The translations under genes and the position numbers were made by a program. 64,000 nucleotides of DNA from an uncultured Bacillota bacterium (GTDB lineage Bacteria; Sysuimicrobiota; Sysuimicrobiia; Sysuimicrobiales; Segetimicrobiaceae): positions 13,279-77,278 of the forward strand of contig CAWDRG010000020.1 of the NCBI GenBank assembly GCA_963804645.1, read 5' to 3'. The notes below the pieces were generated by a model. The model saw only the letters and a program-made list of their open reading frames with translations. It did not search any database and was not told where the DNA came from. Positions 1 to 64,000 of the stretch are shown piece after piece. Each line of letters starts with the position of its first letter. Within the stretch, counting starts at the first letter, position 1.

Positions 1-482
1 CGTCTTTGTCAAGAAGTAGACTCCCGAACGCGCTAGGTGAGATGCAATCCCGCTGCCTTCCGTCTTGCGCAGCTACGAGAAGGCGGCCCAGTTCTGCGAT
101 CAATGTCGTATATGGGCGCACAGATCGACTTACCCGTGACGTGCGCGCTTGGTCTTGTTTCTGGCGTCCTCTTGTTTGATGCCCGCTTCTTCCCAAGTTT
201 CTACCGTGACCATGGCGCCATGCACGGCGATTGTTCTTAGTTGCGACGGCTGCGTGGAAACACGCGTTGGTGGGCGGATAACATTCTTAGCTGAAGGGCT
301 TTCGGGATGTCCGTTAAGATTCGCGACGATGGATTCGTGGAGCACGGCAGCGGCGAATGTCCGGGAAATTCACGCTTCGACAGGCAGGGGTGAGCGCCCG
401 CTCACCTGCGGTGGGATCGTCTCCCAGGACCCATATTCTTGTACCTCGAAGGAGTGAGGGGCAGTAGGGAGGAGAATCCGCG

Positions 483-701
483 ATGAGATCATCCGGGGCA
501 TGGAAGAGCAGTGCGCTACTCTTCGTGACCTCATTGCTCGTTGGGTCCCAAGTCAATGAGGTTCAGGCGCAACAGAATGCGATCACGGGGCCCGGAACGA
601 TCGGTGGCGCGGTTCGCTGGGCAAAGAAAGGCGCGGAGCCCACGTCCGGCCCAAACACCCGAACGCGGGGATGGTCAGCCCGCTCGGGCCGACCATCCTA
701 A
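483..701 (+). pseudogene. Probable 5' fragment of a secreted-protein gene
   Basis: Strong RBS (GGAGGAG) before ATG 483. Signal-peptide-like N-terminus ending VQA-QQ, then GPGTIGGAVRW. The frame then runs into the middle of the SDR sequence. Confidence 0.35.
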
Positions 702-1191
702 TCGATCCGGACGCCTGGCAGCGTGCGATGGCCGTGAACCTCGGGGTGGCGTTTGGGTGTATGAAGGCGGTTCTGCCCGGGATGCTCGCCCGGAGGTGGG
801 GACGGATCGTGAATCTCAGCACGGGCGCGGCGTCTGGCACCGGTATGTTCCGTGCCAATGCGTACTCGGTGAGCAAAGCGGCACTTGAAATGTTGACCGT
901 CAATCTTGCCGCGGAACTGGCCGGCACCGGGGTCACCGTCAACGCGGTCCGGCCCGGCGGTGTTGACACCGTCATGCACGCGGAAGTGCGGGACAGCGAT
1001 CCGGCCGTGATGGGGAGGCAGTCGTGGCCCGGTTCCGCGCCGCGCACGCGGGTGGGCGATTGCTTCCTCCAGAATGGCCAGCGCAGTTAATTCTGCAGAT
1101 CCTTGCCGGCGATACGACCGGCGAAGTGATCGACATCAACGGCCCGCGCGGGCAGGCGCTGCTCGCCGCTCAGCTCCCAACCTCCGAATAG
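659..1191 (+). pseudogene. Short-chain dehydrogenase/reductase (SDR), N-terminally truncated and frameshifted
   Basis: NAG motif at ~662, GRIVNLST, catalytic YSVSK and VTVNAVRPG are present. The TGxxxGxG Rossmann motif is absent upstream. One missing G in the run at ~1012-1015 restores EAVVARFRAAH...TTGEVIDING to TAG 1189-1191. Confidence 0.7.
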
Positions 1192-1201
1192 GGCGCGCTT
1201 C

Positions 1202-1924
1202 ATGACGCCGTGTGGTCATCTTCGGCGCTCGCGTCGGCCCCCGGGTGCCGTCCCGATCTTCCAGCGTGTCCTCCGGCGATACCTGTGGACGGTCAGCGTG
1301 GGGCTCGTCCTGTTGGTTTTCGTCAGCGCTGCCGCGCCGTCGGACGTGTTGACCTTTCCAACCTCACAGGATGTGATCGACCGAATCTTGGCCGCGGCTC
1401 GCCGGGCAGACCTCACCTCGGTGGCGATGTTGATCAAGTTTCGCATCGGAGGGCCGGAGACAACACCGCCGGCGTGCGTGTTCCAGGGGGTGCTTCATGT
1501 GGCGCCCGATCATACGGCGTTGACATTGGCCCACTGGACGCCGAGTCCACTCTGTTGGACGCTCGAGCGGTATGTGCTTGGGCGCTTGTTCGCGGACCGC
1601 GATCACGTGAATACACTGCTTCCGTCGTTTCGGTTCGACGTGCTTGGCGAGAAGCTGGTGGACGACCATCCGTACTATCTGGTGTACGGTAGTGCGCTGA
1701 CGCCCCGAAGCGATCCCCAATGGATGATCGGATGGGTGGACTATGATCGGGGGCTCATCGTGGACGGCACCATTCAGTATGCGTGGGGGGCTGTGAACTT
1801 GATGCAGGACTATGGGCTGATCGACGGCGTGTGGGTGCTCGTGCATCAGGACATCGATGTGCCGAGGTTCACGGCGTCGCTCGAGATCTCCTACAGCGAG
1901 TATCAGTTTATGTCCCACCCCTAA
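1202..1924 (+). CDS. Hypothetical exported protein (beta-rich; start uncertain)
   Basis: 240-aa ORF with a hydrophobic signal/TM segment (YLWTVSVGLVLLVFVSAAA) and protein-like composition. No family recognised with confidence. Confidence 0.6.
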   Translation: MTPCGHLRRSRRPPGAVPIFQRVLRRYLWTVSVGLVLLVFVSAAAPSDVLTFPTSQDVIDRILAAARRADLTSVAMLIKFRIGGPETTPPACVFQGVLHVAPDHTALTLAHWTPSPLCWTLERYVLGRLFADRDHVNTLLPSFRFDVLGEKLVDDHPYYLVYGSALTPRSDPQWMIGWVDYDRGLIVDGTIQYAWGAVNLMQDYGLIDGVWVLVHQDIDVPRFTASLEISYSEYQFMSHP

Positions 1925-1988
1925 CGGTGGGGACGGATCGCTCGCTGCTGCCCGTGGCACCTACCGATGGCCGTGCCCGGCCGGCTCC

Positions 1989-2417
1989 CTAGCGCTCCGA
2001 GTCGTCGCGCGGGGGGATCGGTCCTGACGACGGCCCTTCGGTGCTGTCGCCCAATTCGGCAGCTTCCACCGGCGTCGCGGACATCAGTTCGGCCTTCGTC
2101 GCCTCCCACTCGTCCAGAAGGTCGACTTCGCTGGCGAATGCGCGGGCGGTGATCTGATTTCGAGCGGTATCTCGCCGGACGATGATCCCGAACGCATTCC
2201 GGACGGACGCCCAGTCTTCCTCGTCAATCTGGTCTCGCGCGACCGTTCCGTCTGCCTCCATCTGTTCCGTGAGACGCCCCGCGACATCCTCGCCGTCTCG
2301 AAGCAGCCCTGCCCACACGGTTCCCTCGAGGCTCGTGGTCTCTTCGTCGGCGTCGTCTTCCGCCAGCTCGTACAGGAGCTCCGTGAGCGGTGCGTCAATC
2401 TCGCGGCTAGTATCCAT
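1989..2417 (-). CDS. Acidic hypothetical protein (142 aa)
   Basis: RBS GGGAGGA before ATG (MDTSREIDAPL...). Very D/E-rich. The longer ORF in the track is only an antisense extension over mscL. Confidence 0.7.
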   Translation of the reverse strand: MDTSREIDAPLTELLYELAEDDADEETTSLEGTVWAGLLRDGEDVAGRLTEQMEADGTVARDQIDEEDWASVRNAFGIIVRRDTARNQITARAFASEVDLLDEWEATKAELMSATPVEAAELGDSTEGPSSGPIPPRDDSER

Positions 2418-2619
2418 CCTCAGTCCTCCCCAATGAGCTCGACGCGCGTGTTCGCTTCTACTTGGGGGAACGTCCGTCCTTGATGCGCGATGCCCGTTCG
2501 GGCGCCGCGGTTCTGCGCTTCGACGACGCGCACGGCCGCGGGAAGGGGTGGTGCGGCGCGCGTCCCGAAGTAGTCTCGCTGTGCTGTTGCGACGACGCGA
2601 CGTGCCGCGGAGGTGCACC

Positions 2620-3063
2620 GTGCTCAAGGAGTTTCGCCAGTTCGTGATGCGTGGCAACGTGGTCGATATCGCGATAGGTCTCGTCATCGGCGCGGCGTTC
2701 GGGAGGATTGTCACCTCCTTGGTCAACGACATCATCATGCCGCCGATCGGCCTGCTCTTGAAGGGCAGCGACTTCGCGAACCTGTTTATCTCGCTGCGGG
2801 GAGGCCCCTATGCGTCGCTCGCGGCCGCGAAGGCCGCCGGGGCACCCACGATCAACTACGGGCTGTTTTTGAACACGATCATCGACTTTCTGATCCTCGC
2901 CTTCGCCATCTTTCTCCTGATCCGTCAAATGAATCGCATGCAGCGGCCGCAAGCGGCTCCGGCGACGAAGGAGTGTCCGTACTGCCTCTCGGTCGTTCCG
3001 CTCAAGGCGACCCGCTGCGCGTACTGTACCGCGGATCTGCACACCGCCTCCGCGGGCTTGTAA
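2620..3063 (+). CDS. mscL: Large-conductance mechanosensitive channel with C-terminal CxxC...CxxC tail
   Basis: GGAGGT RBS then [46 protein letters not shown] and [13 protein letters not shown] are MscL signatures. Confidence 0.95.
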
Positions 3064-3615
3064 CTGCCGGGCCGGTGCGCTCCGCGCGCATCTCCTGCGA
3101 GGGAACAGGGGCTTGCGAGCGTGCTCGTGTCTTTCTCGCAGCGGGGCGGGTTCGCGTGCGTCGCTGCGGGGCGTGTCCCCGGTCGCCCCGCCGCGCGCGG
3201 GCGTGCCCGGGTTCGGTGACGGTGCATCTGCCGCAGGACGCCCGAATGGCTCTGCGCGGTGGGCCGTATCGTCCGGGGGGGCCGCGGGATCCGCGTCGGC
3301 GCCGGATGTCGGGACCGCGGTCAGTCTGACCACGACCTCCGGGGGCAGGGACGCGCTGTCGGCCGCGGGTCCGGTGAACACGACGTGGCCCCGTATCGGG
3401 GTGACGTCCACGTAATCTCGGCCGCCCGCCACCTGCACGTAGCGGTCGTCGATCGCGCCTCCGGTCGTCGGATCGAACCCCACCCACCCGTCGCGCCGAT
3501 GCCAGATTTCGCGAAGCAGGGACTGGACCATCTGACCCAGGCGTGTGAGGTCCTGCCGCTCGAATCGGCGGAAGAACGAGACCACGTCGGTGTAGTGCCG
3601 GCGAACAGACGGCAT
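3064..3615 (-). CDS. Possible hypothetical protein, 3' end unresolved
   Basis: The first ~100 codons (MPSVRRHYTDVVSFF...PEVVVRL) look protein-like, followed by a Pro/Ala-rich tail. There is no in-frame stop before mscL. Confidence 0.35.
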
Positions 3616-3834
3616 CGGCGGTGTTGAGCCCGGCCCCGAGCAGACGAAGGTCTCATCGAATCGATCGAGGGGCGGCGGATACCGCGAAACGGGTCCCAGC
3701 CTGGGGTGGACGACGGGAGCGCCACGCGGGTTCGTTCGAGATCGCGACAGCCCACGCCTGCCGCCGGGCGCGGGAGCGAGTGCGCGGGCCCGCCCGGCGC
3801 AAAATCTCGTCGAACGCGCTCCCGATACATGCGC

Positions 3835-3899
3835 TTGACGTGCCGTTTACTGCACGGTTACAGGATCTTCAACGCAGCGACAACCTCCGCGTCTAGTAT
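3835..3899 (+). promoter_or_regulatory. 11-nt periodic direct repeats plus putative -10 (TAGTAT)
   Basis: TTGAC 3835, TTTAC 3846, GTTAC 3857, TTCAA 3868; TAGTAT at 3894-3899, upstream of the 3999 ORF. Confidence 0.4.
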
Positions 3900-3998
3900 G
3901 TGTGGTGTCGCGGAGGACGCGTTCGGGAGGGTTCCCCGCGGGTCGGAGTGGTTCGCAAGAGGCACGTGCACAACACATCGTTGGAGGAGGCGATTGCA

Positions 3999-4196
3999 AT
4001 GGATCGGTTGCGGAAGGCAGTGTACGGCACGCTCGCAGTGTTGACGGCAGGCGCGGTCATGGCGATGGCGTCGGGGATCGCGATGGCGCAGGATACTGGC
4101 TCGTATGGCAACGGCAGCACCACCGCGACCGGCGGTGCGGATCTGAATCCCGCGTACCAGGTGGGGAACGCGCAGGGTGACGGCAGCGGCAAGTAG
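3999..4196 (+). CDS. Small secreted protein (65 aa)
   Basis: GGAGGAGG RBS; signal peptide ending AMA-QD; Gly/Asn/Thr-rich 35-aa mature part. Confidence 0.75.
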   Translation: MDRLRKAVYGTLAVLTAGAVMAMASGIAMAQDTGSYGNGSTTATGGADLNPAYQVGNAQGDGSGK

Positions 4197-4480
4197 TGTG
4201 GTCGGACGGCCGCGGTGCCGACCGGGCCGGCCGCGAGTCTGAACGGAGTGCAGCCGGGCGAGGCTGGTCACCTCGCCCGGCCGTGCTGTGCCCGCGCATA
4301 TCGCGCGTCGCCCCCCGCGCCTGCGGCGCGCCGATCCACGCCGGCTTGGGTCGCCGGCACGCACGCCACGCGGCAATGCAGGACCTCCGCGGCACAACAC
4401 GGAACCGGCTACGTGCCCCGCCGTCGCGACGACGCGATGATGACGCCGCGTCGGGGACGCCGAGAGCGGAGGTCGTCTCC

Positions 4481-5665
4481 GTGCGGATCACACGGCTCGA
4501 CGCGATTCCCGTGGCAGTTCCCGATCCGCCCCTGCGCAACTCGTGGGGGGTCCACGCGCCCTCGTTCCTGCGCACGATCCTGCGCCTGCACACGGATGAC
4601 GGCCTCGTGGGGCTGAGCGAGACGTACGGTCCGGACGTCGTGACGCCGACGCAGATCGAGCGGGTGCGTCAGGTGGTGGTCGGAGGGCGTCCCGAGGACA
4701 CGCAGCGGTTTGCGTACCGCCTTCGATGGCCCGAGATCGCCGGCGCGATCGAGGTCGCCTGTCTCGATCTGCTCGGCCGCGCCGCGGGACGGCGCGTGTG
4801 CGACCTGCTCGGGGGTCCGGTCCGGGACCGCGTCTCCTACGGCGCGTATCTGTTTTTCAAGTTCGCCGCGGAGGATGCGTGGGGCGAGGTGGGATCGCCG
4901 GACCAGATGGTGGCCCTGGCCGAACGCTTCGTCGAGCGGTTCGGGTTTACCACGCTGAAGGTCAAGGGCGGGGTGCTGCCGCCCTTGCAGGAAGTGGAGA
5001 CCATGGTCCTGCTCCGGCGCCGGTTCGGCGTGGGATACCCGCTGCGCCTTGACCCGAATGCCGTGTGGTCGGTGGAGACGAGCCTGCGGGTCGCGTACGA
5101 GCTCGAGCGGGCCGGCGTATGGCTGGAGTTCTTGGAGGACCCCACGAGCGGCATCGCGGGCATGGCGCGGGTGCGGGAGCGCATCACCCTGCCGCTGGCG
5201 ACCAACATGTGCGTGACGAACTGGGACGAGATCGCGCCGGCCGTCGAAGCTGGGGCCGTCGACGTAGTGCTGGCGGACCACCACGGCTGGGGCGGACTGC
5301 GGGCGTGCCAAGAACTTGGACGACTCTGCGCGACGTTTCGCTGGGGCGTCGGCATGCACTCCAACAGCCATCTCGGCATTTCCATGGCGGCGATGACGCA
5401 TCTCGCGAGCGTCGTGCCCACGCTGATCGCGGCGTCGGACACGCATTACCCATGGCTCGCTGACGACGTGATCACGCGCCCGTTCGTCTTCAAAGACGGC
5501 ACCCTTGCGCTTCCCGAGGGACCGGGACTGGGCGTGGACCTCGATGAGGAGCGCGTGGCGCAATACCACGAGGCATACGAGCGGGGCGCCGTACGCCAGC
5601 GTGACGATACCGCCGAGCTCGTGAAGCGCGACCCCGGGTGGCTGCCAATCAAACCCCGCTGGTAA
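4481..5665 (+). CDS. Glucarate-dehydratase-like enolase superfamily enzyme
   Basis: GGAGGT RBS + GTG; YLFFK, KVKGG, LRLDPN, EDP, ATNM, DHHGWGG, MHSNSHLGIS and DTHYPW motifs. Confidence 0.9.
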   Translation: MRITRLDAIPVAVPDPPLRNSWGVHAPSFLRTILRLHTDDGLVGLSETYGPDVVTPTQIERVRQVVVGGRPEDTQRFAYRLRWPEIAGAIEVACLDLLGRAAGRRVCDLLGGPVRDRVSYGAYLFFKFAAEDAWGEVGSPDQMVALAERFVERFGFTTLKVKGGVLPPLQEVETMVLLRRRFGVGYPLRLDPNAVWSVETSLRVAYELERAGVWLEFLEDPTSGIAGMARVRERITLPLATNMCVTNWDEIAPAVEAGAVDVVLADHHGWGGLRACQELGRLCATFRWGVGMHSNSHLGISMAAMTHLASVVPTLIAASDTHYPWLADDVITRPFVFKDGTLALPEGPGLGVDLDEERVAQYHEAYERGAVRQRDDTAELVKRDPGWLPIKPRW

Positions 5666-5837
5666 ATTGGCCGACGCGCCAGTGAGACTCCCGCAGCACC
5701 GGGCGGGGCTCGTGCATCCGGTGCGGTGGGTGCCGCATCGATATCATGATCGGATCGAATGGACGAAGGGTCGCGCACGGTCCACTACTAACGCGCAGGC
5801 GCTGACGGAACGAGAGCCTGCCGAAGGAGGAGTTGCG

Positions 5838-7766
5838 ATGGGTATGCGGATCGACCGCCGTGGGTTTCTCCGGCTGTCCGCCCTCGCTACTGCCGGAGCC
5901 GTCTCGACGATCTACTTCCCGACCAACGGGGCGAAGCGCGCCCTGGCCGCGACCGCGTCGAAGTACCAGGAAGCGCCGATGCTGGCGGACCTGGTGAAGC
6001 AGGGGAAGCTCCCGCCGGTGGACCAGCGGCTACCCGCCTCAGAGGATGTCCTGGTCGTCCGCCCCATCGATGAGGTGGGAGAGTACGGCGGCGTGTGGCG
6101 GCTCGCGTGGAAGGGGCCCGCAGATTTTCACGCCTACGGACGCGAGAACTACGAGGCGGTGGTGCGCTGGCCGCGCAATCCGAAGGATCCGATCCAGCCG
6201 GGGCTCGCGAAGCGGTGGCAGTTCAGCGACGGCGGGAAGACGATTACGCTCTATTTCCGCAAGGGGCTGAAATGGTCGGACGGGCAGCCCTGGACCGTCG
6301 ACGACATCATCTTCTGGTGGGAAGACATCGAAACCAACAAGGAGCTGAACGCGGCGCCCCACACGGAGTGGGTCGTGAACGACCAGCCGATGACGCTGGA
6401 GAAGATCGACGACCTCACCATCAGCCTCAAGTTTGCCGCGCCGAACGGGATGGTGCTGTCGATGCTGGCGTTCCACGGAAACCAGTGGCCGCTCAACTTC
6501 GAGCGATTCGGCTTCTTCGTCCCGTCGCACTATCTCAAGCAGTACCATCCGAAGTACAACAAGACCATCACTGACTACAAGCTGTTCAACCAGATGGCCG
6601 ACGACCTCAACCCGGACCGGCCGTCGATGGCCCCGTGGCCGGTGTCGACGTACCGCCCGGGCGACGCCAAGCTCATCGCGTCGCGCAATCCCTACTACTG
6701 GAAGGTCGACCCCAAGGGGCAGCAGCTGCCCTACATCGATCGCCTCGAGCTGACGCTGGTCGAGAACAACGAGGCGGTGGCGAGCCAGGCGCTGACCTGT
6801 CAGATCGACATGCAGTACCGCGGCATGGATCTGAATAAGTTTCCGCTGTTCGTGTCGAAGGGCCAGGACTGCGCGTACCGCGTCGTCAAATGGCTCTCGG
6901 CGTCCGGCAGCCAGCTCCTCTTCTGGCCGAACCAGAGTTACGACGGGGACGATGTGCTTCGGAAGATCTTCCAGGACCGAAACTTCCGCATCGGGCTCTC
7001 GCTGGCGATCGACCGCAACAAGATCAATACCGTCGCGTACCTGGGGCAGGGACAGATCAACGCCCCCACGGTGGTGCCGGACTCGGCGTACTACCCAAAC
7101 AACGTGGCGAAGCTGTACCAAAACTACGACGTGCGCATGGCCGGGCAGTCGCTCGACAAGGCGGGGCTGAAGATGGGGCCGGACGGGAAGGTTCGCCTCA
7201 GGCCCGACGGAAAGCCGCTCGAGGTCGTGATCGAGACCCAGCTGCAGGGGGCGGACCTGGACGCGATCGAGCTGGTTGCGGCCGATTGGACCGCGCTGGG
7301 CGTCAAGACCGACATCAAGACGATGTCGCGAGACCTGTACTGGCCGCGGGCGACCGGCAATCAGGTCCAGATCGCGACGTGGAACGGCGACCGCGGGCTC
7401 GAGCCGTTCGTGGATCCGATCTACGTGTTCCCGTTCGACGAGCGGTCGTGGATGGCTCCGGCGTTCGGGGTGTACTACAAGACCAACGGGGCGAAGGGTG
7501 AGAAGCCGGTCGGGTCGCTGGCCCAGGCCCAAGCGCTGTACGACCAGTTCCGGGGCACGGTCGACCGGGGCAAGCAGGTCGCGATCGGCAAACAGCTAAT
7601 TCAGATGGCGGTTGAGGAAGTGACGACGATCTGCACCGTCGGGCTGGTTCCCGTGCCGCTGATCGTCGACAATCGGATGAAGAACGTGCCGGACCACTAC
7701 GTGCAGGACTGGATCATCTTTTCGCCGGGCAATCTGGATCCATGCCACTTCTTCTATAAGGCATAG
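5838..7766 (+). CDS. ABC transporter substrate-binding protein, family 5 (sugar/oligosaccharide-type), Tat signal
   Basis: DRRGFLR twin-arginine motif; EAPMLADLVKQGKLPPVDQRLP, GLKWSDGQPWTVDD and RNPYYWKVDPKGQQLPYID. Confidence 0.92.
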   Translation: MGMRIDRRGFLRLSALATAGAVSTIYFPTNGAKRALAATASKYQEAPMLADLVKQGKLPPVDQRLPASEDVLVVRPIDEVGEYGGVWRLAWKGPADFHAYGRENYEAVVRWPRNPKDPIQPGLAKRWQFSDGGKTITLYFRKGLKWSDGQPWTVDDIIFWWEDIETNKELNAAPHTEWVVNDQPMTLEKIDDLTISLKFAAPNGMVLSMLAFHGNQWPLNFERFGFFVPSHYLKQYHPKYNKTITDYKLFNQMADDLNPDRPSMAPWPVSTYRPGDAKLIASRNPYYWKVDPKGQQLPYIDRLELTLVENNEAVASQALTCQIDMQYRGMDLNKFPLFVSKGQDCAYRVVKWLSASGSQLLFWPNQSYDGDDVLRKIFQDRNFRIGLSLAIDRNKINTVAYLGQGQINAPTVVPDSAYYPNNVAKLYQNYDVRMAGQSLDKAGLKMGPDGKVRLRPDGKPLEVVIETQLQGADLDAIELVAADWTALGVKTDIKTMSRDLYWPRATGNQVQIATWNGDRGLEPFVDPIYVFPFDERSWMAPAFGVYYKTNGAKGEKPVGSLAQAQALYDQFRGTVDRGKQVAIGKQLIQMAVEEVTTICTVGLVPVPLIVDNRMKNVPDHYVQDWIIFSPGNLDPCHFFYKA

Positions 7767-7853
7767 CCGAGAGATCGGCGGAGCGGTAGGCGGGCGGCGC
7801 CGGGACGCGCCGCCTGCGCATCGCGCCCCGCGCTGGAGCAGGGAGGAACTGGG

Positions 7854-8837
7854 ATGACCAGGTATGTCGTCCGGCGTCTCCTGGCCATGATCCCGACACT
7901 CTTTCTGGTGTCGATTGCCTGCTTCATTATCATTCAGTTGCCGCCTGGAGATTTCGTGACCTCGCTGGCGGCGCAGACGGCGGGCTCAGGATCGAGCGCA
8001 GATCAGGCGACGCTGGACAACCTGCGCCATCAGTACGGCCTCGATCAGCCCAAATACATCCGCTACATCAAGTGGGTCTCCGGATTCGCGCACGGCGACT
8101 TCGGCTACTCGTTCGAATGGAAGCGGCCGGTCGCCCAGTTGATCGGGGACCGGCTCGGGCTCACGCTGCTGCTCTCCACGTTGTCCCTCGCGCTGACGTG
8201 GCTGATTGCGGTGCCCGTCGGCGTCTACTCGGCGACGCACCGGTACTCGGGCCTGGACCACGCGCTGACGGCCTTCGCGTTCCTCGGGCTGTCCATCCCC
8301 GATTTCCTGCTGGGATTGATGTACCTGGCGATCGGCATCTTCGTCTTCCAAATGTCGGCCACCGGCCTCGTGTCGCCGCGGTTCGCGGACGCGCCCTGGT
8401 CGTTCGCCAAGCTCGCCGATGTGGCGAACCATCTCCTGTGGCCGTCGATCATCCTCGGCCTGGGCGGCATGACGCAGCTGATTCGCATTCTCCGCGGCAG
8501 CATGCTTGAGGTGACCAACCAGCAGTTCGTCACCACCGCCCGCGCCAAAGGCCTGGACGAGCGGGTGGTGATTCACAAACACGCGCTGAAGGTAGCAATC
8601 AATCCGCTGGTGAGCGTGATGGGCCTGCAGTTGCCGCAGTTGATCTCGGGCGCCACGATCCTTGGGATCGTGCTGTCGATGCCGACGACCGGCCCCATGT
8701 TCGTGCGTGCGCTGATCAGTCAGGATATGTATCTCGCCGGGACGTTTCTGCTGTTTCTGGCGCTGATGCTGATGATGGGCAATCTGCTGGCCGATGTGGC
8801 CCTGGCGTGGATCGATCCCCGGATTCGTTACCAATGA
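7854..8837 (+). CDS. ABC permease, OppB/DppB-like
   Basis: IIQLPPGDF; EAA-loop region FVTTARAKGL; ends IDPRIRY. Confidence 0.93.
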   Translation: MTRYVVRRLLAMIPTLFLVSIACFIIIQLPPGDFVTSLAAQTAGSGSSADQATLDNLRHQYGLDQPKYIRYIKWVSGFAHGDFGYSFEWKRPVAQLIGDRLGLTLLLSTLSLALTWLIAVPVGVYSATHRYSGLDHALTAFAFLGLSIPDFLLGLMYLAIGIFVFQMSATGLVSPRFADAPWSFAKLADVANHLLWPSIILGLGGMTQLIRILRGSMLEVTNQQFVTTARAKGLDERVVIHKHALKVAINPLVSVMGLQLPQLISGATILGIVLSMPTTGPMFVRALISQDMYLAGTFLLFLALMLMMGNLLADVALAWIDPRIRYQ

Positions 8838-9985
8838 GCGTCGTCGGGAAACCCACTGCCTCGACGGTCCCCGCCGGGATGCCGGCGGCGGTCGCGTCGG
8901 CGTCCGATGCCGGCCGGGGGGTCGTTCGCACGCGGGGGCAGCTCATGTGGCGGCGGTTTCTCCGCAACCGCGCCGCCGTCGTCGGCGGCATCGTCGTGCT
9001 CGCGTTCTATGCCACCGCGCTGTTCGCCAACTTCGTGGCTCCCTACGGCCTCGATCAGCGGTTCATCGAGTACCTGTACGCGCCGCCGCAGGCCCTGCAC
9101 GTCGATGTCCGGACCGGGCTCTACGTCTATGGCCTGCAGCGCCACGTGAATCCCGATACGCTCCTGACGACATACACCCTCGACCGCAGCCGGAAGCTGC
9201 CGGTGCGCTTCTTCGTGCGTGGCGAGCCATACGTGCTGGCCGGCGTGCTGCCGTCCGATGTGCACCTGTTCGGGGTCGACGCCGCGGACATGGGCGTGTT
9301 TCCGCTCGGCACCGACCGGCAGGGACGCGACATGCTGTCGCGCATCCTCATCGGCAGCCAGATGTCCTTGACGATTGGCCTGGTGGGCGTGTTCCTCAGC
9401 CTGATCATCGGGTCGGTGCTCGGGGTGTTCTCCGGGTACTACGGCGGCTGGATCGACGAGGTCGTGCAGCGCCTGATCGAGGTCATCCGGTCATTCCCCG
9501 CGATCCCGTTGTGGATGGCGCTCAGCGCCGCGCTGCCGCAGTCGTGGTCCCCCGTCAGCGTGTACTTCGCGATTACGGTGATCTTGTCGGTGATCGGATG
9601 GACGTGGCTGGCCCGGCAGCTGCGGGGGAAGGTCCTGGCCTTGCGCGAGGAAGAATTCGTCACCGCGGCGCGCGTCATGGGAGCGAGCGACGGCCGCATC
9701 ATTTTTAGGCATCTGCTGCCGCAGGTGTTCGGACACATCGTCGTCATCGCCACACTCGCGCTGCCGGGCATGATCCTCGCCGAGACGGCCCTCTCGTTTC
9801 TGAACCTCGGGCTGCGGCCGCCGCTGACGAGTTGGGGCGTCCTCCTGCAGGAGGCGCAGAATCTGGAGAGCCTGCGGAACTTTCCCTGGCTGCTGATGCC
9901 CGCGGCGTTCATTTCCGCGGCCGTGCTGGCGTTCAACTTCTTCGGGGACGGCCTCCGAGACGCGGCCGACCCGCGCGCGGCGTAG
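8834..9985 (+). CDS. ABC permease, OppC/DppC-like
   Basis: ATGA overlap with upstream stop; LGTDRQGRDMLSR, EEFVTAAR and GDGLRDAADP. Confidence 0.93.
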   Translation: MSVVGKPTASTVPAGMPAAVASASDAGRGVVRTRGQLMWRRFLRNRAAVVGGIVVLAFYATALFANFVAPYGLDQRFIEYLYAPPQALHVDVRTGLYVYGLQRHVNPDTLLTTYTLDRSRKLPVRFFVRGEPYVLAGVLPSDVHLFGVDAADMGVFPLGTDRQGRDMLSRILIGSQMSLTIGLVGVFLSLIIGSVLGVFSGYYGGWIDEVVQRLIEVIRSFPAIPLWMALSAALPQSWSPVSVYFAITVILSVIGWTWLARQLRGKVLALREEEFVTAARVMGASDGRIIFRHLLPQVFGHIVVIATLALPGMILAETALSFLNLGLRPPLTSWGVLLQEAQNLESLRNFPWLLMPAAFISAAVLAFNFFGDGLRDAADPRAA

Positions 9986-10053
9986 CGCACGACCCGCGGG
10001 CGCGGCCCGCGCGGAGACCATTCCGGGCCGCGCCGGCCCACGGGGGGGAGCGC

Positions 10054-11178
10054 ATGCGCATCAAGGACGTCACGGTCCGGGGGTTCCGCCACCCATCCCA
10101 CACGGTGCGGGACGCCGAGGGGCACCGACACCCGGGCCCGGTGCACGAGGTCGTGCAGACGCTGACGACGATCACGACCGACGACGGCGTCGCGGGGCAC
10201 TGCTTCGGGGGCAGCGAGGCCCTCTGCCGCGTGGTCGCGCCGATGCTGGCGGGGCAGGATCCGCTCGACCGGGAGCGGCTGTGGCAGACGCTGCGCCGCT
10301 ACCAGCGCCTCGTCGGGGAGGTCCTGACCGACCGCAACCTCGCGGTGATCGACCTTGCGCTCTGGGATCTCATCGGCCAGGCCCTCCACCAGCCGGTGTT
10401 CAAGCTGCTCGGCGCCTACCGGGATTCGGTGCCGGCCTACGGCAGCACGATGTGCGGCGACGATCTGCCCGGCGGCTTGAGTTCGCCGGAGGAGTACGCC
10501 GACTTTGCGCAGGCGCTCCTCGCGGTGGGGTATCCGGCGATCAAGCTGCACACGTGGATGCCGCCGCTCGGCCCGGACCCCCGGCGTGATGTCGCCGCAT
10601 GCCGCGCCGTGCGCGAGCGGGTCGGCCCGGATGTGCGCCTGATGCTGGACTGCTACCACGACTACAGCCGCACCGACGCGCTCTACATCGGCCGCGCGCT
10701 CGAGGAGCTTGGCTTCTACTGGTTCGAGGAGCCGATGAACGAGCAGAGCATGAGCTCGTACGTCTGGCTCACCCGCGAGCTGCGCATTCCGGTCGTCGGG
10801 CCGGAGACGCTGGACGGCAAGATGCACGCGCGCGCGGAATGGCTCGTCGCCGGCGCCTCCGACATCAGCCGGTACTCCTCGCTGCTCGGCGGCATTACCC
10901 CGGCGATGAAGGCGGTCGCCCTGTGCGAATCGTTCGGCGTGCCGCTCGAGATGCACGGGGCGAACCCCGGCAACCTGCAGGTGCTCGGCGCGATGGGCAT
11001 TCCGGGGGAATACTACGAGCGCGGCCTGCTCCATCCGTTCGTCAACTACGAGGACGCCACCCCGTGGCTGCACGAGCTCTTTGATCCTGTTGATCGCCAC
11101 GGGAACGTGCGCATCTCCCAGAAGCCCGGCCTTGGGTTGGACGTGAACTGGGACTACATCGAACGCCAGAAGGTGTGA
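10054..11178 (+). CDS. Mandelate racemase / muconate lactonising enzyme family protein
   Basis: IDLALWDL, AYGST, IKLH, LMLD, WFEEP, GPE and LEMH enolase-superfamily motifs. Confidence 0.9.
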   Translation: MRIKDVTVRGFRHPSHTVRDAEGHRHPGPVHEVVQTLTTITTDDGVAGHCFGGSEALCRVVAPMLAGQDPLDRERLWQTLRRYQRLVGEVLTDRNLAVIDLALWDLIGQALHQPVFKLLGAYRDSVPAYGSTMCGDDLPGGLSSPEEYADFAQALLAVGYPAIKLHTWMPPLGPDPRRDVAACRAVRERVGPDVRLMLDCYHDYSRTDALYIGRALEELGFYWFEEPMNEQSMSSYVWLTRELRIPVVGPETLDGKMHARAEWLVAGASDISRYSSLLGGITPAMKAVALCESFGVPLEMHGANPGNLQVLGAMGIPGEYYERGLLHPFVNYEDATPWLHELFDPVDRHGNVRISQKPGLGLDVNWDYIERQKV

Positions 11179-11235
11179 GGCCGGTCCGGTGCACCGCGAT
11201 GCGCCAAGGTCCGGGCCGCTGTCGTCGGACGGAGG

Positions 11236-13047
11236 CTACTTGAACGTTGCGCCGGCCTGCAGCAGCAGATGTTCTGCGATCGGGCCGAGGGCGAGCGCGG
11301 GCAAGAAGCTCAGCGTGCCGACGAGGATGAGTACCGCGACAAGCCAGAGGACGAACTGCCACGCATCGGTCGGGAGGGTGCCTGGACCGGCGGGCCACTG
11401 TTTCTTCCCGACCATTGATCCCGCGATTGCCAGCGCTGGGATCGCCACCCAGAAGCGTCCGGCCAGCATGACCATGGCGCCGAACACGTTGTAGAACGGT
11501 GTGTTGCCGGTCAGCCCCGCGAATGCGCTGCCGTTGTTGTTCGACATCGACGTGAAGGCGTAGAGGATCTCGCTGAACCCGTGCGGCCCGGGGTTCGACG
11601 GGCCCGCCCGCCCCGCCGCGGTGAGCACCGCGATTGCCGTTGCGGTGAGGGCGACCGCCGGCATGATGATCACGACCAGGGTTGCCATCTTCATCTCGAA
11701 CGCTTCGATCTTCTTGCCCAGGTACTCGGGGCTGCGTCCGATCATGAGCCCAGCCGCGAACGCCGCCACGAGGACGTACACGAGCATTCCGTAGAGCCCC
11801 GACCCGACGCCGCCGTAGATGACCTCGCCGGTGTGCATCAGGAACAGCGGGACGAACCCTCCGGCCGGCGTGTAGGAATCGTAATCCGAGTTGGCCGAGC
11901 CGTTCGACGCTGCGGTGGTGAGCGCCGTCCACAACGCCGAGGCGGCGATCCCAAACCGCGCCTCCTTCCCCTCCATGTTGCCGCCCGGCTGCGCCGTCGT
12001 CGCCCGCTGGTCAACGCCCGCCGGGGTGAGCAGCGGATTGCCGGCCTGCTCCACGCTGACGGCCCCCACGAGCAGCGGCACGAAGATCACCGTCATCGCG
12101 GCGAGCAGCGCCCAGGCCTGTTTCGTGTTCCCGACCATCCGGCCAAACAGATAGCATGACCCGATCGGGATCAGGGCCATTGCCACCGTCTCGAAGAAGT
12201 TGGACAGCGGGGTCGGATTCTCGAACGGGTGCGCGGCATTCACGTTGAAGAAGGCACCGCCGTTCGTGAGCTGCCTGATCGCGACCTGCGAGGCCACGGG
12301 GCCCAGGGCAATCTGCTGCCCGGTGACTGTGACCGTCTGGGTCTTTGGCCGGCCCTTACTGTCGAGCACCGGTTTCCCGTTCGCGCCGGTCACCGGCCGC
12401 GTGTACGAGGTCGCTTCCATCAGCGTCGCGGTCCGGTACGGCGACAGCGTCTGGACGACGCCCTGGGACACGAGGAACAGGGCGAAGACGGCGGCGAGCG
12501 GCAGGAAGATGTACAGCGTGCCGCGCACGAGATCCACCCAGAAGTTGCCGATGGTCCGGCCCGACGTGCGCGCCACGCCGCGGAACAGCGCGACCATGAT
12601 CGCCAGCCCGGCCCCGGAGACGAAGGCTTTCGGCACGAACCCCGCCATCTGCGTCAGGTAGCTCATTGCCGTCTCGCCCGCGAAGTTCTGCCACTCGGTG
12701 GCGCTCACGTACGACGCCGCGGTGTTGAAGGCGAGGATGGGATCGATCGACGCAACGTGCTGCGGGTTGAATGGCAGCGCAGCCTGGAGCCGCAGCATCG
12801 CGTACAGCAGCAGCATGCCGGCGACGGTGAAGCACAAGAGTGCGCCGGCGTACGTCTGCCACTCCATCTCCTGCTCCGGCCGTACGCCGGCGCAGCGGTA
12901 CAGGAGCCGTTCCACCGGTCGGAGCAGCGGGTCGAGCCACGTGCGCTCGCCCTGGTAGACCCGCGCCATGTAGGCTCCGACCGGTTTGGCCGCGAGCAGC
13001 AGCACGACCATGACGGCGGCAATCTGCAGCCAGCCGAGAGTGGTCAC
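11236..13047 (-). CDS. kdpA: Second, orphan KdpA paralogue with altered selectivity-filter motifs
   Basis: Full-length alignment by eye to the kdpA at 14667: [53 protein letters not shown]. Confidence 0.93.
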   Translation of the reverse strand: MTTLGWLQIAAVMVVLLLAAKPVGAYMARVYQGERTWLDPLLRPVERLLYRCAGVRPEQEMEWQTYAGALLCFTVAGMLLLYAMLRLQAALPFNPQHVASIDPILAFNTAASYVSATEWQNFAGETAMSYLTQMAGFVPKAFVSGAGLAIMVALFRGVARTSGRTIGNFWVDLVRGTLYIFLPLAAVFALFLVSQGVVQTLSPYRTATLMEATSYTRPVTGANGKPVLDSKGRPKTQTVTVTGQQIALGPVASQVAIRQLTNGGAFFNVNAAHPFENPTPLSNFFETVAMALIPIGSCYLFGRMVGNTKQAWALLAAMTVIFVPLLVGAVSVEQAGNPLLTPAGVDQRATTAQPGGNMEGKEARFGIAASALWTALTTAASNGSANSDYDSYTPAGGFVPLFLMHTGEVIYGGVGSGLYGMLVYVLVAAFAAGLMIGRSPEYLGKKIEAFEMKMATLVVIIMPAVALTATAIAVLTAAGRAGPSNPGPHGFSEILYAFTSMSNNNGSAFAGLTGNTPFYNVFGAMVMLAGRFWVAIPALAIAGSMVGKKQWPAGPGTLPTDAWQFVLWLVAVLILVGTLSFLPALALGPIAEHLLLQAGATFK

Positions 13048-13125
13048 GCGACCCTGTTCAAACCCGAGGAATGTGCGGGGGACGTGTGAACCGCGTCCTC
13101 TGCGAAGTGGACGGAGCGGCTGCGG

Positions 13126-13278
13126 CTAGCGCCGTCGGGATCGTGGCGAGTACAGTCTTGCGGATGTGCTGGCCGTCCGGAGGATGGGGATGGGGCGGGG
13201 CTTCGACCGCCGGTCAAGGATCCGCAGGCAGGAACCCAAGGATAACAAGACGGCGCCGACAAGCAGTGCGTCCGACAC
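13126..13278 (-). CDS. Small membrane peptide (50 aa) upstream of the orphan kdpA
   Basis: RBS GAGAGGTGA then GTG: MSDALLVGAVLLSLGSCLRILDRRSKP...; resembles the 14490 peptide. Below the ORF-track cut-off. Confidence 0.45.
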   Translation of the reverse strand: MSDALLVGAVLLSLGSCLRILDRRSKPRPIPILRTASTSARLYSPRSRRR

Positions 13279-13365
13279 GTTCGTCACCTCTCAGCGAAGC
13301 GCGGGCGTCAAACTCTGCTCCGAGTCACCCGCGCGCGGACATCGTGGTCCGCAGGCTTCCGCGCC

Positions 13366-13431
13366 ATCCTACCACGGACCGGCGTGGCGGCGGCGTTAAG
13401 ATATCGTGTCGGGGCGCTACGATGTTGTGAC
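13366..13431 (-). promoter_or_regulatory. Putative KdpE-type promoter for the orphan kdpA
   Basis: Minus strand GTCAC, GTAGC, TTAAC and a degenerate 4th box at 11/21/11 spacing, then TG-G-TAGGAT (13371-13366). Confidence 0.55.
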
Positions 13432-13460
13432 GCCCCCATTGGAGGGGACGCGAAGCGAAA

Positions 13461-13525
13461 TTAATCGAGGTTTAACGGCGGAGGCCTCCACCGTAACGCC
13501 GCCGTAGCGCGGGTGGTGGTATCGT
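13461..13525 (+). promoter_or_regulatory. Putative KdpE-type promoter for the USP gene
   Basis: TTAAT 13461, TTAAC 13472, GTAAC 13493, GTAGC 13504, then TG-G-TATCGT at 13520. Confidence 0.65.
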
Positions 13526-13568
13526 GCATGCGACGGCGCACAGACGCCCCCGAGGGGTGGACACTTGT

Positions 13569-14303
13569 ATGTCACGTCGCATGACGAGCACGCTGGATCG
13601 CGTCCGGCCGGATGCAGCCTTTGACCACCGCCCCGGAGCGCCCCTGGGCAGCGGGGATGCCCCGGAGATCGTGTTCGGCGTGGAGGGCGATTCGAACGAC
13701 GGGCGCGCCATCCGTGCGCTGCCGAGCCTGTGCTGGGGCATGGAGCACGCAAGTGTCCGGCTGCGCATCGTCCACGTGGTGACCGTGCCGATGACGTTGC
13801 CGCTCGACGCGGAACTCCCCGAGGCCGACGCAGCGGCGGCGGGCATCCTCGGCCGCGCGAACTTTGCGGCCGCGTCGGTCGGTATCCCGGCGCGGACCGG
13901 GACGGTGAGGGCCCGGAGTGTCGCCGGTGGGCTGATCGAGGCCGCACGGCGATCCTCGGCGAGAGGGATCGTGGTGCCGCTGCACCGCCGCGAGGGTGTC
14001 GGGGCGCACGTGATCTTGAGCCGCACCGCGCGGACGTTGCTCACATCCGCCTCGTGCCCCGTCTATCTCCTGCACCTTCCACACGGCGACCTCGATGGCG
14101 GGCCCGTCGATGCGGTTGGGACGTCCCGGCGCCGGCACGGGGTCCGCAACTGGCTGGCATCTCTCTGGGAGAAGTTCCTCGTCGCATGCGTGATCGCGGA
14201 GACGAGCGCGTTCGAGCTCTGCGGGACGTGCGTGTCCGCCCGCCCGTATCTTGAGGAGACGATGCGGATCCTTGAACTCGGCCGCATCACCCCGAGGGCC
14301 TAG
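13569..14303 (+). CDS. Universal stress protein (USP) domain protein
   Basis: RIVHVVTVPMTLPLDAELPE, RARSVAGGLIEAAR and LSRTARTLLTSASCPVYLL follow the USP fold pattern. Confidence 0.8.
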   Translation: MSRRMTSTLDRVRPDAAFDHRPGAPLGSGDAPEIVFGVEGDSNDGRAIRALPSLCWGMEHASVRLRIVHVVTVPMTLPLDAELPEADAAAAGILGRANFAAASVGIPARTGTVRARSVAGGLIEAARRSSARGIVVPLHRREGVGAHVILSRTARTLLTSASCPVYLLHLPHGDLDGGPVDAVGTSRRRHGVRNWLASLWEKFLVACVIAETSAFELCGTCVSARPYLEETMRILELGRITPRA

Positions 14304-14347
14304 CCTCCTGCTCGACACGTGCGGCCTTCCGAACAGTGCCCCCGAGA

Positions 14348-14413
14348 TTAACAAAACATTAATGCCCTTCGCTCCGGCCGTAATGGCTCTGTAATGCCGT
14401 TCGATGATACCGT
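14348..14413 (+). promoter_or_regulatory. Putative KdpE-binding promoter of kdpFABC
   Basis: TTAAC 14348, TTAAT 14359, GTAAT 14380, GTAAT 14391, then TG-A-TACCGT at 14408; an AT-rich island in GC-rich DNA. Confidence 0.7.
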
Positions 14414-14489
14414 GGCGGAGTAATTGACGCCGCGGTGCGGGTTGTGCGCGCGGCGGGCGGGGCACGGGGACAGGGGAGGGTGGTCATCG

Positions 14490-14582
14490 GTGGCGGACGT
14501 CGAGCTCATTGTGCTTACGTTGGTGTTCTTTTTCTCGTGCGTGCTGATGGTCGAGGGCCTCGACCGGCTGATGGGACGGTGA
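14490..14582 (+). CDS. Small hydrophobic kdp-associated peptide (30 aa) upstream of kdpF
   Basis: GGGGAGGG RBS; MADVELIVLTLVFFFSCVLMVEGLDRLMGR, a single TM followed by DRL. Confidence 0.7.
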   Translation: MADVELIVLTLVFFFSCVLMVEGLDRLMGR

Positions 14583-14586
14583 CGAC

Positions 14587-14670
14587 ATGGTCGTGATCGC
14601 AGGCGTGCTCTCGCTCGCGCTGCTGGGATATTTGATCTGCGCACTGTTGAAGCCAGAGTGGTTTGTATGA
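14587..14670 (+). CDS. kdpF: K+-transporting ATPase subunit F
   Basis: [27 protein letters not shown] fits the KdpF pattern YLxxALxxPExF; ATGA overlap with the kdpA start. Confidence 0.9.
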   Translation: MVVIAGVLSLALLGYLICALLKPEWFV

Positions 14671-16484
14671 CGACCAACGGGATCGTCCGCATCGTCCTGC
14701 TTCTCGTCGTCACCTTTCTGCTCGTCAAGCCCGTCGGCACCTACATGGCGAAGGTCTACGAAGGGGAACGGACCTTCCTGGACCGGTTCCTGAAGCCGCT
14801 CGAACGGTGGCTGTACCGGATCTGCGCCATCGATGCGCAGGCCGACATGCCGTGGCAGACATACACGATCGCGCTGCTCGTCTTTACGATCGTCGGCATG
14901 CTGCTCTTGTACGCGCTGCAGCGGCTGCAGGGCGTGCTGCCGTTCAACCCCCAGGCGATGGGCCCGGTCGATCCGAGCCTTGCGTTCAACACCGCCACGT
15001 CGTTCGCGACGAACACGAACTGGCAGAACTACGGCGGAGAGACTACGCTCAGCTACTTCAGCCAGATGGCGGGGCTGACAGTGAAGAACTTCACCTCGGC
15101 CGCCGTCGGCATGGCGGTCCTGGTGGCCCTGATCCGCGGCCTGACGCGCCGCTCGGTCAAGTCGATCGGCAACTTCTGGGTCGATACGGTGCGCGGGGTC
15201 CTGTACGTACTCATGCCGCTTTCGATCGTCCTCGCGCTGCTGCTGGCGTGGCAGGGGCTCCCGGCGACGCTGTCGGCGTACACGACGGCGACCCTCATGG
15301 AGCCGACCTCGTACCAGCAGCCGGTCACCGATGCGAACGGGAAGCCGGTACTCGACGCCAAGGGTCAGCCGGAGACCAAGACGGTCAAGGTGACCGAGCA
15401 GCAGATCGCCATCGGTCCCGTGGCGTCGCAAATTGCGATCAAGGAGCTCGGCACGAACGGTGGCGGATTTTTCAATACCAACTCAGCGCATCCGTTCGAG
15501 AACCCAACGCCGCTCTCGAACTTCCTCGAAATGCTTGCGATCTTGCTTATCCCAATGGCACTCGTCTACACGTACGGCCGGATGGTGAAGGACACCCGCC
15601 AGGGCTGGGCGTTGCTCGCGGCGATGACGATCTGCTTCCTTCCGGCCATCGGGGTCGCCGTGGGGTTCGAGCAGGCCGGCAACCCGCTGTTCCATTCGCT
15701 CGGCGTCGATCAGGTCGCGAGCGCGGTGCAGCCTGGCGGGAACATGGAAGGCAAGGAGGTCCGGTTCGGCCCCGTCGACTCGGCACTCTGGGCCGTGTCG
15801 ACGACCTCGACCTCGAACGGCTCGGTGAACTCGATGCACGACTCCTACACCCCGATCGCCGGCATGGTGCCGATGATCATGATGCACCTCGGTGAGATCA
15901 TCTACGGCGGCGTGGGCACCGGAATGTACGACATGGTGGCGCTCGTCATTGTCGCCGCGTTCGTCGCGGGATTGATGGTGGGCCGCACGCCGGAGTACCT
16001 CGGCAAGAAGATCGAATCGTTCGAGATGAAGATGGCCACGATCGTCGTGCTGGTGATGCCGGCGGTTGTGCTGGTCGGGACCGCGCTCGGGGTCGCGACT
16101 GCGGCCGGCAGGGCCGGGGTGTCGAACCCGGGCCCGCACGGGTTCAGCGAGATCCTCTACGCGTTTACGTCCATGGGCAACAACAACGGCAGCGCGTTCG
16201 CGGGCCTGAACGGCAACACCCCGTTTTACAACGACGTCGGGGCGGCCGTGATGTGGCTCGGACGGTTCTGGGAGATTGTTCCGGTGCTCGCGATCGCCGG
16301 ATCCCTGGCCGCCAAGAAGCTCGTGCCGCCGGGCGCGGGGACGCTGCCCACGCACACGCCGCTGTTCGTCGCGTGGCTGGTGGCGGTGATTATCGTGCTG
16401 GGGGCGTTGAGCTTCCTGCCCGTGCTGGCGCTTGGGCCGATCGTCGAGCACCTGCTGCTGGTCGCCGGCACCACCTTCAAGTGA
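14667..16484 (+). CDS. kdpA: K+-transporting ATPase subunit A
   Basis: Canonical filter motifs [18 protein letters not shown] and NNNGS. Confidence 0.97.
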
Positions 16485-16497
16485 GGAGACGGAGAGC

Positions 16498-18588
16498 ATG
16501 AGCGTAGAGACCACGCACCGCGCGGCCCCCCAGCAGGCCATGATTTGGCGAGTGGCGATCCGGGACGCGTTCCTGCGGCTGGATCCGCGCCAGCAGTTGC
16601 GCAACCCGGTGATGTTCGTCGTGGAGATCGGCAGCGTGTTCACGACGATCCTGTTCTTCCAGGCGCTCGGGGGGAAGGGCGAGGCGCCCGCGCCGTTTAT
16701 CGGCAGCGTGGCGATCTGGCTCTGGTTCACCGTCGTGTTCGCAAACTTTGCGGAGGCGCTGGCCGAGGGACGCGGCAAGGCACAGGCGGAGGCGCTGCGG
16801 CGCGCGCGCCGGACCATCTCGGCGCGGCGGCTCGCGCGGCCGGAACGCACCGCGCCGTCGGAAACCGTTCCGTCTACCGCGCTGCGGAAGGGCGACGTCG
16901 TCCTGGTCCAGGTCGGCGAGGCGATCCCCGCCGACGGCGAGGTGATCGAAGGCGTCGCGTCCGTCGACGAGAGCGCCGTGACCGGCGAGAGCGCCCCGGT
17001 GATCCGCGAATCGGGCGGCGACCGGAGCGCCGTGACCGGCAGCACCGTGGTGCTGTCCGACTGGCTCCTGATCCGCATCACCGCCAATCCCGGCGAGGGC
17101 TTCATCGACCGCATGATCGCGCTGATCGAGGGCGCGCGGCGGCAGAAGACGCCGAACGAGATCGCGCTGACAATCCTGCTCGTCGGCTTCACGATCCTGT
17201 TCCTGCTGGTCTGCGCGACACTGTACCCGTACTCGGTGTTCAGCGTCAGCGTCGCGGGCCACGGCACGCCGGTGACGATCACGGTGCTGATCGCGCTCCT
17301 AGTGTGCCTGATCCCGACGACGATCGGCGGCCTCCTGAGCGCGATCGGCATCGCGGGGATGGACCGCATGATCAAGCGCAACGTGATCGCCCTGTCGGGC
17401 CGTGCCGTGGAGGCTGCGGGCGACGTGGACGTGCTCTTGCTCGACAAGACCGGCACGATCACGCTCGGCAACCGGCAGGCGGTCGAGTTCATCCCGGTGG
17501 ACGGAGTGGACGCACGGCAACTCGCGGAAGCGGCGCAGCTCGCGTCCCTGGCCGACGAGACGCCGGAAGGCCGCAGCATCGTGGTGCTCGCAAAGGACCA
17601 GTATGCGATGCGGGGCCGCACCGTCGGCGGCACGGAAGAGGCGCCGCACGGCGCCACGTTCGTGCCGTTCAGCGCCCAGACGCGGATGAGCGGCGTGGAT
17701 TTCGATGGGACGGTCATCCGCAAGGGTGCGGCGACGGCGATCATCGAGTTCGTGGAGGGGCGCGGCGGCCGGATTCCCCCAGAGCTCAACGCCACGGTTG
17801 ATCGGATCTCCAGGACGGGCGGCACGCCGCTGGTCGTGTCCAGGAACGATACCGTGCTTGGCGTCATCTACTTGAAGGACATCGTGAAGGGCGGCATCAA
17901 GGAGCGATTCCTGCAGCTGCGGAAAATGGGCATTCGCACGGTCATGATCACCGGCGACAATCCGTTGACGGCCGCCGCGATCGCCGCCGAGTCCGGGGTG
18001 GACGATTTTCTGGCGCAGGCGAAGCCCGAGGACAAACTCAAGCTGATCCGCGATTACCAGTCCGGCGGCCGGCTCGTGGCGATGACCGGCGACGGCACCA
18101 ACGATGCGCCGGCGCTCGCGCAGGCCGACGTGGCGGTGGCCATGAACACCGGGACGCAGCCGGCGCGGGAAGCCGCGAATATGATCGACCTCGACAGCAA
18201 CCCGACGAAGCTGATCGAGGTCGTCGAGATCGGCAAGCAGCTGCTGATGACGCGGGGCGCGCTGACGACGTTCAGCATCGCGAACGACGTCGCCAAGTAC
18301 TTCGCGATCATCCCGGCGGCCTTTGCGTCCACGTACCCCGTGCTGACCGCGCTCAACTTCATGCGCCTCAGCACCCCGGACAACGCGATTTCGGCCGCCG
18401 TGATCTTCAATGCGCTGATCATCATTGCGCTCATTCCGCTGTCGCTGCGGGGCGTCAAGTACCGCCCGGCCAGCGCCGGGGAGATCCTGCGCGACAACCT
18501 GCTGCTCTACGGCGTCGGCGGCGTCATCGCGCCGTTCATCGGGATCAAGTTGATCGACGTGATTCTCGTCGCGCTGGGGCTCCATTAG
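16498..18588 (+). CDS. kdpB: K+-transporting ATPase subunit B (P-type ATPase)
   Basis: [32 protein letters not shown] and [10 protein letters not shown]. Confidence 0.98.
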
Positions 18589-18668
18589 GATGCCCGCGCG
18601 GCCAATGCATCACACGGCGGCCCGCAGTCGAGCGGTGGGCGCCGACCACCGATAAGGAGCGAGGAATC

Positions 18669-19241
18669 ATGCGCGCACAACTGCTTCCAGCGGTCATGCT
18701 GACCCTGATGCTGGCGATCATTACGGGGCTGTGCTATCCGCTCGTAATCACCGGGATCGCGCAGGTCCTGTTTCCGCACCAGGCGAACGGCAGCCTGATC
18801 GTGGATCATGGCAAGGTCGTGGGCTCCGAGCTGATCGGCCAGCCGTTCGCGGACCCCGGCCACTTTTGGAGCCGGCCGTCGGCCACGTCGCCGCAGGCCT
18901 ACAACGCCGCGTCGTCCAGCGGCTCGAACCTGGGCCCGACGAACCAGGCGCTGATCGACCAGGTGAAGGCGAACGTCGCGGCGCTCCGCCAGGCGGATCC
19001 GGGGAACACCGCGCCGGTGCCGGTGGACCTCGTCACGAACTCCGCGAGCGGGCTCGATCCCGACATCAGCGTCGCGGCGGCGCTGTACCAGGTGCCGCGG
19101 GTCGCGCGGGTGCGCAAGCTGCCGGTCGAGACCGTCCGCACCCTCGTGGCGCAGTACACGGAGGGCCGCCAGCTGGGCGTGCTCGGGGAGCCGCGGGTGA
19201 ACGTGCTCGAATTGAACCGGGCGCTCGACCAGGTGAAGTGA
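18669..19241 (+). CDS. kdpC: K+-transporting ATPase subunit C
   Basis: [39 protein letters not shown] and [11 protein letters not shown]. Confidence 0.97.
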
Positions 19242-19278
19242 GCGCCGCGGGCGCCGCACGGATGTACGGCCGCGTCGC

Positions 19279-19983
19279 GTGGGCCACGCCGTAGCAGGAG
19301 CCGGGCCGCGCATTCTCGTCGTCGACGACGAGGAGCCGGCGCGCCGGCTGCTGTGCGTGCAGTTTGCCGCCCGGGGCTACCGCGTCGTCGAAGCCGCGAC
19401 CGGGCAGGCGGGGTTGTCGACCGCCGCGACCCTGCACCCCGATCTGGTCATCGTGGACCTCGAGCTTCCGGATCTCGACGGCCTCGAGGTCATCCGGCGG
19501 CTCCGGGAGTGGTCGAACACCCCGATCGTCGCCTTGTCCGTCCGCGATCTAGAGGCGCAGAAGGTCGCCGCGCTGGACGCCGGGGCGGACGACTACGTCA
19601 CTAAGCCGTTCAGCACCGGCGAGCTGCTGGCGCGCATTCGGGTCGCGCTGCGCCACGTCCCCCGCGGCGCGGCCGAGCCCCGGATCGTGATCGGCGCCCT
19701 CACCGTCGACGTGGCCCGACGAAGGGTCACCATGGGGACGCGGGAAGTGGCGCTCACCCCCGTCGAGTACTCGCTGTTGAAAGCGTTGGCGCGTTCGCCG
19801 GACTCGGTGCACATGCACCGGCACCTCCTCCGTGACGTGTGGGGCCCTGCCTACGAGCGGGATCTCAACCTCCTCCGCGTCAGCGTCAATAAGCTCCGCC
19901 GCAAAATCGAGTCGAACCCGGCGCGGCCGCAGTACATTGTCACCGAAGCGGGCGTCGGCTACCGGCTGCGATCTCCGCAGTGA
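19279..19983 (+). CDS. kdpE: OmpR-family response regulator KdpE
   Basis: VVDDE, DLELPDLDG, KVAALDAGADDYVTKPF, LRRKIESNPARPQYIVTEAGVGYR; lies directly after kdpC. Confidence 0.9.
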   Translation: MGHAVAGAGPRILVVDDEEPARRLLCVQFAARGYRVVEAATGQAGLSTAATLHPDLVIVDLELPDLDGLEVIRRLREWSNTPIVALSVRDLEAQKVAALDAGADDYVTKPFSTGELLARIRVALRHVPRGAAEPRIVIGALTVDVARRRVTMGTREVALTPVEYSLLKALARSPDSVHMHRHLLRDVWGPAYERDLNLLRVSVNKLRRKIESNPARPQYIVTEAGVGYRLRSPQ

Positions 19984-20059
19984 CGGGGCCGTTCCCCAAG
20001 CCGGGCACGTCACGGCCTGGCCCAGCGGGTCCGGTCTGCGCCTGGGAGCGAGGATGTAC

Positions 20060-20088
20060 TTACCAGCCGGCTGCCCTGGTGTTAGAAT
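20060..20088 (+). promoter_or_regulatory. Putative sigma70 promoter
   Basis: TTACCA, 17 nt, then TAGAAT with an extended TG. Confidence 0.45.
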
Positions 20089-20198
20089 GCTACTGAACGA
20101 GTGACGCCGCGATTCCCCCATGTGCCCGAACGCTCGCGCGGCACGGTGTGAGCGACGATGCCGTCAGGACAGGCTGACCATTTCATCAGCGGAGGAGA

Positions 20199-20411
20199 AT
20201 GCTCTCGATGCGACGCGACCAGCGGCAGACCGGCAGCACGCGTACCGCCAAGCCAAGCAAGATGGACTCGGTGCATCCGCCAGCTTCGTCGGGCTTCAAG
20301 CCCGGGCCGTTTGCCCGAGACCGATACCTTCAAGAGATTAAGGCGCCAACCGGCAGGATGCTGCGCAGGTCCATGGGGGCGAATCTCAAGCCCGACGCCC
20401 GGAAGGCCTAG
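20199..20411 (+). CDS. Small basic hypothetical protein (70 aa)
   Basis: GGAGGAG RBS and an upstream promoter; no recognisable family. Confidence 0.4.
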   Translation: MLSMRRDQRQTGSTRTAKPSKMDSVHPPASSGFKPGPFARDRYLQEIKAPTGRMLRRSMGANLKPDARKA

Positions 20412-20635
20412 GCAACCGGCGCGCCCGGGATCCGAGCGGGCCTGCGCCGGGCCCGCCGGGGGGGCGCAGAGAGCCCGAGGGCGCGCGGCGGAAGCGGACC
20501 GTCATGGACGCGAGATGTGGTGGCCGTGCCGGCCTGACGCGAGAGTGCGTCCGGTCAGCACGGCCTTCTTCGTGAGCACCGGGCGTGTCTGCAGTGCGTC
20601 CGGCGAAGCCCCGTCTGGGGCGGAGAGGAGACGCC

Positions 20636-21022
20636 ATGCTGGATGAAGTGATTGGACGCATCACACGGTTGGAGGACCAGGCCACGGTGAGGAGAGTCTT
20701 CGGCGAGCCCATCCGCGAGCACGGCCGTACCATTATTCCGGTGGCCAAGGCGGCGTACGGGTTTGGTTTCGGAGGCGGGCGGACTGCGGCGCGAGAGCAG
20801 GAAGCAGCACCGACAGGCGAGCACGAGACCGGGACCGGCGGGGGCGGCGGTGGTGGCCTGCGAGTCTCTCCCGTGGCGCTCGTGGAGATGACGGAGACCG
20901 GCACGAAAGTCCGGCCGATCGTCGATGTGACCCGCCTGGTGCTGGCTGGGATCGGCTTGATCGCGTGGAACGTCTTTTGGATCACGCTCACCGTCAGGGT
21001 AGTTGCGAGGCACCGCCGGTAG
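20636..21022 (+). CDS. YtfJ/GerW family protein
   Basis: VFGEPI...TIIPVA...YGFGFGGG...GGGGGGG.VSPVA pattern; GAGGAG RBS. Confidence 0.85.
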   Translation: MLDEVIGRITRLEDQATVRRVFGEPIREHGRTIIPVAKAAYGFGFGGGRTAAREQEAAPTGEHETGTGGGGGGGLRVSPVALVEMTETGTKVRPIVDVTRLVLAGIGLIAWNVFWITLTVRVVARHRR

Positions 21023-21047
21023 CGCGGGACCGCTGGGGCGGCGCCGG

Positions 21048-21860
21048 TCAGGCGGCACCGTGTTGCGCGGGCGTCAGCGCGAGGTACAGGGTTCTCGCGT
21101 GCGGCCTTCGGACGCGTCTGCCCGGGCGTGTGTCGATGAGGCGCCGGACCTCGGCGTAAAATGCGGCGCGCGTCGCCGGATCCATGGCGCGATAGCCGGA
21201 GTGCGTGTTGAGGAAGTCGACGTACTCGTCGGCGGTGTACTCGGCGGCCCACGAGTAACGCCTGACATGCAGTTGCGCGAATAACCCGCTCTGCTCGATC
21301 TCGGCGGGTGGATCCGAGGCGGGGCGGGAGTGCGAGGGCGACCCTGCCTCGGCCGCGGCCCGCATCGTCCGGTAGCATTCCCTGATCTGCTGGAAGAACG
21401 GGTCGGACTGCTCTCCGTCGGCACGGCCTGAGCCGACGATGGCGAGCGCGCCGCCCGGCTTGAGCAGCGCCGCCGCTTTGGCGTAGCGGATGTCCGGATC
21501 GATCCAGTGCCACGACGACGCGGCGAACACCACGTCGAACGGAGCACGCCGGGGCTCCCACGTCTCGAACGCGGCGGTCACCACTTCGACGCGAGGAAAC
21601 GCCGCGAGGTTTCGGCGGGCGACCGCGGCGAGGCGGTGACCGAGCTCGATGCACAGGACGGAGTAGCCTCGACGGGCGAGCGGCAGGGTCGCCTTGCCCG
21701 GGCCGCAGCCGATCTCCAATACCGTTGAGTCCGGCCCGAGGCCGGCGAGCGCCCCGACATCGTCAAACAACGGCTCGGGGTAGCCGGGGCGGGCGCGGTC
21801 GTAGAGTTCCGCGTCTTCATCGAATGTGTGCCGCAGGACCTTACGCGCATCGTGCGCCAT
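21048..21860 (-). CDS. Class I SAM-dependent methyltransferase
   Basis: YDRARPGYP, VLEIGCGPGKAT, FDVVFAASSWHW and LKPGGAL. Confidence 0.9.
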   Translation of the reverse strand: MAHDARKVLRHTFDEDAELYDRARPGYPEPLFDDVGALAGLGPDSTVLEIGCGPGKATLPLARRGYSVLCIELGHRLAAVARRNLAAFPRVEVVTAAFETWEPRRAPFDVVFAASSWHWIDPDIRYAKAAALLKPGGALAIVGSGRADGEQSDPFFQQIRECYRTMRAAAEAGSPSHSRPASDPPAEIEQSGLFAQLHVRRYSWAAEYTADEYVDFLNTHSGYRAMDPATRAAFYAEVRRLIDTRPGRRVRRPHARTLYLALTPAQHGAA

Positions 21861-21947
21861 GACGACTCCTGTGGGGATGCGCTGGCGGCTGGGACCGGCT
21901 GCGGGTCCGCGGCGGCCGCATCACGCGGCGCCGCGCCGCGCGCGTCC

Positions 21948-22448
21948 TTACTTGAGACGATCTTGAATCTTCGCGAGCCCGGCGCGGGCGCAGGCTTCAT
22001 CGAGGTTGCCGCCCGGCGCGCCGGCGGCGCCGATCGCCCCGATCACTTCATTGCCGATCCGGATGACCACGCCTCCCTGGAACAGCAGCAGATGCGGCAG
22101 CTTTGCGGTCAGCGTGCCGATCGTCTGGGCCCGGTCGAGCAGCGCGCCGGTGTCGTTCTTGAACGTGACGCTCGTGTAGGCTTTGTCGTGCGCGCTGTCG
22201 AGCGTATGAATCCCGGCACCGTCGCCGCGCAGCAGCGCCTGCGTCACGCCGTCCGTGTCGACGACCACGGCGGTCTCCGCGTAGCCCTGCTGCGCGCAGG
22301 CTGCGACCGCGGCCCCGACCGCCTCGTTGGCCAGCTCGGCGTTCAGCCGGTGCACGGCCGTCTGGGCCGACACCCGCGGCGACGACGCACCTGCGCCGAT
22401 GAGAACGAGGGCGGCGACGGCCAGGCACATCGCGGCTCTTGCGTGCAT
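21948..22448 (-). CDS. Secreted GlcG/HbpS-family heme-binding protein
   Basis: Signal peptide; VVVDTDG, LRGDGAGIHT, KAYT and GAIGAAGAPGGNLDEACA. Confidence 0.88.
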   Translation of the reverse strand: MHARAAMCLAVAALVLIGAGASSPRVSAQTAVHRLNAELANEAVGAAVAACAQQGYAETAVVVDTDGVTQALLRGDGAGIHTLDSAHDKAYTSVTFKNDTGALLDRAQTIGTLTAKLPHLLLFQGGVVIRIGNEVIGAIGAAGAPGGNLDEACARAGLAKIQDRLK

Positions 22449-22660
22449 GATGGCGTCCTCCAGCAAGTGGGTTGACCCGAGTGCCGCCCGGGCCCGCATG
22501 TCATGCCATTCCACCACGACGGGTTCGGTCCTTCCGGCGGTCCCGGCGTACGTCGCCGGCGGGGCGCCGTCGCGGCGGCCGGACGGTGTGGCGTCATAGG
22601 AAAGCCGCGGGGTCGTTTGGAAGTATGCTCCGGGATGCCGTCGGACCAGGAGAGCCACGC

Positions 22661-24361
22661 GTGATCAACCGTGAGACCCCAGCGCTCGCGGCGCTGCAGC
22701 CCGAGGGAGCGCTGTCGGGTGCGGTCGCGGCGGGATGGGCCGCGCTGAATCGGGGAGAGTGGGAGCGCGCGCGGGACGAGTTTCAGACCGCGCTCGCCGC
22801 CGGGGATGACCCCGAGGCCTGGGAAGGGTTGGCCTGGGCCGCATGGTGGCTCCACGACGCGGCGGTGGCGATCGACGCCCGCGAGCGGTCGTACGCGCTC
22901 TACCGCGCGCGGAGCGACGCCCGCGGGGCCGCGCGCGGCGCGATGTGGCTCGCGCAGGATTACATGGAGTTTCGCAACGACGCGGCGGTCGCGAACGGCT
23001 GGATGCAGCGCGCCCACCGGCTGCTCGAGAAGCACCCGCCGTCTGCGGAACACGCCTGGCTGGCTGCCTGCGACGCGCATCTCGCGCTCATGGCGGAAAA
23101 GAACCCGGTGACCGCACGGCGGCTGGCCACCGAGGCGGTGAGCATCAGCGAGGCGCTCGGTATCATCGACGTGGAGATGCTCGGTCGCGCCCTTGAGGGA
23201 CTGGCGCTGGTCTGTCAGGGCCAGGTGCGCGAGGGGATGCGCATGCTGGACGAAGCCGCCGCCGCGGCCGTCGCGGGCGAGCTGGCGGATCTCCAGGCGA
23301 TCAGCTTGACCTGCTGCTACCTCATCTTCGCGTGCGAGCGGGTCCGCGACTACCCTCGCGCCGCGCAGTGGTGCGAGCGCGTCAAGGAATTCTGCCGCCG
23401 GTGGCGGTGCAGCTTCCTCTTCGCGGTCTGCCGGACTCAATACGCGGGCGTGCTGACGTGGCGTGGAGAGTGGGCGGACGCCGAAGCCGAACTCGCCGCG
23501 GCGACGCGCGAGATGAAGGAGATCAGCCCCACGCTCGTGCCCTCCGCGACCGCCCGGCTGGCGGAACTCAGGCGCCGCCAGGGGCGGTGGGACGAGGCCG
23601 CGGACCTGTTCCGGCAGGTGGAGACCTCGACCGTCGCGCTGCTCGGCCGCGCCGAGTTGGCCCTCGACCAACAGGAGCCGACGGCGGCGGTCGAGCTCGC
23701 CGAGCGGTACCTGCGGCGCTACTCCCCCGAGAGCCGCACCGAGCGCGCCCCCGGTCTCGAAGTGCTGTCGCGGGCGCTCGCCGCGTCCGGGGACATCGAA
23801 CGGGCGCGGGACATCCTCGCGGAACTCGAGGCGACGACCCGGGCCGTCGCCTCGGAGCCCCTCAGCGCGTTCGCGAGCTTCGCCAGGGGGGCCGTGGCCG
23901 TGAGCGCAGGCGACTATCCGCAGGCCCGGGTGGCGTTCGAAGACGCCGCGGACCTGTTCGCCCGCTGCGGCGCGCCCTTCGAGCACGGGCGCGCCCGCTT
24001 GGGGCTGGGCCGCGCCCTTGCCGGCCTTGCCCGTCCGGACGTGGCGGCGGAGGAGCTTCACAAGGCAGTCGCCGTGCTGCGGCAGCTCGGCGCGGTGCGG
24101 GAGGCCGAACGGGCCGAACTGCTGCTGCGCGAGATGGCTTCGCCCGCGGGAAGCGGGCCGGCCGCGATCGCGCAGCTGACCGCAAAGGAGCTCGAAGTGC
24201 TCCGGCTGGCCGCCCAGGGATTGACCGACAAGGAGATCGCCGCCCGGCTCGGCCGCAGCCAGCACACGATCCACCGGCACGTGGCCAACATCCTGACCAA
24301 GCTCGATCTCCCCTCCCGCACGGCCGCGGCGGCGTACGCCGTCCGCGAAAAACTGCTGTAG
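22661..24361 (+). CDS. LuxR-family transcriptional regulator with helical-repeat N-terminal region
   Basis: C-terminal LTAKELEVLRLAAQGLTDKEIAARLGRSQHTIHRHVANILTKL helix-turn-helix. Confidence 0.9.
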   Translation: MINRETPALAALQPEGALSGAVAAGWAALNRGEWERARDEFQTALAAGDDPEAWEGLAWAAWWLHDAAVAIDARERSYALYRARSDARGAARGAMWLAQDYMEFRNDAAVANGWMQRAHRLLEKHPPSAEHAWLAACDAHLALMAEKNPVTARRLATEAVSISEALGIIDVEMLGRALEGLALVCQGQVREGMRMLDEAAAAAVAGELADLQAISLTCCYLIFACERVRDYPRAAQWCERVKEFCRRWRCSFLFAVCRTQYAGVLTWRGEWADAEAELAAATREMKEISPTLVPSATARLAELRRRQGRWDEAADLFRQVETSTVALLGRAELALDQQEPTAAVELAERYLRRYSPESRTERAPGLEVLSRALAASGDIERARDILAELEATTRAVASEPLSAFASFARGAVAVSAGDYPQARVAFEDAADLFARCGAPFEHGRARLGLGRALAGLARPDVAAEELHKAVAVLRQLGAVREAERAELLLREMASPAGSGPAAIAQLTAKELEVLRLAAQGLTDKEIAARLGRSQHTIHRHVANILTKLDLPSRTAAAAYAVREKLL

Positions 24362-24393
24362 GCCGCGTCGGCGCTCCTCCCCTCGCCGAGTGC

Positions 24394-24473
24394 CTGGCCT
24401 GTTTCGGCCATGCGCCCGCGGGGCCTCATGGTGTGAAATCGCGAAGTCGCGCCGCCCCCGGCGCGCGTACACT
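24394..24473 (+). promoter_or_regulatory. Imperfect 19-nt direct repeat plus -10 (TACACT)
   Basis: CTGGCCTGTTTCGGCCATG (24394) and ATGGTGTGAAATCGCGAAG (24428); TACACT at 24468. Confidence 0.4.
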
Positions 24474-24535
24474 CACGCTGCAGGCCCGCAGGCCGCGTTG
24501 GTGCCCGGCCGGGTCGAGCTCGAACGGGAGGGACG

Positions 24536-24697
24536 ATGATGAAGAAGGTCGTGTGCCCGCCGTGTGGGACGGAGATCACCGCGTATACCGACGATGAGCT
24601 CGTGCTGAAAGTTCAGGATCACGCAAAGAGAGAACACGGCCACGATCTGACGCGCGAGCACATCCTCGCCGCCGCAAAGGAGGCAAAAGGGTCGTGA
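24536..24697 (+). CDS. DUF1059-like small metal-binding protein (53 aa)
   Basis: GGGAGG RBS; MMKKVVCPPCG...DDELV..VQDHAKREHG (CxxC + HxxxxH). Not in the ORF track. Confidence 0.82.
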   Translation: MMKKVVCPPCGTEITAYTDDELVLKVQDHAKREHGHDLTREHILAAAKEAKGS

Positions 24698-25500
24698 CGG
24701 CGATCCGGCAGGTCCAAGGGTCGGCGGCGGTCCAGGGGCCGCTCTGGAGCACTCGGGCGCACGACTGGGCCGAAGTCCAGGAGCGCATGTCGCGACCGCT
24801 GTACGAGGCCGTGCTGCGGCAGACCAGCGTCGGCGCCGGCACGTCGCTCCTCGACGTGGGGTGCGGCGCGGGACTGTTCTGCGAGCTCGCCGCCTCGCGA
24901 GGAGCCCGGGTCACAGGGATCGACGCCGCCGAGGAGTTCGTCGCGATCGCGCAGAGGCGGACCCCGGCCGGGGAGTTTCGGGTTGCCGAGATGGAGGCAC
25001 TGCCGCACGGCGCCCGGGCGTTTGATGTCGTGACGGGATTCAACTCGTTCCAGTTCGCGGTTTGTCCCGCCGCCGCGCTGGCGGAAGCGCGTCGCGTAGC
25101 GAGGCCGGGCGCACCGGTCGTCGTCGCCACCTGGGGAAATCCGGCGCACAGCGAGCTCGCCCAGTTCCTGATCGCGCTGCGTCCGCTGCTGCCTCCCGCC
25201 CCCCCGGATGCGCCGGGACCCTTTGCCCTCTCAGCGGAAGGGGCGCTCGATGCCTTCGCGAGGGAGGCGGGCCTGACGCCCCGCAGCGTGGACGAGGTGG
25301 AGTGTCCGTTCGAGTATCCGGACTTCGCTACCGCGGTGCGGGGACTACTCTCGGCCGGCCCTTCGGTCCGTGCGATTCAGGTTTCCGGGGAGGACCGAGT
25401 GCGCGACGTGACCGCGCGCGTCCTGGCGCCGTATCGTCTGTCCTCCGGCGGGTACCGGCTCGAGAACAGCCTTCGGTTCATGATCGCGACCGCGTCGTAG
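24694..25500 (+). CDS. Class I SAM-dependent methyltransferase
   Basis: LLDVGCGAG and FDVVTGFNSFQFA; GTGA overlap with the DUF1059 stop. Confidence 0.9.
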   Translation: MTAIRQVQGSAAVQGPLWSTRAHDWAEVQERMSRPLYEAVLRQTSVGAGTSLLDVGCGAGLFCELAASRGARVTGIDAAEEFVAIAQRRTPAGEFRVAEMEALPHGARAFDVVTGFNSFQFAVCPAAALAEARRVARPGAPVVVATWGNPAHSELAQFLIALRPLLPPAPPDAPGPFALSAEGALDAFAREAGLTPRSVDEVECPFEYPDFATAVRGLLSAGPSVRAIQVSGEDRVRDVTARVLAPYRLSSGGYRLENSLRFMIATAS

Positions 25501-26089
25501 TCCCAGGGGCCGCGCCGCCGAGCGTTTCGCGCCGGCGGCGCGGCTCCACGCGCGTCCCGCTCGGCGGGGTGGAGTTTTGGTGCCGCAAGAGTAACGTCGG
25601 CCACGGCCAGCGCCGCGAGGCCCAGCGTCACGTCCACGAGCCGATAGCCGCTCCCCCAGCTGCGCCGTCACGGGCACACTCGATCCCCCTGGCGTGACGC
25701 GCGGCAGGGACCGACGAAGCCTGCTCGGGGTTCATCGCCGCCATCCTGCTTCTTGGGCCTCAAACCACCGACGCGCCTCACGTTCCACTAACCACGCGTG
25801 CACTCGGCCGATCAGTCGCCGTAACATTGGTCCCCCCGTGGTATGCTCCGTTCTCACGCCGCCTTGGGGGGGGTGCGGTGTGGCTTGTGCTACGGGTGTT
25901 CTTCCAAGGGGAAGCGTACCGCTTTCCGAGAGGTGCCCACAATGGGACTTTCGGTTGCCCTTGTGACGAAAGTACTACTTGGGGGGAGTCGAACCTGTGA
26001 CCGCTGACGCTCCACCTGCTCGCAATCGCGCCGGAGTTGGTAATAATTACGTCGAGAGGCATCCTCGCCGCCAAGGAGGCTGGAGACGC

Positions 26090-26542
26090 ATGGCAGTAAG
26101 TGAGCGCGACGTCCGGATAAACGCCGTCCGCATTCTTCGGAGGGTGCGCATCAACTACCCGAGCCAAGCAGACGGCTCCGTGAGCCTGGTCACGCTGAAT
26201 GGCGGGGAAGTCGTCAGCGATCCCGTGTTTGCGACCTGGTTGGCGACGCACGTCCCGCAGCACGTGGTCGCCGTTGAGGACTCGACCACCGTCACCTGTC
26301 GCCATTGCGGCGGCCTCTGTGATCGCGTCGAGGACAAGGAACTGATCACCGTAGTGTTGCGAGACTCCAGCATCACGCTCGGCACGGCGGAAGACGCGGT
26401 CTCGACGCAATTTTATCGGTTCCGTGCGGGCGACGTGCTGTCTCACGTCGCGTTGATCGAAGGTGCGCGACAAGCCAGAATCCCGATCAGCATTGAGCGC
26501 GGCGTTCGGTGCCCGCATTGTCGAGGTGTTTTTACTAACTGA
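26090..26542 (+). CDS. Hypothetical protein with two CxxC motifs, apparently a tandem repeat
   Basis: AAGGAGG RBS; CRHC and CPHC each close a ~70-aa unit. Confidence 0.7.
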   Translation: MAVSERDVRINAVRILRRVRINYPSQADGSVSLVTLNGGEVVSDPVFATWLATHVPQHVVAVEDSTTVTCRHCGGLCDRVEDKELITVVLRDSSITLGTAEDAVSTQFYRFRAGDVLSHVALIEGARQARIPISIERGVRCPHCRGVFTN

Positions 26543-26561
26543 AGGAGGAGGCGAGACGATC

Positions 26562-26693
26562 ATGGCAGGGGTTGGCGGTGTGCCGTTGGGAGATTTTTCC
26601 AAGGCCGAATACGAAAAGATCAAACAAGCCCAACTGCGCCAACTGAGGGCGGACTATCGCGCCGATGCGCGGGGCGAGGGGCGGGAACGATAA
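26562..26693 (+). CDS. Small hypothetical protein (43 aa)
   Basis: AAGGAGGAGG RBS immediately after the upstream stop; MAGVGGVPLGDFSKAEYEKIKQAQL... Confidence 0.55.
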   Translation: MAGVGGVPLGDFSKAEYEKIKQAQLRQLRADYRADARGEGRER

Positions 26694-26759
26694 CATCCAC
26701 CAGCTGCGCCGTCACCAGTCCAACCGATCCTCCTGGCGGGACGCACGACACCTGTGAGA

Positions 26760-27236
26760 TCAGCGGCGCGGGCCCACAGCAAGGTGCCCTATCAATATCG
26801 ATGACTCGTTCACCTGGATATCGCCCAAAAAGTCGAGTCCGCCCGACGCGCTGACGACGGCGACCTTGCTAACCGGCGCCGACTCTCTTGTCGTGCCGGA
26901 CGCGGGCGTCACGCTCAACAATCTCACGCTATAACTCAGCGTCACGGAGGTCCCAGGCTTGAGAGTCTTGACACCGATTGCGGTTATTTGATAATTGGCC
27001 GGGCCCTCTACGCGAACCGAGAACGTTCCGTTCTCGCCTGTCGTGGCGCGTAGGATCTTGCCGCCCGGCTTTTTCGTGACAACAATATCGATACCCGCGA
27101 CAGTAGCCGTGCCCATCACGGTGGGTGAGGCGGCGGGAGTGGACGACGAGGGTGAATTGGCAAGCGCCAATGATGGTAACACTTGGGTCGCCAGGAAGGC
27201 GGCGACGACGAAAATCGGAAACAGACGGATAGTCAC
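26760..27236 (-). CDS. Secreted protein, carboxypeptidase-regulatory-like (prealbumin fold) domain
   Basis: Signal peptide ending ALA-NS; S/P linker; ATTGENGTFSV motif. Start uncertain. Confidence 0.65.
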   Translation of the reverse strand: MTIRLFPIFVVAAFLATQVLPSLALANSPSSSTPAASPTVMGTATVAGIDIVVTKKPGGKILRATTGENGTFSVRVEGPANYQITAIGVKTLKPGTSVTLSYSVRLLSVTPASGTTRESAPVSKVAVVSASGGLDFLGDIQVNESSILIGHLAVGPRR

Positions 27237-27534
27237 GAACCAGGATTTCAATGTTGACCCCCGAGCACGGCTCAGCCGAAATGTCTGTTGTGGCTCTTTC
27301 GCCTTACTCTCAAGCGTAGTCCTAATGAGCGCCTTGCGTTGGAGTATTTCCACCCGGTTTCATCCAACCAATGCCCGGCAGGCCCTAAAACACCTGTCTG
27401 CGCGGTGGTGCTACCGGAACACCCTCCGGGGAGCCGGGCCGTCTTCATCCACGCTGAGGCGGCCTGGTTCTTTTCTCATAATTCTGGCGGGACGTTGGAC
27501 GAACGACCAAATTCCCGGTCGGGCCTCCGAAGCC

Positions 27535-28011
27535 CTACGTCCCCTGGGGGCGCACGTGCATGCCGTGGCGCCGGGCCAGGTCGGTGAATTCGTCCGCCGT
27601 CATCGGCCGGCGCTCGGCGCCCGGAGGCGCGCTGATGCCCCGAAACATCTCTTCGAGGCCGGGCGGGGTGATGATCCACAGCAGATGCAGTATCCCGTCG
27701 CCCGCGTTCACGACGCCGTGCCAGACCCCCTCGGGGACGAATACCGTCGTGCCCTCGGCGGCGGGCACTCGCTGGTCTTCGAGGATCAGCGTAGCCTGGC
27801 CGGCGTGGACGAAGAGGATTTCATCCTGGCGCTCGTGCAGATGGACGGGGATCACGCTTCCGGGGCCGAGCCGCTGGTGGCCCATGGCCAGGCGCTGCGA
27901 CCCGGTGTTCTTCGGGTCGACCATGATCGTGACCGCCCCGCTCCGCGCGGGGGGACGAAGGTGCCGGACCTCACCGTCGTCCGGCCCGAACACGAACCAT
28001 GATGGTGTCAT
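27535..28011 (-). CDS. Cupin domain protein
   Basis: GGGAGGT RBS; PVHLHERQDE and FVPEGVWHGVVN. Confidence 0.88.
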   Translation of the reverse strand: MTPSWFVFGPDDGEVRHLRPPARSGAVTIMVDPKNTGSQRLAMGHQRLGPGSVIPVHLHERQDEILFVHAGQATLILEDQRVPAAEGTTVFVPEGVWHGVVNAGDGILHLLWIITPPGLEEMFRGISAPPGAERRPMTADEFTDLARRHGMHVRPQGT

Positions 28012-28074
28012 CGATGACCTCCCGCTGCGGCCGCGGGCCGCGATCTCGACGCCAACTGCAGAGGAGAAGAGCCC

Positions 28075-28389
28075 ATGCCGACGCACGCTCGGTATCTCTA
28101 CCTGGTCATGATGGATGTCGAGCCGGACAAGGAGGCCGAGTTCAACACAGTGTACGATACGGAACACATCCCGACCTTGCTCAAGGTGCCAGGCGTCCTG
28201 AGCGCGACCCGCGATCGGACGTCGGTGGCAGGAGTTCCGCGCTACGCGGCCCTCTACGAATTGACGGCCCCGGACGTGCCCGAGAGCGAGGCATTCCAGC
28301 GGGCCGCGGACAGCGGTGAGTGGCCGACGAAGATCAGGCCGCACACACGAAATCGCCGGCACATTCTGTACACGCGGATCGATCCGTAA
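28075..28389 (+). CDS. EthD-like dimeric alpha/beta barrel protein
   Basis: EAEFNTVYDTEHIPTLLKVPGV and YAALYEL; GAGGAG RBS. Confidence 0.8.
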   Translation: MPTHARYLYLVMMDVEPDKEAEFNTVYDTEHIPTLLKVPGVLSATRDRTSVAGVPRYAALYELTAPDVPESEAFQRAADSGEWPTKIRPHTRNRRHILYTRIDP

Positions 28390-28540
28390 CCGGCGCGGTG
28401 TCTGTTCGCGCCGCGGGCGCAGGACCGGCGGCGGCGCGGCAGGCGGCGACGTGGCGTCGGCGAACAGCAGCCCGCGAGGATCGCGCGCGCGGGTCCGTCG
28501 AAGCGCGTCCGTCTGAGCCGCGATGGAGGTGGTGACGACA

Positions 28541-29008
28541 GTGCCTGGTATGGGCCGAATCGAGAGTCGGCTGCACGACCTCGGGATCGTGCTCCCGGTG
28601 ATCCCCAAGCCGATCGCCAACTATGTCCCGGCGAAGCGCGTCGGCGGCGTAATCTACACCGCGGGACAAGTGTCCGCGTCCAAGGACCGCGAGTACAAGG
28701 GCAAACTTGGCGCGGATCTGACGGTCGAACAGGGGCAAGAGGCGGCCCGCGCCTGCGCGATCAACTGCCTGGCCGCGCTGCGCACGCTGCTGGATTCGCT
28801 CGACCGCGTCACACAGATCGTCCACGTCGGCGGGTTCATCAATAGTGCGCCGGAGTTTCAGGGGCAGGCGGCGGTCATGAACGGCGCGTCCGATCTCTTC
28901 GTGGAGGTGTTCGCCGACGCGGGCACCCACACGCGAACCGCCGTGGGCGTGGCGGGGCTGCCGCTGGGCTACGCGGCGTCGGTCTACGTGATCGCCGCGG
29001 TGGACTAG
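28541..29008 (+). CDS. RidA/YjgF family protein
   Basis: PIANYVP, AGQV, GKLG, VMNGASDL and HTRTAVGVAGLP. Confidence 0.9.
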   Translation: MPGMGRIESRLHDLGIVLPVIPKPIANYVPAKRVGGVIYTAGQVSASKDREYKGKLGADLTVEQGQEAARACAINCLAALRTLLDSLDRVTQIVHVGGFINSAPEFQGQAAVMNGASDLFVEVFADAGTHTRTAVGVAGLPLGYAASVYVIAAVD

Positions 29009-29065
29009 GCCGACGTGGGGCCGGGCGAGCCCGGGCCGCCACGCCGGCGTGCCGCAGCCGTCCGC

Positions 29066-30694
29066 TTACTTCGTGATGTACGCGTCGCTCAGCGCGGGAT
29101 ACGTCGAGTAGTTGTAGCGGACGTCCTGCACGTTCGAGCGGCGCACCCACACCGACAGCTCGTCCATCATCGGCATCGCGACGGCCTGGTCCAGCAGCAT
29201 ATGATCGAGTTGCACGTAGATCGCCTGGCGCTTCGCTGGGTCCAGCGTGCTGCGTCCTTCGGCGAGCAGCCGGTCGGCCTCGGAGTTCGAGTAGCACGAC
29301 CAGTTGAAGTTCGAGCCGATGTTGGCCGTGGCGAACAGCGCGTACAGCGTGTCGCTGTCGTTGGTCCGGAGGAAGATGGTCCCCGCGTGGTCGAGGCATC
29401 GGAAGTTGTCGTCCGCGAACCCGCCGATCGACTGGCTCTTGATCTGGAGGTTGATCCCGAGATCGGCGAGCTGGCCCTGCACCGGCTGGACGTCGGGAAG
29501 GTCGCCGCCGCCGCTGTTGAGCGAGTTGAAGACGAGCGTCAGCGGGCGGCCGTCCTTGACGCGCACGTGGTTGGGGCCCATCTTCCAGCCGGCCTCCTCG
29601 AGCAGCTGCGCGGCCTTGGCGGGGTTGTACGGATAGTAGGAGCAGGCGGCCGGGTCCGACAGCAGCACCTGGCTGACGATGCCGCACGCGGGGGAGCCGA
29701 GGCCGCGGTAGATCGCGCTGATGATCGCGCGGCGGTTGATGCCGTAGATGACCGCCTGGCGCACCCGCACGTCGTCCATCGGGGGGGCCTTGACGTTGAA
29801 CAGCCACAGATACGCCGAGCCCGGGAACGGCCGCGTGTCCTCCACGAGCTGCGGGTCTTTCCGGAGCTGCGCCAGGATCGCGCCGCCGCCGGCGCCGTAC
29901 CCGAGGACGTAGACCATCTGCGTCTCGCCCGACTGGACGGTCACCGCACGGGTCCCGGGCTCAGGCACGATCTTAAAGACGACGCGATCCAGGTAGGGCG
30001 GCCCCTGGTGATCGCTCCACGGCGCCTTTCGGTTGTAGTCGGGATTGCGGACGAACGTGACGTGATCGTTCGTGACGTAGTCGGACACCATGAACGGACC
30101 GCTGCCGACCGCGCCGTGGGCGACGGCCGCGACCGACTGCGTGGGCGTCGTCTTCGGCGACAGCATCCCGAGCACGCCGCCCGCCGCGTACGGCAGAAAT
30201 GGCGCGTACGGATCTTTGAAGTGCACCTCGACGGTCCGATTGTCCACGACCGTGGTGCCGGTGTAGCCGACCAGCGCCGTGATCGCGCCGCCGGGGTGGA
30301 AGTTCGGGCTGACGATCCGGTCGAGGTTCCACTTCACCGTGTTCGCGTCGAACGGCGCGCCGTCGGTGAAGCGCACGTCCTGCCTCAGCACGAAGGTGAA
30401 CGTCCGCCCGTCGGGAGACGCGCGGTAGCTGGACGCCAGCCACGGCACGATCTTCCCGTCCGGCTGCTGGTACACGAGGCTCTCGATGAGGTTCAGGCTC
30501 CCGACGAGATACGTGTTGGCGTAGGCCGACGCGTGGGGATCGAGCGTGATCGGGTCCGCGGTGATCCCCAGGGTCAGCGTGCCGCCGGGCACCGGCGCGG
30601 CGACGACCGCCGTCGCGAGCAGGAGCAGCGCCGCGCCGACGACCGCGGCGCACCACCGACTGGCTCGAGCACCCGAGCGCGTGACGTGTGTCAT
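29066..30694 (-). CDS. ABC transporter substrate-binding protein, family 5
   Basis: GGTLTLG, TLDPH, VRFTDG, GSGPF and YNPAKAAQLLEEAGW in canonical order. Confidence 0.92.
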   Translation of the reverse strand: MTHVTRSGARASRWCAAVVGAALLLLATAVVAAPVPGGTLTLGITADPITLDPHASAYANTYLVGSLNLIESLVYQQPDGKIVPWLASSYRASPDGRTFTFVLRQDVRFTDGAPFDANTVKWNLDRIVSPNFHPGGAITALVGYTGTTVVDNRTVEVHFKDPYAPFLPYAAGGVLGMLSPKTTPTQSVAAVAHGAVGSGPFMVSDYVTNDHVTFVRNPDYNRKAPWSDHQGPPYLDRVVFKIVPEPGTRAVTVQSGETQMVYVLGYGAGGGAILAQLRKDPQLVEDTRPFPGSAYLWLFNVKAPPMDDVRVRQAVIYGINRRAIISAIYRGLGSPACGIVSQVLLSDPAACSYYPYNPAKAAQLLEEAGWKMGPNHVRVKDGRPLTLVFNSLNSGGGDLPDVQPVQGQLADLGINLQIKSQSIGGFADDNFRCLDHAGTIFLRTNDSDTLYALFATANIGSNFNWSCYSNSEADRLLAEGRSTLDPAKRQAIYVQLDHMLLDQAVAMPMMDELSVWVRRSNVQDVRYNYSTYPALSDAYITK

Positions 30695-31941
30695 GACACC
30701 ATACCTCCCGGGATACCGTCGTGTGCTTGGGCCGTGGTTCGATACGGGTCGGCGCGCGTCCCGCCTCGCGCGGGCGCGTCCACATACGAGCGGTCGAGTG
30801 CGGCCGTGGATTGGCAGCCGATCAGTTTGAGGGTTCGCTCCAAGTCCTCGCGGAGGATCTCGATCGCGCGGGCGACGCCCGCCTCCCCGGCGGCGGCCAA
30901 ACCGTAGGCGTAGGCGCGGCCGATCAGGACGGCGCGCGCGCCCAGACACAGCGCTTTGATGATGTCGCTGCCGCGCCGGATGCCGCTGTCCAGCAGCACC
31001 TCGACCTGCCCGTGCACCGCGGTCACGATCTCAGGCAGCACGTCCAGCGTCGCCGCCACGCTGTCGAGCTGCCGGCCGCCGTGATTCGAGACGACGATGG
31101 CGACCGCTCCTTCGTCGACCGCGCGACGCGCATCGTCCCCCGTGAGCACGCCCTTGATGATGATCGGACCGCGCCAGACGCCGCGGATCCATCGGAGGTC
31201 CTGCCACGAGAATACCGCGCGAGACATCGACCCGCGCGTGTCGGCGAGCGTGAATCCACCTTGGCCCGGCACGACGATGTTCGGCAGCGCCTGGAGGCCG
31301 CCGTCGCGCAGGAATCCCGCGAGCCATGCGGGATGCGCGAGCAGCTGCGGGAGAAACGGCGTCTTGGCGAGCAGGCCGCCGTTGAGCAGCTCCTGCGTCC
31401 CGTTGCGGGCATCCCGCTCGCGCATGCCGACCACCGGGGTATCGACGGTAATCACCAGCATCGAGTAGCCGGCCACGCGCGCCCGTTCGATGGCGCCTTC
31501 GGCCGCTTCTCGCCCGCCGATCAGGTAGAGTTGATACCAGGCCGGTCCGGAGGTCGCGGCTTTGACCTCCTCCAGGCTGTGCCCCGAGACCGTCGAGAGG
31601 ATAGAGATCGTCCCGGCCGCCCCGGCCGCGCGCGCCGCGGCGATCTCGCCGCCGGGATGCATCATGCGGCAGTACCCCACCGGCGCGAGTAGGGCGGGCA
31701 GCGACAGGTCGAAGCCCAGCAGACGGGTGCGGAGATCCGGGCGAGGCACCTCCACGGCCTGGCGCGGCCGGAACGTGACCGCGTCGAACGCGCGGCGGTT
31801 CGCCGTCAGCGTCACTTCGCCTTCCGCGGCCCCGTCGAGATAGTCGAACACGATCCTCGGGAGCCTGCGCCGCGCCAGCGTCCGCAGATCCGCGATGCTG
31901 ACGGCGCGGGGAGATGCGACGGCACGCGATGCCCTGGTCAT
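30691..31941 (-). CDS. FMN-dependent alpha-hydroxy acid oxidase/dehydrogenase
   Basis: FDYLDGAA, LAPVG, TVDTP, IKGV, SNHGGRQLD, DSGIRRGSD and IGRAY. Confidence 0.93.
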   Translation of the reverse strand: MTRASRAVASPRAVSIADLRTLARRRLPRIVFDYLDGAAEGEVTLTANRRAFDAVTFRPRQAVEVPRPDLRTRLLGFDLSLPALLAPVGYCRMMHPGGEIAAARAAGAAGTISILSTVSGHSLEEVKAATSGPAWYQLYLIGGREAAEGAIERARVAGYSMLVITVDTPVVGMRERDARNGTQELLNGGLLAKTPFLPQLLAHPAWLAGFLRDGGLQALPNIVVPGQGGFTLADTRGSMSRAVFSWQDLRWIRGVWRGPIIIKGVLTGDDARRAVDEGAVAIVVSNHGGRQLDSVAATLDVLPEIVTAVHGQVEVLLDSGIRRGSDIIKALCLGARAVLIGRAYAYGLAAAGEAGVARAIEILREDLERTLKLIGCQSTAALDRSYVDAPARGGTRADPYRTTAQAHDGIPGGMVS

Positions 31942-32120
31942 CTGCCCTCCGAAGCCGGCTGGACGAGCGTCTCGACGGCTTGCGTCACGGTGTTCGTTCG
32001 CCGCCGCCCGGCGAGCCCCTGGTTGGATGCGGCCGAGCGGGCGCGTGCGCGTCACCGGCGGACACGGTACACTCAAGGGGCACGGACGGAGCGAACGAAC
32101 CGGAGGGAGGGAACAGAACG

Positions 32121-32630
32121 ATGGACGTCTTCGAGGCCGTGCGCACCGTGCTCGCGGTGCGCGCGTATCAAGATCGGCCGGTCCCGGCGGAGGTGGTGCG
32201 GCGGATCGTCGAGGCCGGGCGGCTCACGGGGAGCAGCCAGAACGGCCAGCCCTGGCATTTCATCGTCGTGGAGCACCGCGACACGCTGCGCCAGCTGGGT
32301 GCGCTGGTGCGCAGCGGGCGGTACACCGCTGAGGCGCCGCTCGCCGTGGTGGTGGCGATCGAGCCGACGCGGTTCGCGGTCTCGGACGCCAGCCGGGCCA
32401 TTCAATCGATGGTGCTGACGGCCTGGTCGGAGGGGATCGGATCGAACTGGGTTGGGTTCCAGGGGAACTTGACGGAGATCAAGTCGCTCCTGGGCATCCC
32501 CGAGGCCATCGACGTCCTGGCGATTCTTCCGTTTGGTTATCCCGCGCAGCCCCTCGGCCGCGGGAAGAAGCGGCGCAAGCCGCTGGCGGAGGTCGCCCAC
32601 CGCGAGCGCTTCGGACAGCCCTTTGCGTGA
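32121..32630 (+). CDS. Nitroreductase family protein
   Basis: VRAYQDRPVP, SSQNGQPWHFIVV, AWSEGIGSNWVG and FGYP. Confidence 0.9.
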   Translation: MDVFEAVRTVLAVRAYQDRPVPAEVVRRIVEAGRLTGSSQNGQPWHFIVVEHRDTLRQLGALVRSGRYTAEAPLAVVVAIEPTRFAVSDASRAIQSMVLTAWSEGIGSNWVGFQGNLTEIKSLLGIPEAIDVLAILPFGYPAQPLGRGKKRRKPLAEVAHRERFGQPFA

Positions 32631-33168
32631 CGAGTATTTCCTGAGGACCGCCCGCCTGGGGTTCCGGTGCTGGACCGCCGACGATCTACCGCTCGCGCTT
32701 GCCCTGTGGGGCGATCCCGCCGTGACCCGGCTCATCGGCGGTCCGTTCTCAGGCGCGCAGATCTGGGAGCGGCTGCAGGCGGAGATCGCGGCGATGGCCG
32801 CGCATCGCGTACAGTACTGGCCGATCTTCCTGCTGAGCGGCGGGGCGCACGTCGGGTGCTGCGGGCTGCGGGTCTACGATCTGAGCGAGGAGATCTACGA
32901 GCTCGGATTCCACCTTCGGGCGCCCTACTGGGGACAGCGGTTCGCCGTGGAGGCCGGCCGGGCCGTCATCGAGTTCGCGTTTACGGGGCTGCGCGCGCGC
33001 GGTCTCTTTGCCGGACATCATCCGGCCAACACCGCGTCGCGGGTGGTGCTGGAGCGGCTCGGGTTTCGTCTGACCCACGAGGAGTTCTACGCGCCGACGG
33101 GTCTCACGCATCCGTCGTACCGGCTGACGCCGCCGTCCGGCGCCGCAAAGACGCGTTCGTCGGGGTGA
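32623..33168 (+). CDS. GNAT (RimJ/RimL-like) acetyltransferase
   Basis: LRTARL, VGCCGL, ELGFHL...WGQRFAVEA and NTASRVVLERLGF. Confidence 0.87.
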   Translation: MRDEYFLRTARLGFRCWTADDLPLALALWGDPAVTRLIGGPFSGAQIWERLQAEIAAMAAHRVQYWPIFLLSGGAHVGCCGLRVYDLSEEIYELGFHLRAPYWGQRFAVEAGRAVIEFAFTGLRARGLFAGHHPANTASRVVLERLGFRLTHEEFYAPTGLTHPSYRLTPPSGAAKTRSSG

Positions 33169-33257
33169 CTCGGTGCGCGTCACGCGCGCGGCGGGAGGCC
33201 CCCGCGGAGGGCGTCCCGCTCATGCGCGCGACGTTCGACGCGGCGTGGGACCCGCGA

Positions 33258-33569
33258 TCACCTCCAGCGTCCTTCGACCCAGACCCAGCCGCCGCCGCGG
33301 ATCATCCAGGCGCCGCCGACCCACACGGCCCCGGGATGGGGGCGCTTGGTCCAGTATCCGTGCTCCCACACCCATCGGCCCCGCCAGTCCCAGTGTCCGG
33401 CGATCCACGTCCACTCGGGCCCCGGCGCGGGGGAAGCCGTTTCCACGATGACGGCCGGCGGCGCGGACGGCGCGATGATGAGGGCAAACGCCGATGCGTT
33501 CGTCGCTCCGATCAGCGCACCGCCGGCGAGCGCCAGCGCGAGGGCGAGTGCGAGGTATCCCTGTTTCAC
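33258..33569 (-). CDS. Secreted YXWGXW-repeat protein
   Basis: Signal peptide; PGPEWTWIAGHWDW, WVWEHGYW, WVGGAW and WVWVEGRWR. Confidence 0.85.
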   Translation of the reverse strand: MKQGYLALALALALAGGALIGATNASAFALIIAPSAPPAVIVETASPAPGPEWTWIAGHWDWRGRWVWEHGYWTKRPHPGAVWVGGAWMIRGGGWVWVEGRWR

Positions 33570-33791
33570 AGCGTGTCCTCCTTTCCGGCGGCGCCCGCGC
33601 TGATCCCGCGGATGCGCGCCGAGGGATGTCTGTCGCCTCTTCAAGCGACGCGCGGGTCCGTGGAGTTCCCGCGGGAGCGACCGCGGGAGAGGGGCGGATG
33701 CATGGATCGACGAACGACACCGGCGCCCCGCGCGTGCATCGCGGCCCCGACGCGGGGCGGCGGCCGTGCGGCCCGAGATGGAGGCGGCTCA

Positions 33792-34454
33792 GTGAGCGAG
33801 CGGGTGCTCCTGTCTTGGAGCGGCGGGAAAGATAGCAGCCTCACGTTGGCCGAGTTGCTCGCCGACCCGACGCGGTCGGTCGCGGCGCTGCTGACCACCG
33901 TTACCGAAGGGTACGACCGGATCAGCATGCACGGCGTGCGGCGTACGCTGCTGCTGCAGCAGGCCGACGCACTCGGGCTTCCCCTGAACGTGGTCACGAT
34001 TCCACAGCGTGCCACCAACGCGGTGTACGAGTCCGCGATGGAGGCCGCGTTTGACCGGTTTCGCGCGGAGGGAGTCACGACCGTTGCGTTCGGCGATCTG
34101 TTTCTGGCCGACGTGCGCGGCTACCGGGAAGCCTGGCTGGCCCGGGTGGGGATGACGCCGATCTTTCCGATCTGGGACCGGGACACGCGCGAGCTCGCGC
34201 GGGGATTCATCGATCGGGGATTCCGGGCGATTCTGACCTGCGTCGATACCCGCGTCCTCGACGCGTCGTTCGCCGGCCGGCCGTTCGATCGGGCGCTGCT
34301 GGCCGACCTGCCAGAGACCGTCGATCCGTGCGGCGAAAACGGTGAGTTTCACACGTTTGTCGTCGACGGACCGATGTTCCGCCGGAGTGTGCCCGTCGTC
34401 CTGGGACCGGCCGTGCAGCGCGAGTCCTGGTGCTTCCGCGATTTGCTACCGTGA
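33792..34454 (+). CDS. PP-loop ATPase, diphthine-ammonia ligase (Dph6/MJ0570)-like
   Basis: SWSGGKDS, RISMHG, FGDLFL and DPCGENGEFHT. Confidence 0.9.
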   Translation: MSERVLLSWSGGKDSSLTLAELLADPTRSVAALLTTVTEGYDRISMHGVRRTLLLQQADALGLPLNVVTIPQRATNAVYESAMEAAFDRFRAEGVTTVAFGDLFLADVRGYREAWLARVGMTPIFPIWDRDTRELARGFIDRGFRAILTCVDTRVLDASFAGRPFDRALLADLPETVDPCGENGEFHTFVVDGPMFRRSVPVVLGPAVQRESWCFRDLLP

Positions 34455-35698
34455 GCGCGACCATCCTCCCGAGTGCCGAAGAATCGCCAGGCACTGGGTC
34501 GACGCCGGCCGCGGGGCCGGGACCGCGCCGGGGCGGCGCAGGGTTCACGCTGCTGCTCGGGGCCCTGACCGCGTTCGGACCGATGTCGATCGACATGTAC
34601 CTGCCCGCGCTGCCCGCGATCGCCGACAGTCTGCACTCGAGCGCGGGCGGCGCGCAGCTGACGCTGAGCGCGTTTTTCGTCGGGTTCGGCGGCGGGCAGC
34701 TGGTGTACGGTCCGATCTCCGACCGGTGGGGCCGGAGGCTGCCGATGCTTGGCGGCATCGTCCTCTATATCGTCGCCAGCTCCCTGTGCGCGGCCGCATC
34801 CGGGGTGGGCGCGCTGACGGCGTTCCGGCTGCTGCAGGGGCTCGGCGCGTGCTCCGGGCCGTTGATCGCGCGGGCGATGGTCCGAGATCTGTACGATCGC
34901 GACCGCGGCGCGTCGATGCTGTCGCTCATGGTGCTGATCATGGGCGCGGCCCCGCTGCTGGCGCCGCTGTTGGGCGGTCAGCTCCTTCTCGTGGCCGGCT
35001 GGCGGTCGATCTTCGCCGCGCAGACCGGCTTCGGGCTGTTGTGCCTGCTCGGCGGATGGGTCGGCGGCTTCGAGACGCTGGAGATCGCGAAGCGGTCGGG
35101 GGCCGGCGCGGGCGAGATGCTCGCGCGCTACCGCGCGCTGCTGACCGACCGCGCCTATCTCGGGTACACGATCAGCTGCGGGGCGGCATTCTCGGGGATG
35201 TTCGCCTATTTCGCCGGCTCGCCGTTCGTGTTCATTCAGCTCTATCGGGTGCCGCCCCAGCACTATGGATTTCTGTTCGCGGTGAACGTGGTCGGGCTGA
35301 TGGCCGGTGCGGCGCTGAACAGCGGGCTGGTCCTCCGCTACGGCACCGACCGGCTGCTGCGGTACGGAGTCTACGCGGTCGCGGCGGCGGGCGGGGTGCT
35401 GCTCGTCACGGCCATCACCGGCGCGGGCGGGTTGGCGGGGCTGGTCATCCCGCTCGCCGTGTACATCTCGTCCCTGAGCTTCGTGGGCGCCAACGCGATG
35501 GCGGGGGCGTTGAGCCGGTTTCGCCACGTGGCGGGCACCGCCTCGGCGCTCGCCGGCACGATCCAGTTTACCCTCGCCGCGCTGGCCGGCCTGGCCGTCG
35601 GCGCGCTGAATACCGGGACCGCGCTGCCCATGGCGGCGGTGATCGCGGCGGCCGGCGTGGTCAGCCTCGCGACGCACCGCGCGCTCGTGCGCGCCTGA
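34451..35698 (+). CDS. Bcr/CflA-family MFS drug-efflux transporter
   Basis: IDMYLPALP, GPISDRWGRR, RLLQG and ARAMVRD; GTGA overlap with the upstream gene. Confidence 0.92.
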   Translation: MSATILPSAEESPGTGSTPAAGPGPRRGGAGFTLLLGALTAFGPMSIDMYLPALPAIADSLHSSAGGAQLTLSAFFVGFGGGQLVYGPISDRWGRRLPMLGGIVLYIVASSLCAAASGVGALTAFRLLQGLGACSGPLIARAMVRDLYDRDRGASMLSLMVLIMGAAPLLAPLLGGQLLLVAGWRSIFAAQTGFGLLCLLGGWVGGFETLEIAKRSGAGAGEMLARYRALLTDRAYLGYTISCGAAFSGMFAYFAGSPFVFIQLYRVPPQHYGFLFAVNVVGLMAGAALNSGLVLRYGTDRLLRYGVYAVAAAGGVLLVTAITGAGGLAGLVIPLAVYISSLSFVGANAMAGALSRFRHVAGTASALAGTIQFTLAALAGLAVGALNTGTALPMAAVIAAAGVVSLATHRALVRA

Positions 35699-35798
35699 GG
35701 CCGTGCATCCGGTGGGACGTCGTGCGATCGTTGAGGAACGAGCGGATCCGAGGCTGGGGTTGGGGCGCCGGTGACGCCAGGTCAGGTCGCGGTACGTG

Positions 35799-36488
35799 TT
35801 ACCGCCCGATTGACGCGCACTCGCTGCAGCATCCTACGCGGCCGCTGCGGGCCGCACCGAAGGCCTCGCGCGTCTCCGGGACGAGCCAGTACAGGAAGCC
35901 GAGCGCGGCGAGGGGCTCCGCCCACCACCACCCGAGCATGAGATGCAGGCCGAGTCCCGCCAGCAGCGCTCCCGCCATGGCCGCGCACGTGAGCGAGCAG
36001 GCGGCGTCGCCCCGGAGCGCGGCGCTGTCAATCCGCGAGGCGACGCGGCGCTTCGCTCTGGCCAGGAAGGGCATGCCGATCACCGCGGCGATCGCGATGA
36101 CGAGGCCGGGGAGCGATCCATCCGGTTTCGCGCCCGTGAGCAGCGTCCACGCCGCCATCGCGACGATGTAGACGCAGAGCAGGGCGAGCGATCCTGAGAC
36201 GATCCACGCCGCGGCGCGCTCGGCACGCTCGACGCGGTCGAGCCGGCCGCCGGCCGCGTCGACCGAGAGCCGCCACAAGAGCACGCCCCCGCTCACGAGT
36301 TCAATGACGCTGTCCAGGCCGAACGCGGTCAGGAGCCCGCTGCGGGCGGCGACCCCTGCCCACAGCGCGACCACGGCCTCGACCACCATCCAGACGATCG
36401 TGAGCTGCTCGAGGCGCACGCCGGCCCGCACCGCCGCGATGCGCGAGTCGGTAGGGGCGTGCGGCAGAACGATCAGAGGGGTATGCAC
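35799..36488 (-). CDS. Cation-efflux (CDF-like) membrane protein
   Basis: FGLDSVIE, SAALRGDA and GWWWAEP; C-terminal CCSEC. Confidence 0.8.
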   Translation of the reverse strand: MHTPLIVLPHAPTDSRIAAVRAGVRLEQLTIVWMVVEAVVALWAGVAARSGLLTAFGLDSVIELVSGGVLLWRLSVDAAGGRLDRVERAERAAAWIVSGSLALLCVYIVAMAAWTLLTGAKPDGSLPGLVIAIAAVIGMPFLARAKRRVASRIDSAALRGDAACSLTCAAMAGALLAGLGLHLMLGWWWAEPLAALGFLYWLVPETREAFGAARSGRVGCCSECASIGR

Positions 36489-36612
36489 GCGCTTCGCAGA
36501 CCTCCGCCGCCGTCGCGCAGGGTCGGGCCGCGCGAGGCTGTAATTCGTATTATACCGCGACGTAGCCCGAGTTCGCGCCGGAGGGTCGGCGCACGTCGTG
36601 CCGGGGGCGCGG

Positions 36613-37191
36613 TTACTTGACCCTGAAGCTCTTGAGCATGCTGACGAACGTCGGTTCCAGTTGATTGAAGGCGGACGCCGGTGCCTGGTACCCGCGGTAG
36701 CTGAACTCCGTATATCCCTGCCCGGTCACCTGTTTCGCGTCGATCTCGCTGTAGCCCCGCATCGCGACTTTGCGTGGGTTGGTCCACGTGAGGACGACCT
36801 GCGCCACCGTGGTCTGCGCGTCAATCTTCCGCTGGCGCCCCGTGGCGATCTTGAGATCGGGATCGCCCTTGGCCTTCGACTGGAGGAACGCCTTCATGAT
36901 CTCGCTCGCGTCGACCTCGCCCTTCCACGCGGTGGTCGGAAGCCACACCGCGAGCGCGGTGCCTTCATCAGGGTCGTCCAAGTAAAACGTCGTCAAGCCG
37001 CTGGCTTGGCTCTTGACGTGCCAGGCGGGCGGGTACTGGATGGTAAAGCGCTTGGCCGGAGCCGTGTAGGTCTTCATGGCGGCGGGAGACGCGGCGCGTG
37101 CCGCGGACGCGCCGTAGCACATCGCAAGCAGCGCGACAAAGCACGCCATGCCGACCAGTCGTCGTAGGATGCCGTGTGGTAGGTGAGTCAC
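36613..37191 (-). CDS. Secreted protein, PsbP/DcrB-like fold
   Basis: Signal peptide; FTIQYPPAWHV; ends FNQLEPTFVSMLKSFRVK. Start uncertain. Confidence 0.65.
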   Translation of the reverse strand: MTHLPHGILRRLVGMACFVALLAMCYGASAARAASPAAMKTYTAPAKRFTIQYPPAWHVKSQASGLTTFYLDDPDEGTALAVWLPTTAWKGEVDASEIMKAFLQSKAKGDPDLKIATGRQRKIDAQTTVAQVVLTWTNPRKVAMRGYSEIDAKQVTGQGYTEFSYRGYQAPASAFNQLEPTFVSMLKSFRVK

Positions 37192-37337
37192 GGAGTTCCT
37201 CCAGTCGCGCTGCGCGCCGGCCAGCCTCTCCGACGTCGGCTGCAATCTCCTTCGTGCGCGGGAGGCGGCATCCCTGGCCCGTGTACCGAGGCTCCCGCGA
37301 GGACGCGCTCTTGAGGGACGCGAAGGACTGTACCGTC

Positions 37338-38891
37338 ATGGCGCCGCTGACGGTGGGAGGAACAGGGCTGGTCGCACTGGCCGTCCTGTGCGTGGTCGGC
37401 TTGACGCTCGTCTACGTCCTGCTCCTGTGGCTCGCCGACCCCTATGAGCGGGATCCGATCAATCACGTCATCGTCCTGCTGGCGCTCGGCGCCTCGGTGC
37501 CGCCGCTCCTGACCCGCCTCGCGGAGGCCGCGTTCGGCTTGCCCGCGTCCATTTTTCCCACGCTGCTGCAGCCGTACGCGCTCACGCCGCTGAGCGTGTG
37601 GACCGGCCTCATCGAGGAGGCGGCGAAAGCGTTGGTCGTGTTGGGGGCGTTCGCGCTGCTGCGGCGCGGGATCCACGATACGCTCGACGGCATCGTGGTC
37701 GGCGCCGTCGTCGGCGCCGGCTTCGCCCTCGCCGAGGGGCTCGTGTACGTGGAGGATCTGGCGCCGGTCGCGCGGATCGCGCACGTCGCGCCCGGCGTGC
37801 CGTTCGCCCTATTTGCCGCCGGGCTCAGCCAGTGCGCGTTCACCGCGGTGTTCGGCGCGTGCCTCGGGTACGTGCGCGACAGCGCGCCGCGACGCTGGCT
37901 CATCCCGGTGCTCGGGTTTGCCACGGCGGCGGTCTATCACACGGCCTACGTCGGTCTCGACACGCTGGCCAGCAGCGTCCTCCCCAGCGCGGTCGCGGGC
38001 GCGGCCGGGATCGCCCGGGCGTACGCGGATTGGATCGGCGGCCTGCTGGTGATCGCCGCGGTGGGCTGGGCGTGGGAGCGGGAGCGCCGCATCATGCAGG
38101 CGACGCTGCCTGAAGAGATCGCGACCGGGGCGGTGACGCCGTCGGAATTCGCGTCTCTGACCACCCTCGATCGTCTCGGCCGCCCGTTTCACGCCGTGCT
38201 CGGCGAACGCTCGGCGGCCTGGCAGGGCGCGCGCGCAGTGTATGCGGCGCAGATCCGGCTGGCCTTTGCGAAGTGGCGCCGCCGCCGCGGGGCCGGGATC
38301 GACGACGAGGTGTCACGCGCGCGGGACGAGATCGGCCGGCTCCGCGGACGGGGTCTGCAAGCCGCCCCGGGGCGTCCGCCGATTCCGGAGGCGGCCTCGC
38401 TCGGGCGGGTCCTGCCGCGGGGGGTCGGCGCCGCCTGTGCGTGCGTGACGCTGCTCGCCGCGGGCGCCGTGATCCTCACGCAGCTCGGCGTCATCACCCC
38501 GGGGATCGGTCCCGGGACGCGGGCCGGACGGACGCCGCCGTCGACGCGCGGCCTCCTCATCTCTCTGGTTTTGGAGAGACTCGACCGGACCCACACGCCG
38601 GTGCAGCAGACCAATCTGTTTGAGATCGGCGACCTCGTGGGCGCAACCGCTACGATCGTGGCGGTGCCCGAGCCGCTGCGCGCACAGGCGATCTGGCTCA
38701 GAGCGGGCCAGGACACCGCGATTCCGATCAGCGATCTGGAGACGCTCGCGATCGGCCCGGACGCCGCCGGGCAGTCCAAGACGTACGAGCTGGCGGGGGC
38801 GCCGGCCGGGACCTACCTGTTTTTGATCGCGCAGCCGGGCGCCGGCCGCGAGCTGCACCAAGTCGTGGTCCAGAGGTTCTTCGTCCAGTAG
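37338..38891 (+). CDS. PrsW-family intramembrane protease homologue with C-terminal extension
   Basis: DPYERDP, IEEAAK, DGIVVGAVVGAGFALAE and YH. Confidence 0.8.
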   Translation: MAPLTVGGTGLVALAVLCVVGLTLVYVLLLWLADPYERDPINHVIVLLALGASVPPLLTRLAEAAFGLPASIFPTLLQPYALTPLSVWTGLIEEAAKALVVLGAFALLRRGIHDTLDGIVVGAVVGAGFALAEGLVYVEDLAPVARIAHVAPGVPFALFAAGLSQCAFTAVFGACLGYVRDSAPRRWLIPVLGFATAAVYHTAYVGLDTLASSVLPSAVAGAAGIARAYADWIGGLLVIAAVGWAWERERRIMQATLPEEIATGAVTPSEFASLTTLDRLGRPFHAVLGERSAAWQGARAVYAAQIRLAFAKWRRRRGAGIDDEVSRARDEIGRLRGRGLQAAPGRPPIPEAASLGRVLPRGVGAACACVTLLAAGAVILTQLGVITPGIGPGTRAGRTPPSTRGLLISLVLERLDRTHTPVQQTNLFEIGDLVGATATIVAVPEPLRAQAIWLRAGQDTAIPISDLETLAIGPDAAGQSKTYELAGAPAGTYLFLIAQPGAGRELHQVVVQRFFVQ

Positions 38892-38929
38892 CGGTGCGCG
38901 GCCGCCGATCCGTCCGCGCCGCCCCGCGG

Positions 38930-40183
38930 TCAGTCGGGCGAGGCTCGCGAGATCTCTCGGGTCATCCGGGCCATGATCGGGACGGCGACGCCGAACGTCA
39001 GCGCACCGGCGAAGAAGCCCGCCGGAAGCCCATACGCGGCGATGATGAACCCGTACACGACCGGGCTGAACACCGAGGAGATGCGCTGGACGCTCTGCCG
39101 GAGGCCGAACGCCACCCCCCACATGTCCGCGCCGACTGAGCCGACGAGCAGGCTCATCGTCAGAGGCTGCGTGAAGCCCAGGCTCGCGCCCATCAGTCCC
39201 GACGCGGCCATCAGCGGCCAGAAACCGCGGAGCAGCGGCGTGAGGCCGAGCGACGCGCCGGCAAGCGCGGTCGCGGCGAGCAGCAACGGCGCGTAGCCGA
39301 ATTTCTCGACGCCCCGGGTGAGCAGTGAGCGGACGGCCATCGACGCCACGCTCACCGCGGCGATCACGATGCCGATCAGGTCGGCGGAGAGCCCGACGTG
39401 GTGCAGGTACAGCGGGTAGAACGACTGCTGCAGCGTGTTGCCCCACTGTGCCATCGCGGACGCGAATAAGATCCCGGCGACGCCGGGCCGGTGCACGATG
39501 GGGCCGATCAGCGTGTGCGCGTTGGCCAGCGACACGGTGCGGCGCGGCACCGACGGCGCGCGCGTGAGCGCGGCCGTCACGACGAAGCACGGCAGCATCA
39601 CGAGGCCCAGCAGCGCGAACGTGCCGACGTAGCCGAACCGGCCGGCGACGACGCCGCCGACGACCGGCCCGACGACCGCGCCCGCGGAGTTCCAGAGGGC
39701 GTAGTGGCCGTAGTTGCGGACGCGCGTCTCGGGGGTGCTGATCGTGGCCACGATCTGCTGCGGCGCCACCGCGAACCCGATGTTCGCAATACTGAGCAGC
39801 GTGTAGGCGACGGCCACCCACCAGACGCCGTGTAGTCCGACGAGGATCGCTGCGGCGACGGCGAACAGGCCGACCGAGACCTTGGCGACTCCTCCGGGAC
39901 CGCGCTCGTCCACCAGCGCGCCCGCGTGGATCGAGATCAGGAGCGGAACGATGCCCGAGATGCCGATGATGATGCCCACGAGGCCGACGGACGCGCCCTG
40001 CATGACGAGATACAGCGGAATGAACGGGGCCGCGAGGTACCACGCGGCGTTCGACAGGAACTGCAGCGCGCTGTTGTAGGCGAGCAGACGCGGCGCGTTC
40101 GGCGGCGCCCCGCGGGCGCCGTCCGCGCGGGACGCGCCGGGGCGGTCGGGCACCGGTCCGCCGCGGGGGTCCGCGCCGGTCAC
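38930..40183 (-). CDS. MFS transporter
   Basis: About 12 hydrophobic segments; GALVDERG and GVEKFG motif-A-like loops. Confidence 0.85.
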   Translation of the reverse strand: MTGADPRGGPVPDRPGASRADGARGAPPNAPRLLAYNSALQFLSNAAWYLAAPFIPLYLVMQGASVGLVGIIIGISGIVPLLISIHAGALVDERGPGGVAKVSVGLFAVAAAILVGLHGVWWVAVAYTLLSIANIGFAVAPQQIVATISTPETRVRNYGHYALWNSAGAVVGPVVGGVVAGRFGYVGTFALLGLVMLPCFVVTAALTRAPSVPRRTVSLANAHTLIGPIVHRPGVAGILFASAMAQWGNTLQQSFYPLYLHHVGLSADLIGIVIAAVSVASMAVRSLLTRGVEKFGYAPLLLAATALAGASLGLTPLLRGFWPLMAASGLMGASLGFTQPLTMSLLVGSVGADMWGVAFGLRQSVQRISSVFSPVVYGFIIAAYGLPAGFFAGALTFGVAVPIMARMTREISRASPD

Positions 40184-40253
40184 CACGGCGGCGCCGGACG
40201 CGGCCGAACCCTCGGCGGTCTGCGTGCGCTCGGTGTCCGGGGATCCGGCCCGT

Positions 40254-41108
40254 CTACCCGATCGATTCCCAACGCGCGCCGCCGTCGGTACGGACGATCC
40301 GGCCCCACGCCGGGAACCGGTCGTGCGTGAACACCGCGGTCGCCTCCGGCGTCGACGCTTCGGCGATGACACGAGCGCGCGAGGCGCGGAGCGCCGCGAG
40401 ATCGCGGTTGCCTGGTGCCCACTCCGGGTGCGCGACCTCGCACGGGTGGTGGAACAGGTCGCCCAAATAATAGAAGCGCTGCCCGCCGTCGCTCAGGCGG
40501 ACGACGAGGTGGCCGGGGCTCTCTCCCGGGGTCGGGAGCAGGGCGACCCCGGGCACGAGCTCGCGCTCGCCGTCCACGAGGTCGAGCAGGCCGGCCCGCG
40601 CGATCAGCCCGACGCGGACCGAGAGATCGGAGTTCGCGTCGCGGCGCGCGGGGCTCTGCTCCCAATCGGCGCGGCCGATCAGGTGGCGCGCGCGCGGGAA
40701 GCGGGGGGTCAGCCCGCCGCCGGCCTCGAGGGCGACGCCGGCCAGGTGATCCGCGTGCGCGTGGGTGATCACGACGTGGGTCACCGTCTCGGGGCGCACG
40801 CCGATCTCGCGCAGCGCGGCGGTGATGCCCGGCGTCCGCGTCATGCCGGGCCACTTCGCCGCGAACTCATGCTGCCACGCGGAGGTCGGATCGTCGCACA
40901 TGGGATCGACGACGATCGACCCGCCGCCCACCTGCAGATGGACGAAGTTCATGCCCACCGTCAGCTTGCCGTCCGCGTCGGCGTCCGGCATCGCTCGGCG
41001 GCGCTCCTCGTCCGAGATCGGGAACCGGGGGCTCCACTCGAGGGTGCCGTCGGAGATGACGGTGGCCGTGGCCCCACCGATCCTGCGAGATGCGACGAAT
41101 CCGGACAT
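40254..41108 (-). CDS. Metallo-beta-lactamase-fold hydrolase
   Basis: THAHADH, TPGESPGH and GDLFH. The usual GHTPGH His is Glu here. Confidence 0.85.
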   Translation of the reverse strand: MSGFVASRRIGGATATVISDGTLEWSPRFPISDEERRRAMPDADADGKLTVGMNFVHLQVGGGSIVVDPMCDDPTSAWQHEFAAKWPGMTRTPGITAALREIGVRPETVTHVVITHAHADHLAGVALEAGGGLTPRFPRARHLIGRADWEQSPARRDANSDLSVRVGLIARAGLLDLVDGERELVPGVALLPTPGESPGHLVVRLSDGGQRFYYLGDLFHHPCEVAHPEWAPGNRDLAALRASRARVIAEASTPEATAVFTHDRFPAWGRIVRTDGGARWESIG

Positions 41109-41380
41109 GAAGTCGCCTCCTGCGTGCACGTCCCGGCGCTAGGCGCCGGGCGCGAGTCTACCCGCGAACAGGATTCGGGGCGCGAACAGCGAGTCTGTGG
41201 CGTCGCAGAGCGTTGCCGGCGTCACGGCCGGTGCGGCGGTCGCCATGCGGGATGCCTCCAACGGCGTGCTTCGTCCACGCAGGGGTGCCGGTCTGGTGCG
41301 CCCCGGTTCTTCGGGCCGCACCGGCGTTCGTCCTGCGCGTGCCGCAGGGGCGGGCCGCGCCCGAATGGAAGAGACGGCCT

Positions 41381-42463
41381 ATGGCACACTCACCGGCTGG
41401 GACTCCACCGATCTTCGACGGCCACAACGACACCGTGCTCAGTCTGGAGCAGACCGGGCGGTCGTTCTTCGAGCGGTCCGACGAGGGGCACATCGATCTG
41501 CCGCGCGCGCGCGCCGGCGGGCTCGGCGGCGGGTTCTTCGCGGTGTACCTCCGCGATCCCATCGTCGTCGAGCGGATGCGCGAGGGAGGCGCGTCGGCGG
41601 AGATCGCGCTCCGGATGTACGCCGACGAGCGGACGTGGCCCGAGCCGATGCCCCTCGAGTACGCGCAGTCGCAGACCCTTGAGATGCTCGGGCGCCTGCT
41701 GCGGGTCGCGGAGGCGTCGGACGGCCAGGTGCACGTTGTCCGCACCGCCGCCGAGCTGCAGCACGACCTCGACCGCGGTGTGTTTGCGATGCTGCTGCAC
41801 TTCGAGGGCGCCGAGCCGCTCGACCCCGACGGATACGCGCTCGACGTGTTCTACGCGGCCGGCGTCCGGTCGGTCGGCCTTACCCACAGCCGGCGCAACC
41901 GGTACTGCCAGGGCGTGCCGTTCAAGTTTCCGAGTTCCCCCGACCTCGGGCCGGGGCTGAACGACGCCGGGAAGGCGCTGGTCCGCCGGCTCAACGCCCG
42001 GCGGGTGATGATCGACCTGTCGCACCTGAACGAGCGCGGGTTCTGGGACGTGGCGGAGATCAGCGACGCCCCGTTGGTCGCGACGCACTCGAACGCGCAC
42101 GCGCTGACCCCGCATCCCCGCAACCTGACCGACCGGCAGCTCGACGCGATCCGGGATTCCCGGGGTGTCGCCGGCTTGAACTTTCACGTCGGGTTTCTAC
42201 GGCCCGACGGCGCGCACGACGAGCAGACGCCGATCGCCGCGATGGTGGATCACGTCGAGTACATGGTGCGGCGGATGGGGATCGATCACGTGGCCCTCGG
42301 ATCGGACTTCGACGGCGCCACGATGCCGGCGGAGCTGCGCGACGCGGCCGGGCTGCCGGCACTGATCGCGGGGCTCGAGGCGCGCGGCTACCGCGGCGAG
42401 GATCTCCGGAAGCTGGCGCACGGCAACTGGGTGCGCGTGCTGCGCGAGACCTGGGGCGCGTAG
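41381..42463 (+). CDS. Membrane dipeptidase family (peptidase M19)
   Basis: FDGHND, HIDLPR, EGAE, IDLSH, ATHSN and GSDFDG. Confidence 0.92.
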   Translation: MAHSPAGTPPIFDGHNDTVLSLEQTGRSFFERSDEGHIDLPRARAGGLGGGFFAVYLRDPIVVERMREGGASAEIALRMYADERTWPEPMPLEYAQSQTLEMLGRLLRVAEASDGQVHVVRTAAELQHDLDRGVFAMLLHFEGAEPLDPDGYALDVFYAAGVRSVGLTHSRRNRYCQGVPFKFPSSPDLGPGLNDAGKALVRRLNARRVMIDLSHLNERGFWDVAEISDAPLVATHSNAHALTPHPRNLTDRQLDAIRDSRGVAGLNFHVGFLRPDGAHDEQTPIAAMVDHVEYMVRRMGIDHVALGSDFDGATMPAELRDAAGLPALIAGLEARGYRGEDLRKLAHGNWVRVLRETWGA

Positions 42464-42473
42464 CGGCCGGGGG

Positions 42474-43022
42474 TCAGGCCCGCAGCTTTTCCCGGTAGTG
42501 CTCCCGGAACTTGGCCACCTTCGGGGCGATCACCATTTGGCAGTACGGCTGCCGGCCGTTGTTCGCGAAATACTCCTGATGGTAGTCTTCGGCCTTGTAG
42601 AACGTCGTGAACGGCGTGAGTTCGGTCACGACGTGGTTGCGCCACAGCTTGGCGTCGGTCAGCGCCTTGATCACCTGCTCCGCCACGGCCTTCTGCTCCG
42701 GCGTGTGGTAGAACACCACGGACCGGTACTGCGTGCCCGTGTCCCCGCCCTGGCGGTTCAGCGTCGTCGGGTCGTGCGTGGTGAAGAACACCTCAAGGAT
42801 CTCCGTGAGTGACACCACGGCGGGGTCGAATGTCACCTGGACGACCTCGGCGTGCCCCGTGGCGCCGCCGCACACCTGCTGGTAGGTCGGGTTCGGGACC
42901 GTGCCACCCGCGTACCCGGACTCGACTTTGGTGACGCCCCGCAGTTCCGAGAAGACCGCCTCCGTGCACCAGAAGCAGCCTCCGCCGAGTGTAATGACCT
43001 CGTTCCTATGTTCCTGATTCAC
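42474..43022 (-). CDS. msrA: Peptide-methionine (S)-sulfoxide reductase
   Basis: GGGCFWCTEA, GHAE, HDPT, QYRS and AEDYHQ. Confidence 0.96.
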   Translation of the reverse strand: MNQEHRNEVITLGGGCFWCTEAVFSELRGVTKVESGYAGGTVPNPTYQQVCGGATGHAEVVQVTFDPAVVSLTEILEVFFTTHDPTTLNRQGGDTGTQYRSVVFYHTPEQKAVAEQVIKALTDAKLWRNHVVTELTPFTTFYKAEDYHQEYFANNGRQPYCQMVIAPKVAKFREHYREKLRA

Positions 43023-43106
43023 CGCCGTCTCCTCCGTCCGCGCCGCGCTGGGTCGCCGCGATTTTGTTCTAGCATACCGCAGCGCGCGCGGGCGCGCCCG
43101 CGGAGG

Positions 43107-45806
43107 TCAGCGAGTCTGCTGGAACGCCGCCTGCCGTCCGACCTCGAGGAACTGGCCGGCATCGACACGGCCGAACAGGCGGATGAGCTCGGCGATGCAG
43201 CCCGTCCAGCCGGTTTGGTGGCTGGCCCCGAGCCCCGCGCCGTTGTCGCCGTGAAAATACTCGTAGAACAGCACGAGATCGCGCCAGTGGGGGTCGGTCT
43301 GGAACGTCTCGGTGCCGCCGTACACCGGCCGCCGTCCGCGCGCGTCGCGCGTGAAGATCGCCGTGAGGCGCGCGGCGATCTCGCGGGCCACCTCGTACAG
43401 ATTCATCAGTCGGCCCGAGCCCGTGGGACACTCGACCTTGAACGTGTCGCCGTAGTACGTGTAGAACTGCAGCAGCGCGCGGATCAGCACGACGTTGACC
43501 GGCATCCAGATCGGCCCGCGCCAGTTCGAGTTGCCGCCGAACATGCCGGTGTCGGACTCGGCCGGCAGGTAGGCCACGCGAAACTCGTCGCCCCCGACGC
43601 GGAAGACGTACGGGTGCTCGAGGTGGGCGCGCGACACCGCGCGGATGCCGTAGGGGCTCAGGAACTCCCTCTCGTCGAGCATCCGCGCCAGGACCCGCCG
43701 GAGACGGTCGGGGGCGACGACGGCGAAGATCCCGCGGTCGCCGTACCCGAGATGCCCCGGGCCGGTCGGGTGGATGCCGCGGAGCAGTTCGGGCATCCTG
43801 CGGACGCGCTGCTCGAACGCGGCCGTGAGCCGCGGCACGCGGTCCCGCTGCCACGGCTCGATGACGGTCGTGGCGCAGAGCGGAAGGAGGCCCACCATCG
43901 AGCGCACCTTCAGGCGGGTCGTCGTGCCGTCGGGCAGGTGCAGGACGTCGTAGTAGAAGCCGTCCTCTTCGTCCCACATGCCGTCGCGCCCGACCTGATT
44001 CATCGCGCGCGCGATCCAGAGAAACTGGTCGACGAACTTGGCCGCCAAGTCCTCGTAGACGGGATCGGAGGCGGCGATCTCCACCGCGATCTCGAGCATG
44101 TTCTGGCAAAACATCGCCATCCAGGCCGTGCCGTCCGCCTGCTCCAGGTGGCCGCCGGTCGGCAGCGGTGCGGAGCGGTCGAAGACGCCGATGTTGTCGA
44201 GCCCGAGAAATCCGCCGTTGAAGAGGTTGTTGCCTGACGGGTCCTTGCGGTTGACCCACCAGCCGAAGTTGGAGAGCAGCTTTCCGAACGCGTGTTTCAT
44301 GAAGGTGAGATCGCCCCGCCCGTACTGCGCCTGTTCCATCCGGTAGAGGTAGAGCGTCGCCCAGGCATGGACCGGCGGATTCACGTCCCCGAAGTTCCAC
44401 TCGTAGGCCGGGATCTGTCCCGTCGGATGCACGTACATCTCGCGGAGCATCAGGTCGAGCTGCTCCTTGGCGAACTCGACGTCGATCCCCGCGAGGGTGA
44501 TCGTGTGGAACGCGAGGTCCCACGCCGCGTACCACGGGTACTCCCATTTGTCCGGCATGGAGATCACATGACTGTTGATCATGTGGCCCCAGTCGCGGTT
44601 CCTCACCATCCGCCGCTCGGCGGCGAACGGATCGGCGCCGTGCTCGGCGAGCCAACTGCGGACGTCGAGGAAGTAATACTGCTTGCTCCACAGCATGCCC
44701 GCGAACGCCTGCCGCATGACGCGCGCCGCGTCGTCGCCCACGGCGGGAGGCGTGGCCGCGCGGTAGAACTCGTCGGCGTCAGCTCGCCGCGCAGTAACCG
44801 TTGCCTCGAACGCGGCGAACGGGTCAGGCATGTCCGCCGGCGCGACGTCTGACAGCCGCAGCCGCAGCACGACCTCGTGTCCGGGCTCGACCCGCAGATC
44901 GTAGTGCGCAGCGGCTTTGGTGCCGGTCGCCTCGGAGTTGACCGCGTCGCGCTCACCCTGCACGACGTAGCGGCCGATCCCGTCCTTGACGAACGAGGTT
45001 GCGTTCGCCGTCCCGAAGAGGCGCTCGGCGTTCGTCTCGTTCTCGGTGAACAACAGCGGCACGGCGCCCTCGACGTATAGCCACCGCTCGCCCAGGTCCG
45101 GGTGTGACGCGGCGATCACGCGCGCGCCCATCGGCGCCGCAGTCTCGCGCAGTACCGGCTTCGGCGTCTCCGGCCACCACGTCCACGTGTTTCGGAACCA
45201 GAGGGAGGGGAGCACGTGCAGCGTCGCGGCCTCCGGGCCGCGGTTCGCGACGGTGATGCGGATCAACACGTCCTCAGGAGTGCGCTTTGCATATTCCACG
45301 AACACATCGAAGTACCGGTCCTCCGCGAACACGCCCGTGTCCAGAAGTTCGTACTCGAAGTCCTCGCGGGACCGGCGCCGGTTGGTCTCCACCAGGTCCG
45401 CGTACGGGTACGCGCGCTGCGGATACTTGTAGAGCCATTTCATGTACGAGTGCGTTGGCGTGGAGTCGAGGTAGAAATAATACTCCTTGACGTCCTCGCC
45501 GTGGTTGGCCTCTGCATTGGTGAGCCCGAACAGCCGCTCCTTGAGGATGGGGTCGCGGCCGTTCCACAGGGCGAGGGCGAAGCACAGGCGCTGCCCGTCA
45601 TCGCTGAACCCCGCGAGGCCGTCCTCGCCCCAGTGATACGCGCGCGACCGTGCCTGGTCGTGGGTGAAATAACTCCAGGCGTCACCGGTCTCGCTGTAGT
45701 CCTCGCGGACCGTGCCCCACTGGCGTTCGCTCAGGTAGGGACCCCACCTCCGCCAGGGCACACCTTTCGTTCGGGCGTCCTCGAGGCGCTGCTGCTCCGT
45801 GTTCAT
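43107..45806 (-). CDS. MGH1-like glycoside hydrolase (GH63-related)
   Basis: [37 protein letters not shown] and GASHQTGWT. Confidence 0.92.
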
Positions 45807-46038
45807 GACTAATCTCCCATCGTCCTGATGGCGGCCGAGCCGGCCGCGCACCGTGCCTCGCCAGGCCGCGCGTCCGCGCGAATCTGGCCTCGCGCTCTTC
45901 GAGCCGGGAGAGGGCGGGCACCTGCGTCGTCCACGACGGCGATCACGGAGCGCGACCAGGAACGTATCGAGATCGTCGCGGCGGTCAGCCGCTCGGTCCG
46001 ACCCCTGCGTCCATCATCGCCGCGATCCCAGCGGCGTG

Positions 46039-47175
46039 CTAACGGCGCCGGCCGATCCCGTAGAGGTCCGCCGCGTTGTCGTGCAGCAGCCGCCAGGCCA
46101 GGGGCAGGCGGTCCGCCGACGGGAGATACCCGCGTGCCTCGAGGGCATCGGCGGCGGTGTGCAGCGCCTGCCGCGCGTGGTGGGCGCCGAGCCAGAATAG
46201 TTCCGGGATCGAGAAGGCGTCCGTCGCGAGGAGCACCTTCGTTGCCGGTGCGGCCGCCAGTGCGTCCGCGATCTCGTCCGCGGCGCGATGTGCCAGAAAC
46301 GGGATGGTGAGCGAGAGGTCGATGTAGATGTGCGGGTAGACGGCGGCCAGCCACGCGGCTTCGCTGACGTACGGATGGCAGTGCAGCAGCACGAGCGGCG
46401 CTCCGCGCAGCGCGGGGTCCTCGATGATCGGACGGAGCCCTACCGGGTTGACCAAGCGCAGGTCCAGGTCATGATCGCCGAACCCGGCGTGGACCTGCAC
46501 CGGCAGCCGGCGCCGAGCCGCGATCTCGAGCGCCCTGCGGAGCAGCGTGTCCAGGATGGGCTTGCACTGGAGGCGGCGCCGCCCGGCCCGGAACTCCTCG
46601 CGGGTCGTGCGGAACGCCCGGCCGAGCTGATCGGCATCCCACCGGTCGATCACGAGCCCGGTCCGGTACGCGATGATCGTCTTGAGCGCCCACAGGTCGC
46701 CGGCCGCGGCCGTCTCGACCTCGGCCGCGAACCGGGCCTCGAGGTCCGGCCAATCCGAGGCGTCGCCGGTCAGGCGCTCGGCGAGCGTCTCCAGGCGGAG
46801 TACCGGGAAGACGGGGCACGGGAGCAGCGCGCGCAGGCCGCTGAGATCGACGTAGTCGTCCACACGCAGCCCGAGATCCGCCAGCACGCCGGCGATGCCG
46901 GCATCCGCGAACATCTCCGCGACCAGCCGGTCGAACGGCCGGCGGGTCCGCGCGTCCAGCACCGCGTCCTCGGTCGGCGCACACTCGAAGAACACCGCGA
47001 GATCACGCAGCGCCCGCCGGTAAAACAGGCTCCACGGCACGTGCCGGTCGATGATCTCGGGGGCGAAGCTCTCGGTGAAGCATGCGCGGTACTCGTGCAC
47101 CGTAGCCGGCTGGCGGCGCAACAGCGAATGCGCGTGCTGGTCGAGCAGCGGCACTCCGGCGAATGGGCTGGCCAT
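46039..47175 (-). CDS. Amidohydrolase, FluG/nodulin N-terminal-like
   Basis: DQHAH, KTIIAYRTGL, QVHAGFGDHDL, LLH and ATDA. Confidence 0.88.
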   Translation of the reverse strand: MASPFAGVPLLDQHAHSLLRRQPATVHEYRACFTESFAPEIIDRHVPWSLFYRRALRDLAVFFECAPTEDAVLDARTRRPFDRLVAEMFADAGIAGVLADLGLRVDDYVDLSGLRALLPCPVFPVLRLETLAERLTGDASDWPDLEARFAAEVETAAAGDLWALKTIIAYRTGLVIDRWDADQLGRAFRTTREEFRAGRRRLQCKPILDTLLRRALEIAARRRLPVQVHAGFGDHDLDLRLVNPVGLRPIIEDPALRGAPLVLLHCHPYVSEAAWLAAVYPHIYIDLSLTIPFLAHRAADEIADALAAAPATKVLLATDAFSIPELFWLGAHHARQALHTAADALEARGYLPSADRLPLAWRLLHDNAADLYGIGRRR

Positions 47176-48509
47176 CAGTACTTGAAGAGGTGCTGCTGGA
47201 CCTGCGTCTCAAACGGGATGCTGCGCAGCGCCTCCCACTCGCCGCGGCGCACGGCGACGTACGACCGCGCGAGCGGCGCGCCGAGCGCGTCGAGCAGCAC
47301 CGGGTCCGCTTCGAGGGCGGCGATCGCCTGGCCGAGGCCCGCGGGCAGCGGCACGATCCCGCGGGCGACGCGGTCCCCCTCGGGCAGCAGGGCCGGGTCC
47401 CCGTCGATGGGGGTGCCGGGAGACAGTTCGCGCCGCAGGCCGTCGAGCCCCGCGGCGATGGCGCCGGCGAGCGCCAGGTACGGGTTGGCACTACCGTCCG
47501 CCGTCTTCAGTTCGACGTTGAACGAGCCGGGGCCGCGCCGCGGGGTGACGATCCGGACCGCCGCCTCGCGGTTGTCGAGGCCGTAGCAGGTGAACGCGCC
47601 CGCCCACGCGTGGGGCCTGAGACGCGCGTAGGAGTTGACGGACGGGGCGATCAGCGCGCACAGCCCCGGCAGATGGTGGACCAGCCCGGCGACCCAGGCG
47701 CTGCCTTCGCGCGACAAATAGAGCGGGTCGTGGGGATCGTACAGGATGTTGCGCCCGTCCCGCCACACGCTCAGGTGGAGGTGGCACCCGCTGCCGGCCG
47801 AGTTCGGCAGCGGCTTGGGGGCGAACGACGCGGCGGCGTCGCGGCGGTAGGCCACTCCCCGCACCGCGTCGCGGAGCAGCACGTGCCGGTCGGCGGCGCC
47901 GAGGGCCGCCGCGTGATCGATCGACACCTCGAACTGGCCCGGCCCCGACTCCGGGTACACGAGCTCCACGCGAAGCCGCATCGCCGCGAGCGTGTCCACC
48001 AGTTCCCGGATGAATGTGTGGGCGAGGTCGTGCGCGGCGGTCATCGCGAAGTTCGTGCGGTCGATCGGCACCCATTCGCCGCCCGCCTCGCGCATCAGGT
48101 AGAACTCCGGTTCGAACGCGGCTTGGATCTCGAGCCCCGCGGCGGCCGCCGCGGCGACGGCGCGCCGGAGGCACCCGCGCGGGCAGTGCTCCCACGGCGC
48201 ATTTGCCGCGGTGACGAAGTCCCCCAGCATCGTGGCGGCGCCGGCGCTGTAGGGCAGCGGCGTGAACGTCTCCGGGTCGGGCACGAGCCAGGTCTCACCG
48301 GCCGGCGTGATCCCGCTGGCCGGCAGGACGACGTCCCCCATGATGGGCAGGGCCTGCTGCGCGACGCTGAAGCCGATGCCGTCGCGCAGGACGGCCTCAA
48401 GCCCGTCGAGCGGGACTGCTTTCGCTCGGATGAGATTGGCGTTGTCGCAGTACGCGATCCGGACAAGCGCGACGCCCGCGGAGCGGGCGCGTTCCACCAG
48501 GGACTCCAT
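47175..48509 (-). CDS. Glutamine synthetase-like (gamma-glutamyl ligase), FluG C-terminal-like
   Basis: FEPEF, GPGQFE, GSGCHLHLS, NSYARL, DNRE and ELKTADGSANPY. Confidence 0.9.
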   Translation of the reverse strand: MESLVERARSAGVALVRIAYCDNANLIRAKAVPLDGLEAVLRDGIGFSVAQQALPIMGDVVLPASGITPAGETWLVPDPETFTPLPYSAGAATMLGDFVTAANAPWEHCPRGCLRRAVAAAAAAGLEIQAAFEPEFYLMREAGGEWVPIDRTNFAMTAAHDLAHTFIRELVDTLAAMRLRVELVYPESGPGQFEVSIDHAAALGAADRHVLLRDAVRGVAYRRDAAASFAPKPLPNSAGSGCHLHLSVWRDGRNILYDPHDPLYLSREGSAWVAGLVHHLPGLCALIAPSVNSYARLRPHAWAGAFTCYGLDNREAAVRIVTPRRGPGSFNVELKTADGSANPYLALAGAIAAGLDGLRRELSPGTPIDGDPALLPEGDRVARGIVPLPAGLGQAIAALEADPVLLDALGAPLARSYVAVRRGEWEALRSIPFETQVQQHLFKY

Positions 48510-48654
48510 GGGCTACCACTTCGTGGGGCAGCGCTGCGTTACCCCCCGGTGCATCGGACGGCGCGGCCGCGGTGCGGCGTGACGCGCACGCGGTCTTGGG
48601 GAATAGTTCGTGCGTGAGGCGGGGGACTTCCGCAGGCACGGGATGGTGAGGCAG

Positions 48655-49128
48655 ATGACGGTCCGGGGTCGTGTCCTGATTCTCGCAGCGCTCGTCGTGA
48701 TCGCGGCGTTCTCGGCGGTCGCCTGGCAGACCGGCCGGGCGCCGCGGCTTCACGCGGCTGGGGACGCCTCCGCGCCCCGGGGAACGGTCACGGCGGCGCG
48801 CGGCCTCGGTCCTGCCCGGAGCGCGTCCGCGGCGCCGGCATCCGTGTCGGCAGCCGCGAGGGGACCTCAGCCGGCCGCCGCCGCGCGGCCCTCGAGCGCG
48901 ACCTCGGCGAGGACGTCGTCCCCGGCACCCCAACGGCGTACTGTGCACGTGGTGTATCCGTACCATGTCCCGAACGTCACGTATGAAATGCGTTCCGCAT
49001 CGCCGCCGCCGGCCCCCGTGTCGTGGGTGAGCTGCCCGAACATGCCGTGCGCGGGCGCCTCGTGCCCGGACTCGACACCCTGTCTGTCACGCGCATGCTC
49101 GCACGTCCTGACCTGCCCGCCGCAGTAG
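48655..49128 (+). CDS. Exported protein with low-complexity linker and six-cysteine C-terminus
   Basis: N-terminal TM/signal; A/P/S/R linker; terminal CPNMPCAGASCPDSTPCLSRACSHVLTCPPQ. Confidence 0.6.
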   Translation: MTVRGRVLILAALVVIAAFSAVAWQTGRAPRLHAAGDASAPRGTVTAARGLGPARSASAAPASVSAAARGPQPAAAARPSSATSARTSSPAPQRRTVHVVYPYHVPNVTYEMRSASPPPAPVSWVSCPNMPCAGASCPDSTPCLSRACSHVLTCPPQ

Positions 49129-49387
49129 GGCCGGCATCCCAGGCGGCGCACGGCATCCACCGGGGGCGCGTCGCGCGTGCGTGCATTGACGACGAAGTGA
49201 GTGCGTGCGCGGGCTCGTGCGCGCACTCGCCCGTCATCAGTGGTCATACCGACCCACGAGCGTCCCTCGGGGAGAAGCGCAGGGGTTTGCCCTCCCGCGC
49301 GAGAATGTAACAAGTTTGTATGCAATCACGGTCGCACGCGGCACACGCGTGTGGGATCCGCATCGCGCAATAGCGGGGGGGTATTTG

Positions 49388-50395
49388 ATGGGACGAGGGC
49401 TCGCGGTAGGGTTCGCAGTGGCACTCAGCGTGGCTGTGTTCGTCGGATCCGGCGCGGCGGCTCCCGGCAAGACATGGACCGTCGGAGTGGGCGCGGATTC
49501 GGCCGATCACGCCGTTCAGTTGCTCGACTTCTATCCACGCACGATCACGATCAACGTCGGCGATACCATCAACTTCACGCGGGTGTCCTTGACCGAGCAC
49601 ACAGTCACGTTCCTATCCGGCGCGCGGCCGCCGGATCTCGCCGTGCCGCAGAAGGATGGGCGCCTGCAGTTTCCTTCCGTGGTCGCCTACCCGCAGGGCG
49701 GGCATACGTACGGCGGGTCCGGCTATGTCAGCTCTGGCCTGCTGATCGGTGACATGAGGAACTGGAGCGTCACGTTCACGAAGCCGGGCACCTACACGTA
49801 CCAATGCCTGCTGCACCCCGCGCAGGTTGCCACCGTGATCGTGCATCCGGCCGGGACGCCGTACCCAAAGACGCAGGCGCAATACGCGTCGCTCATGGCG
49901 AAGTCGATCGCGGACGGGCTCGCGGCGGGCGCGAAGCTCCGCGCCGCCACGCGCACGACGGCGTCTAAGGGACCCAAGGGCACAATCTACACGGCCCCGA
50001 TGGTGGGCGACCCGAATCAGCGGATCGCGCTGTACCGGTTCGGCACGGACAACCTCACGATCAAGGTAGGGGACACCGTCCGCTGGGTCATGAAGGACCC
50101 GGACGAGATCCACACGGTGACGTTTGCCGGCACGGACGAGATTCCGGCGTTCCTGACCCCGTCGCCCCAACCGGCGGGACCGCCGACGCTGTACTACAAT
50201 CCGAAGATCCTCGCTCCGGCCGGCGGTCCGACGCACGCGGCCAACACCTACTACAACTCCAGCATCATGTTTCCGGTCAACCCGCCCGGGCCGACCGAGT
50301 ACAGCCTGACGTTCACGAAGCCCGGGACGTTCACGTACTGGTGCGTGGTGCACGTGCCCGAGGGGATGCGCGGGACCGTCATCGTCACGCCTTAA
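49388..50395 (+). CDS. Secreted two-domain cupredoxin (plastocyanin/azurin-like)
   Basis: Two repeats: HTVTF...YQCLLHPAQ and HTVTF...YWCVVHVPEGM. Confidence 0.87.
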   Translation: MGRGLAVGFAVALSVAVFVGSGAAAPGKTWTVGVGADSADHAVQLLDFYPRTITINVGDTINFTRVSLTEHTVTFLSGARPPDLAVPQKDGRLQFPSVVAYPQGGHTYGGSGYVSSGLLIGDMRNWSVTFTKPGTYTYQCLLHPAQVATVIVHPAGTPYPKTQAQYASLMAKSIADGLAAGAKLRAATRTTASKGPKGTIYTAPMVGDPNQRIALYRFGTDNLTIKVGDTVRWVMKDPDEIHTVTFAGTDEIPAFLTPSPQPAGPPTLYYNPKILAPAGGPTHAANTYYNSSIMFPVNPPGPTEYSLTFTKPGTFTYWCVVHVPEGMRGTVIVTP

Positions 50396-50413
50396 CCGCG
50401 TGCCTCCGGATGC

Positions 50414-50977
50414 TCACGTCCGGCGCCGGGACCGGAAGCACCGGGCGACGTGGTCGTTGGCGAGCCCCACGGCCTGCATGAACGCGTAGCAGATGGTGGG
50501 CCCGACGAACGAGAATCCGCGGGCCCTCATATCGCGGCTCATCTGGCGGGACACCGGGGTCTCCGCGGGTACCTGCCGGAGCGAGCGCCACGCGTGGCGG
50601 ATCGGGACGCCGTCGACGAACCGCCACACGTAGGCGTCGAAGCTGCCGAACGCCTCGCGGGTCTCGAGGATCGCGCGGGCGTTCGTCACGGTCGACGCGA
50701 TCTTCAGCCGGTTGCGCACCACGCCCGGATCCCGCATGAGCCGCGCCCGCCGGCGTGCGTCGAACCGGGCGACGACCGCCGGGTCGAACCCGGCGAACGC
50801 GCTGCGGTACCGGGCGCGCTTCTTGAGGATGGTAATCCAGCTCAGGCCGGCCTGCGCGCCCTCGAGGGTGAGGAACTCGAACAGCCGCCGGTCGTCGTGC
50901 ACCGGGACGCCCCATTCCGTGTCGTGGTAGGCGATGAGGAGCGGGTCGCCGGTCGCCCAGCCACAGCGCGTGATCAC
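50414..50977 (-). CDS. tag: DNA-3-methyladenine glycosylase I
   Basis: RCGW, YHDTEWG, LEGAQAGLSW, RNRLKI, GFSFVGPT and NDHVARC. Confidence 0.95.
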   Translation of the reverse strand: MITRCGWATGDPLLIAYHDTEWGVPVHDDRRLFEFLTLEGAQAGLSWITILKKRARYRSAFAGFDPAVVARFDARRRARLMRDPGVVRNRLKIASTVTNARAILETREAFGSFDAYVWRFVDGVPIRHAWRSLRQVPAETPVSRQMSRDMRARGFSFVGPTICYAFMQAVGLANDHVARCFRSRRRT

Positions 50978-51233
50978 GTCGAGCCCCCGATCTCACGCTT
51001 CGCGCGTGCCGATCTCCGGCGGCCGGCAGGTCCCGGCCGCCGCACCGTTCCGGGTTGTTGCCGTACGGCGTCCGTTCCTGCCGGACGCCATGGATGGCGG
51101 CCGCGCCGTGCGGGCTCGCGCCGCGGGACAGGGAAAGCGCCGCCGACCATGAACCTGAGCGGTGGCGGCGGCCCGGGACCGTGATCTTCCTCGGAAGGGT
51201 CAGCGACGGTCTCCCCGGCCCGCCGCCCACACT

Positions 51234-52427
51234 ATGACGGCGCTCAGCCTCGCGCTCCGATTCATGCTCGTGTCCGCGGCCGTGTCGATCGTGACCGAGC
51301 AGCTGCGCGTGCCGTACACCATTGCCCTCGTCGTGGCCGGCCTCGTGATCGGAAACATGCACCTGGCGCCGCCGGTGCTCGTCAGCCCCGACGTGCTGCT
51401 CATGCTGCTCATCCCCCCGCTCCTCTTTGAAGGCGGACTCAGGCTGCCGCCGCGCCATCTCAAGACCTACTGGGGCCTCATCGGCCTCCTGGCGATTCCC
51501 GGGACGCTCGTCACCGCGCTCGCGCTCGGCTGGACGGTGAACGCGGTGTTTCATCTCGACCTGCGCAGCGCGCTGCTGCTCGGCGCGATCGTGTCCGCGA
51601 TCGATCCGGTGAGCGTGCAGGCGCTGATGCGCGAACTGCGCCTCGACCTGCGTCTCGTCACGGTGCTCGACGGGGAAGCGGTCCTCAACGACGGGGTCGC
51701 GATCGTGCTGTTCACGATCATCGGGGGCACCGCCGCGGCGGGGCTGTGGGCGATCGGCCTCCGGTTCGTGTGGCTCATCGGGGGCGGCGCGGTGATCGGC
51801 GCGGTCGTGGCCGCGGCCACGTCCTACGCGCTGGGGAGCACGCAGCGGCCGCTGGTCGAGACGCTCGGCAGCCTCATCGCGGGGTTGGGGGCGCTCCTCG
51901 CCGCCGGCAGCGTGGGAGCGAGCGGGGTCATCGCCGTGGTGACGGCCGGCGTGGTGTTCGCGCGGTACGGTCCGCGCCACATGACCGAGGCGGGGCGGGA
52001 GACGGTGAGCGTGACCTGGGATATGATCGCGTTCGTGGCCAACTCCGTGCTGTTCTTGCTGATCGGGCTCGAGGTGCCCGCCGCGCTGCTCGTGCGGTAC
52101 TGGCTGCTGATTGTGGTGCTGGCCGCGGCCGGGCTCGCGGTCCGCGCGCTGCTCGTCTATGGATGCGTCGCCGTCTGGCAGACCCGGACGCGCCTGCTGC
52201 CGGGTGCGTGGCGGCCGGTCCTCTCGTGGGGCGGGCTGCGCGGCGGCGTCGCGATCGCGCTGGCGCTCGGCCTCGATCCCGCCACGCCCGGCCGCGACGC
52301 GGTCGTGGCGGGGGCGTTTGGCATGGTCATCTTTACGCTCTTGGTGCAGGGGCTGACCATCCGGCCGGTGATGCGCTGGGCCGGGCTGCTGCCGGACACC
52401 GCTCCTGCGAGCAATCCACCCCGCTGA
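51234..52427 (+). CDS. CPA1-family Na+/H+ antiporter
   Basis: PPLLFE, AIDPVSV, GEAVLNDG, WGGLRG and TLLVQGLT. Confidence 0.92.
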   Translation: MTALSLALRFMLVSAAVSIVTEQLRVPYTIALVVAGLVIGNMHLAPPVLVSPDVLLMLLIPPLLFEGGLRLPPRHLKTYWGLIGLLAIPGTLVTALALGWTVNAVFHLDLRSALLLGAIVSAIDPVSVQALMRELRLDLRLVTVLDGEAVLNDGVAIVLFTIIGGTAAAGLWAIGLRFVWLIGGGAVIGAVVAAATSYALGSTQRPLVETLGSLIAGLGALLAAGSVGASGVIAVVTAGVVFARYGPRHMTEAGRETVSVTWDMIAFVANSVLFLLIGLEVPAALLVRYWLLIVVLAAAGLAVRALLVYGCVAVWQTRTRLLPGAWRPVLSWGGLRGGVAIALALGLDPATPGRDAVVAGAFGMVIFTLLVQGLTIRPVMRWAGLLPDTAPASNPPR

Positions 52428-52541
52428 CCGATCCTGAGGCGGCGCGGGCGCCTCCTCGCAGGTGCCCCGTGCCCGTCCGGCGTACCGCTCTGGAACCCTT
52501 TGGCGTGCCGGAGGGGAAGACACGATTCGGGGGGGTGTCCA

Positions 52542-54060
52542 ATGCGCACGGGTCGATGGATGGTGCTCCTCGCCGCGCTGCTCAGTCTGTGCGTCGCGAA
52601 TACGACCGGCGTCTATGCGAAGACGCTGATGTTCGTCTTGGACACGACGGCGAACCGGGCCACCGAGGTGCAGGCGATCGTGGCCCAGCTCGGCCAGGCC
52701 GGGATCAGTGCGGAGGCGCGGGTGTGGGCGCCGTCGGTGCTGCAGGCCTAAGTCACCGCTGGCCAGCGCACCGCCTACACGACGGACTGGGGGAGCGCGT
52801 ACTTCGATCCGTTCGATCTCGCCGTCCCGAAATACGTCACGAAGGCGCGCGGGAACTTCTCGTTTTACTCGAACCCGACGGTGGACCACGACATGACCGT
52901 GGCGTCCAGCACGTCGGTCGACGGGCCGCGCAAGGCGGCGTATTTCGCCGCGCAGCAGGCGGTCTACAAGGACGCGCCGTGGGTGTTCGGCTACGTCCTG
53001 CAGAACATCGAGGCGCAGTCGACGGTCGTGGACGGGTGGGGTCCCGCGGCCGACAACAGCGAGAGCGTGTACCCGGTCAGCGTGCGGAACGGCGACAGCC
53101 TCGTCATCGCGATGCGCACGGACTCGATCGGCACCTTCGATCCGGCGATCCCGCCCAACCGCGACACGGAGACGGTGCTGCGGAACATCTATGACGCGCT
53201 GGTCGCGCACACGCTCGACGGGAAGATCGTGCCGCAGCTGGCCACGTCCTGGCACAAGGTTGGCCCCGCGGTCTACGACTTCACGCTTCGGAGCGGGGTC
53301 AAGTTCCAGAACGGGGATCCGCTGACCGCCGCCGACGTCGTGTTCACGTTCGAGCGGGTGCTGACACCCGGCATGATCACCGGCCAGGCGAGCGTGCCGC
53401 GGAAGGACCTGCTCGGCCGCTGCTCCGCGTGCAGAAGCTCGACGACACGCACGTGCGGTTCGTGTACAGCGCCTCGTTCCCCGAGGTGCTTCTGCTGCAG
53501 GCGCTCGTGCACTTCCAGATCGTGCCGCAGAAGTACGTCCAGCAGTCGGCGAAAACGGGTTTGTGGCCAAGCCGATCGGCAGCGGGCCGTTCACGTACTC
53601 GCGGGGCGCCGTGAACGCGGACATCGGGCTGGTGCGCAACGACAGCTACTGGGCCGGGCCGGCGAAGCTGCGGCAGGTCATCTTCCGGATGATGCCGGAG
53701 CCGTCGACCCGCATCGCCGCGCTGCTGGCCGGGGAAGTGCAGATCATCCAGGAGGTCCCGCCGGATGTCGTCGACCGGCTGAAGGCGAACCCCAACGTCG
53801 TCGTGAAGACGGCCGAAGGCACGCGCTCGTACGAGATCGAGCTCAACAACACGACGGCGCCGTTCAGCGACGTGCGCGTCCGACAGGCGCTCAATTACGC
53901 GATCAACTGGCAGCCGATTCTGCAGGACGTCTACCACGGCTACGCGCAGCGGCTCGCGACCGGCTTCCTGCCGAGCGGGTTCGGCTACGACCCGTCGCTC
54001 AAGCCGTATCCCTACGACATGGCCAAGGCGAAGGAGCTGCTGCAGCAGGCCGGCTACTGA
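52542..54060 (+). CDS. Circularly permuted family-5 ABC substrate-binding protein (interrupted as assembled)
   Basis: Signal peptide, then the normally C-terminal third, then the normally N-terminal part ending YDMAKAKELLQQAGY*. In-frame TAA at 52749-52751 and single-base deletions at ~53418 and ~53545. Confidence 0.85.
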
Positions 54061-54078
54061 GGGGGAGCGCACCGGCGC

Positions 54079-55089
54079 GTGCGTTTGGTCCGGATCGTTC
54101 AGCGGGTGCTGCTCGCGATTCCGGTGACCCTCGCGGTCGCCGTGCTCGCGTTTTTCTCGCTGCGCCTGCTGCCGGGCGATCCGGTGCAGATCATGCTGGG
54201 GAGACACGAACACCAGCGTCGCGGTGATCCGCTCGATCCAGCACGAGCTGCACCTGGATCAGCCCCTGTACGTCCAGCTCGCCCTGTTTTTCGGCCAGCT
54301 GGCGCACGGCGACCTGGGCACGTCGTTCGTGCAGCACCGGGCGGTGGCGGCGATGATCGGCGAGGCGCTCCCCGCCACGATCGAGCTCACCGCGGCGCCG
54401 TCGTGGTCGCCGTGCTGATCGCCATGCCGCTCGGGCTCGCCAGCGCGGTGAGACCCGGATCCTGGATCGACCGCGCGGTCCTCTCGACCTCGCTGCTCGG
54501 GGCGAGCATGCCCGGATTCTGGTTCGGCCTGCTGCTGATCCTGTTGTTCTCGGTGGATCTCCGCGCTGCTGCCGACCTCCGGGCAGATCGACTCGACGAT
54601 GGCGGTGCCGCCGGTGACGGGTTTCTGCTGGTCGACAGCCTGCTCGCCGGAAACGGGGCCGCGTTCGTGAGCGTCCTGCGGCACCTCCTGATGCCCGCGT
54701 TGACGCTCGGGGTCGTGTTCGCGGCGGTGCTGGCGCGGACCGTCAGGTCGTCGATGGTGGAGGTGCTGCACCGGCAGTACGTCACGACCGCGCGGGCGAA
54801 GGGCGTGTCGGAGATGGCGGTGATCCTCAAGCACGCGCTGCGCAACGCGCTGATCCCCGCGGTGACCGTGGCCGGACTGCAGATCGGGGAGCTGCTCGGC
54901 GGCAACATGATCGTGGAGACCGTGTTCGCGTGGCCGGGACTCGGACGCCTGGTGGTGAACTCCATCTTCGCGCGGGACTACGTCGTGGTGCAGGCCGCGG
55001 TCATGCTCTACGCCGTGACGTACGTCGCCGCGAACCTCGTCGTCGACGCCGCCTATACGCTGCTCGATCCGCAGCTCGAGTTCGGATGA
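54079..55089 (+). CDS. ABC permease DppB-like (two compensating frameshift pairs as assembled)
   Basis: LLPGDP, HLDQPLYVQL (alternate frame), YVTTARAKG, HALRNAL and ETVFAWPGLG. Confidence 0.85.
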   Translation: MRLVRIVQRVLLAIPVTLAVAVLAFFSLRLLPGDPVQIMLGRHEHQRRGDPLDPARAAPGSAPVRPARPVFRPAGARRPGHVVRAAPGGGGDDRRGAPRHDRAHRGAVVVAVLIAMPLGLASAVRPGSWIDRAVLSTSLLGASMPGFWFGLLLILLFSVDLRAAADLRADRLDDGGAAGDGFLLVDSLLAGNGAAFVSVLRHLLMPALTLGVVFAAVLARTVRSSMVEVLHRQYVTTARAKGVSEMAVILKHALRNALIPAVTVAGLQIGELLGGNMIVETVFAWPGLGRLVVNSIFARDYVVVQAAVMLYAVTYVAANLVVDAAYTLLDPQLEFG

Positions 55090-55120
55090 GGGCGCCCCGG
55101 TCGGCGGGGCTCGGTCGGGC

Positions 55121-56004
55121 GTGACCGCGCTCCACGTGCTGTACCCGATCCGGCGGCACGGCGCGCGCGCGCTGTCGTCGGCGTCCCGCGTGTCCGCGGG
55201 ACTCGCGGCCGAGCCGGTCGGCCTCATCGCCGGGGCGGTCGTGCTAACGTATTCGTGCTCGCGCCCGTCATCGCGCCGTCCCATCCCGAGGCGACCGATC
55301 TTGCCGCGCGCCTCGCCCCGCCCTCCCAAGCCCACTGGTTCGGGACCGACGAGCTCGGCCGGGACATCCTCTCCCGCACCATCTACGGCGCCCGGGTCAG
55401 CATCCTGGTAGGGGTGCTGACCGTCGGCATCTCGACGGTGGTCGGCACGGCCCTCGGGATGGTCGGGGCACACGTGCGGGGGGCGGCGGACATGATCGGC
55501 GCCCGGCTCGTCGAGATTCTGCAGGCCTTTCCGTACTTGATCTTCGCGATCGGCGTGATGGCGTTTCTCGGTCCCGGCTTTTGGAATCTGATCTGGGCGC
55601 TCTCGCTGAAGGGCTGGATCGAGTTCTACCGGCTCGCGCGCGGCAGCACCCTGTCGGAGGCGGGCAAAGAGTACGTGGAGGCGGCCCGCGCGATCGGCTA
55701 TCCGACCGCGTGGATTCTCGTGAGCGAGATCCTCCCCAACATCGTGAACACGATCATGGTGGTCGCGATGCTGCGCGTCGGCTACTTCATGGTGCTCGAG
55801 GCCTCGCTCTCCTTCCTCGGGGTCGGCATCCCACCGCGTATTCCGGCGTGGGGTTCGATGGTCAACGAGGGCAGGGACGTGCTGTTTGTCGCGTGGTGGG
55901 TGAGCACCATTCCCGGGCTTGCGCTGCTCGTGCTCGTCGTGTCGATCAACCTGGTGGGCGAACGCATGCGGGAGATTCTGGATCCCCGCCGGCGCGCCGC
56001 GTAG
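55121..56004 (+). CDS. ABC permease DppC-like (frameshift near 55250)
   Basis: HWFGTDELGRDI, EYVEAARAIG, EASLSFLG and PAWGSM. Confidence 0.85.
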
Positions 56005-56256
56005 CGGTGTCCTCCATGCTGACCCCGGCCCACGCCTCGTCGCACGACCAGTCAATCCTACATCCGTGGCATTCGGAAGGTACGACGACGCGCTTCCAGC
56101 CTCGTTGATCGTAGAACGCGAGAGACACTGAACGCTGTCTGCCGAGAAGGGGGTGGCAGGTGCCGCGCGAACGTATGCCACGATGGGCTCGCCGGAACGC
56201 GCAGCCAGGAGCGCCACGAAAGAGACGACCAATCCTCGCAACGGGTGGGTGGAACG

Positions 56257-56802
56257 GTGGCACACGAGACGTCACGACGGATCATGGAAAAGTTCTCGCG
56301 CGGCGTTCACTACGTGCAGACAGCGTCGGAGGGACGTCGCCGAGCCAAGAAACGTGTGGTGCGTGCGAAGGACCTCAAGTGGGAAGAGAACATGCAAGGG
56401 AGAAATGCCTACATCATCGATTCAATCACCGGCGTGAACTCGAAGAACCTGGCCATGTTTATCAGGGAAATCCCGCCGGGAGCGGCGACCGGCGTGCACC
56501 ATCACAACTTCGAGGCGGTCGGCTACGTGCTTGAGGGGCGGGGCCATGATATCCACGATGGCAGGTCGGTGTCGTGGGCGAAGGGAGACGGTCTCTATAT
56601 CCCGCCTCTGGTGGAGCACCAGCACGTCAACGATGATCCGAAGCGTTCGGCGTGGTTGCTGTTCATCACGAATTGGCCACTGCTGTCCCATCTGGGGATC
56701 ACCACGTTCGTGCAGTCCGCCGCCGCGCCGCACGAGACGAGAGGGAAGCGCGGGCGAAACGCGCGGCGCCGTGCACCGCGCGCCGTTCGGGCGGCGCACT
56801 AG
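56257..56802 (+). CDS. Cupin domain protein
   Basis: GVHHHNFEAVGYVLEGRG and YIPPLVEHQHVN. Confidence 0.85.
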   Translation: MAHETSRRIMEKFSRGVHYVQTASEGRRRAKKRVVRAKDLKWEENMQGRNAYIIDSITGVNSKNLAMFIREIPPGAATGVHHHNFEAVGYVLEGRGHDIHDGRSVSWAKGDGLYIPPLVEHQHVNDDPKRSAWLLFITNWPLLSHLGITTFVQSAAAPHETRGKRGRNARRRAPRAVRAAH

Positions 56803-57050
56803 GAGCCACGGCGGCGTTCGAATTCCCCTTGGCGGCGTCTACTTCGCCAGCGTAGATCGACACGTGGTTGTGAACGAGCCTGCACGTAAGCGTTGACGCA
56901 TCGATGAGGAACGGGCGACTGCGCGAAAGACGCGCCGGCGCACGGAGGAGAGGAAACTCAGGTGAAATCCTCCAATACAAGCGGTGCAGTTCCACACTGA
57001 AGACGGATTGAGAGGCTAGAACGAACATTCCCGCTCAGAGCCGTCAGTCG

Positions 57051-58265
57051 ATGCCGTACGGCTGGGGACGCGTACCGTACGCGTACGCCGACCGCCTGCC
57101 GTGGATGAACCTGCCGTTTCCGGTGGAGGAGTATCATGCGCGCCTGGAACGGCTCCGGCACCTCATGAGCCGCGATGGCCTGGAGTACCTCTGTGTCCTC
57201 GGAGATCCCGCAGACCCCACCAACATCAGGTACCTGACGAATTTCGAGGACTTCTACGGCGGTGAGAGTATTCTGGTCGTTCCCGGGAACGGCGCGCCCG
57301 GGTTCACCACGAATGCGGTGATGCACGGTGAGCCCATGCACTCCGGTATCCAGGACTGCTGGATCGAGGACGTACGCTGCGCCGCAGCGCCGCGTACGGT
57401 GACGGGCGGCGCCAAGGCGGTGACGGTGTTCGAGCACGTCGAGGATTTCATCCGCGAGCGCGGGGGCGTCCCGGGAACGATTGGCATTGTCGGTCGGGGC
57501 GCCGTCGACGGGCTCGAGCGCTTCCTCGGCGAGACGTTTCCCGGCGCGCGCATTAAACGGACGGATGCCCTGCTGCGAACCATGCGCGCCACCAAAAGTA
57601 CGCGCGAGATCGAGGTGATGCGGCGGGCATGCCATGTGGGAGACGAGGCGGCACGTGCCGCGATGGACGCCGTGCGTCCTGGCGTGAGCGAATTTGACCT
57701 CGCGGCCCAAGCGTACCATGCCATGTTCCGCGCCGGGGCGGAGCACTCGGCCTTTGCGCTCTCGCTCTGCGCCGGGCCACGCGCCGGGTTCAAGCACATG
57801 GCCCCCACCGGCAACCGTGTTCAGGCCGGCGACATGGTCTACATCGATGTGGGCGGCCGGTACATGGGGTACTACAGCGATATCTCGCGGCAGCGCGTCT
57901 GCGGCGAACCGACTCCCGAGCAGCGGCGGTTTATGGAGACGCAAATCGCCATCGTCGAGACCACCATGGGCGCCGCGCGCCCCGGCGTCCCGATCGCCGA
58001 GCTGGCAGACATCGCGCTCGGGCTGGCTCGCGCGGCCGGATATGAGGAGTATCTCTACTTCCGCGGCCACGGCGTGGGGTGCGCGGTCCAGGACCTGCCG
58101 GCATTCGCGCCCGGCAACCCGGTGCCTCTGGAGGAGAACATGGTGTTTGCGTTTGAGCCCATGCTCGTCCGGGCCGGTTTCGGAACCGCGTGCTGGGAGG
58201 ACGTCTGGTGGGTCACCGCGACCGGGGTGGAGCGCCTGAACGCATGCCCCATCCGATGGTGGTAA
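57051..58265 (+). CDS. Xaa-Pro peptidase / M24 family hydrolase
   Basis: NIRYLT, KSTREI; metal ligands in YID, SDI, GHG, FEP and WED. Confidence 0.9.
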   Translation: MPYGWGRVPYAYADRLPWMNLPFPVEEYHARLERLRHLMSRDGLEYLCVLGDPADPTNIRYLTNFEDFYGGESILVVPGNGAPGFTTNAVMHGEPMHSGIQDCWIEDVRCAAAPRTVTGGAKAVTVFEHVEDFIRERGGVPGTIGIVGRGAVDGLERFLGETFPGARIKRTDALLRTMRATKSTREIEVMRRACHVGDEAARAAMDAVRPGVSEFDLAAQAYHAMFRAGAEHSAFALSLCAGPRAGFKHMAPTGNRVQAGDMVYIDVGGRYMGYYSDISRQRVCGEPTPEQRRFMETQIAIVETTMGAARPGVPIAELADIALGLARAAGYEEYLYFRGHGVGCAVQDLPAFAPGNPVPLEENMVFAFEPMLVRAGFGTACWEDVWWVTATGVERLNACPIRWW

Positions 58266-58292
58266 GCACGATCGCGACGCGGAGTGTGAGAC

Positions 58293-59360
58293 GTGGCTGA
58301 GGTCGGTCCCGTCCCGGCGGCCGATCTCACGGACCTGGTCTGCGCGCTGCTGACCGCGGCGGGCGTGGCCGCGCACGAGGCTCGGATGGTCGCCTCGCAC
58401 GTGGTCGACGCCGAGGAGCGGGGGAATCGCTCGCAGGGGCTGGTCCGGATCCCGCCGTACGTCACGTGGGCGCGCCGCGGCGAGATCACGTCCCCCACGG
58501 TGATCACCGTTGAGCGGGACGCCGGGGCCACCCTCGTGCTGGACGCCCACAACGGGTGGGGACACGTGGCTGCGGCCGACGCGATGGGGCGCTGCATCCG
58601 AGGGGCGGACGCGAGCGGCATTTGCTTCGCCGTCGTCCGCAACACGAACCACATCGGGCGGCTCGGCGCCTACGTCGAGACCGCGGCGGAGCACGGGATG
58701 ATCGGTTTGATCGCGTGCTCTGGGAACCCGGCGTCGTCGTGGGTGGCTCCGTGGGGCGGCATCGAGCCGATCTTCGGAACCAATCCGATCGCCATCGGAT
58801 TTCCGCGTCGGGACGGCCCGCCGGTGGTCGTCGACATCTCGACCACACAGGGCGCCCGCGGACTCGTACTGCTCGCCCAGAGGGCGGGCGAATCCCTGCC
58901 GGACGGCTGGGCGTTCGACCGCACGGGAACGCCGACCAACGATCCGCACCAGGCGCTGCCGCCGCACGGTACCTTGGCGCCGCTGGGCGGTCACAAGGGG
59001 GCCGCGCTGGCCGTCGCGGTTGAGATCCTCTGCGGCGTCCTTGCCGGCATGTGGCCGCCGGCGACCTCGGCGAACTTGGTGGGAGCCATTCGGGTAAACG
59101 CCTTTCTCCCTTTGGACACGTACTATCAGAGTCTGTCGGGCCTTGCGCAGGCGATGCGGAGCGGTCCGACCCGGCCCGGCGTCGACGAGATTCACGTCCC
59201 CGGAGAGGGCAGCGCGGCGCGAAAGCGCCGCAGCATCGAGCAGGGGCTGCGGATCCCCGCGGCATTGTGGGGCGAGATCGCAGCACTGACCCGCGCGCTC
59301 GACGTGGCGCATCCGCTGGTCGAGACCTGGACGTCGGCTGCGGACGGTGCCGGCGGGTGA
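58293..59360 (+). CDS. Ldh_2 family (type 2 malate/L-lactate dehydrogenase-like) oxidoreductase
   Basis: NHIGRLG, APWGG, GTNPIA, DIST, GGHKG and PGE. Confidence 0.9.
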   Translation: MAEVGPVPAADLTDLVCALLTAAGVAAHEARMVASHVVDAEERGNRSQGLVRIPPYVTWARRGEITSPTVITVERDAGATLVLDAHNGWGHVAAADAMGRCIRGADASGICFAVVRNTNHIGRLGAYVETAAEHGMIGLIACSGNPASSWVAPWGGIEPIFGTNPIAIGFPRRDGPPVVVDISTTQGARGLVLLAQRAGESLPDGWAFDRTGTPTNDPHQALPPHGTLAPLGGHKGAALAVAVEILCGVLAGMWPPATSANLVGAIRVNAFLPLDTYYQSLSGLAQAMRSGPTRPGVDEIHVPGEGSAARKRRSIEQGLRIPAALWGEIAALTRALDVAHPLVETWTSAADGAGG

Positions 59361-59391
59361 GGCATCGGGGTCCGGCCCAGGAGGATCGACG

Positions 59392-60297
59392 TTGGCCATC
59401 TCGCCGGCGGTGACCGACGTCGGAGTGCCGGCCGCCGATCGCCGGCGCTGGAGACGGTATTTTCTCGGCACGTGGAGCGGCGTCTGCGGCGCGATTCTCG
59501 TGGCCGTGGTGTGCCTGATGGCGGTGGCGGCGCCGTGGATTGCGCCGCACGACCCGATCCAACAGTACGACGACGGCCTGTCGGCACAGGGCGCGCCGCT
59601 CCCTCCGGGCGGCCGATTTCCCCTCGGGACCGACGATGTCGGCCGTGACGTCCTGAGCCGCCTTGTCTACGGCGCGAGGAGCTCCTTGGAATTCGCCGTC
59701 GTGTCCTCGGCGACCGTGACCGCGCTGGGGATGCTCTTCGGGGTCGCCGCAGGGTACTGCGGCGGTTGGTTGGACGAGCTGCTCATGCGGTTTACGGACG
59801 CCATCTTCGCGTTTCCGTTCCTCCTGCTCGTCATTTTCCTGCTCAGCGTCCTGCGCCACCCTGGCATCGGGACGCTGATCCTTGTAGTGGGGTTGACATT
59901 CTGGCCCGGGACCGCCCGCGTCGCGCGGGGCGAAACCCTGGTGGCCAAGTCGAAGGCGTTTGTCGAAGCGGAACGCGCCCTCGGGGCGTCGGACCTCCGC
60001 ATCGTCGGCCGTCACGTGGCGCCGAACGTGATCGCCCCGGTGATCGTGTTGACCGCCCTGCGCGTCGGCTACCTGGTCGTGGTGGAGTCCGGCCTCGCGT
60101 ACCTCGGCCTCGGCGTGCCGCCGCCCGCGCCGACATGGGGGGCCATGATCCATGCGGGCCAGGCGTACTTTGAGGTCGCGCCGTGGCTCATCCTCACACC
60201 GGGGGCCGCGCTGACCATCACGGTGCTGGGGTTCAATCTCCTAGGGGACGGGCTGAATGCCGCGCTCAATCCCCGTCAAGGCGCCGGAGTCGCCTGA
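59392..60297 (+). CDS. ABC permease DppC-like
   Basis: AGGAGG RBS + TTG; LGTDDVGRDV, FVEAERALG and PTWGAM. Confidence 0.9.
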   Translation: MAISPAVTDVGVPAADRRRWRRYFLGTWSGVCGAILVAVVCLMAVAAPWIAPHDPIQQYDDGLSAQGAPLPPGGRFPLGTDDVGRDVLSRLVYGARSSLEFAVVSSATVTALGMLFGVAAGYCGGWLDELLMRFTDAIFAFPFLLLVIFLLSVLRHPGIGTLILVVGLTFWPGTARVARGETLVAKSKAFVEAERALGASDLRIVGRHVAPNVIAPVIVLTALRVGYLVVVESGLAYLGLGVPPPAPTWGAMIHAGQAYFEVAPWLILTPGAALTITVLGFNLLGDGLNAALNPRQGAGVA

Positions 60298-60306
60298 GGG
60301 CCGCCT

Positions 60307-61236
60307 ATGACGCAATATGTCGTCCGGCGGTGTTTCTGGATGCTCGTCACCGTGGCCCTCGTGTCGGTCATTGTGTTCCTCGTGATCTTTCTGGTGCCGA
60401 TCAATCCCATCGACGCGATCGCCGGTGACAAGGCCACGCCGGCCGTGATGGCCGCGATCGAGAAATACTACGGCCTGGACCGGCCGATCTACGTGCAGTA
60501 CGGACTCTACCTGTGGCACGCGCTGCACGGCGACTTTGGGGTCAGTTATCAAACGAGCCAGCCGGTCGCCGTCGAGATCGGGCAGCGGTTCCCCGCCACC
60601 GCGGAGCTGGCGGCCGCCGCGTTCCTGTTGACCCTGGCCCTCGGCCTGGGCGCTGGCGTGGTCGCGGGCCTCCATCCCGGCGGGGCGGCCGACGCGACCC
60701 TGACGGTCTCGACGCTCTTGTTCAACTCGCTGCCCACATTCTGGCTCGGCACCGTGCTGCTCTATCTCTTGGGGTTCAAGCTGCCGCTCCTGCCGCTCGG
60801 CGGGTATGGGCAGGGCACGCACGTGCTGCACCTCATCCTGCCCGCGCTGACGCTTGCGCTGACCGAGCAGGCGATCTACGCGCGTCTCCTCCGCACCCAG
60901 GTCTTTGGGGTCCAGCACGAGGACTACGTCCGCACGGCGTGGGCCAAGGGGCTGTCCCGGCGCGCCGTGTATTTCCGGCACATCGTCCGTAATGCGCTCC
61001 TGCCGGTCGTGACGTTCGCCGGGGTCAACCTGGCGAATCTGCTGTCGGGTCTGATCCTCATCGAGACGGTGTTCGGGTGGCCCGGCATCGGGCTCCTTAC
61101 CTATCAGTCGCTCACCAGCTTCGATGTGCCGGTCATCATGGGGACCGCGCTGTTATCTGCGGTGCTCGTCGTACTCACGAATTTTGCGGTAGATTTAGTG
61201 TACATGGTACTCGATCCCCGCGTGGCGTACCACTAG
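60307..61236 (+). CDS. ABC permease DppB-like
   Basis: GLDRPIYVQY, YVRTAWAKG, ETVFGWPGIG and LDPRV. Confidence 0.92.
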   Translation: MTQYVVRRCFWMLVTVALVSVIVFLVIFLVPINPIDAIAGDKATPAVMAAIEKYYGLDRPIYVQYGLYLWHALHGDFGVSYQTSQPVAVEIGQRFPATAELAAAAFLLTLALGLGAGVVAGLHPGGAADATLTVSTLLFNSLPTFWLGTVLLYLLGFKLPLLPLGGYGQGTHVLHLILPALTLALTEQAIYARLLRTQVFGVQHEDYVRTAWAKGLSRRAVYFRHIVRNALLPVVTFAGVNLANLLSGLILIETVFGWPGIGLLTYQSLTSFDVPVIMGTALLSAVLVVLTNFAVDLVYMVLDPRVAYH

Positions 61237-61325
61237 ACGAAGCGGACGGCGGGATGCGGTGAGATTGGCGAGGTGCCTCGACGCACCTCCCCGAGGTAGC
61301 GGAACTCAAAGGAGTGTGACGGTAC

Positions 61326-62945
61326 ATGTGTAGACGATCGATCCTGGTCGCGATCGCAACAGGTACGCTTCTTGCGGGGCTCGTGAGCGGCTCCGCGTTG
61401 CAGTCTGCCGCGGTGAAGGCGGCGGCCGCCGGCGGACGAGCCGGTTTTTTCCGGATGGATCTCGCCCAGGAGCCGCCGTCCATGGACCCACAGGGGACGA
61501 CGCTCCCTGAGGCCCTCTTGTTAATGACCGCCATGTTCGACGGCCTGTTCACGTACCAGGTCGACCGCATGGAAGTGACCCCTAACCTGGCGTCGTCGTA
61601 CACGTGGTCGCCCGACGGGAAGGTCCTGACCGTCCACCTCAAGCCGGGCGTCCGCTTCAGCAACGGAGACCCGATGACGTCCGCCGACGTCAAGTTCACC
61701 ATCTTGCGGAATCTGCAACCGGCGGTCAAGTCTGCGTATGCGTCGGCCTACTACGACATCATCGGAGCGAAAGATTATTTTGACGGCAAAGCGACCGCCG
61801 TGTCCGGGATCGAGACGCCCGACGCGCAGACGATTATCTTCCGTCTTGAGGCACCGGAGGGATATTTCCTCAATATCCTCGCGCTCATGAGCTCGTTTGT
61901 GTCCGACCATCAGCTCAACACGGACGTGACCGCGATGGCCCGACATCCGATGGGCACCGGGCCGTTCAAGGTCGACTCCTGGCAGCCCAACGTCTCGATG
62001 AGCCTGGTGCGGAATCAATTCTACACGCGCTCGCCGACGCCCCAGATTACGCATATCGACATCACCTTCGGACCGACCCAGCAGACGCAGCTTGAGGCGT
62101 TCCAGCGCGGCGACGTGGACGCCATCTGGGGCCTCGGCCCTATCGATCCCTCTCTGTACCTGCAGATTCTGGCGACGCCTGAGCTGAAGCGCGATTATGT
62201 CTACTCGGACTCGCCGTGGCCGTACTTCATCCCGCTCAACCCGGACCTCGTGCCCGCACTGAAGGACGTGCGTGTGCGCCTGGCCATGAACTACGCCGTC
62301 GACAAGGAATACGTCGTGCGAAAAGGGCTCAACGGACGCGGCACGATCTTCGGCGGCGCCATTCCGCCTGGGATTCCCGGATACACGTCGAGCGTCAATC
62401 CGTATCCGTACGATCCGGCCAAGGCGAAGCAGCTCCTCGCGGAGGCGGGATGGACCCACGGATTTGACCTCGAGTTCATCGAGCACCCGGGCGATGAGCA
62501 CGTTCCGCAGATCATTCAGCAGGAACTGGCGGCCGTTGGGATCCGGGTGACGATCAAACAGGTGACATTCGCCCAATGGTTTGCGTTGCGGCGGGCCCAC
62601 AAGGTCCAGACCACCGACGCCGGATGGCTGATGGATTACCCGGATGCGCAGGACTATCTGTATTATCTGCTGGACAGTCACAGCCCGTTCAACGTCTACG
62701 GCTACCGGAACCCGAAGTTCGACGCGCTGGTCGAACAGGCCGACGCCATGACCAACCAGACCGAACGGATCAAACTGTATCAGCAGGCGAACGCGATCGC
62801 GGTGCAGGATGCGCCGTGGATCTTCATGTACAACCAGCGGACCGACGCCCTGTACCAACAGTGGGTGCAGCCTCGGGACGTCAACGTGCTGCTGAACCCG
62901 GTGCTGGGATTTCTGTGGAATACAGCGCGGGTCGAGAATCACTAG
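61326..62945 (+). CDS. ABC transporter substrate-binding protein, family 5 (canonical order)
   Basis: SMDP, GVRFSNGDPMTSADV, GTGPF, YDPAKAKQLLAEAG and DAPWIF. Confidence 0.92.
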   Translation: MCRRSILVAIATGTLLAGLVSGSALQSAAVKAAAAGGRAGFFRMDLAQEPPSMDPQGTTLPEALLLMTAMFDGLFTYQVDRMEVTPNLASSYTWSPDGKVLTVHLKPGVRFSNGDPMTSADVKFTILRNLQPAVKSAYASAYYDIIGAKDYFDGKATAVSGIETPDAQTIIFRLEAPEGYFLNILALMSSFVSDHQLNTDVTAMARHPMGTGPFKVDSWQPNVSMSLVRNQFYTRSPTPQITHIDITFGPTQQTQLEAFQRGDVDAIWGLGPIDPSLYLQILATPELKRDYVYSDSPWPYFIPLNPDLVPALKDVRVRLAMNYAVDKEYVVRKGLNGRGTIFGGAIPPGIPGYTSSVNPYPYDPAKAKQLLAEAGWTHGFDLEFIEHPGDEHVPQIIQQELAAVGIRVTIKQVTFAQWFALRRAHKVQTTDAGWLMDYPDAQDYLYYLLDSHSPFNVYGYRNPKFDALVEQADAMTNQTERIKLYQQANAIAVQDAPWIFMYNQRTDALYQQWVQPRDVNVLLNPVLGFLWNTARVENH

Positions 62946-63179
62946 CGACCCGATCCTGCCGCCGCAAACGACGAAGGTGGGCGGCGCCGGTGTGACGGCT
63001 TCGTGAGAGAGATAGGATTTCATTCGAGCAGGGCAGGCTGCGACCGACTGGGGTCAGACGCGCGTCACCACATCAACGCAGCCGCGGTCCTTGACGCGTG
63101 TGCATCGCGCACGACCTTGCGCGGCGTGGAGTTCGACGTCGCCTCGATGACGCGGGCCGAGGCGTGAGGGGGGCAGGCG

Positions 63180-63872
63180 ATGGCGATCTGGGATGATGTG
63201 ATCCCGAGAGAAGAACAAGACCTGTACGAACGCGGAGGGTGGGGCGGACGTGTCGGCTTCGGCCGCCGGCCGGCCCTGCTGGTCGTGGATATGTACGCCG
63301 CGTTCGTGGATCCAGCGTATCCGTTCAGCAGTCCATCCGCGCCAGCAACCGTCCGGGCGATCCAACAGGTGCTCGCGGCCGCCCGGACGGCTGGGTGCCC
63401 GGTGTTCTTTTCGAAAGCGCGTTCGCGATCAATTCCGGCAGAACGCGGCCGGTGGAAGACTGCCGGAACCGGCCAGCCGGTGATGGCGCATCCGGCGGCG
63501 TACGAAATTGTCCCGGACCTGCAGCCGCTGGCCGGCGAGTCGGTCGTCGTCAAAGCCGCTCCGAGCGCATTCGTCGGCACGGACCTGGTGAGCTACTTGA
63601 TCTTTCACCACGTGGATACCGTGATCGTCACCGGGACGGTCACGAGCGGGTGCGTCCGTGACACGGCACTCGACGCGTTCGGCTACAACTTTCGCGTCAT
63701 CGTGCCGGTCGAGTGCGTCTGTGATCGGGGCATCACATCGCACAAAGTCACACTCTTTGACATTCACATGAAGTACGGTGATGTGGTCCCGATGGAAGAG
63801 GTCTTGAGGTACCTGGGGACCATCCATCACGGGGAACAGGAGCGTGCCACAACGGCTCGTGTTGGCGGTTGA
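63180..63872 (+). CDS. Isochorismatase-family cysteine hydrolase (maleamate/N-carbamoylsarcosine amidase-like)
   Basis: GFGRRPALLVVD, K..PSAF and TSGCVR (Asp-Lys-Cys triad); KYGDV. Confidence 0.9.
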   Translation: MAIWDDVIPREEQDLYERGGWGGRVGFGRRPALLVVDMYAAFVDPAYPFSSPSAPATVRAIQQVLAAARTAGCPVFFSKARSRSIPAERGRWKTAGTGQPVMAHPAAYEIVPDLQPLAGESVVVKAAPSAFVGTDLVSYLIFHHVDTVIVTGTVTSGCVRDTALDAFGYNFRVIVPVECVCDRGITSHKVTLFDIHMKYGDVVPMEEVLRYLGTIHHGEQERATTARVGG

Positions 63873-64000
63873 TCCCACGGATGCGATTCGGTCGTCGCCG
63901 ACCGACCGCGAGGGCCGTGCTCACTGACCGACTCGATCCGTTTAGGCGCCACGCCGCGGCCGCCGCGGAATGGCTACGCAAGAAGGTCTCAGCCCGTTGC

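What the first reader, a model, noticed from the sequence alone, without database searches (positions are those of the whole stretch)
11236..13047. Orphan KdpA paralogue with a re-engineered selectivity filter
Seen: an intact 603-aa kdpA points away from the kdpFABC operon and has no kdpB or kdpC of its own. It shares the operon copy's long loop ([17 protein letters not shown]) and the C-terminal TFK, suggesting duplication within the lineage. Differences are conspicuous at pore loops: loop 1 SFATNTNWQ becomes SYVSATEWQ (~12688-12715); loop 2 [11 protein letters not shown] becomes RQL-TNGGAFF (in-frame one-codon deletion, ~12247-12276); the loop 3 context [11 protein letters not shown] becomes SNGSANSDYDS; loop 4 NNNGS is unchanged. 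The GE and GRF motifs are retained. Established: NTN, TNG, S(C/N)G and NNG form the KdpA K+ filter, and substitutions there change affinity or selectivity. Inference: a swappable subunit that pairs with the same KdpB/C to give a pump with different affinity or ion (e.g. NH4+, Na+, Rb+), or an inhibitory subunit. I know of no described system like this.
Basis: partly seen in the sequence, partly recalled or inferred. Interest (0 to 1): 0.8.

Follow-up and report, generated by a model that had tools for sequence, protein, structure and literature searches.

The report
Conserved orphan KdpA with altered filter
A peat bacterium with two complete ATP-driven potassium pumps keeps a third, stand-alone copy of the pump's ion-selecting subunit whose ion filter is consistently changed, which suggests a swappable part that re-tunes the pump, though this is untested.

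Summary
Window 11236-13047(-) is an intact 603-aa KdpA (Pfam 725 bits, NCBIfam kdpA 675 bits). It is 65% identical to the kdpFABC copy 1.6 kb away and has no kdpF, kdpB or kdpC of its own. The genome has 3 KdpA but 2 KdpB and 2 KdpC.

It is not a decaying duplicate:
- Orthologues (72-98% identical) occur in 4 of 7 genomes of one genus and in 8 metagenome contigs.
- dN/dS is 0.15-0.17, against 0.10-0.15 for operon copies.
- 10 substitutions are fixed in the clade at otherwise conserved sites. Six lie in filter loops 1-3: F109Y, N112A, N114E, loss of G229, V347A, H351Y (E. coli numbering).
- TNGGA and the Asp in loop 3 are private to this species.

New here:
- A conserved 49-54-aa membrane ORF precedes the gene in 11 of 11 loci.
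- Its upstream region carries the direct-repeat box typical of this family's kdp promoters.
- One species has a nonsense codon.

Best reading (about 0.45): an alternative A subunit that uses KdpB/C from the resident operons and changes affinity or ion preference. Pairing was not tested, because the complex predictor was unavailable.

The scan has noted other altered-filter KdpA subfamilies in other genomes; a sequence look-up found none like this one.

The parts
11236..13047 (-). kdpA2: orphan KdpA paralogue, 603 aa, GTG start
   Evidence: GC3 is 0.90, the same as kdpA1. The AF2 model matches E. coli KdpA chains at TM 0.78-0.84.
12688..12714 (-). Filter loop 1, SYVSATEWQ. Clade-fixed changes are F109Y, N112A and N114E (E. 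coli numbering).
12247..12276 (-). Filter loop 2, RQL-TNGGAFF. Loss of G229 is fixed in the clade; G234A occurs only in this species.
11881..11913 (-). Filter loop 3, AASNGSANSDY. V347A and H351Y are fixed in the clade; M350D occurs only in this species.
11527..11541 (-). Filter loop 4, NNNGS, unchanged
11446..11460 (-). GRFWV: equivalents of the vestibule Arg493 and tunnel Val496 are retained. The Glu370 equivalent (GEV) is at 11821-11829.
   Evidence: The roles of these residues come from passages of PMC12629597.
13126..13278 (-). Conserved small ORF (50 aa here) with one N-terminal hydrophobic helix, 78 nt upstream of kdpA2
   Evidence: Present in 11 of 11 A2 loci (6 distinct sequences), 49-54 aa, with a 65-85 nt gap to kdpA2. 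The helix part has pN 0.00-0.11 among the five closer lineages. No Pfam or NCBIfam match.
13366..13431 (-). Putative kdpA2 promoter: TGGTAGGAT (extended -10-like, 13366-13374), CTTAACGCC... (13384-13400), and a kdp-box position with one mismatch (13416-13431)
   Evidence: The alignment of six A2 upstream regions with four operon upstream regions shows these elements. The strict box is present at the aligned place in 4 of 7 A2 loci. Function is inferred only.
13461..13508 (+). Two strict kdp-type direct-repeat boxes facing the usp ORF and the kdpF side
14348..14395 (+). Two strict kdp-type boxes upstream of the operon's leader ORF and kdpF
14490..19241 (+). Resident operon that could supply partners: 30-aa leader ORF 14490-14582, kdpF 14587-14670, kdpA1 14658-16484, kdpB (likely 16498-18588), kdpC 18669-19241

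Best explanation
kdpA2 encodes a functional alternative channel-like (A) subunit of the Kdp P-type pump. It is expressed from its own promoter together with a small membrane peptide, probably under the same response-regulator control as the kdp operons. It lacks kdpB and kdpC, so it would assemble with the KdpB and KdpC (and perhaps KdpF) made by one of the two resident kdpFABC operons. Ions would enter through its modified filter and pass through the usual vestibule and tunnel into KdpB.

The modified filter has an alanine at 112, a glutamate at 114 (the position that is glycine in the other three pore loops), a one-residue-shorter loop 2, and changed loop 3 flanks. The expected result is a pump with a different apparent affinity or a different preference among K+-sized cations (K+, Rb+, NH4+), possibly suited to acidic, K+-poor peat.

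Shown here: the gene is intact, conserved and under purifying selection; the filter changes are fixed in the clade; the vestibule residues are kept; the locus lies beside kdp genes.

Inferred: expression, co-regulation, assembly with KdpB/C, and the change in ion handling.
For: - **Intact full-length KdpA**, with the same GC3 (0.90) as the operon copy.
- **Orthologues.** Found in 4 of 41 related genomes, all in one genus. Seven of the 121 proteins examined (the query plus the 120 best hits listed) carry ATEWQ and the G229 deletion, at 72-100% identity; the next hits are at 67%. Eight further metagenome loci carry it.
- **Selection.** dN/dS is 0.148-0.168 in 6 of 6 orthologue pairs, against 0.105-0.148 for 6 operon pairs. 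This species' own branch has 57 synonymous and 30 nonsynonymous codon changes, similar to kdpA1 with 34 and 21.
- **Filter enrichment.** Of 289 columns conserved at 90% or more in 123 operon KdpA, the clade fixes another residue at only 10. Six of those fall in the four filter windows (39 columns); Fisher p = 5.9e-4.
- **Core residues kept.** The equivalents of Glu370, Arg493, Gly232, Gly345, Gly468, Trp115 and Gln116 are invariant.
- **Subunit count.** The genome has 3 KdpA but only 2 KdpB and 2 KdpC.
- **Neighbourhood.** A2 lies next to kdp genes in every locus with enough flank: divergent from an operon-type kdpA in G000, G002, L051/L053, L052, L057 and L078, and between a divergent kdpABC-regulator and kdpE-kdpD in G006 and L073.
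- **Promoter box.** A direct-repeat box has 24 strict copies in 5.3 Mb (31 expected by base composition). Six of them lie in kdp upstream regions. It occurs upstream of 8 of 14 operon loci, and at the aligned place upstream of A2 in 4 of 7 loci, with one mismatch in this genome.
- **Literature (passages read).** E. coli KdpA alone gives no K+ uptake and its pore stays sealed below the intramembrane loop (PMC6255902). G232D, an acidic residue at the pore-loop glycine of loop 2, lowers affinity to the mM range yet gives coupled Rb+ and NH4+ transport, and KdpB is relatively promiscuous (PMC12629597).
- **Natural precedent.** A KdpA with Asp at position 114 sits in a complete kdpABC operon of a relative, so an acidic residue there is compatible with a pump context.
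Against: - No assembly or expression evidence was obtained. The complex predictor was unavailable.
- In one species the gene carries a TAG at codon 496, just before filter loop 4. The same sequence is seen in two metagenome records, so the gene is dispensable at least there.
- The clade is narrow: 4 of 94 genomes of the phylum, all in one genus.
- In this genome the A2 promoter box has a mismatch in its first half-site.
- No kdpF is present, and no kdpF remnant was detected upstream.
- The AF2 model is poor in all filter loops (pLDDT below 50), so it says nothing about filter geometry.
- The effects of N112A, N114E and the loop-2 deletion have not been measured. A search for KdpA together with N114 found 0 papers.
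Confidence: 0.45

Rival explanations
1. KdpB-independent role: KdpA2, perhaps with the small upstream peptide, works alone as a cation channel or uniporter like its relatives TrkH and KtrB.
For: It has no kdpB or kdpC of its own. It has its own conserved small membrane ORF in place of kdpF. KdpA shares its fold with TrkH and KtrB (TM about 0.4-0.5).
Against: E. coli KdpA alone does not support K+ uptake, and its pore is sealed below the intramembrane loop (PMC6255902 passages). KdpA2 keeps the equivalents of Glu370, Arg493 and Val496 and the GRxPEYLGKK segment almost unchanged. The clade-diagnostic changes lie at the outer filter, not at a cytoplasmic exit.
Confidence: 0.1
2. Sensor role: KdpA2 is a non-transporting K+ (or NH4+) receptor that reports external ion levels to KdpD/KdpE or to the operon-linked regulator.
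For: In G006 and L073 the gene lies directly upstream of kdpE-kdpD on the same strand. In a relative without A2, kdpD occupies the divergent position beside kdpFABC. Only the ion-binding outer filter is remodelled.
Against: In this genome kdpD and the ORF before it lie on another contig. No precedent was found in the passages read. The full transport core is conserved at 279 of 289 family-conserved columns, more than a sensor would seem to need.
Confidence: 0.1
3. Inhibitory or decoy subunit: KdpA2 competes with KdpA1/A3 for KdpB/C and gives a slow or inactive complex that limits K+ uptake.
For: Subunit numbers are unequal: 3 A against 2 B and 2 C. In E. coli an acidic residue at a pore-loop glycine position (G232D) lowers affinity and Vmax (PMC12629597).
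Against: A kdp-type activator box would switch it on together with the pump, which makes little sense for a brake. Purifying selection across the whole length fits a working transporter better.
Confidence: 0.1
4. Dispensable relic: a left-over from a lost third operon that is still constrained only weakly or until recently, with no distinct function today.
For: There is a nonsense codon in one species. The gene is absent from 3 of 7 genomes of the genus. dN/dS is slightly higher than for operon copies. The promoter box has a mismatch in this genome.
Against: dN/dS is 0.15-0.17 over dS up to 0.74. There are no frameshifts or stops in 3 of 4 species genomes, nor in 6 of the 8 metagenome loci; the other two loci are identical to the broken G002 copy. 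The filter changes are identical in all members down to 72% identity. The upstream ORF and promoter elements are conserved although dS between A1 and A2 is about 0.9.
Confidence: 0.15

Closest known systems
E. coli KdpA, the K+-selecting subunit of KdpFABC (PDB 5MRW, 6HRA, 7NNP)
   Same: Full-length sequence match (E = 7e-153). The model matches at TM 0.78-0.84. The glycines of loops 2-4, Trp115, Gln116, and the Glu370 and Arg493 equivalents are kept.
   Different: There is no adjacent kdpF, kdpB or kdpC. It carries N112A, N114E, F109Y, loss of G229, V347A and H351Y. It also has the 30-residue periplasmic insertion common to this bacterial family.
E. coli KdpA filter mutants G232D and Q116R/E (PMC12629597; Buurman 1995 and Schrader 2000 as cited there)
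   Same: These are changes of charge or shape at the filter of an otherwise normal KdpA. G232D puts an acidic residue at a pore-loop glycine position, as N114E does in loop 1 (my alignment of the four loops, based on the S3 ligand list).
   Different: They are laboratory point mutants inside a normal operon. KdpA2 is a natural, selected combination of six changes in a separate gene, and its effect has not been measured.
The operon KdpA copies of the same genome (kdpA1 in the window, kdpA3 on contig C17)
   Same: 65% identity; the same insertion and C-terminus; the same codon usage.
   Different: Each operon copy has a leader ORF, kdpF, kdpB and kdpC, and a canonical NTNWQ / GTNGGG / [11 protein letters not shown] filter.
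Other 'second KdpA' subfamilies noted earlier by this scan (e1-4384001, e1-6967861, e1-5281279, e1-7044687), and the divergent kdpABC of relative G006
   Same: They are extra KdpA genes with altered filter motifs beside a normal pump. The G006 copy has Asp at position 114.
   Different: As summarised, those are large, widely spread or operon-embedded subfamilies. A sequence look-up found no look-alike of KdpA2 among them. KdpA2 is a narrow clade only 35% diverged from the canonical copy, and it has no partner genes.
Ser/Gly switch in the first pore loop of HKT/Ktr transporters (recalled; PMC6255902 only says that filter mutations in KtrAB and HKT shift selectivity towards Na+)
   Same: A single residue at the first pore-loop 'glycine' position sets the ion preference in the same superfamily.
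   Different: This is a different protein family and a different residue. For Kdp only Rb+/NH4+ broadening has been reported.

Membership tests
KdpA (PF03814 / TIGR00680) | Full-length match to the family profile above the curated cut-off | tested here: met
   PF03814 scores 725.3 bits on profile positions 2-548 of 548. TIGR00680 (equivalog) scores 675.1 bits against a cut-off of 387.7.
KdpA (PF03814 / TIGR00680) | KdpA fold (four pore-loop repeats) | tested here: met
   The AF2 model (pTM 0.69, mean pLDDT 59.6) matches 7nnp_A, 6hra_A and 5mrw_A at TM 0.78-0.84, and next TrkH/KtrB at 0.4-0.5. The loops themselves have low confidence.
KdpA (PF03814 / TIGR00680) | Canonical filter motifs NTNWQ / TNGGG / S(C/N)G / NNG | tested here: not met
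   Loops 2-4 keep their glycine (G263, G383 and G506 are invariant). Loop 1 reads ATEWQ instead of NTNWQ, and loop 2 has lost the residue before TNGG. In the comparison set, 108 of the 121 proteins examined have TNTNWQ.
KdpA (PF03814 / TIGR00680) | Vestibule/tunnel residues Glu370 and Arg493 | tested here: met
   E408 and R531 are invariant in the 28-sequence alignment. Their roles come from PMC12629597.
KdpFABC operon component | Encoded with kdpB and kdpC (usually also kdpF) in one operon | tested here: not met
   The neighbours are a small unknown ORF upstream and a convergent enolase-superfamily gene downstream. The genome has 3 KdpA, 2 KdpB and 2 KdpC.
KdpFABC operon component | Physical assembly with KdpB/KdpC and ATP-driven K+ uptake | not testable with these tools
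Kdp regulon (KdpD/KdpE-type control) | Promoter with the operator shared by the kdp operons | tested here: inconclusive
   The strict direct-repeat box is found upstream of 8 of 14 operon loci and of 4 of 7 A2 loci. In this genome and in G006 the aligned position has one mismatch. Binding by a regulator is inferred, not shown.

The most novel reading that the evidence does not exclude
KdpA2 is a natural plug-in selectivity module. By exchanging only the channel-like subunit, the cell converts an existing KdpB/C engine into a pump for a different substrate or regime, for example ATP-driven NH4+ uptake or K+ capture at the low pH of peat. The extra carboxylate at position 114 would keep the filter mouth negative at low pH. 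This would be the first case of subunit swapping that sets ion specificity in a P-type ATPase.
Probability: 0.15. Interest if true: 0.85.

Novelty: new variant of a known kind. Interest (0 to 1): 0.55.

Why it matters
KdpFABC is the only known pump in which a channel-type filter feeds a P-type ATPase. Recent work (PMC12629597) shows that the filter alone sets the specificity and that KdpB accepts other K+-sized cations.

A naturally selected, partner-less KdpA with a specific set of filter changes would have three uses:
- It would test whether cells exploit this modularity.
- It would give a ready-made set of six substitutions to transplant into E. coli KdpA.
- It could explain how bacteria of K+-poor, acidic, NH4+-rich peat tune cation uptake.

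If KdpA2 instead works without KdpB, or acts as a sensor, that would also be new for this family.

Tried and rejected
- **Mistyped pattern scan.** Its 18 hits contain no KdpA, and the pattern misses even the window's own gene. That scan is uninformative, so whether ATEWQ-type KdpA exist in other phyla among the 185,579 species genomes remains open. The corrected pattern (positive control 4 of 4) was then run on the phylum (94 genomes) and on the metagenome contigs.
No pairing of KdpA2 with the small ORF, KdpC or KdpB was tested.
- **AF2 model.** All filter loops are below pLDDT 50, so it was not used for any statement on filter geometry.
- **Expression.** No RNA holder is listed for this stretch. 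No reads were laid.
- **Promoter and terminator scan.** The simple sigma-70 and terminator scan of 10900-14700 gave 0 promoter-like sites and 1 terminator-like site, which lies on the + strand inside kdpA2 and is within chance.
- **Is the upstream small ORF a copy of the operon's 30-aa leader ORF?** Pairwise score z = 3.3-3.8 (17 and 7 of 2000 shuffles reach it). However, an HMM of 12 leader peptides finds only the two true leaders among 89,964 ORF segments of the genome, and not this ORF. The homology is left open.
- **Is it KdpF, or is a kdpF remnant present?** No. KdpF against the small ORF gives z = -0.35, and no frame of the 240 nt upstream resembles KdpF.
- **Decaying pseudogene:** rejected.
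- **Recent duplication inside the genus:** disfavoured. The constrained tree is 30.7 log-likelihood units worse (AU p = 0.04), but the group was named after seeing the tree.
- **Literature.** One search was too broad to be useful. One search (kdpA2, kdpA1, 'second kdpA', 'additional kdpA', 'kdpA homolog', 'kdpA paralog') gave 6 papers, 5 of them listed, and all listed ones were incidental. One search (KdpA + N114) gave 0. One search timed out. Subscription papers (Buurman 1995, Dorus 2001, Huang 2017) could not be searched.
Full report
**1. What is in the window**

The ORF at 11236-13047(-) is 603 codons long, starts with GTG and has no internal stop. It matches the KdpA profile end to end: PF03814 at 725.3 bits on profile positions 2-548 of 548, and the NCBIfam equivalog TIGR00680 at 675.1 bits against a cut-off of 387.7.

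A complete kdp operon points the other way, 1.6 kb off:
- a 30-aa leader ORF at 14490-14582;
- kdpF at 14587-14670 (TIGR02115 33.6 bits, cut-off 26.85);
- kdpA1 at 14658-16484 (810.6 bits);
- kdpB, in ORF 16432-18588, with a likely start at 16498;
- kdpC at 18669-19241;
- an OmpR-type response regulator at 19279-19983.

The orphan (KdpA2 below) and KdpA1 are 392/605 (65%) identical with two single-residue gaps.

Downstream of kdpA2 lies a convergent enolase-superfamily gene (9832-11178). No kdpF, kdpB or kdpC belongs to kdpA2.

In the whole genome (96.8% complete) there are 3 KdpA, 2 KdpB above the family cut-off and 2 KdpC. The second full operon lies on another contig (C17). The single kdpD lies on a third contig, preceded by a 230-aa ORF that reads like its response regulator; I did not scan that ORF.

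**2. The gene is not private and not decaying**

Among 41 related genomes, KdpA2-type genes (81-88% identical) occur in three other species, all in the same genus. All other KdpA hits are 63-66% identical.

In the large protein collection, 7 of the 121 proteins examined (the query plus the 120 best hits listed) form the same group at 72-100% identity. Every one of them has ATEWQ in loop 1 and lacks the glycine before TNGG in loop 2. The next hits drop to 67% and are canonical.

A DNA pattern for N-T-A-x5-A-T-(D/E)-W-Q hits 4 of 94 genomes of the phylum, all in this genus (4 of its 7 genomes). It also hits 37 metagenome stretches. Eight of these are KdpA2 loci and 29 show no KdpA similarity.

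Nei-Gojobori dN/dS between KdpA2 orthologues is 0.148-0.168 (6 pairs, dS 0.25-0.74). For the operon kdpA1 of the same genus it is 0.105-0.148 (6 pairs), and for the third type 0.076. Codon changes private to this species' copy are 57 synonymous and 30 nonsynonymous, much like kdpA1 with 34 and 21. GC3 is 0.90 in both genes.

Against this, one species (G002) has TAG in place of Tyr at codon 496, just ahead of filter loop 4. The identical sequence is present in two metagenome records. The gene is therefore dispensable in at least one lineage, and 3 of the 7 genomes of the genus lack it.

**3. What changed**

I compared six KdpA2-clade sequences with 123 operon-type KdpA of the same bacterial family. 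Of 289 columns that are at least 90% conserved in the operon type, the clade has fixed a different residue at only 10.

In E. coli numbering (offsets taken from the alignment) these are F109Y, N112A, N114E, N137A, loss of G229, I259M, V347A, H351Y, V398I and V428A. Six of the ten lie inside the four 11-residue filter windows, which hold 39 of the 289 columns. The odds ratio is 11 and the one-sided Fisher p is 5.9e-4. I chose the windows after seeing the data.

The main K+ site S3 of E. coli KdpA is formed by carbonyls of N112, T113, T230, S343, C344, N466 and N467 (passage in bioRxiv 10.1101/2025.03.04.641403). On that basis residue 114 is the loop-1 counterpart of G232, G345 and G468. KdpA2 thus carries a glutamate at a pore-loop 'glycine' position.

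For comparison, E. coli G232D lowers K+ affinity to the mM range and allows coupled Rb+ and NH4+ transport. Q116E at the filter mouth behaves like wild type. The negative surface at the mouth attracts cations, and KdpB is described as relatively promiscuous (passages of PMC12629597).

The rest of the conduction path is kept. The equivalents of Glu370, Arg493 and Val496, the three loop glycines, Trp115 and Gln116 are all present.

An acidic residue at 114 is not unique to this clade. A 38%-identical KdpA inside a complete kdpABC operon of relative G006 reads TNTDLQ.

**4. Origin**

In a 43-row maximum-likelihood tree the six KdpA2-type rows form a clade (SH-aLRT 100). That clade is sister (support 99) to all 28 operon KdpA of the family, with a stem of 0.14 against 0.067. 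The split between the two operon types of this genus is later.

Forcing KdpA2 together with the genus's operon copies costs 30.7 log-likelihood units (AU p = 0.04; the group was named after seeing the tree).

The periplasmic insertion and the TFK end are family-wide. So KdpA2 is either an older paralogue lost elsewhere or a moderately accelerated one. The data do not decide between these.

**5.

In 11 of 11 KdpA2 loci (6 distinct sequences) a small ORF of 49-54 codons precedes the gene by 65-85 nt, here at 13126-13278(-). It has a Shine-Dalgarno-like GAGGTGA and one N-terminal hydrophobic helix. In the helix part pN is 0.00-0.11 among the five closer lineages, while the tail evolves fast. It matches no Pfam or NCBIfam family.

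All 14 operon-type loci examined have a different, 30-31-aa hydrophobic leader ORF directly before kdpF. The two small ORFs look alike at their N-termini (z = 3.3-3.8). However, a profile of the leader does not recover the KdpA2-linked ORF from the genome's 89,964 ORF segments, so I leave homology open. There is no kdpF or recognisable remnant of it before kdpA2.

**6. Upstream regions**

The upstream regions of KdpA2 and of the kdpA1 operons align, although synonymous divergence between the two genes is about 0.9. They share tandem direct repeats of the form (G/T)TAA(T/C)-N6-(G/T)TA(A/G)(T/C), spaced 32 bp apart, and a TGGTAnnAT element.

The strict 16-bp box has 24 copies in the 5.3-Mb genome, with 31 expected from base composition. 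Five of them lie in the kdpA2-kdpF intergenic region and one lies upstream of the second operon. The box occurs within 900 nt upstream of 8 of 14 operon loci.

Upstream of KdpA2 it is present in the gene's orientation in 4 of 7 loci. In this genome and in G006 the aligned position has one mismatch, and L072 has too little flank. This fits control by an OmpR-family regulator shared with the kdp operons, but that is inference.

**7. Neighbourhoods**

KdpA2 is divergent from an operon-type kdpA in G000, G002, L051/L053, L052, L057 and L078. In G006 and L073 it lies on the same strand between a divergent kdpA-kdpB-kdpC(337 aa)-regulator cluster and kdpE-kdpD. Each genome with KdpA2 also has at least one KdpC.

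DNA of this stretch is held by peat metagenome runs; two runs hold about 70% of its sampled words.

**8. Reading**

The most economical explanation is an alternative A subunit that borrows KdpB/C from a resident operon and changes apparent affinity or the preference among K+-sized cations. I put this at about 0.45.

It rests on:
- purifying selection;
- filter-focused fixed changes;
- the retained vestibule and tunnel residues;
- the subunit imbalance;
- the kdp-type promoter elements;
- the published finding that E. coli KdpA alone does not take up K+ and stays sealed towards the cytoplasm (PMC6255902).

The rivals are a KdpB-independent channel (0.10), an ion sensor for KdpD/E (0.10), an inhibitory decoy (0.10) and a dispensable relic (0.15).

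Which ion is preferred cannot be said. By analogy with the mutants described in the passages I read, NH4+ or Rb+ is more plausible than Na+.

**9. Limits**

- The complex predictor was unavailable.
- The AF2 model confirms the KdpA fold (TM 0.78-0.84 to 7NNP, 6HRA and 5MRW), but all filter loops are below pLDDT 50.
- No RNA data were found.
- My one scan of all species genomes was wasted on a mistyped pattern, so the distribution outside the phylum rests on the protein search and the metagenome scan only.

**10. Novelty**

I found nothing in the searchable literature on an orphan or second kdpA of this kind (one search failed; subscription papers were not searchable).

Earlier notes of this scan describe other KdpA subfamilies with rewritten filters in other genomes. 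None resembles this sequence.

KdpA2 is therefore a new, narrow variant within a theme that seems recurrent: natural diversification of the Kdp filter subunit.

Noticed in passing
window 14490-14582 (+); also L010-L018 and L021-L025 upstream of kdpF: A 30-31-aa hydrophobic ORF lies directly before kdpF in all 14 operon-type kdp loci examined in this bacterial family. It has no Pfam or NCBIfam match. It may be an undescribed small Kdp subunit or a leader peptide.
   Followed up: partly
window 13524-14303 (+): An ORF with a universal-stress-protein domain (E = 3.4e-8) lies between kdpA2 and the operon and is preceded by two kdp-type boxes. It is full length in L057 and L052 (63% identity), but only a C-terminal remnant of about 60 aa remains in G002/L053 and L078.
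   Followed up: partly
window 13461-13508 and 14348-14395; G000:C17:154921: A direct-repeat box, (G/T)TAA(T/C)-N6-(G/T)TA(A/G)(T/C), often GTAATGGCnnnGTAA, has 24 strict copies in the genome. Six of them lie in kdp upstream regions. It is a likely operator of the kdp regulon in this family.
   Followed up: partly
L028 (G006:C33), 10869-15939 (-): A relative carries a third kind of kdp operon. Its KdpA is 38% identical to KdpA1, reads TNTDLQ in loop 1 and has no Glu at the Glu370 position. The operon also has a KdpB, a 337-aa KdpC and its own response regulator, and sits directly upstream of its KdpA2.
   Followed up: partly
L008/L029 (G002), L051, L053: codon 496 of KdpA2: TAY has become TAG (Tyr to stop) just before filter loop 4 in one species. 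The gene sequence is identical in two metagenome records and otherwise shows no decay.
   Followed up: yes
L073, KdpA2 filter loop 4: One metagenome variant of the G006-like KdpA2 reads NNHGS instead of NNNGS in loop 4.
   Followed up: no
window 14658-16484 (kdpA1), near GRFWEIVP: KdpA1 has Glu at the position of E. coli tunnel residue Val496, whereas KdpA2 and the second operon's KdpA have Val. The three KdpA of this genome therefore also differ inside the tunnel.
   Followed up: no
L031 (G000:C17:143000-160000): The second complete kdp operon lies next to a Na+/H+ exchanger gene and a DDE transposase gene.
   Followed up: no
window 4196-11178: Two enolase-superfamily (MR/MLE) genes flank a peptide-type ABC transporter (SBP_bac_5 binding protein and two permeases). 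They are unrelated to kdp.
   Followed up: no

Follow-up and report, generated by a model that had tools for sequence, protein, structure and literature searches.

A described counterpart of the protein considered here is TpMglB-2 (Tp0684) of Treponema pallidum, a natural circular permutant among the ligand-binding proteins of ABC transporters, and its authors suggested calling it "Type Ic / Cluster Bc" (PMC4990184). There, the first three strands of the N-lobe are found at the C-terminal end instead, which demands a fourth crossing of the hinge; identity between the relocated part and its counterpart is just 13%, and a foreign origin was considered for it (PMC4990184). In the full-text literature, which covers few subscription journals, this was the only natural permutant of a substrate-binding protein (SBP) that we found, and no paper linked circular permutation with OppA, DppA, NikA, family 5 or cluster C; the statement in an initial annotation of the present locus that no description of such a subfamily was known therefore stands. 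Circular permutants of periplasmic binding proteins have been engineered for biosensors, as have insertion sites, and they show that new chain ends are compatible with the Venus-flytrap fold. In addition, a domain dislocation between type I and type II binding proteins, an ancient strand swap separating whole classes, was reportedly described by Fukami-Kobayashi and co-workers in 1999.

The locus studied here lies in a stretch of 64,000 nt from an uncultured Bacillota bacterium (contig CAWDRG010000020.1; hereafter the window), and it is very probably a gene copy, inactivated not long ago, from a genuine subfamily of family-5 / cluster C SBPs of the DppA/OppA/NikA kind that is conserved and circularly permuted. 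On the plus strand at 52542-54060 it encodes a signal peptide, then a segment corresponding to the C-terminal third of the canonical protein and then, in frame, the normal N-terminal two-thirds. The frame from 52542 opens with the signal peptide MRTGRWMVLLAALLSLCVANTTGVYA (52542-52619, 26 codons, plus strand), which was read directly and recurs as the N-terminus of intact orthologues; it is followed by KTLMFVLDTT, MRTGRWMVLLAALLSLCVANTTGVYA leading directly into KTLMFVLDTTANRATEVQAIVAQLGQAGI. Segment A (52620-53081, plus strand; residues 27-180) aligns in sequence with the last third of canonical family-5 SBPs, to which it is homologous, and appears to comprise part of lobe 2 together with the C-terminal strand or strands of lobe 1, its placement in lobe 2 being that given by alignment. 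It contains an in-frame TAA (52749-52751, plus strand) at a position where the orthologues have Gln (..VLQAQIL..), and past this stop the same frame continues unbroken through DWGSAYFDPFDL, NFSFYSNPTVD, APWVFGYVLQNIEAQSTVVDGWGPAADNSESVYPVSVRNGDSLVIAMRTDSIGTFDP and FTFERVL to about 53414. The junction of the old C-terminus with the old mature N-terminus (53082-53096, plus strand; ..YPVSV-RNG-DSLVIAM..) falls in the stretch SESVYPVSVRNGDSLVIAM of this same frame, with G184 at 53091, and comparison with the canonical protein P0126, which ends in ..NMHDVYKER and whose mature part starts with ..APDRDTLVIG, reveals no inserted linker. Segment B (53094-54057, plus strand), in which Pfam, BLASTP and tblastn recognize the first two-thirds of canonical SBPs, is distributed over three frames (tblastn frames 3, 2 and 1); the second frame is entered near 53415 and the third near 53544, and the gene ends with YPYDMAKAKELLQQAGY, that is, ..AKELLQQAGY, ahead of a TGA at 54058-54060.

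Contigs assembled from four public runs (X1-X4), which may include the assembly's own source samples, were compared with the window over 52400-56100. At frameshift 1 (53414-53416, plus strand) the window has one G fewer than a sister-strain contig of X2, in which the extra G behind 53414 gives ..LLGPLLRVQK..; at frameshift 2 (53543-53545, plus strand) it has one G fewer than contigs of both X1 and X2, in which the extra G behind 53544 gives YVQQVGENGFVAKPIG, and in each case the reading of the orthologues is restored. The whole codons (291 + 42 + 171) and the two broken ones add up to 506 codons for the repaired gene, which agrees with the length of about 506 aa that had been given after repair of one stop and two indels.

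The swapped order was evident when the window protein was compared by BLASTP with a canonical SBP of the same window (61326-62942), which it matched in two exchanged pieces, residues 212-292 aligning with 66-147 (E 1e-10) and residues 109-151 with 460-502 (E 5e-4). Positions on the Pfam profile PF00496 agreed with this, since profile positions 1-56 were found at window residues 228-282 and positions 113-278 in the last frame (82.2 and 164.5 bits). The initial annotation, which had recognized the exchanged order behind the signal peptide, was borne out on this point; it had also used two canonical SBPs of the window as its reference, of which the one at 61326-62942 serves as just described and the other, at 29066-30949, lies on the minus strand. 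The pattern was sharper in the intact orthologue P0002, whose residues 185-505 aligned with 29-354 of the canonical P0126 (41% identity, E 4e-80) and whose residues 25-179 aligned with 354-509 (38% identity, E 2e-29), so that the two segments together cover residues 29-509 of the 513 in P0126 once, with neither overlap nor loss. The same arrangement appeared against the solved structure 6ofq_A (residues 182-505 to 28-369 and 35-150 to 379-500) and likewise against 5u4o_A. Alignment to DppA from the annotated E. coli K-12 genome, which had been proposed as a check, also gave two exchanged matches, of residues 216-504 to 60-367 (31% identity, E 1e-36) and, weakly, of residues 43-146 to 393-499. 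P0002 scored 281.4 bits against PF00496 (SBP_bac_5; cut-off 32.4) in two stretches, the best of which placed residues 228-505 on profile positions 1-278. Among the NCBIfam models, every match fell below its cut-off and covered only the large segment, at about residues 181-505, and no solved structure matching the permuted protein over its full length was found by sequence, Foldseek or VIA-align searches. When the order of the segments was checked across the family, it was small-then-big in all 14 permuted members and big-then-small in all 32 canonical proteins with both segments matched, five further canonical proteins having given no small-segment match. Homology thus makes the protein a member of family 5 / cluster C, and its topology makes it a variant; the evidence supports the earlier proposal that a family-5 SBP has here been circularly permuted in nature, with nothing duplicated or missing.

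A broken gene such as the window copy could, taken alone, be read as fragments, that is, as a misassembly or as a 3′ remnant adjacent to a 5′ remnant and not as one protein. Against this, the junction is in frame and unbroken in the window itself (52752-53414), and a contig of run X4 (record 25, 52407-53383) spans it. Moreover, a whole-genome search detected a colinear match to residues 1/15-292, with 46-83% identity and no internal stop, in eight of 30 other related genomes (G003, G005, G007, G010, G013, G017, G022 and G027), which come from three genera within the window's family plus one genus belonging to a different family in that order. In these eight genomes the junction is unbroken within intact open reading frames of about 505 aa that start with a signal peptide and ..L.FVLDT.. 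and end with ..LLKQAGY. Among species-representative genomes, 207 stretches encode a relative, and in 77 of the 79 loci that were kept, drawn from several phyla, a single HSP spans the junction, the other two being cut by contig ends. The intact colinear orthologues rule out a misassembly or adjacent fragments, a reading to which we assign virtually no probability, and the colinear homologues across the junction that had been called for were found.

The permuted protein is widely distributed. In a collection of 5.8 billion proteins, the best 120 of 1287 matches were all colinear, with 52-100% identity and generic names only, and the permuted order occurs in at least 120 protein clusters. Carriers were found in Deinococcota (Trueperaceae and Deinococcaceae), in Bacillota (Limnochordales, Thermaerobacter, Fermentithermobacillaceae and the cultured Moorella mulderi DSM 14980, locus L044) and in MAGs of Desulfobacterota and Pseudomonadota. 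The new C-terminus is uniform, the tail beyond ..AGY measuring 0-8 residues in 76 of the 79 species-representative loci, and an internal stop was present in one of these 79. Among intact orthologues dN/dS was 0.12-0.20, which indicates that the permuted gene is under purifying selection. The window genome itself contains 113 family-5 matches, among which only the window locus is colinear, with no second colinear copy.

The damage in the window extends beyond the SBP gene. The initial annotation had placed the gene at the head of a normal dppB/dppC cluster; both genes are indeed present, but neither is normal, as both are frameshifted. The dppB-like permease gene (54079-55089, plus strand; identified by frames at 54079 and 54224, Pfam BPD_transp_1 and an intact orthologue) carries two compensating frameshifts near 54203 and at about 54398, and contigs of X2 and X3 leave out one base at 54203. 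The dppC-like permease gene (55088-56004, plus strand; tblastn and Pfam BPD_transp_1) is frameshifted near 55252, where tblastn passes from frame 2 (55088/55136-55261) to frame 1 (55195/55255-55983) and sister contigs have indels at 55252-55255. Counting one stop and two single-base deletions in the SBP gene, two frameshifts in dppB and one in dppC, six lesions are concentrated in three adjacent genes, whereas for the flanking genes the Pfam matches extend from one end of the profile to the other (Na_H_Exchanger 4-375 of 375, Gln-synt_C 2-342 of 344 and Ldh_2 2-332 of 333). In addition, a Na+/H+ exchanger gene stands in place of the upstream regulator, AtuA and DUF4387 genes.

These lesions might instead be assembly or consensus errors of the MAG, the gene being intact in the living organism. 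Such a reading would draw on the frame-restoring G at 53414 (X2) and at 53544 (X1 and X2), on the lack of the extra 54203 base in X2 and X3, and on a dN/dS of only 0.16-0.26 between the window copy and its relatives. Nevertheless, the window form recurs in independent records of short-read contigs: X3 record 20 (52770-53652) carries both window deletions with 0 gaps, X1 record 3 (53290-53538) has the window form with 0 gaps, and X3 record 18 (52679-52799) has identical letters, with 0 differences, across the TAA. This reproduction by other contigs indicates that the lesions are real alleles and not consensus errors. The clustering of the six lesions beside full-length neighbours, the absence of the upstream GntR/AtuA/DUF4387 partners and the absence of the gene from four of the six other genomes of the window's genus speak in the same direction, and an intact gene is accordingly improbable. 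The branch-wise dN/dS of the window lineage, about 0.18 by three-taxon arithmetic, is barely above that of its relatives, and this slight nonsynonymous excess suggests that the inactivation is recent, or else that the rate test is weak. The window copy is therefore a pseudogene in a decaying operon that has lost its upstream partner genes; as a dying gene it carries little biological weight in itself.

The usual route to a circular permutation is tandem duplication and fusion followed by loss of both ends. Both segments of the permuted proteins are about equally similar to canonical ones, at 41% and 38% identity to P0126 and 41% and 41% to P0127. Among the matches listed for representatives at 50% identity, five entries were colinear (P0122-P0125 and P0238), and the canonical order was found from P0126 on. 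In a tree of the large segment (51 rows), all 14 permuted proteins formed one clade (SH-aLRT 97) nested among canonical relatives, with P0127, P0128, P0130, P0133, P0137 and P0155 as neighbours; in a tree of the small segment (43 rows, with rows of matches shorter than 110 residues omitted), they again formed one group, at a moderate support of 72, next to P0134, P0133, P0127, P0128 and P0130. The overlap of canonical neighbours between the two trees indicates that both segments came from the same canonical lineage, and the sequence comparisons thus point to a true circular permutation with one origin within that lineage. The alternative is a chimera, in which the N-terminal segment stems from a different SBP gene than the rest and no true permutation took place, as was also raised for TpMglB-2 by its authors (PMC4990184). 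The support of only 72 for the small-segment clade leaves some room for it, but the near-equal similarity of both segments to P0126 and P0127, the four neighbours shared by the two trees (P0127, P0128, P0130 and P0133) and the complete, non-overlapping coverage that the segments jointly give of canonical residues 29-509 (of 513) make a chimera highly unlikely. For the circular permutation, a duplication-fusion-truncation mechanism is likely; a tandem SBP-SBP intermediate was not found among six long-protein matches (E <= 1e-20), a search that provides weak evidence on this point.

To place the new chain ends, an AlphaFold2 model of P0002 was built from a 30-sequence alignment, with a pLDDT of 87.6 and a pTM of 0.83; the junction residues 161-190 had pLDDT values of 89-94. 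Foldseek with this model returned cluster C binding proteins only, over 331-397 aligned columns of the 505 residues. With VIA-align, all of the top 50 entries paired model residues from about 180 to 505 with the first 320-350 or so residues of cluster C SBPs (Z 23.5-26.9), including 1uqw_A (Z 26.9, rmsd 2.1, 313 aligned), and residues 1-340 of E. coli DppA (1dpp_A) were paired with model residues 185-505 (Z 25.6, rmsd 3.5, 318 aligned). Foldseek and VIA-align are sequential aligners, and the permuted third (residues 27-180) is placed by sequence alignment. From the 1dpp_A alignment, the new C-terminus corresponds to about DppA residue 340 and the new mature N-terminus to about residue 341. We take lobe 2 of DppA to extend over about residues 261-478 and the old termini to lie both in lobe 1. 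On this mapping and these domain limits, both new chain ends are inside lobe 2, as had been suggested when the new termini were assigned to the other lobe, and the old ends, in lobe 1, are joined directly.

An intact member of about 505 aa would accordingly be organized in a different order along the chain from the canonical protein, and its fold is predicted to be retained. Its short Sec-type signal would be followed directly by the strand that canonically comes after the "..AKxLLxEAGY" helix, and the chain would continue through what follows in lobe 2 and then the formerly C-terminal strand of lobe 1, where the old C-terminus would pass with no linker into the old mature N-terminus, before crossing back to end in "..AGY" inside lobe 2. 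The path would run from part of lobe 2 through the hinge to lobe 1 and the extra domain, and through the hinge again to the rest of lobe 2. Because lobe 1 contains the joint between the old termini and lobe 2 contains the new cut, the inter-lobe crossings would stay at two; on the DppA mapping and the same domain limits, the permuted protein should therefore have two hinge crossings, as in the canonical protein, contrary to the earlier suggestion that the number of inter-lobe linkers had changed. Most likely, the Venus-flytrap mechanism with its two hinge strands is retained.

The permutation had also been suggested to alter the anchoring geometry. Among 118 family members of at least 480 aa, a lipobox-like motif was found in one, the others mostly having a short Sec-type signal that ends in ..A.A|K at the first strand. 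A changed tether geometry consequently offers no general rationale and would apply to few members, and lipoprotein tethering was rejected as the reason for the permutation. Cys-containing signals with linkers were observed in P0123 and P0238. We consider a near-neutral origin of the permutation most likely. It is also conceivable, though we regard this as rather doubtful, that the permutation is an adaptive innovation and defines a new topological subclass of cluster C (by analogy "Cluster Cc"), in which chain ends within the ligand-closing lobe 2 change function and the cassette has been disseminated, permeases included, to at least four phyla. If so, the C-terminus would be free for fusion to downstream modules, as in three hybrid histidine kinases that use the permuted domain as their first sensor domain, and the order of export and folding, or the docking on DppBC, could be altered.

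The genomic context points to transport. A dppB gene lies directly 3′ of the permuted gene on the same strand in 76 of the 79 loci and dppC in 72, and DppD/F-like ATPase genes are present in 35 of the 59 loci with enough flanking sequence. Most likely, then, the permuted protein serves as receptor for a Dpp/Opp-type ABC importer of its own, with DppBC(DF) encoded downstream. In three hybrid histidine kinases (P0122, P0272 and P0273) the permuted domain forms the first module; in P0122 it is followed, according to a Pfam scan, by family-3 binding domains, HisKA, HATPase and a receiver domain, and P0272 and P0273 have a similar domain set in precomputed Pfam lists. These kinases, one of whose loci (L099) has no dppBC, might suggest that the permuted proteins are mainly signalling sensors and not transport receptors. 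Given how regularly dppB and dppC adjoin the gene, the full DppBCDF set in 35 of 59 loci and the finding that only three of the six long proteins detected (E <= 1e-20) contain the permuted domain, we hold a chiefly sensory role to be very improbable and retain that of an importer receptor.

Less can be said of the ligand. In the window's relatives, a GntR/UTRA regulator gene, an AtuA-family gene (PF07287) and a DUF4387-like gene lie upstream of the operon; across the loci, AtuA-like genes were found in only eight, DUF4387 in nine and GntR in 14 of 79, and an inference of the ligand from the upstream context was dropped on these counts. In E. coli DppA, D436 is the Asp that anchors the amino group of the peptide (PMC12136057). 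The corresponding position is Ser86 in P0002 and Ala in most members, on a weak HSP (E 0.22). That D436 is not kept in this weak alignment argues mildly against classical peptide binding, and the ligand is probably not a classical peptide.

If true, this would be the first natural circular permutation described for the DppA/OppA/NikA class, and nature here supplies material for testing to what extent the Venus-flytrap mechanism relies on chain connectivity. The position after the "..AKxLLxEAGY" helix is a site tolerated by evolution that could receive new termini, splits or reporter insertions in widely used scaffolds. The permutation also explains truncated or two-piece profile matches, which readers and annotation pipelines may take for fragments. 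The family is of relevance in structural biology, transport biology and sensor engineering, and the occurrence of a carrier in culture, Moorella mulderi DSM 14980, opens it to experiment.

Among known systems, engineered permutants are man-made and mostly derived from maltose-, ribose- or choline-type scaffolds, and in most of the papers found it is the fluorescent protein that is permuted and not the binding protein. The reported domain dislocation between type I and type II proteins separates whole classes, whereas here a clean, recent, whole-chain circular permutation is found inside one Pfam family. With TpMglB-2, the family shares a natural permutation with homologues in other bacteria, the bilobed fold and ligand-induced closure being features of TpMglB-2 (PMC4990184). 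Unlike TpMglB-2, a type I / cluster B sugar binder (PMC4990184), it belongs to cluster C, its segments are 38-41% identical to canonical proteins, two crossings are expected and most members are not lipoproteins; all of its structural and sequence matches are cluster C proteins, which sets it apart from the "Cluster Bc" label as given there. With the canonical cluster C SBPs (E. coli DppA, OppA, NikA, GsiB/YliB, AccA and H. pylori DppA; PF00496) it has in common homology over the full length, the predicted fold, a secretion signal and a DppB/DppC(/D/F) operon, and it differs from them in its permuted chain ends, which are situated at about DppA 340/341 and not in lobe 1.

Downstream of the permuted binding-protein pseudogene, the window carries a dppB-like and a dppC-like permease gene (54079-56004), and both are frameshifted, with sites found near 54203, ~54398 and ~55252. 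Decay therefore extends beyond the binding-protein gene alone and covers all three genes of the operon. Comparison of the operon region (52400-56100) with contigs assembled from four public peat-metagenome runs (X1-X4) revealed that several strain variants of the operon co-exist in these runs, diverging by about 1% to 9%, and that some of them keep the frame intact where the operon of the window is broken.

Upstream of the operon, relatives of the window carry a GntR/UTRA gene, a gene of the AtuA family (PF07287) and a short DUF4387-like gene, as found at loci L020 (5586-7917), L021 (4265-6958), L009, L010 and L012. All three genes are absent upstream of the operon in the window, where an intact Na+/H+ exchanger gene (51162-52427) precedes the decaying genes. 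Among the 79 loci encoding permuted relatives, AtuA was present in only eight and DUF4387 in only nine. In the related genome G017, the DUF4387-like gene is separated from the permuted binding-protein gene by an additional open frame (L021:~6960-8100), which shares a stop-free frame with the binding-protein gene.

A DppD/F ATPase gene was found within 5 kb after dppC in 35 of the 59 loci that had enough flanking sequence. The Desulfobacterota loci and most loci of low-GC Bacillota have such a gene; none occurs within 5 kb past dppC in loci of the Deinococcota type or in those of the window's own family (L024-L033, L048-L049 and L053-L060), the ATPases of which must be located elsewhere or shared.

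The initial annotation had also cited a canonical family-5 protein at 29066-30694, an interval whose plus-strand translation gives no Pfam match; the protein lies on the minus strand at 29069-30949 (PF00496, 256.5 bits). A search of the window's whole genome with the family-5 binding-protein query gave 113 matches; for a genome of 5.3 Mb, this number of paralogues is unusually large.

The permuted domain also forms the N-terminal start of three hybrid histidine kinases (P0122, P0272 and P0273; 1763-1892 aa). One of the kinase loci, L099 (6001-7533), has no adjacent dppB/dppC. Behind the permuted domain, P0122 carries family-3 binding domains, HisKA, HATPase and a receiver domain, and precomputed Pfam lists give a similar domain set for P0272 and P0273. 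In these kinases, the permuted domain thus appears to have been recruited as a sensor module.
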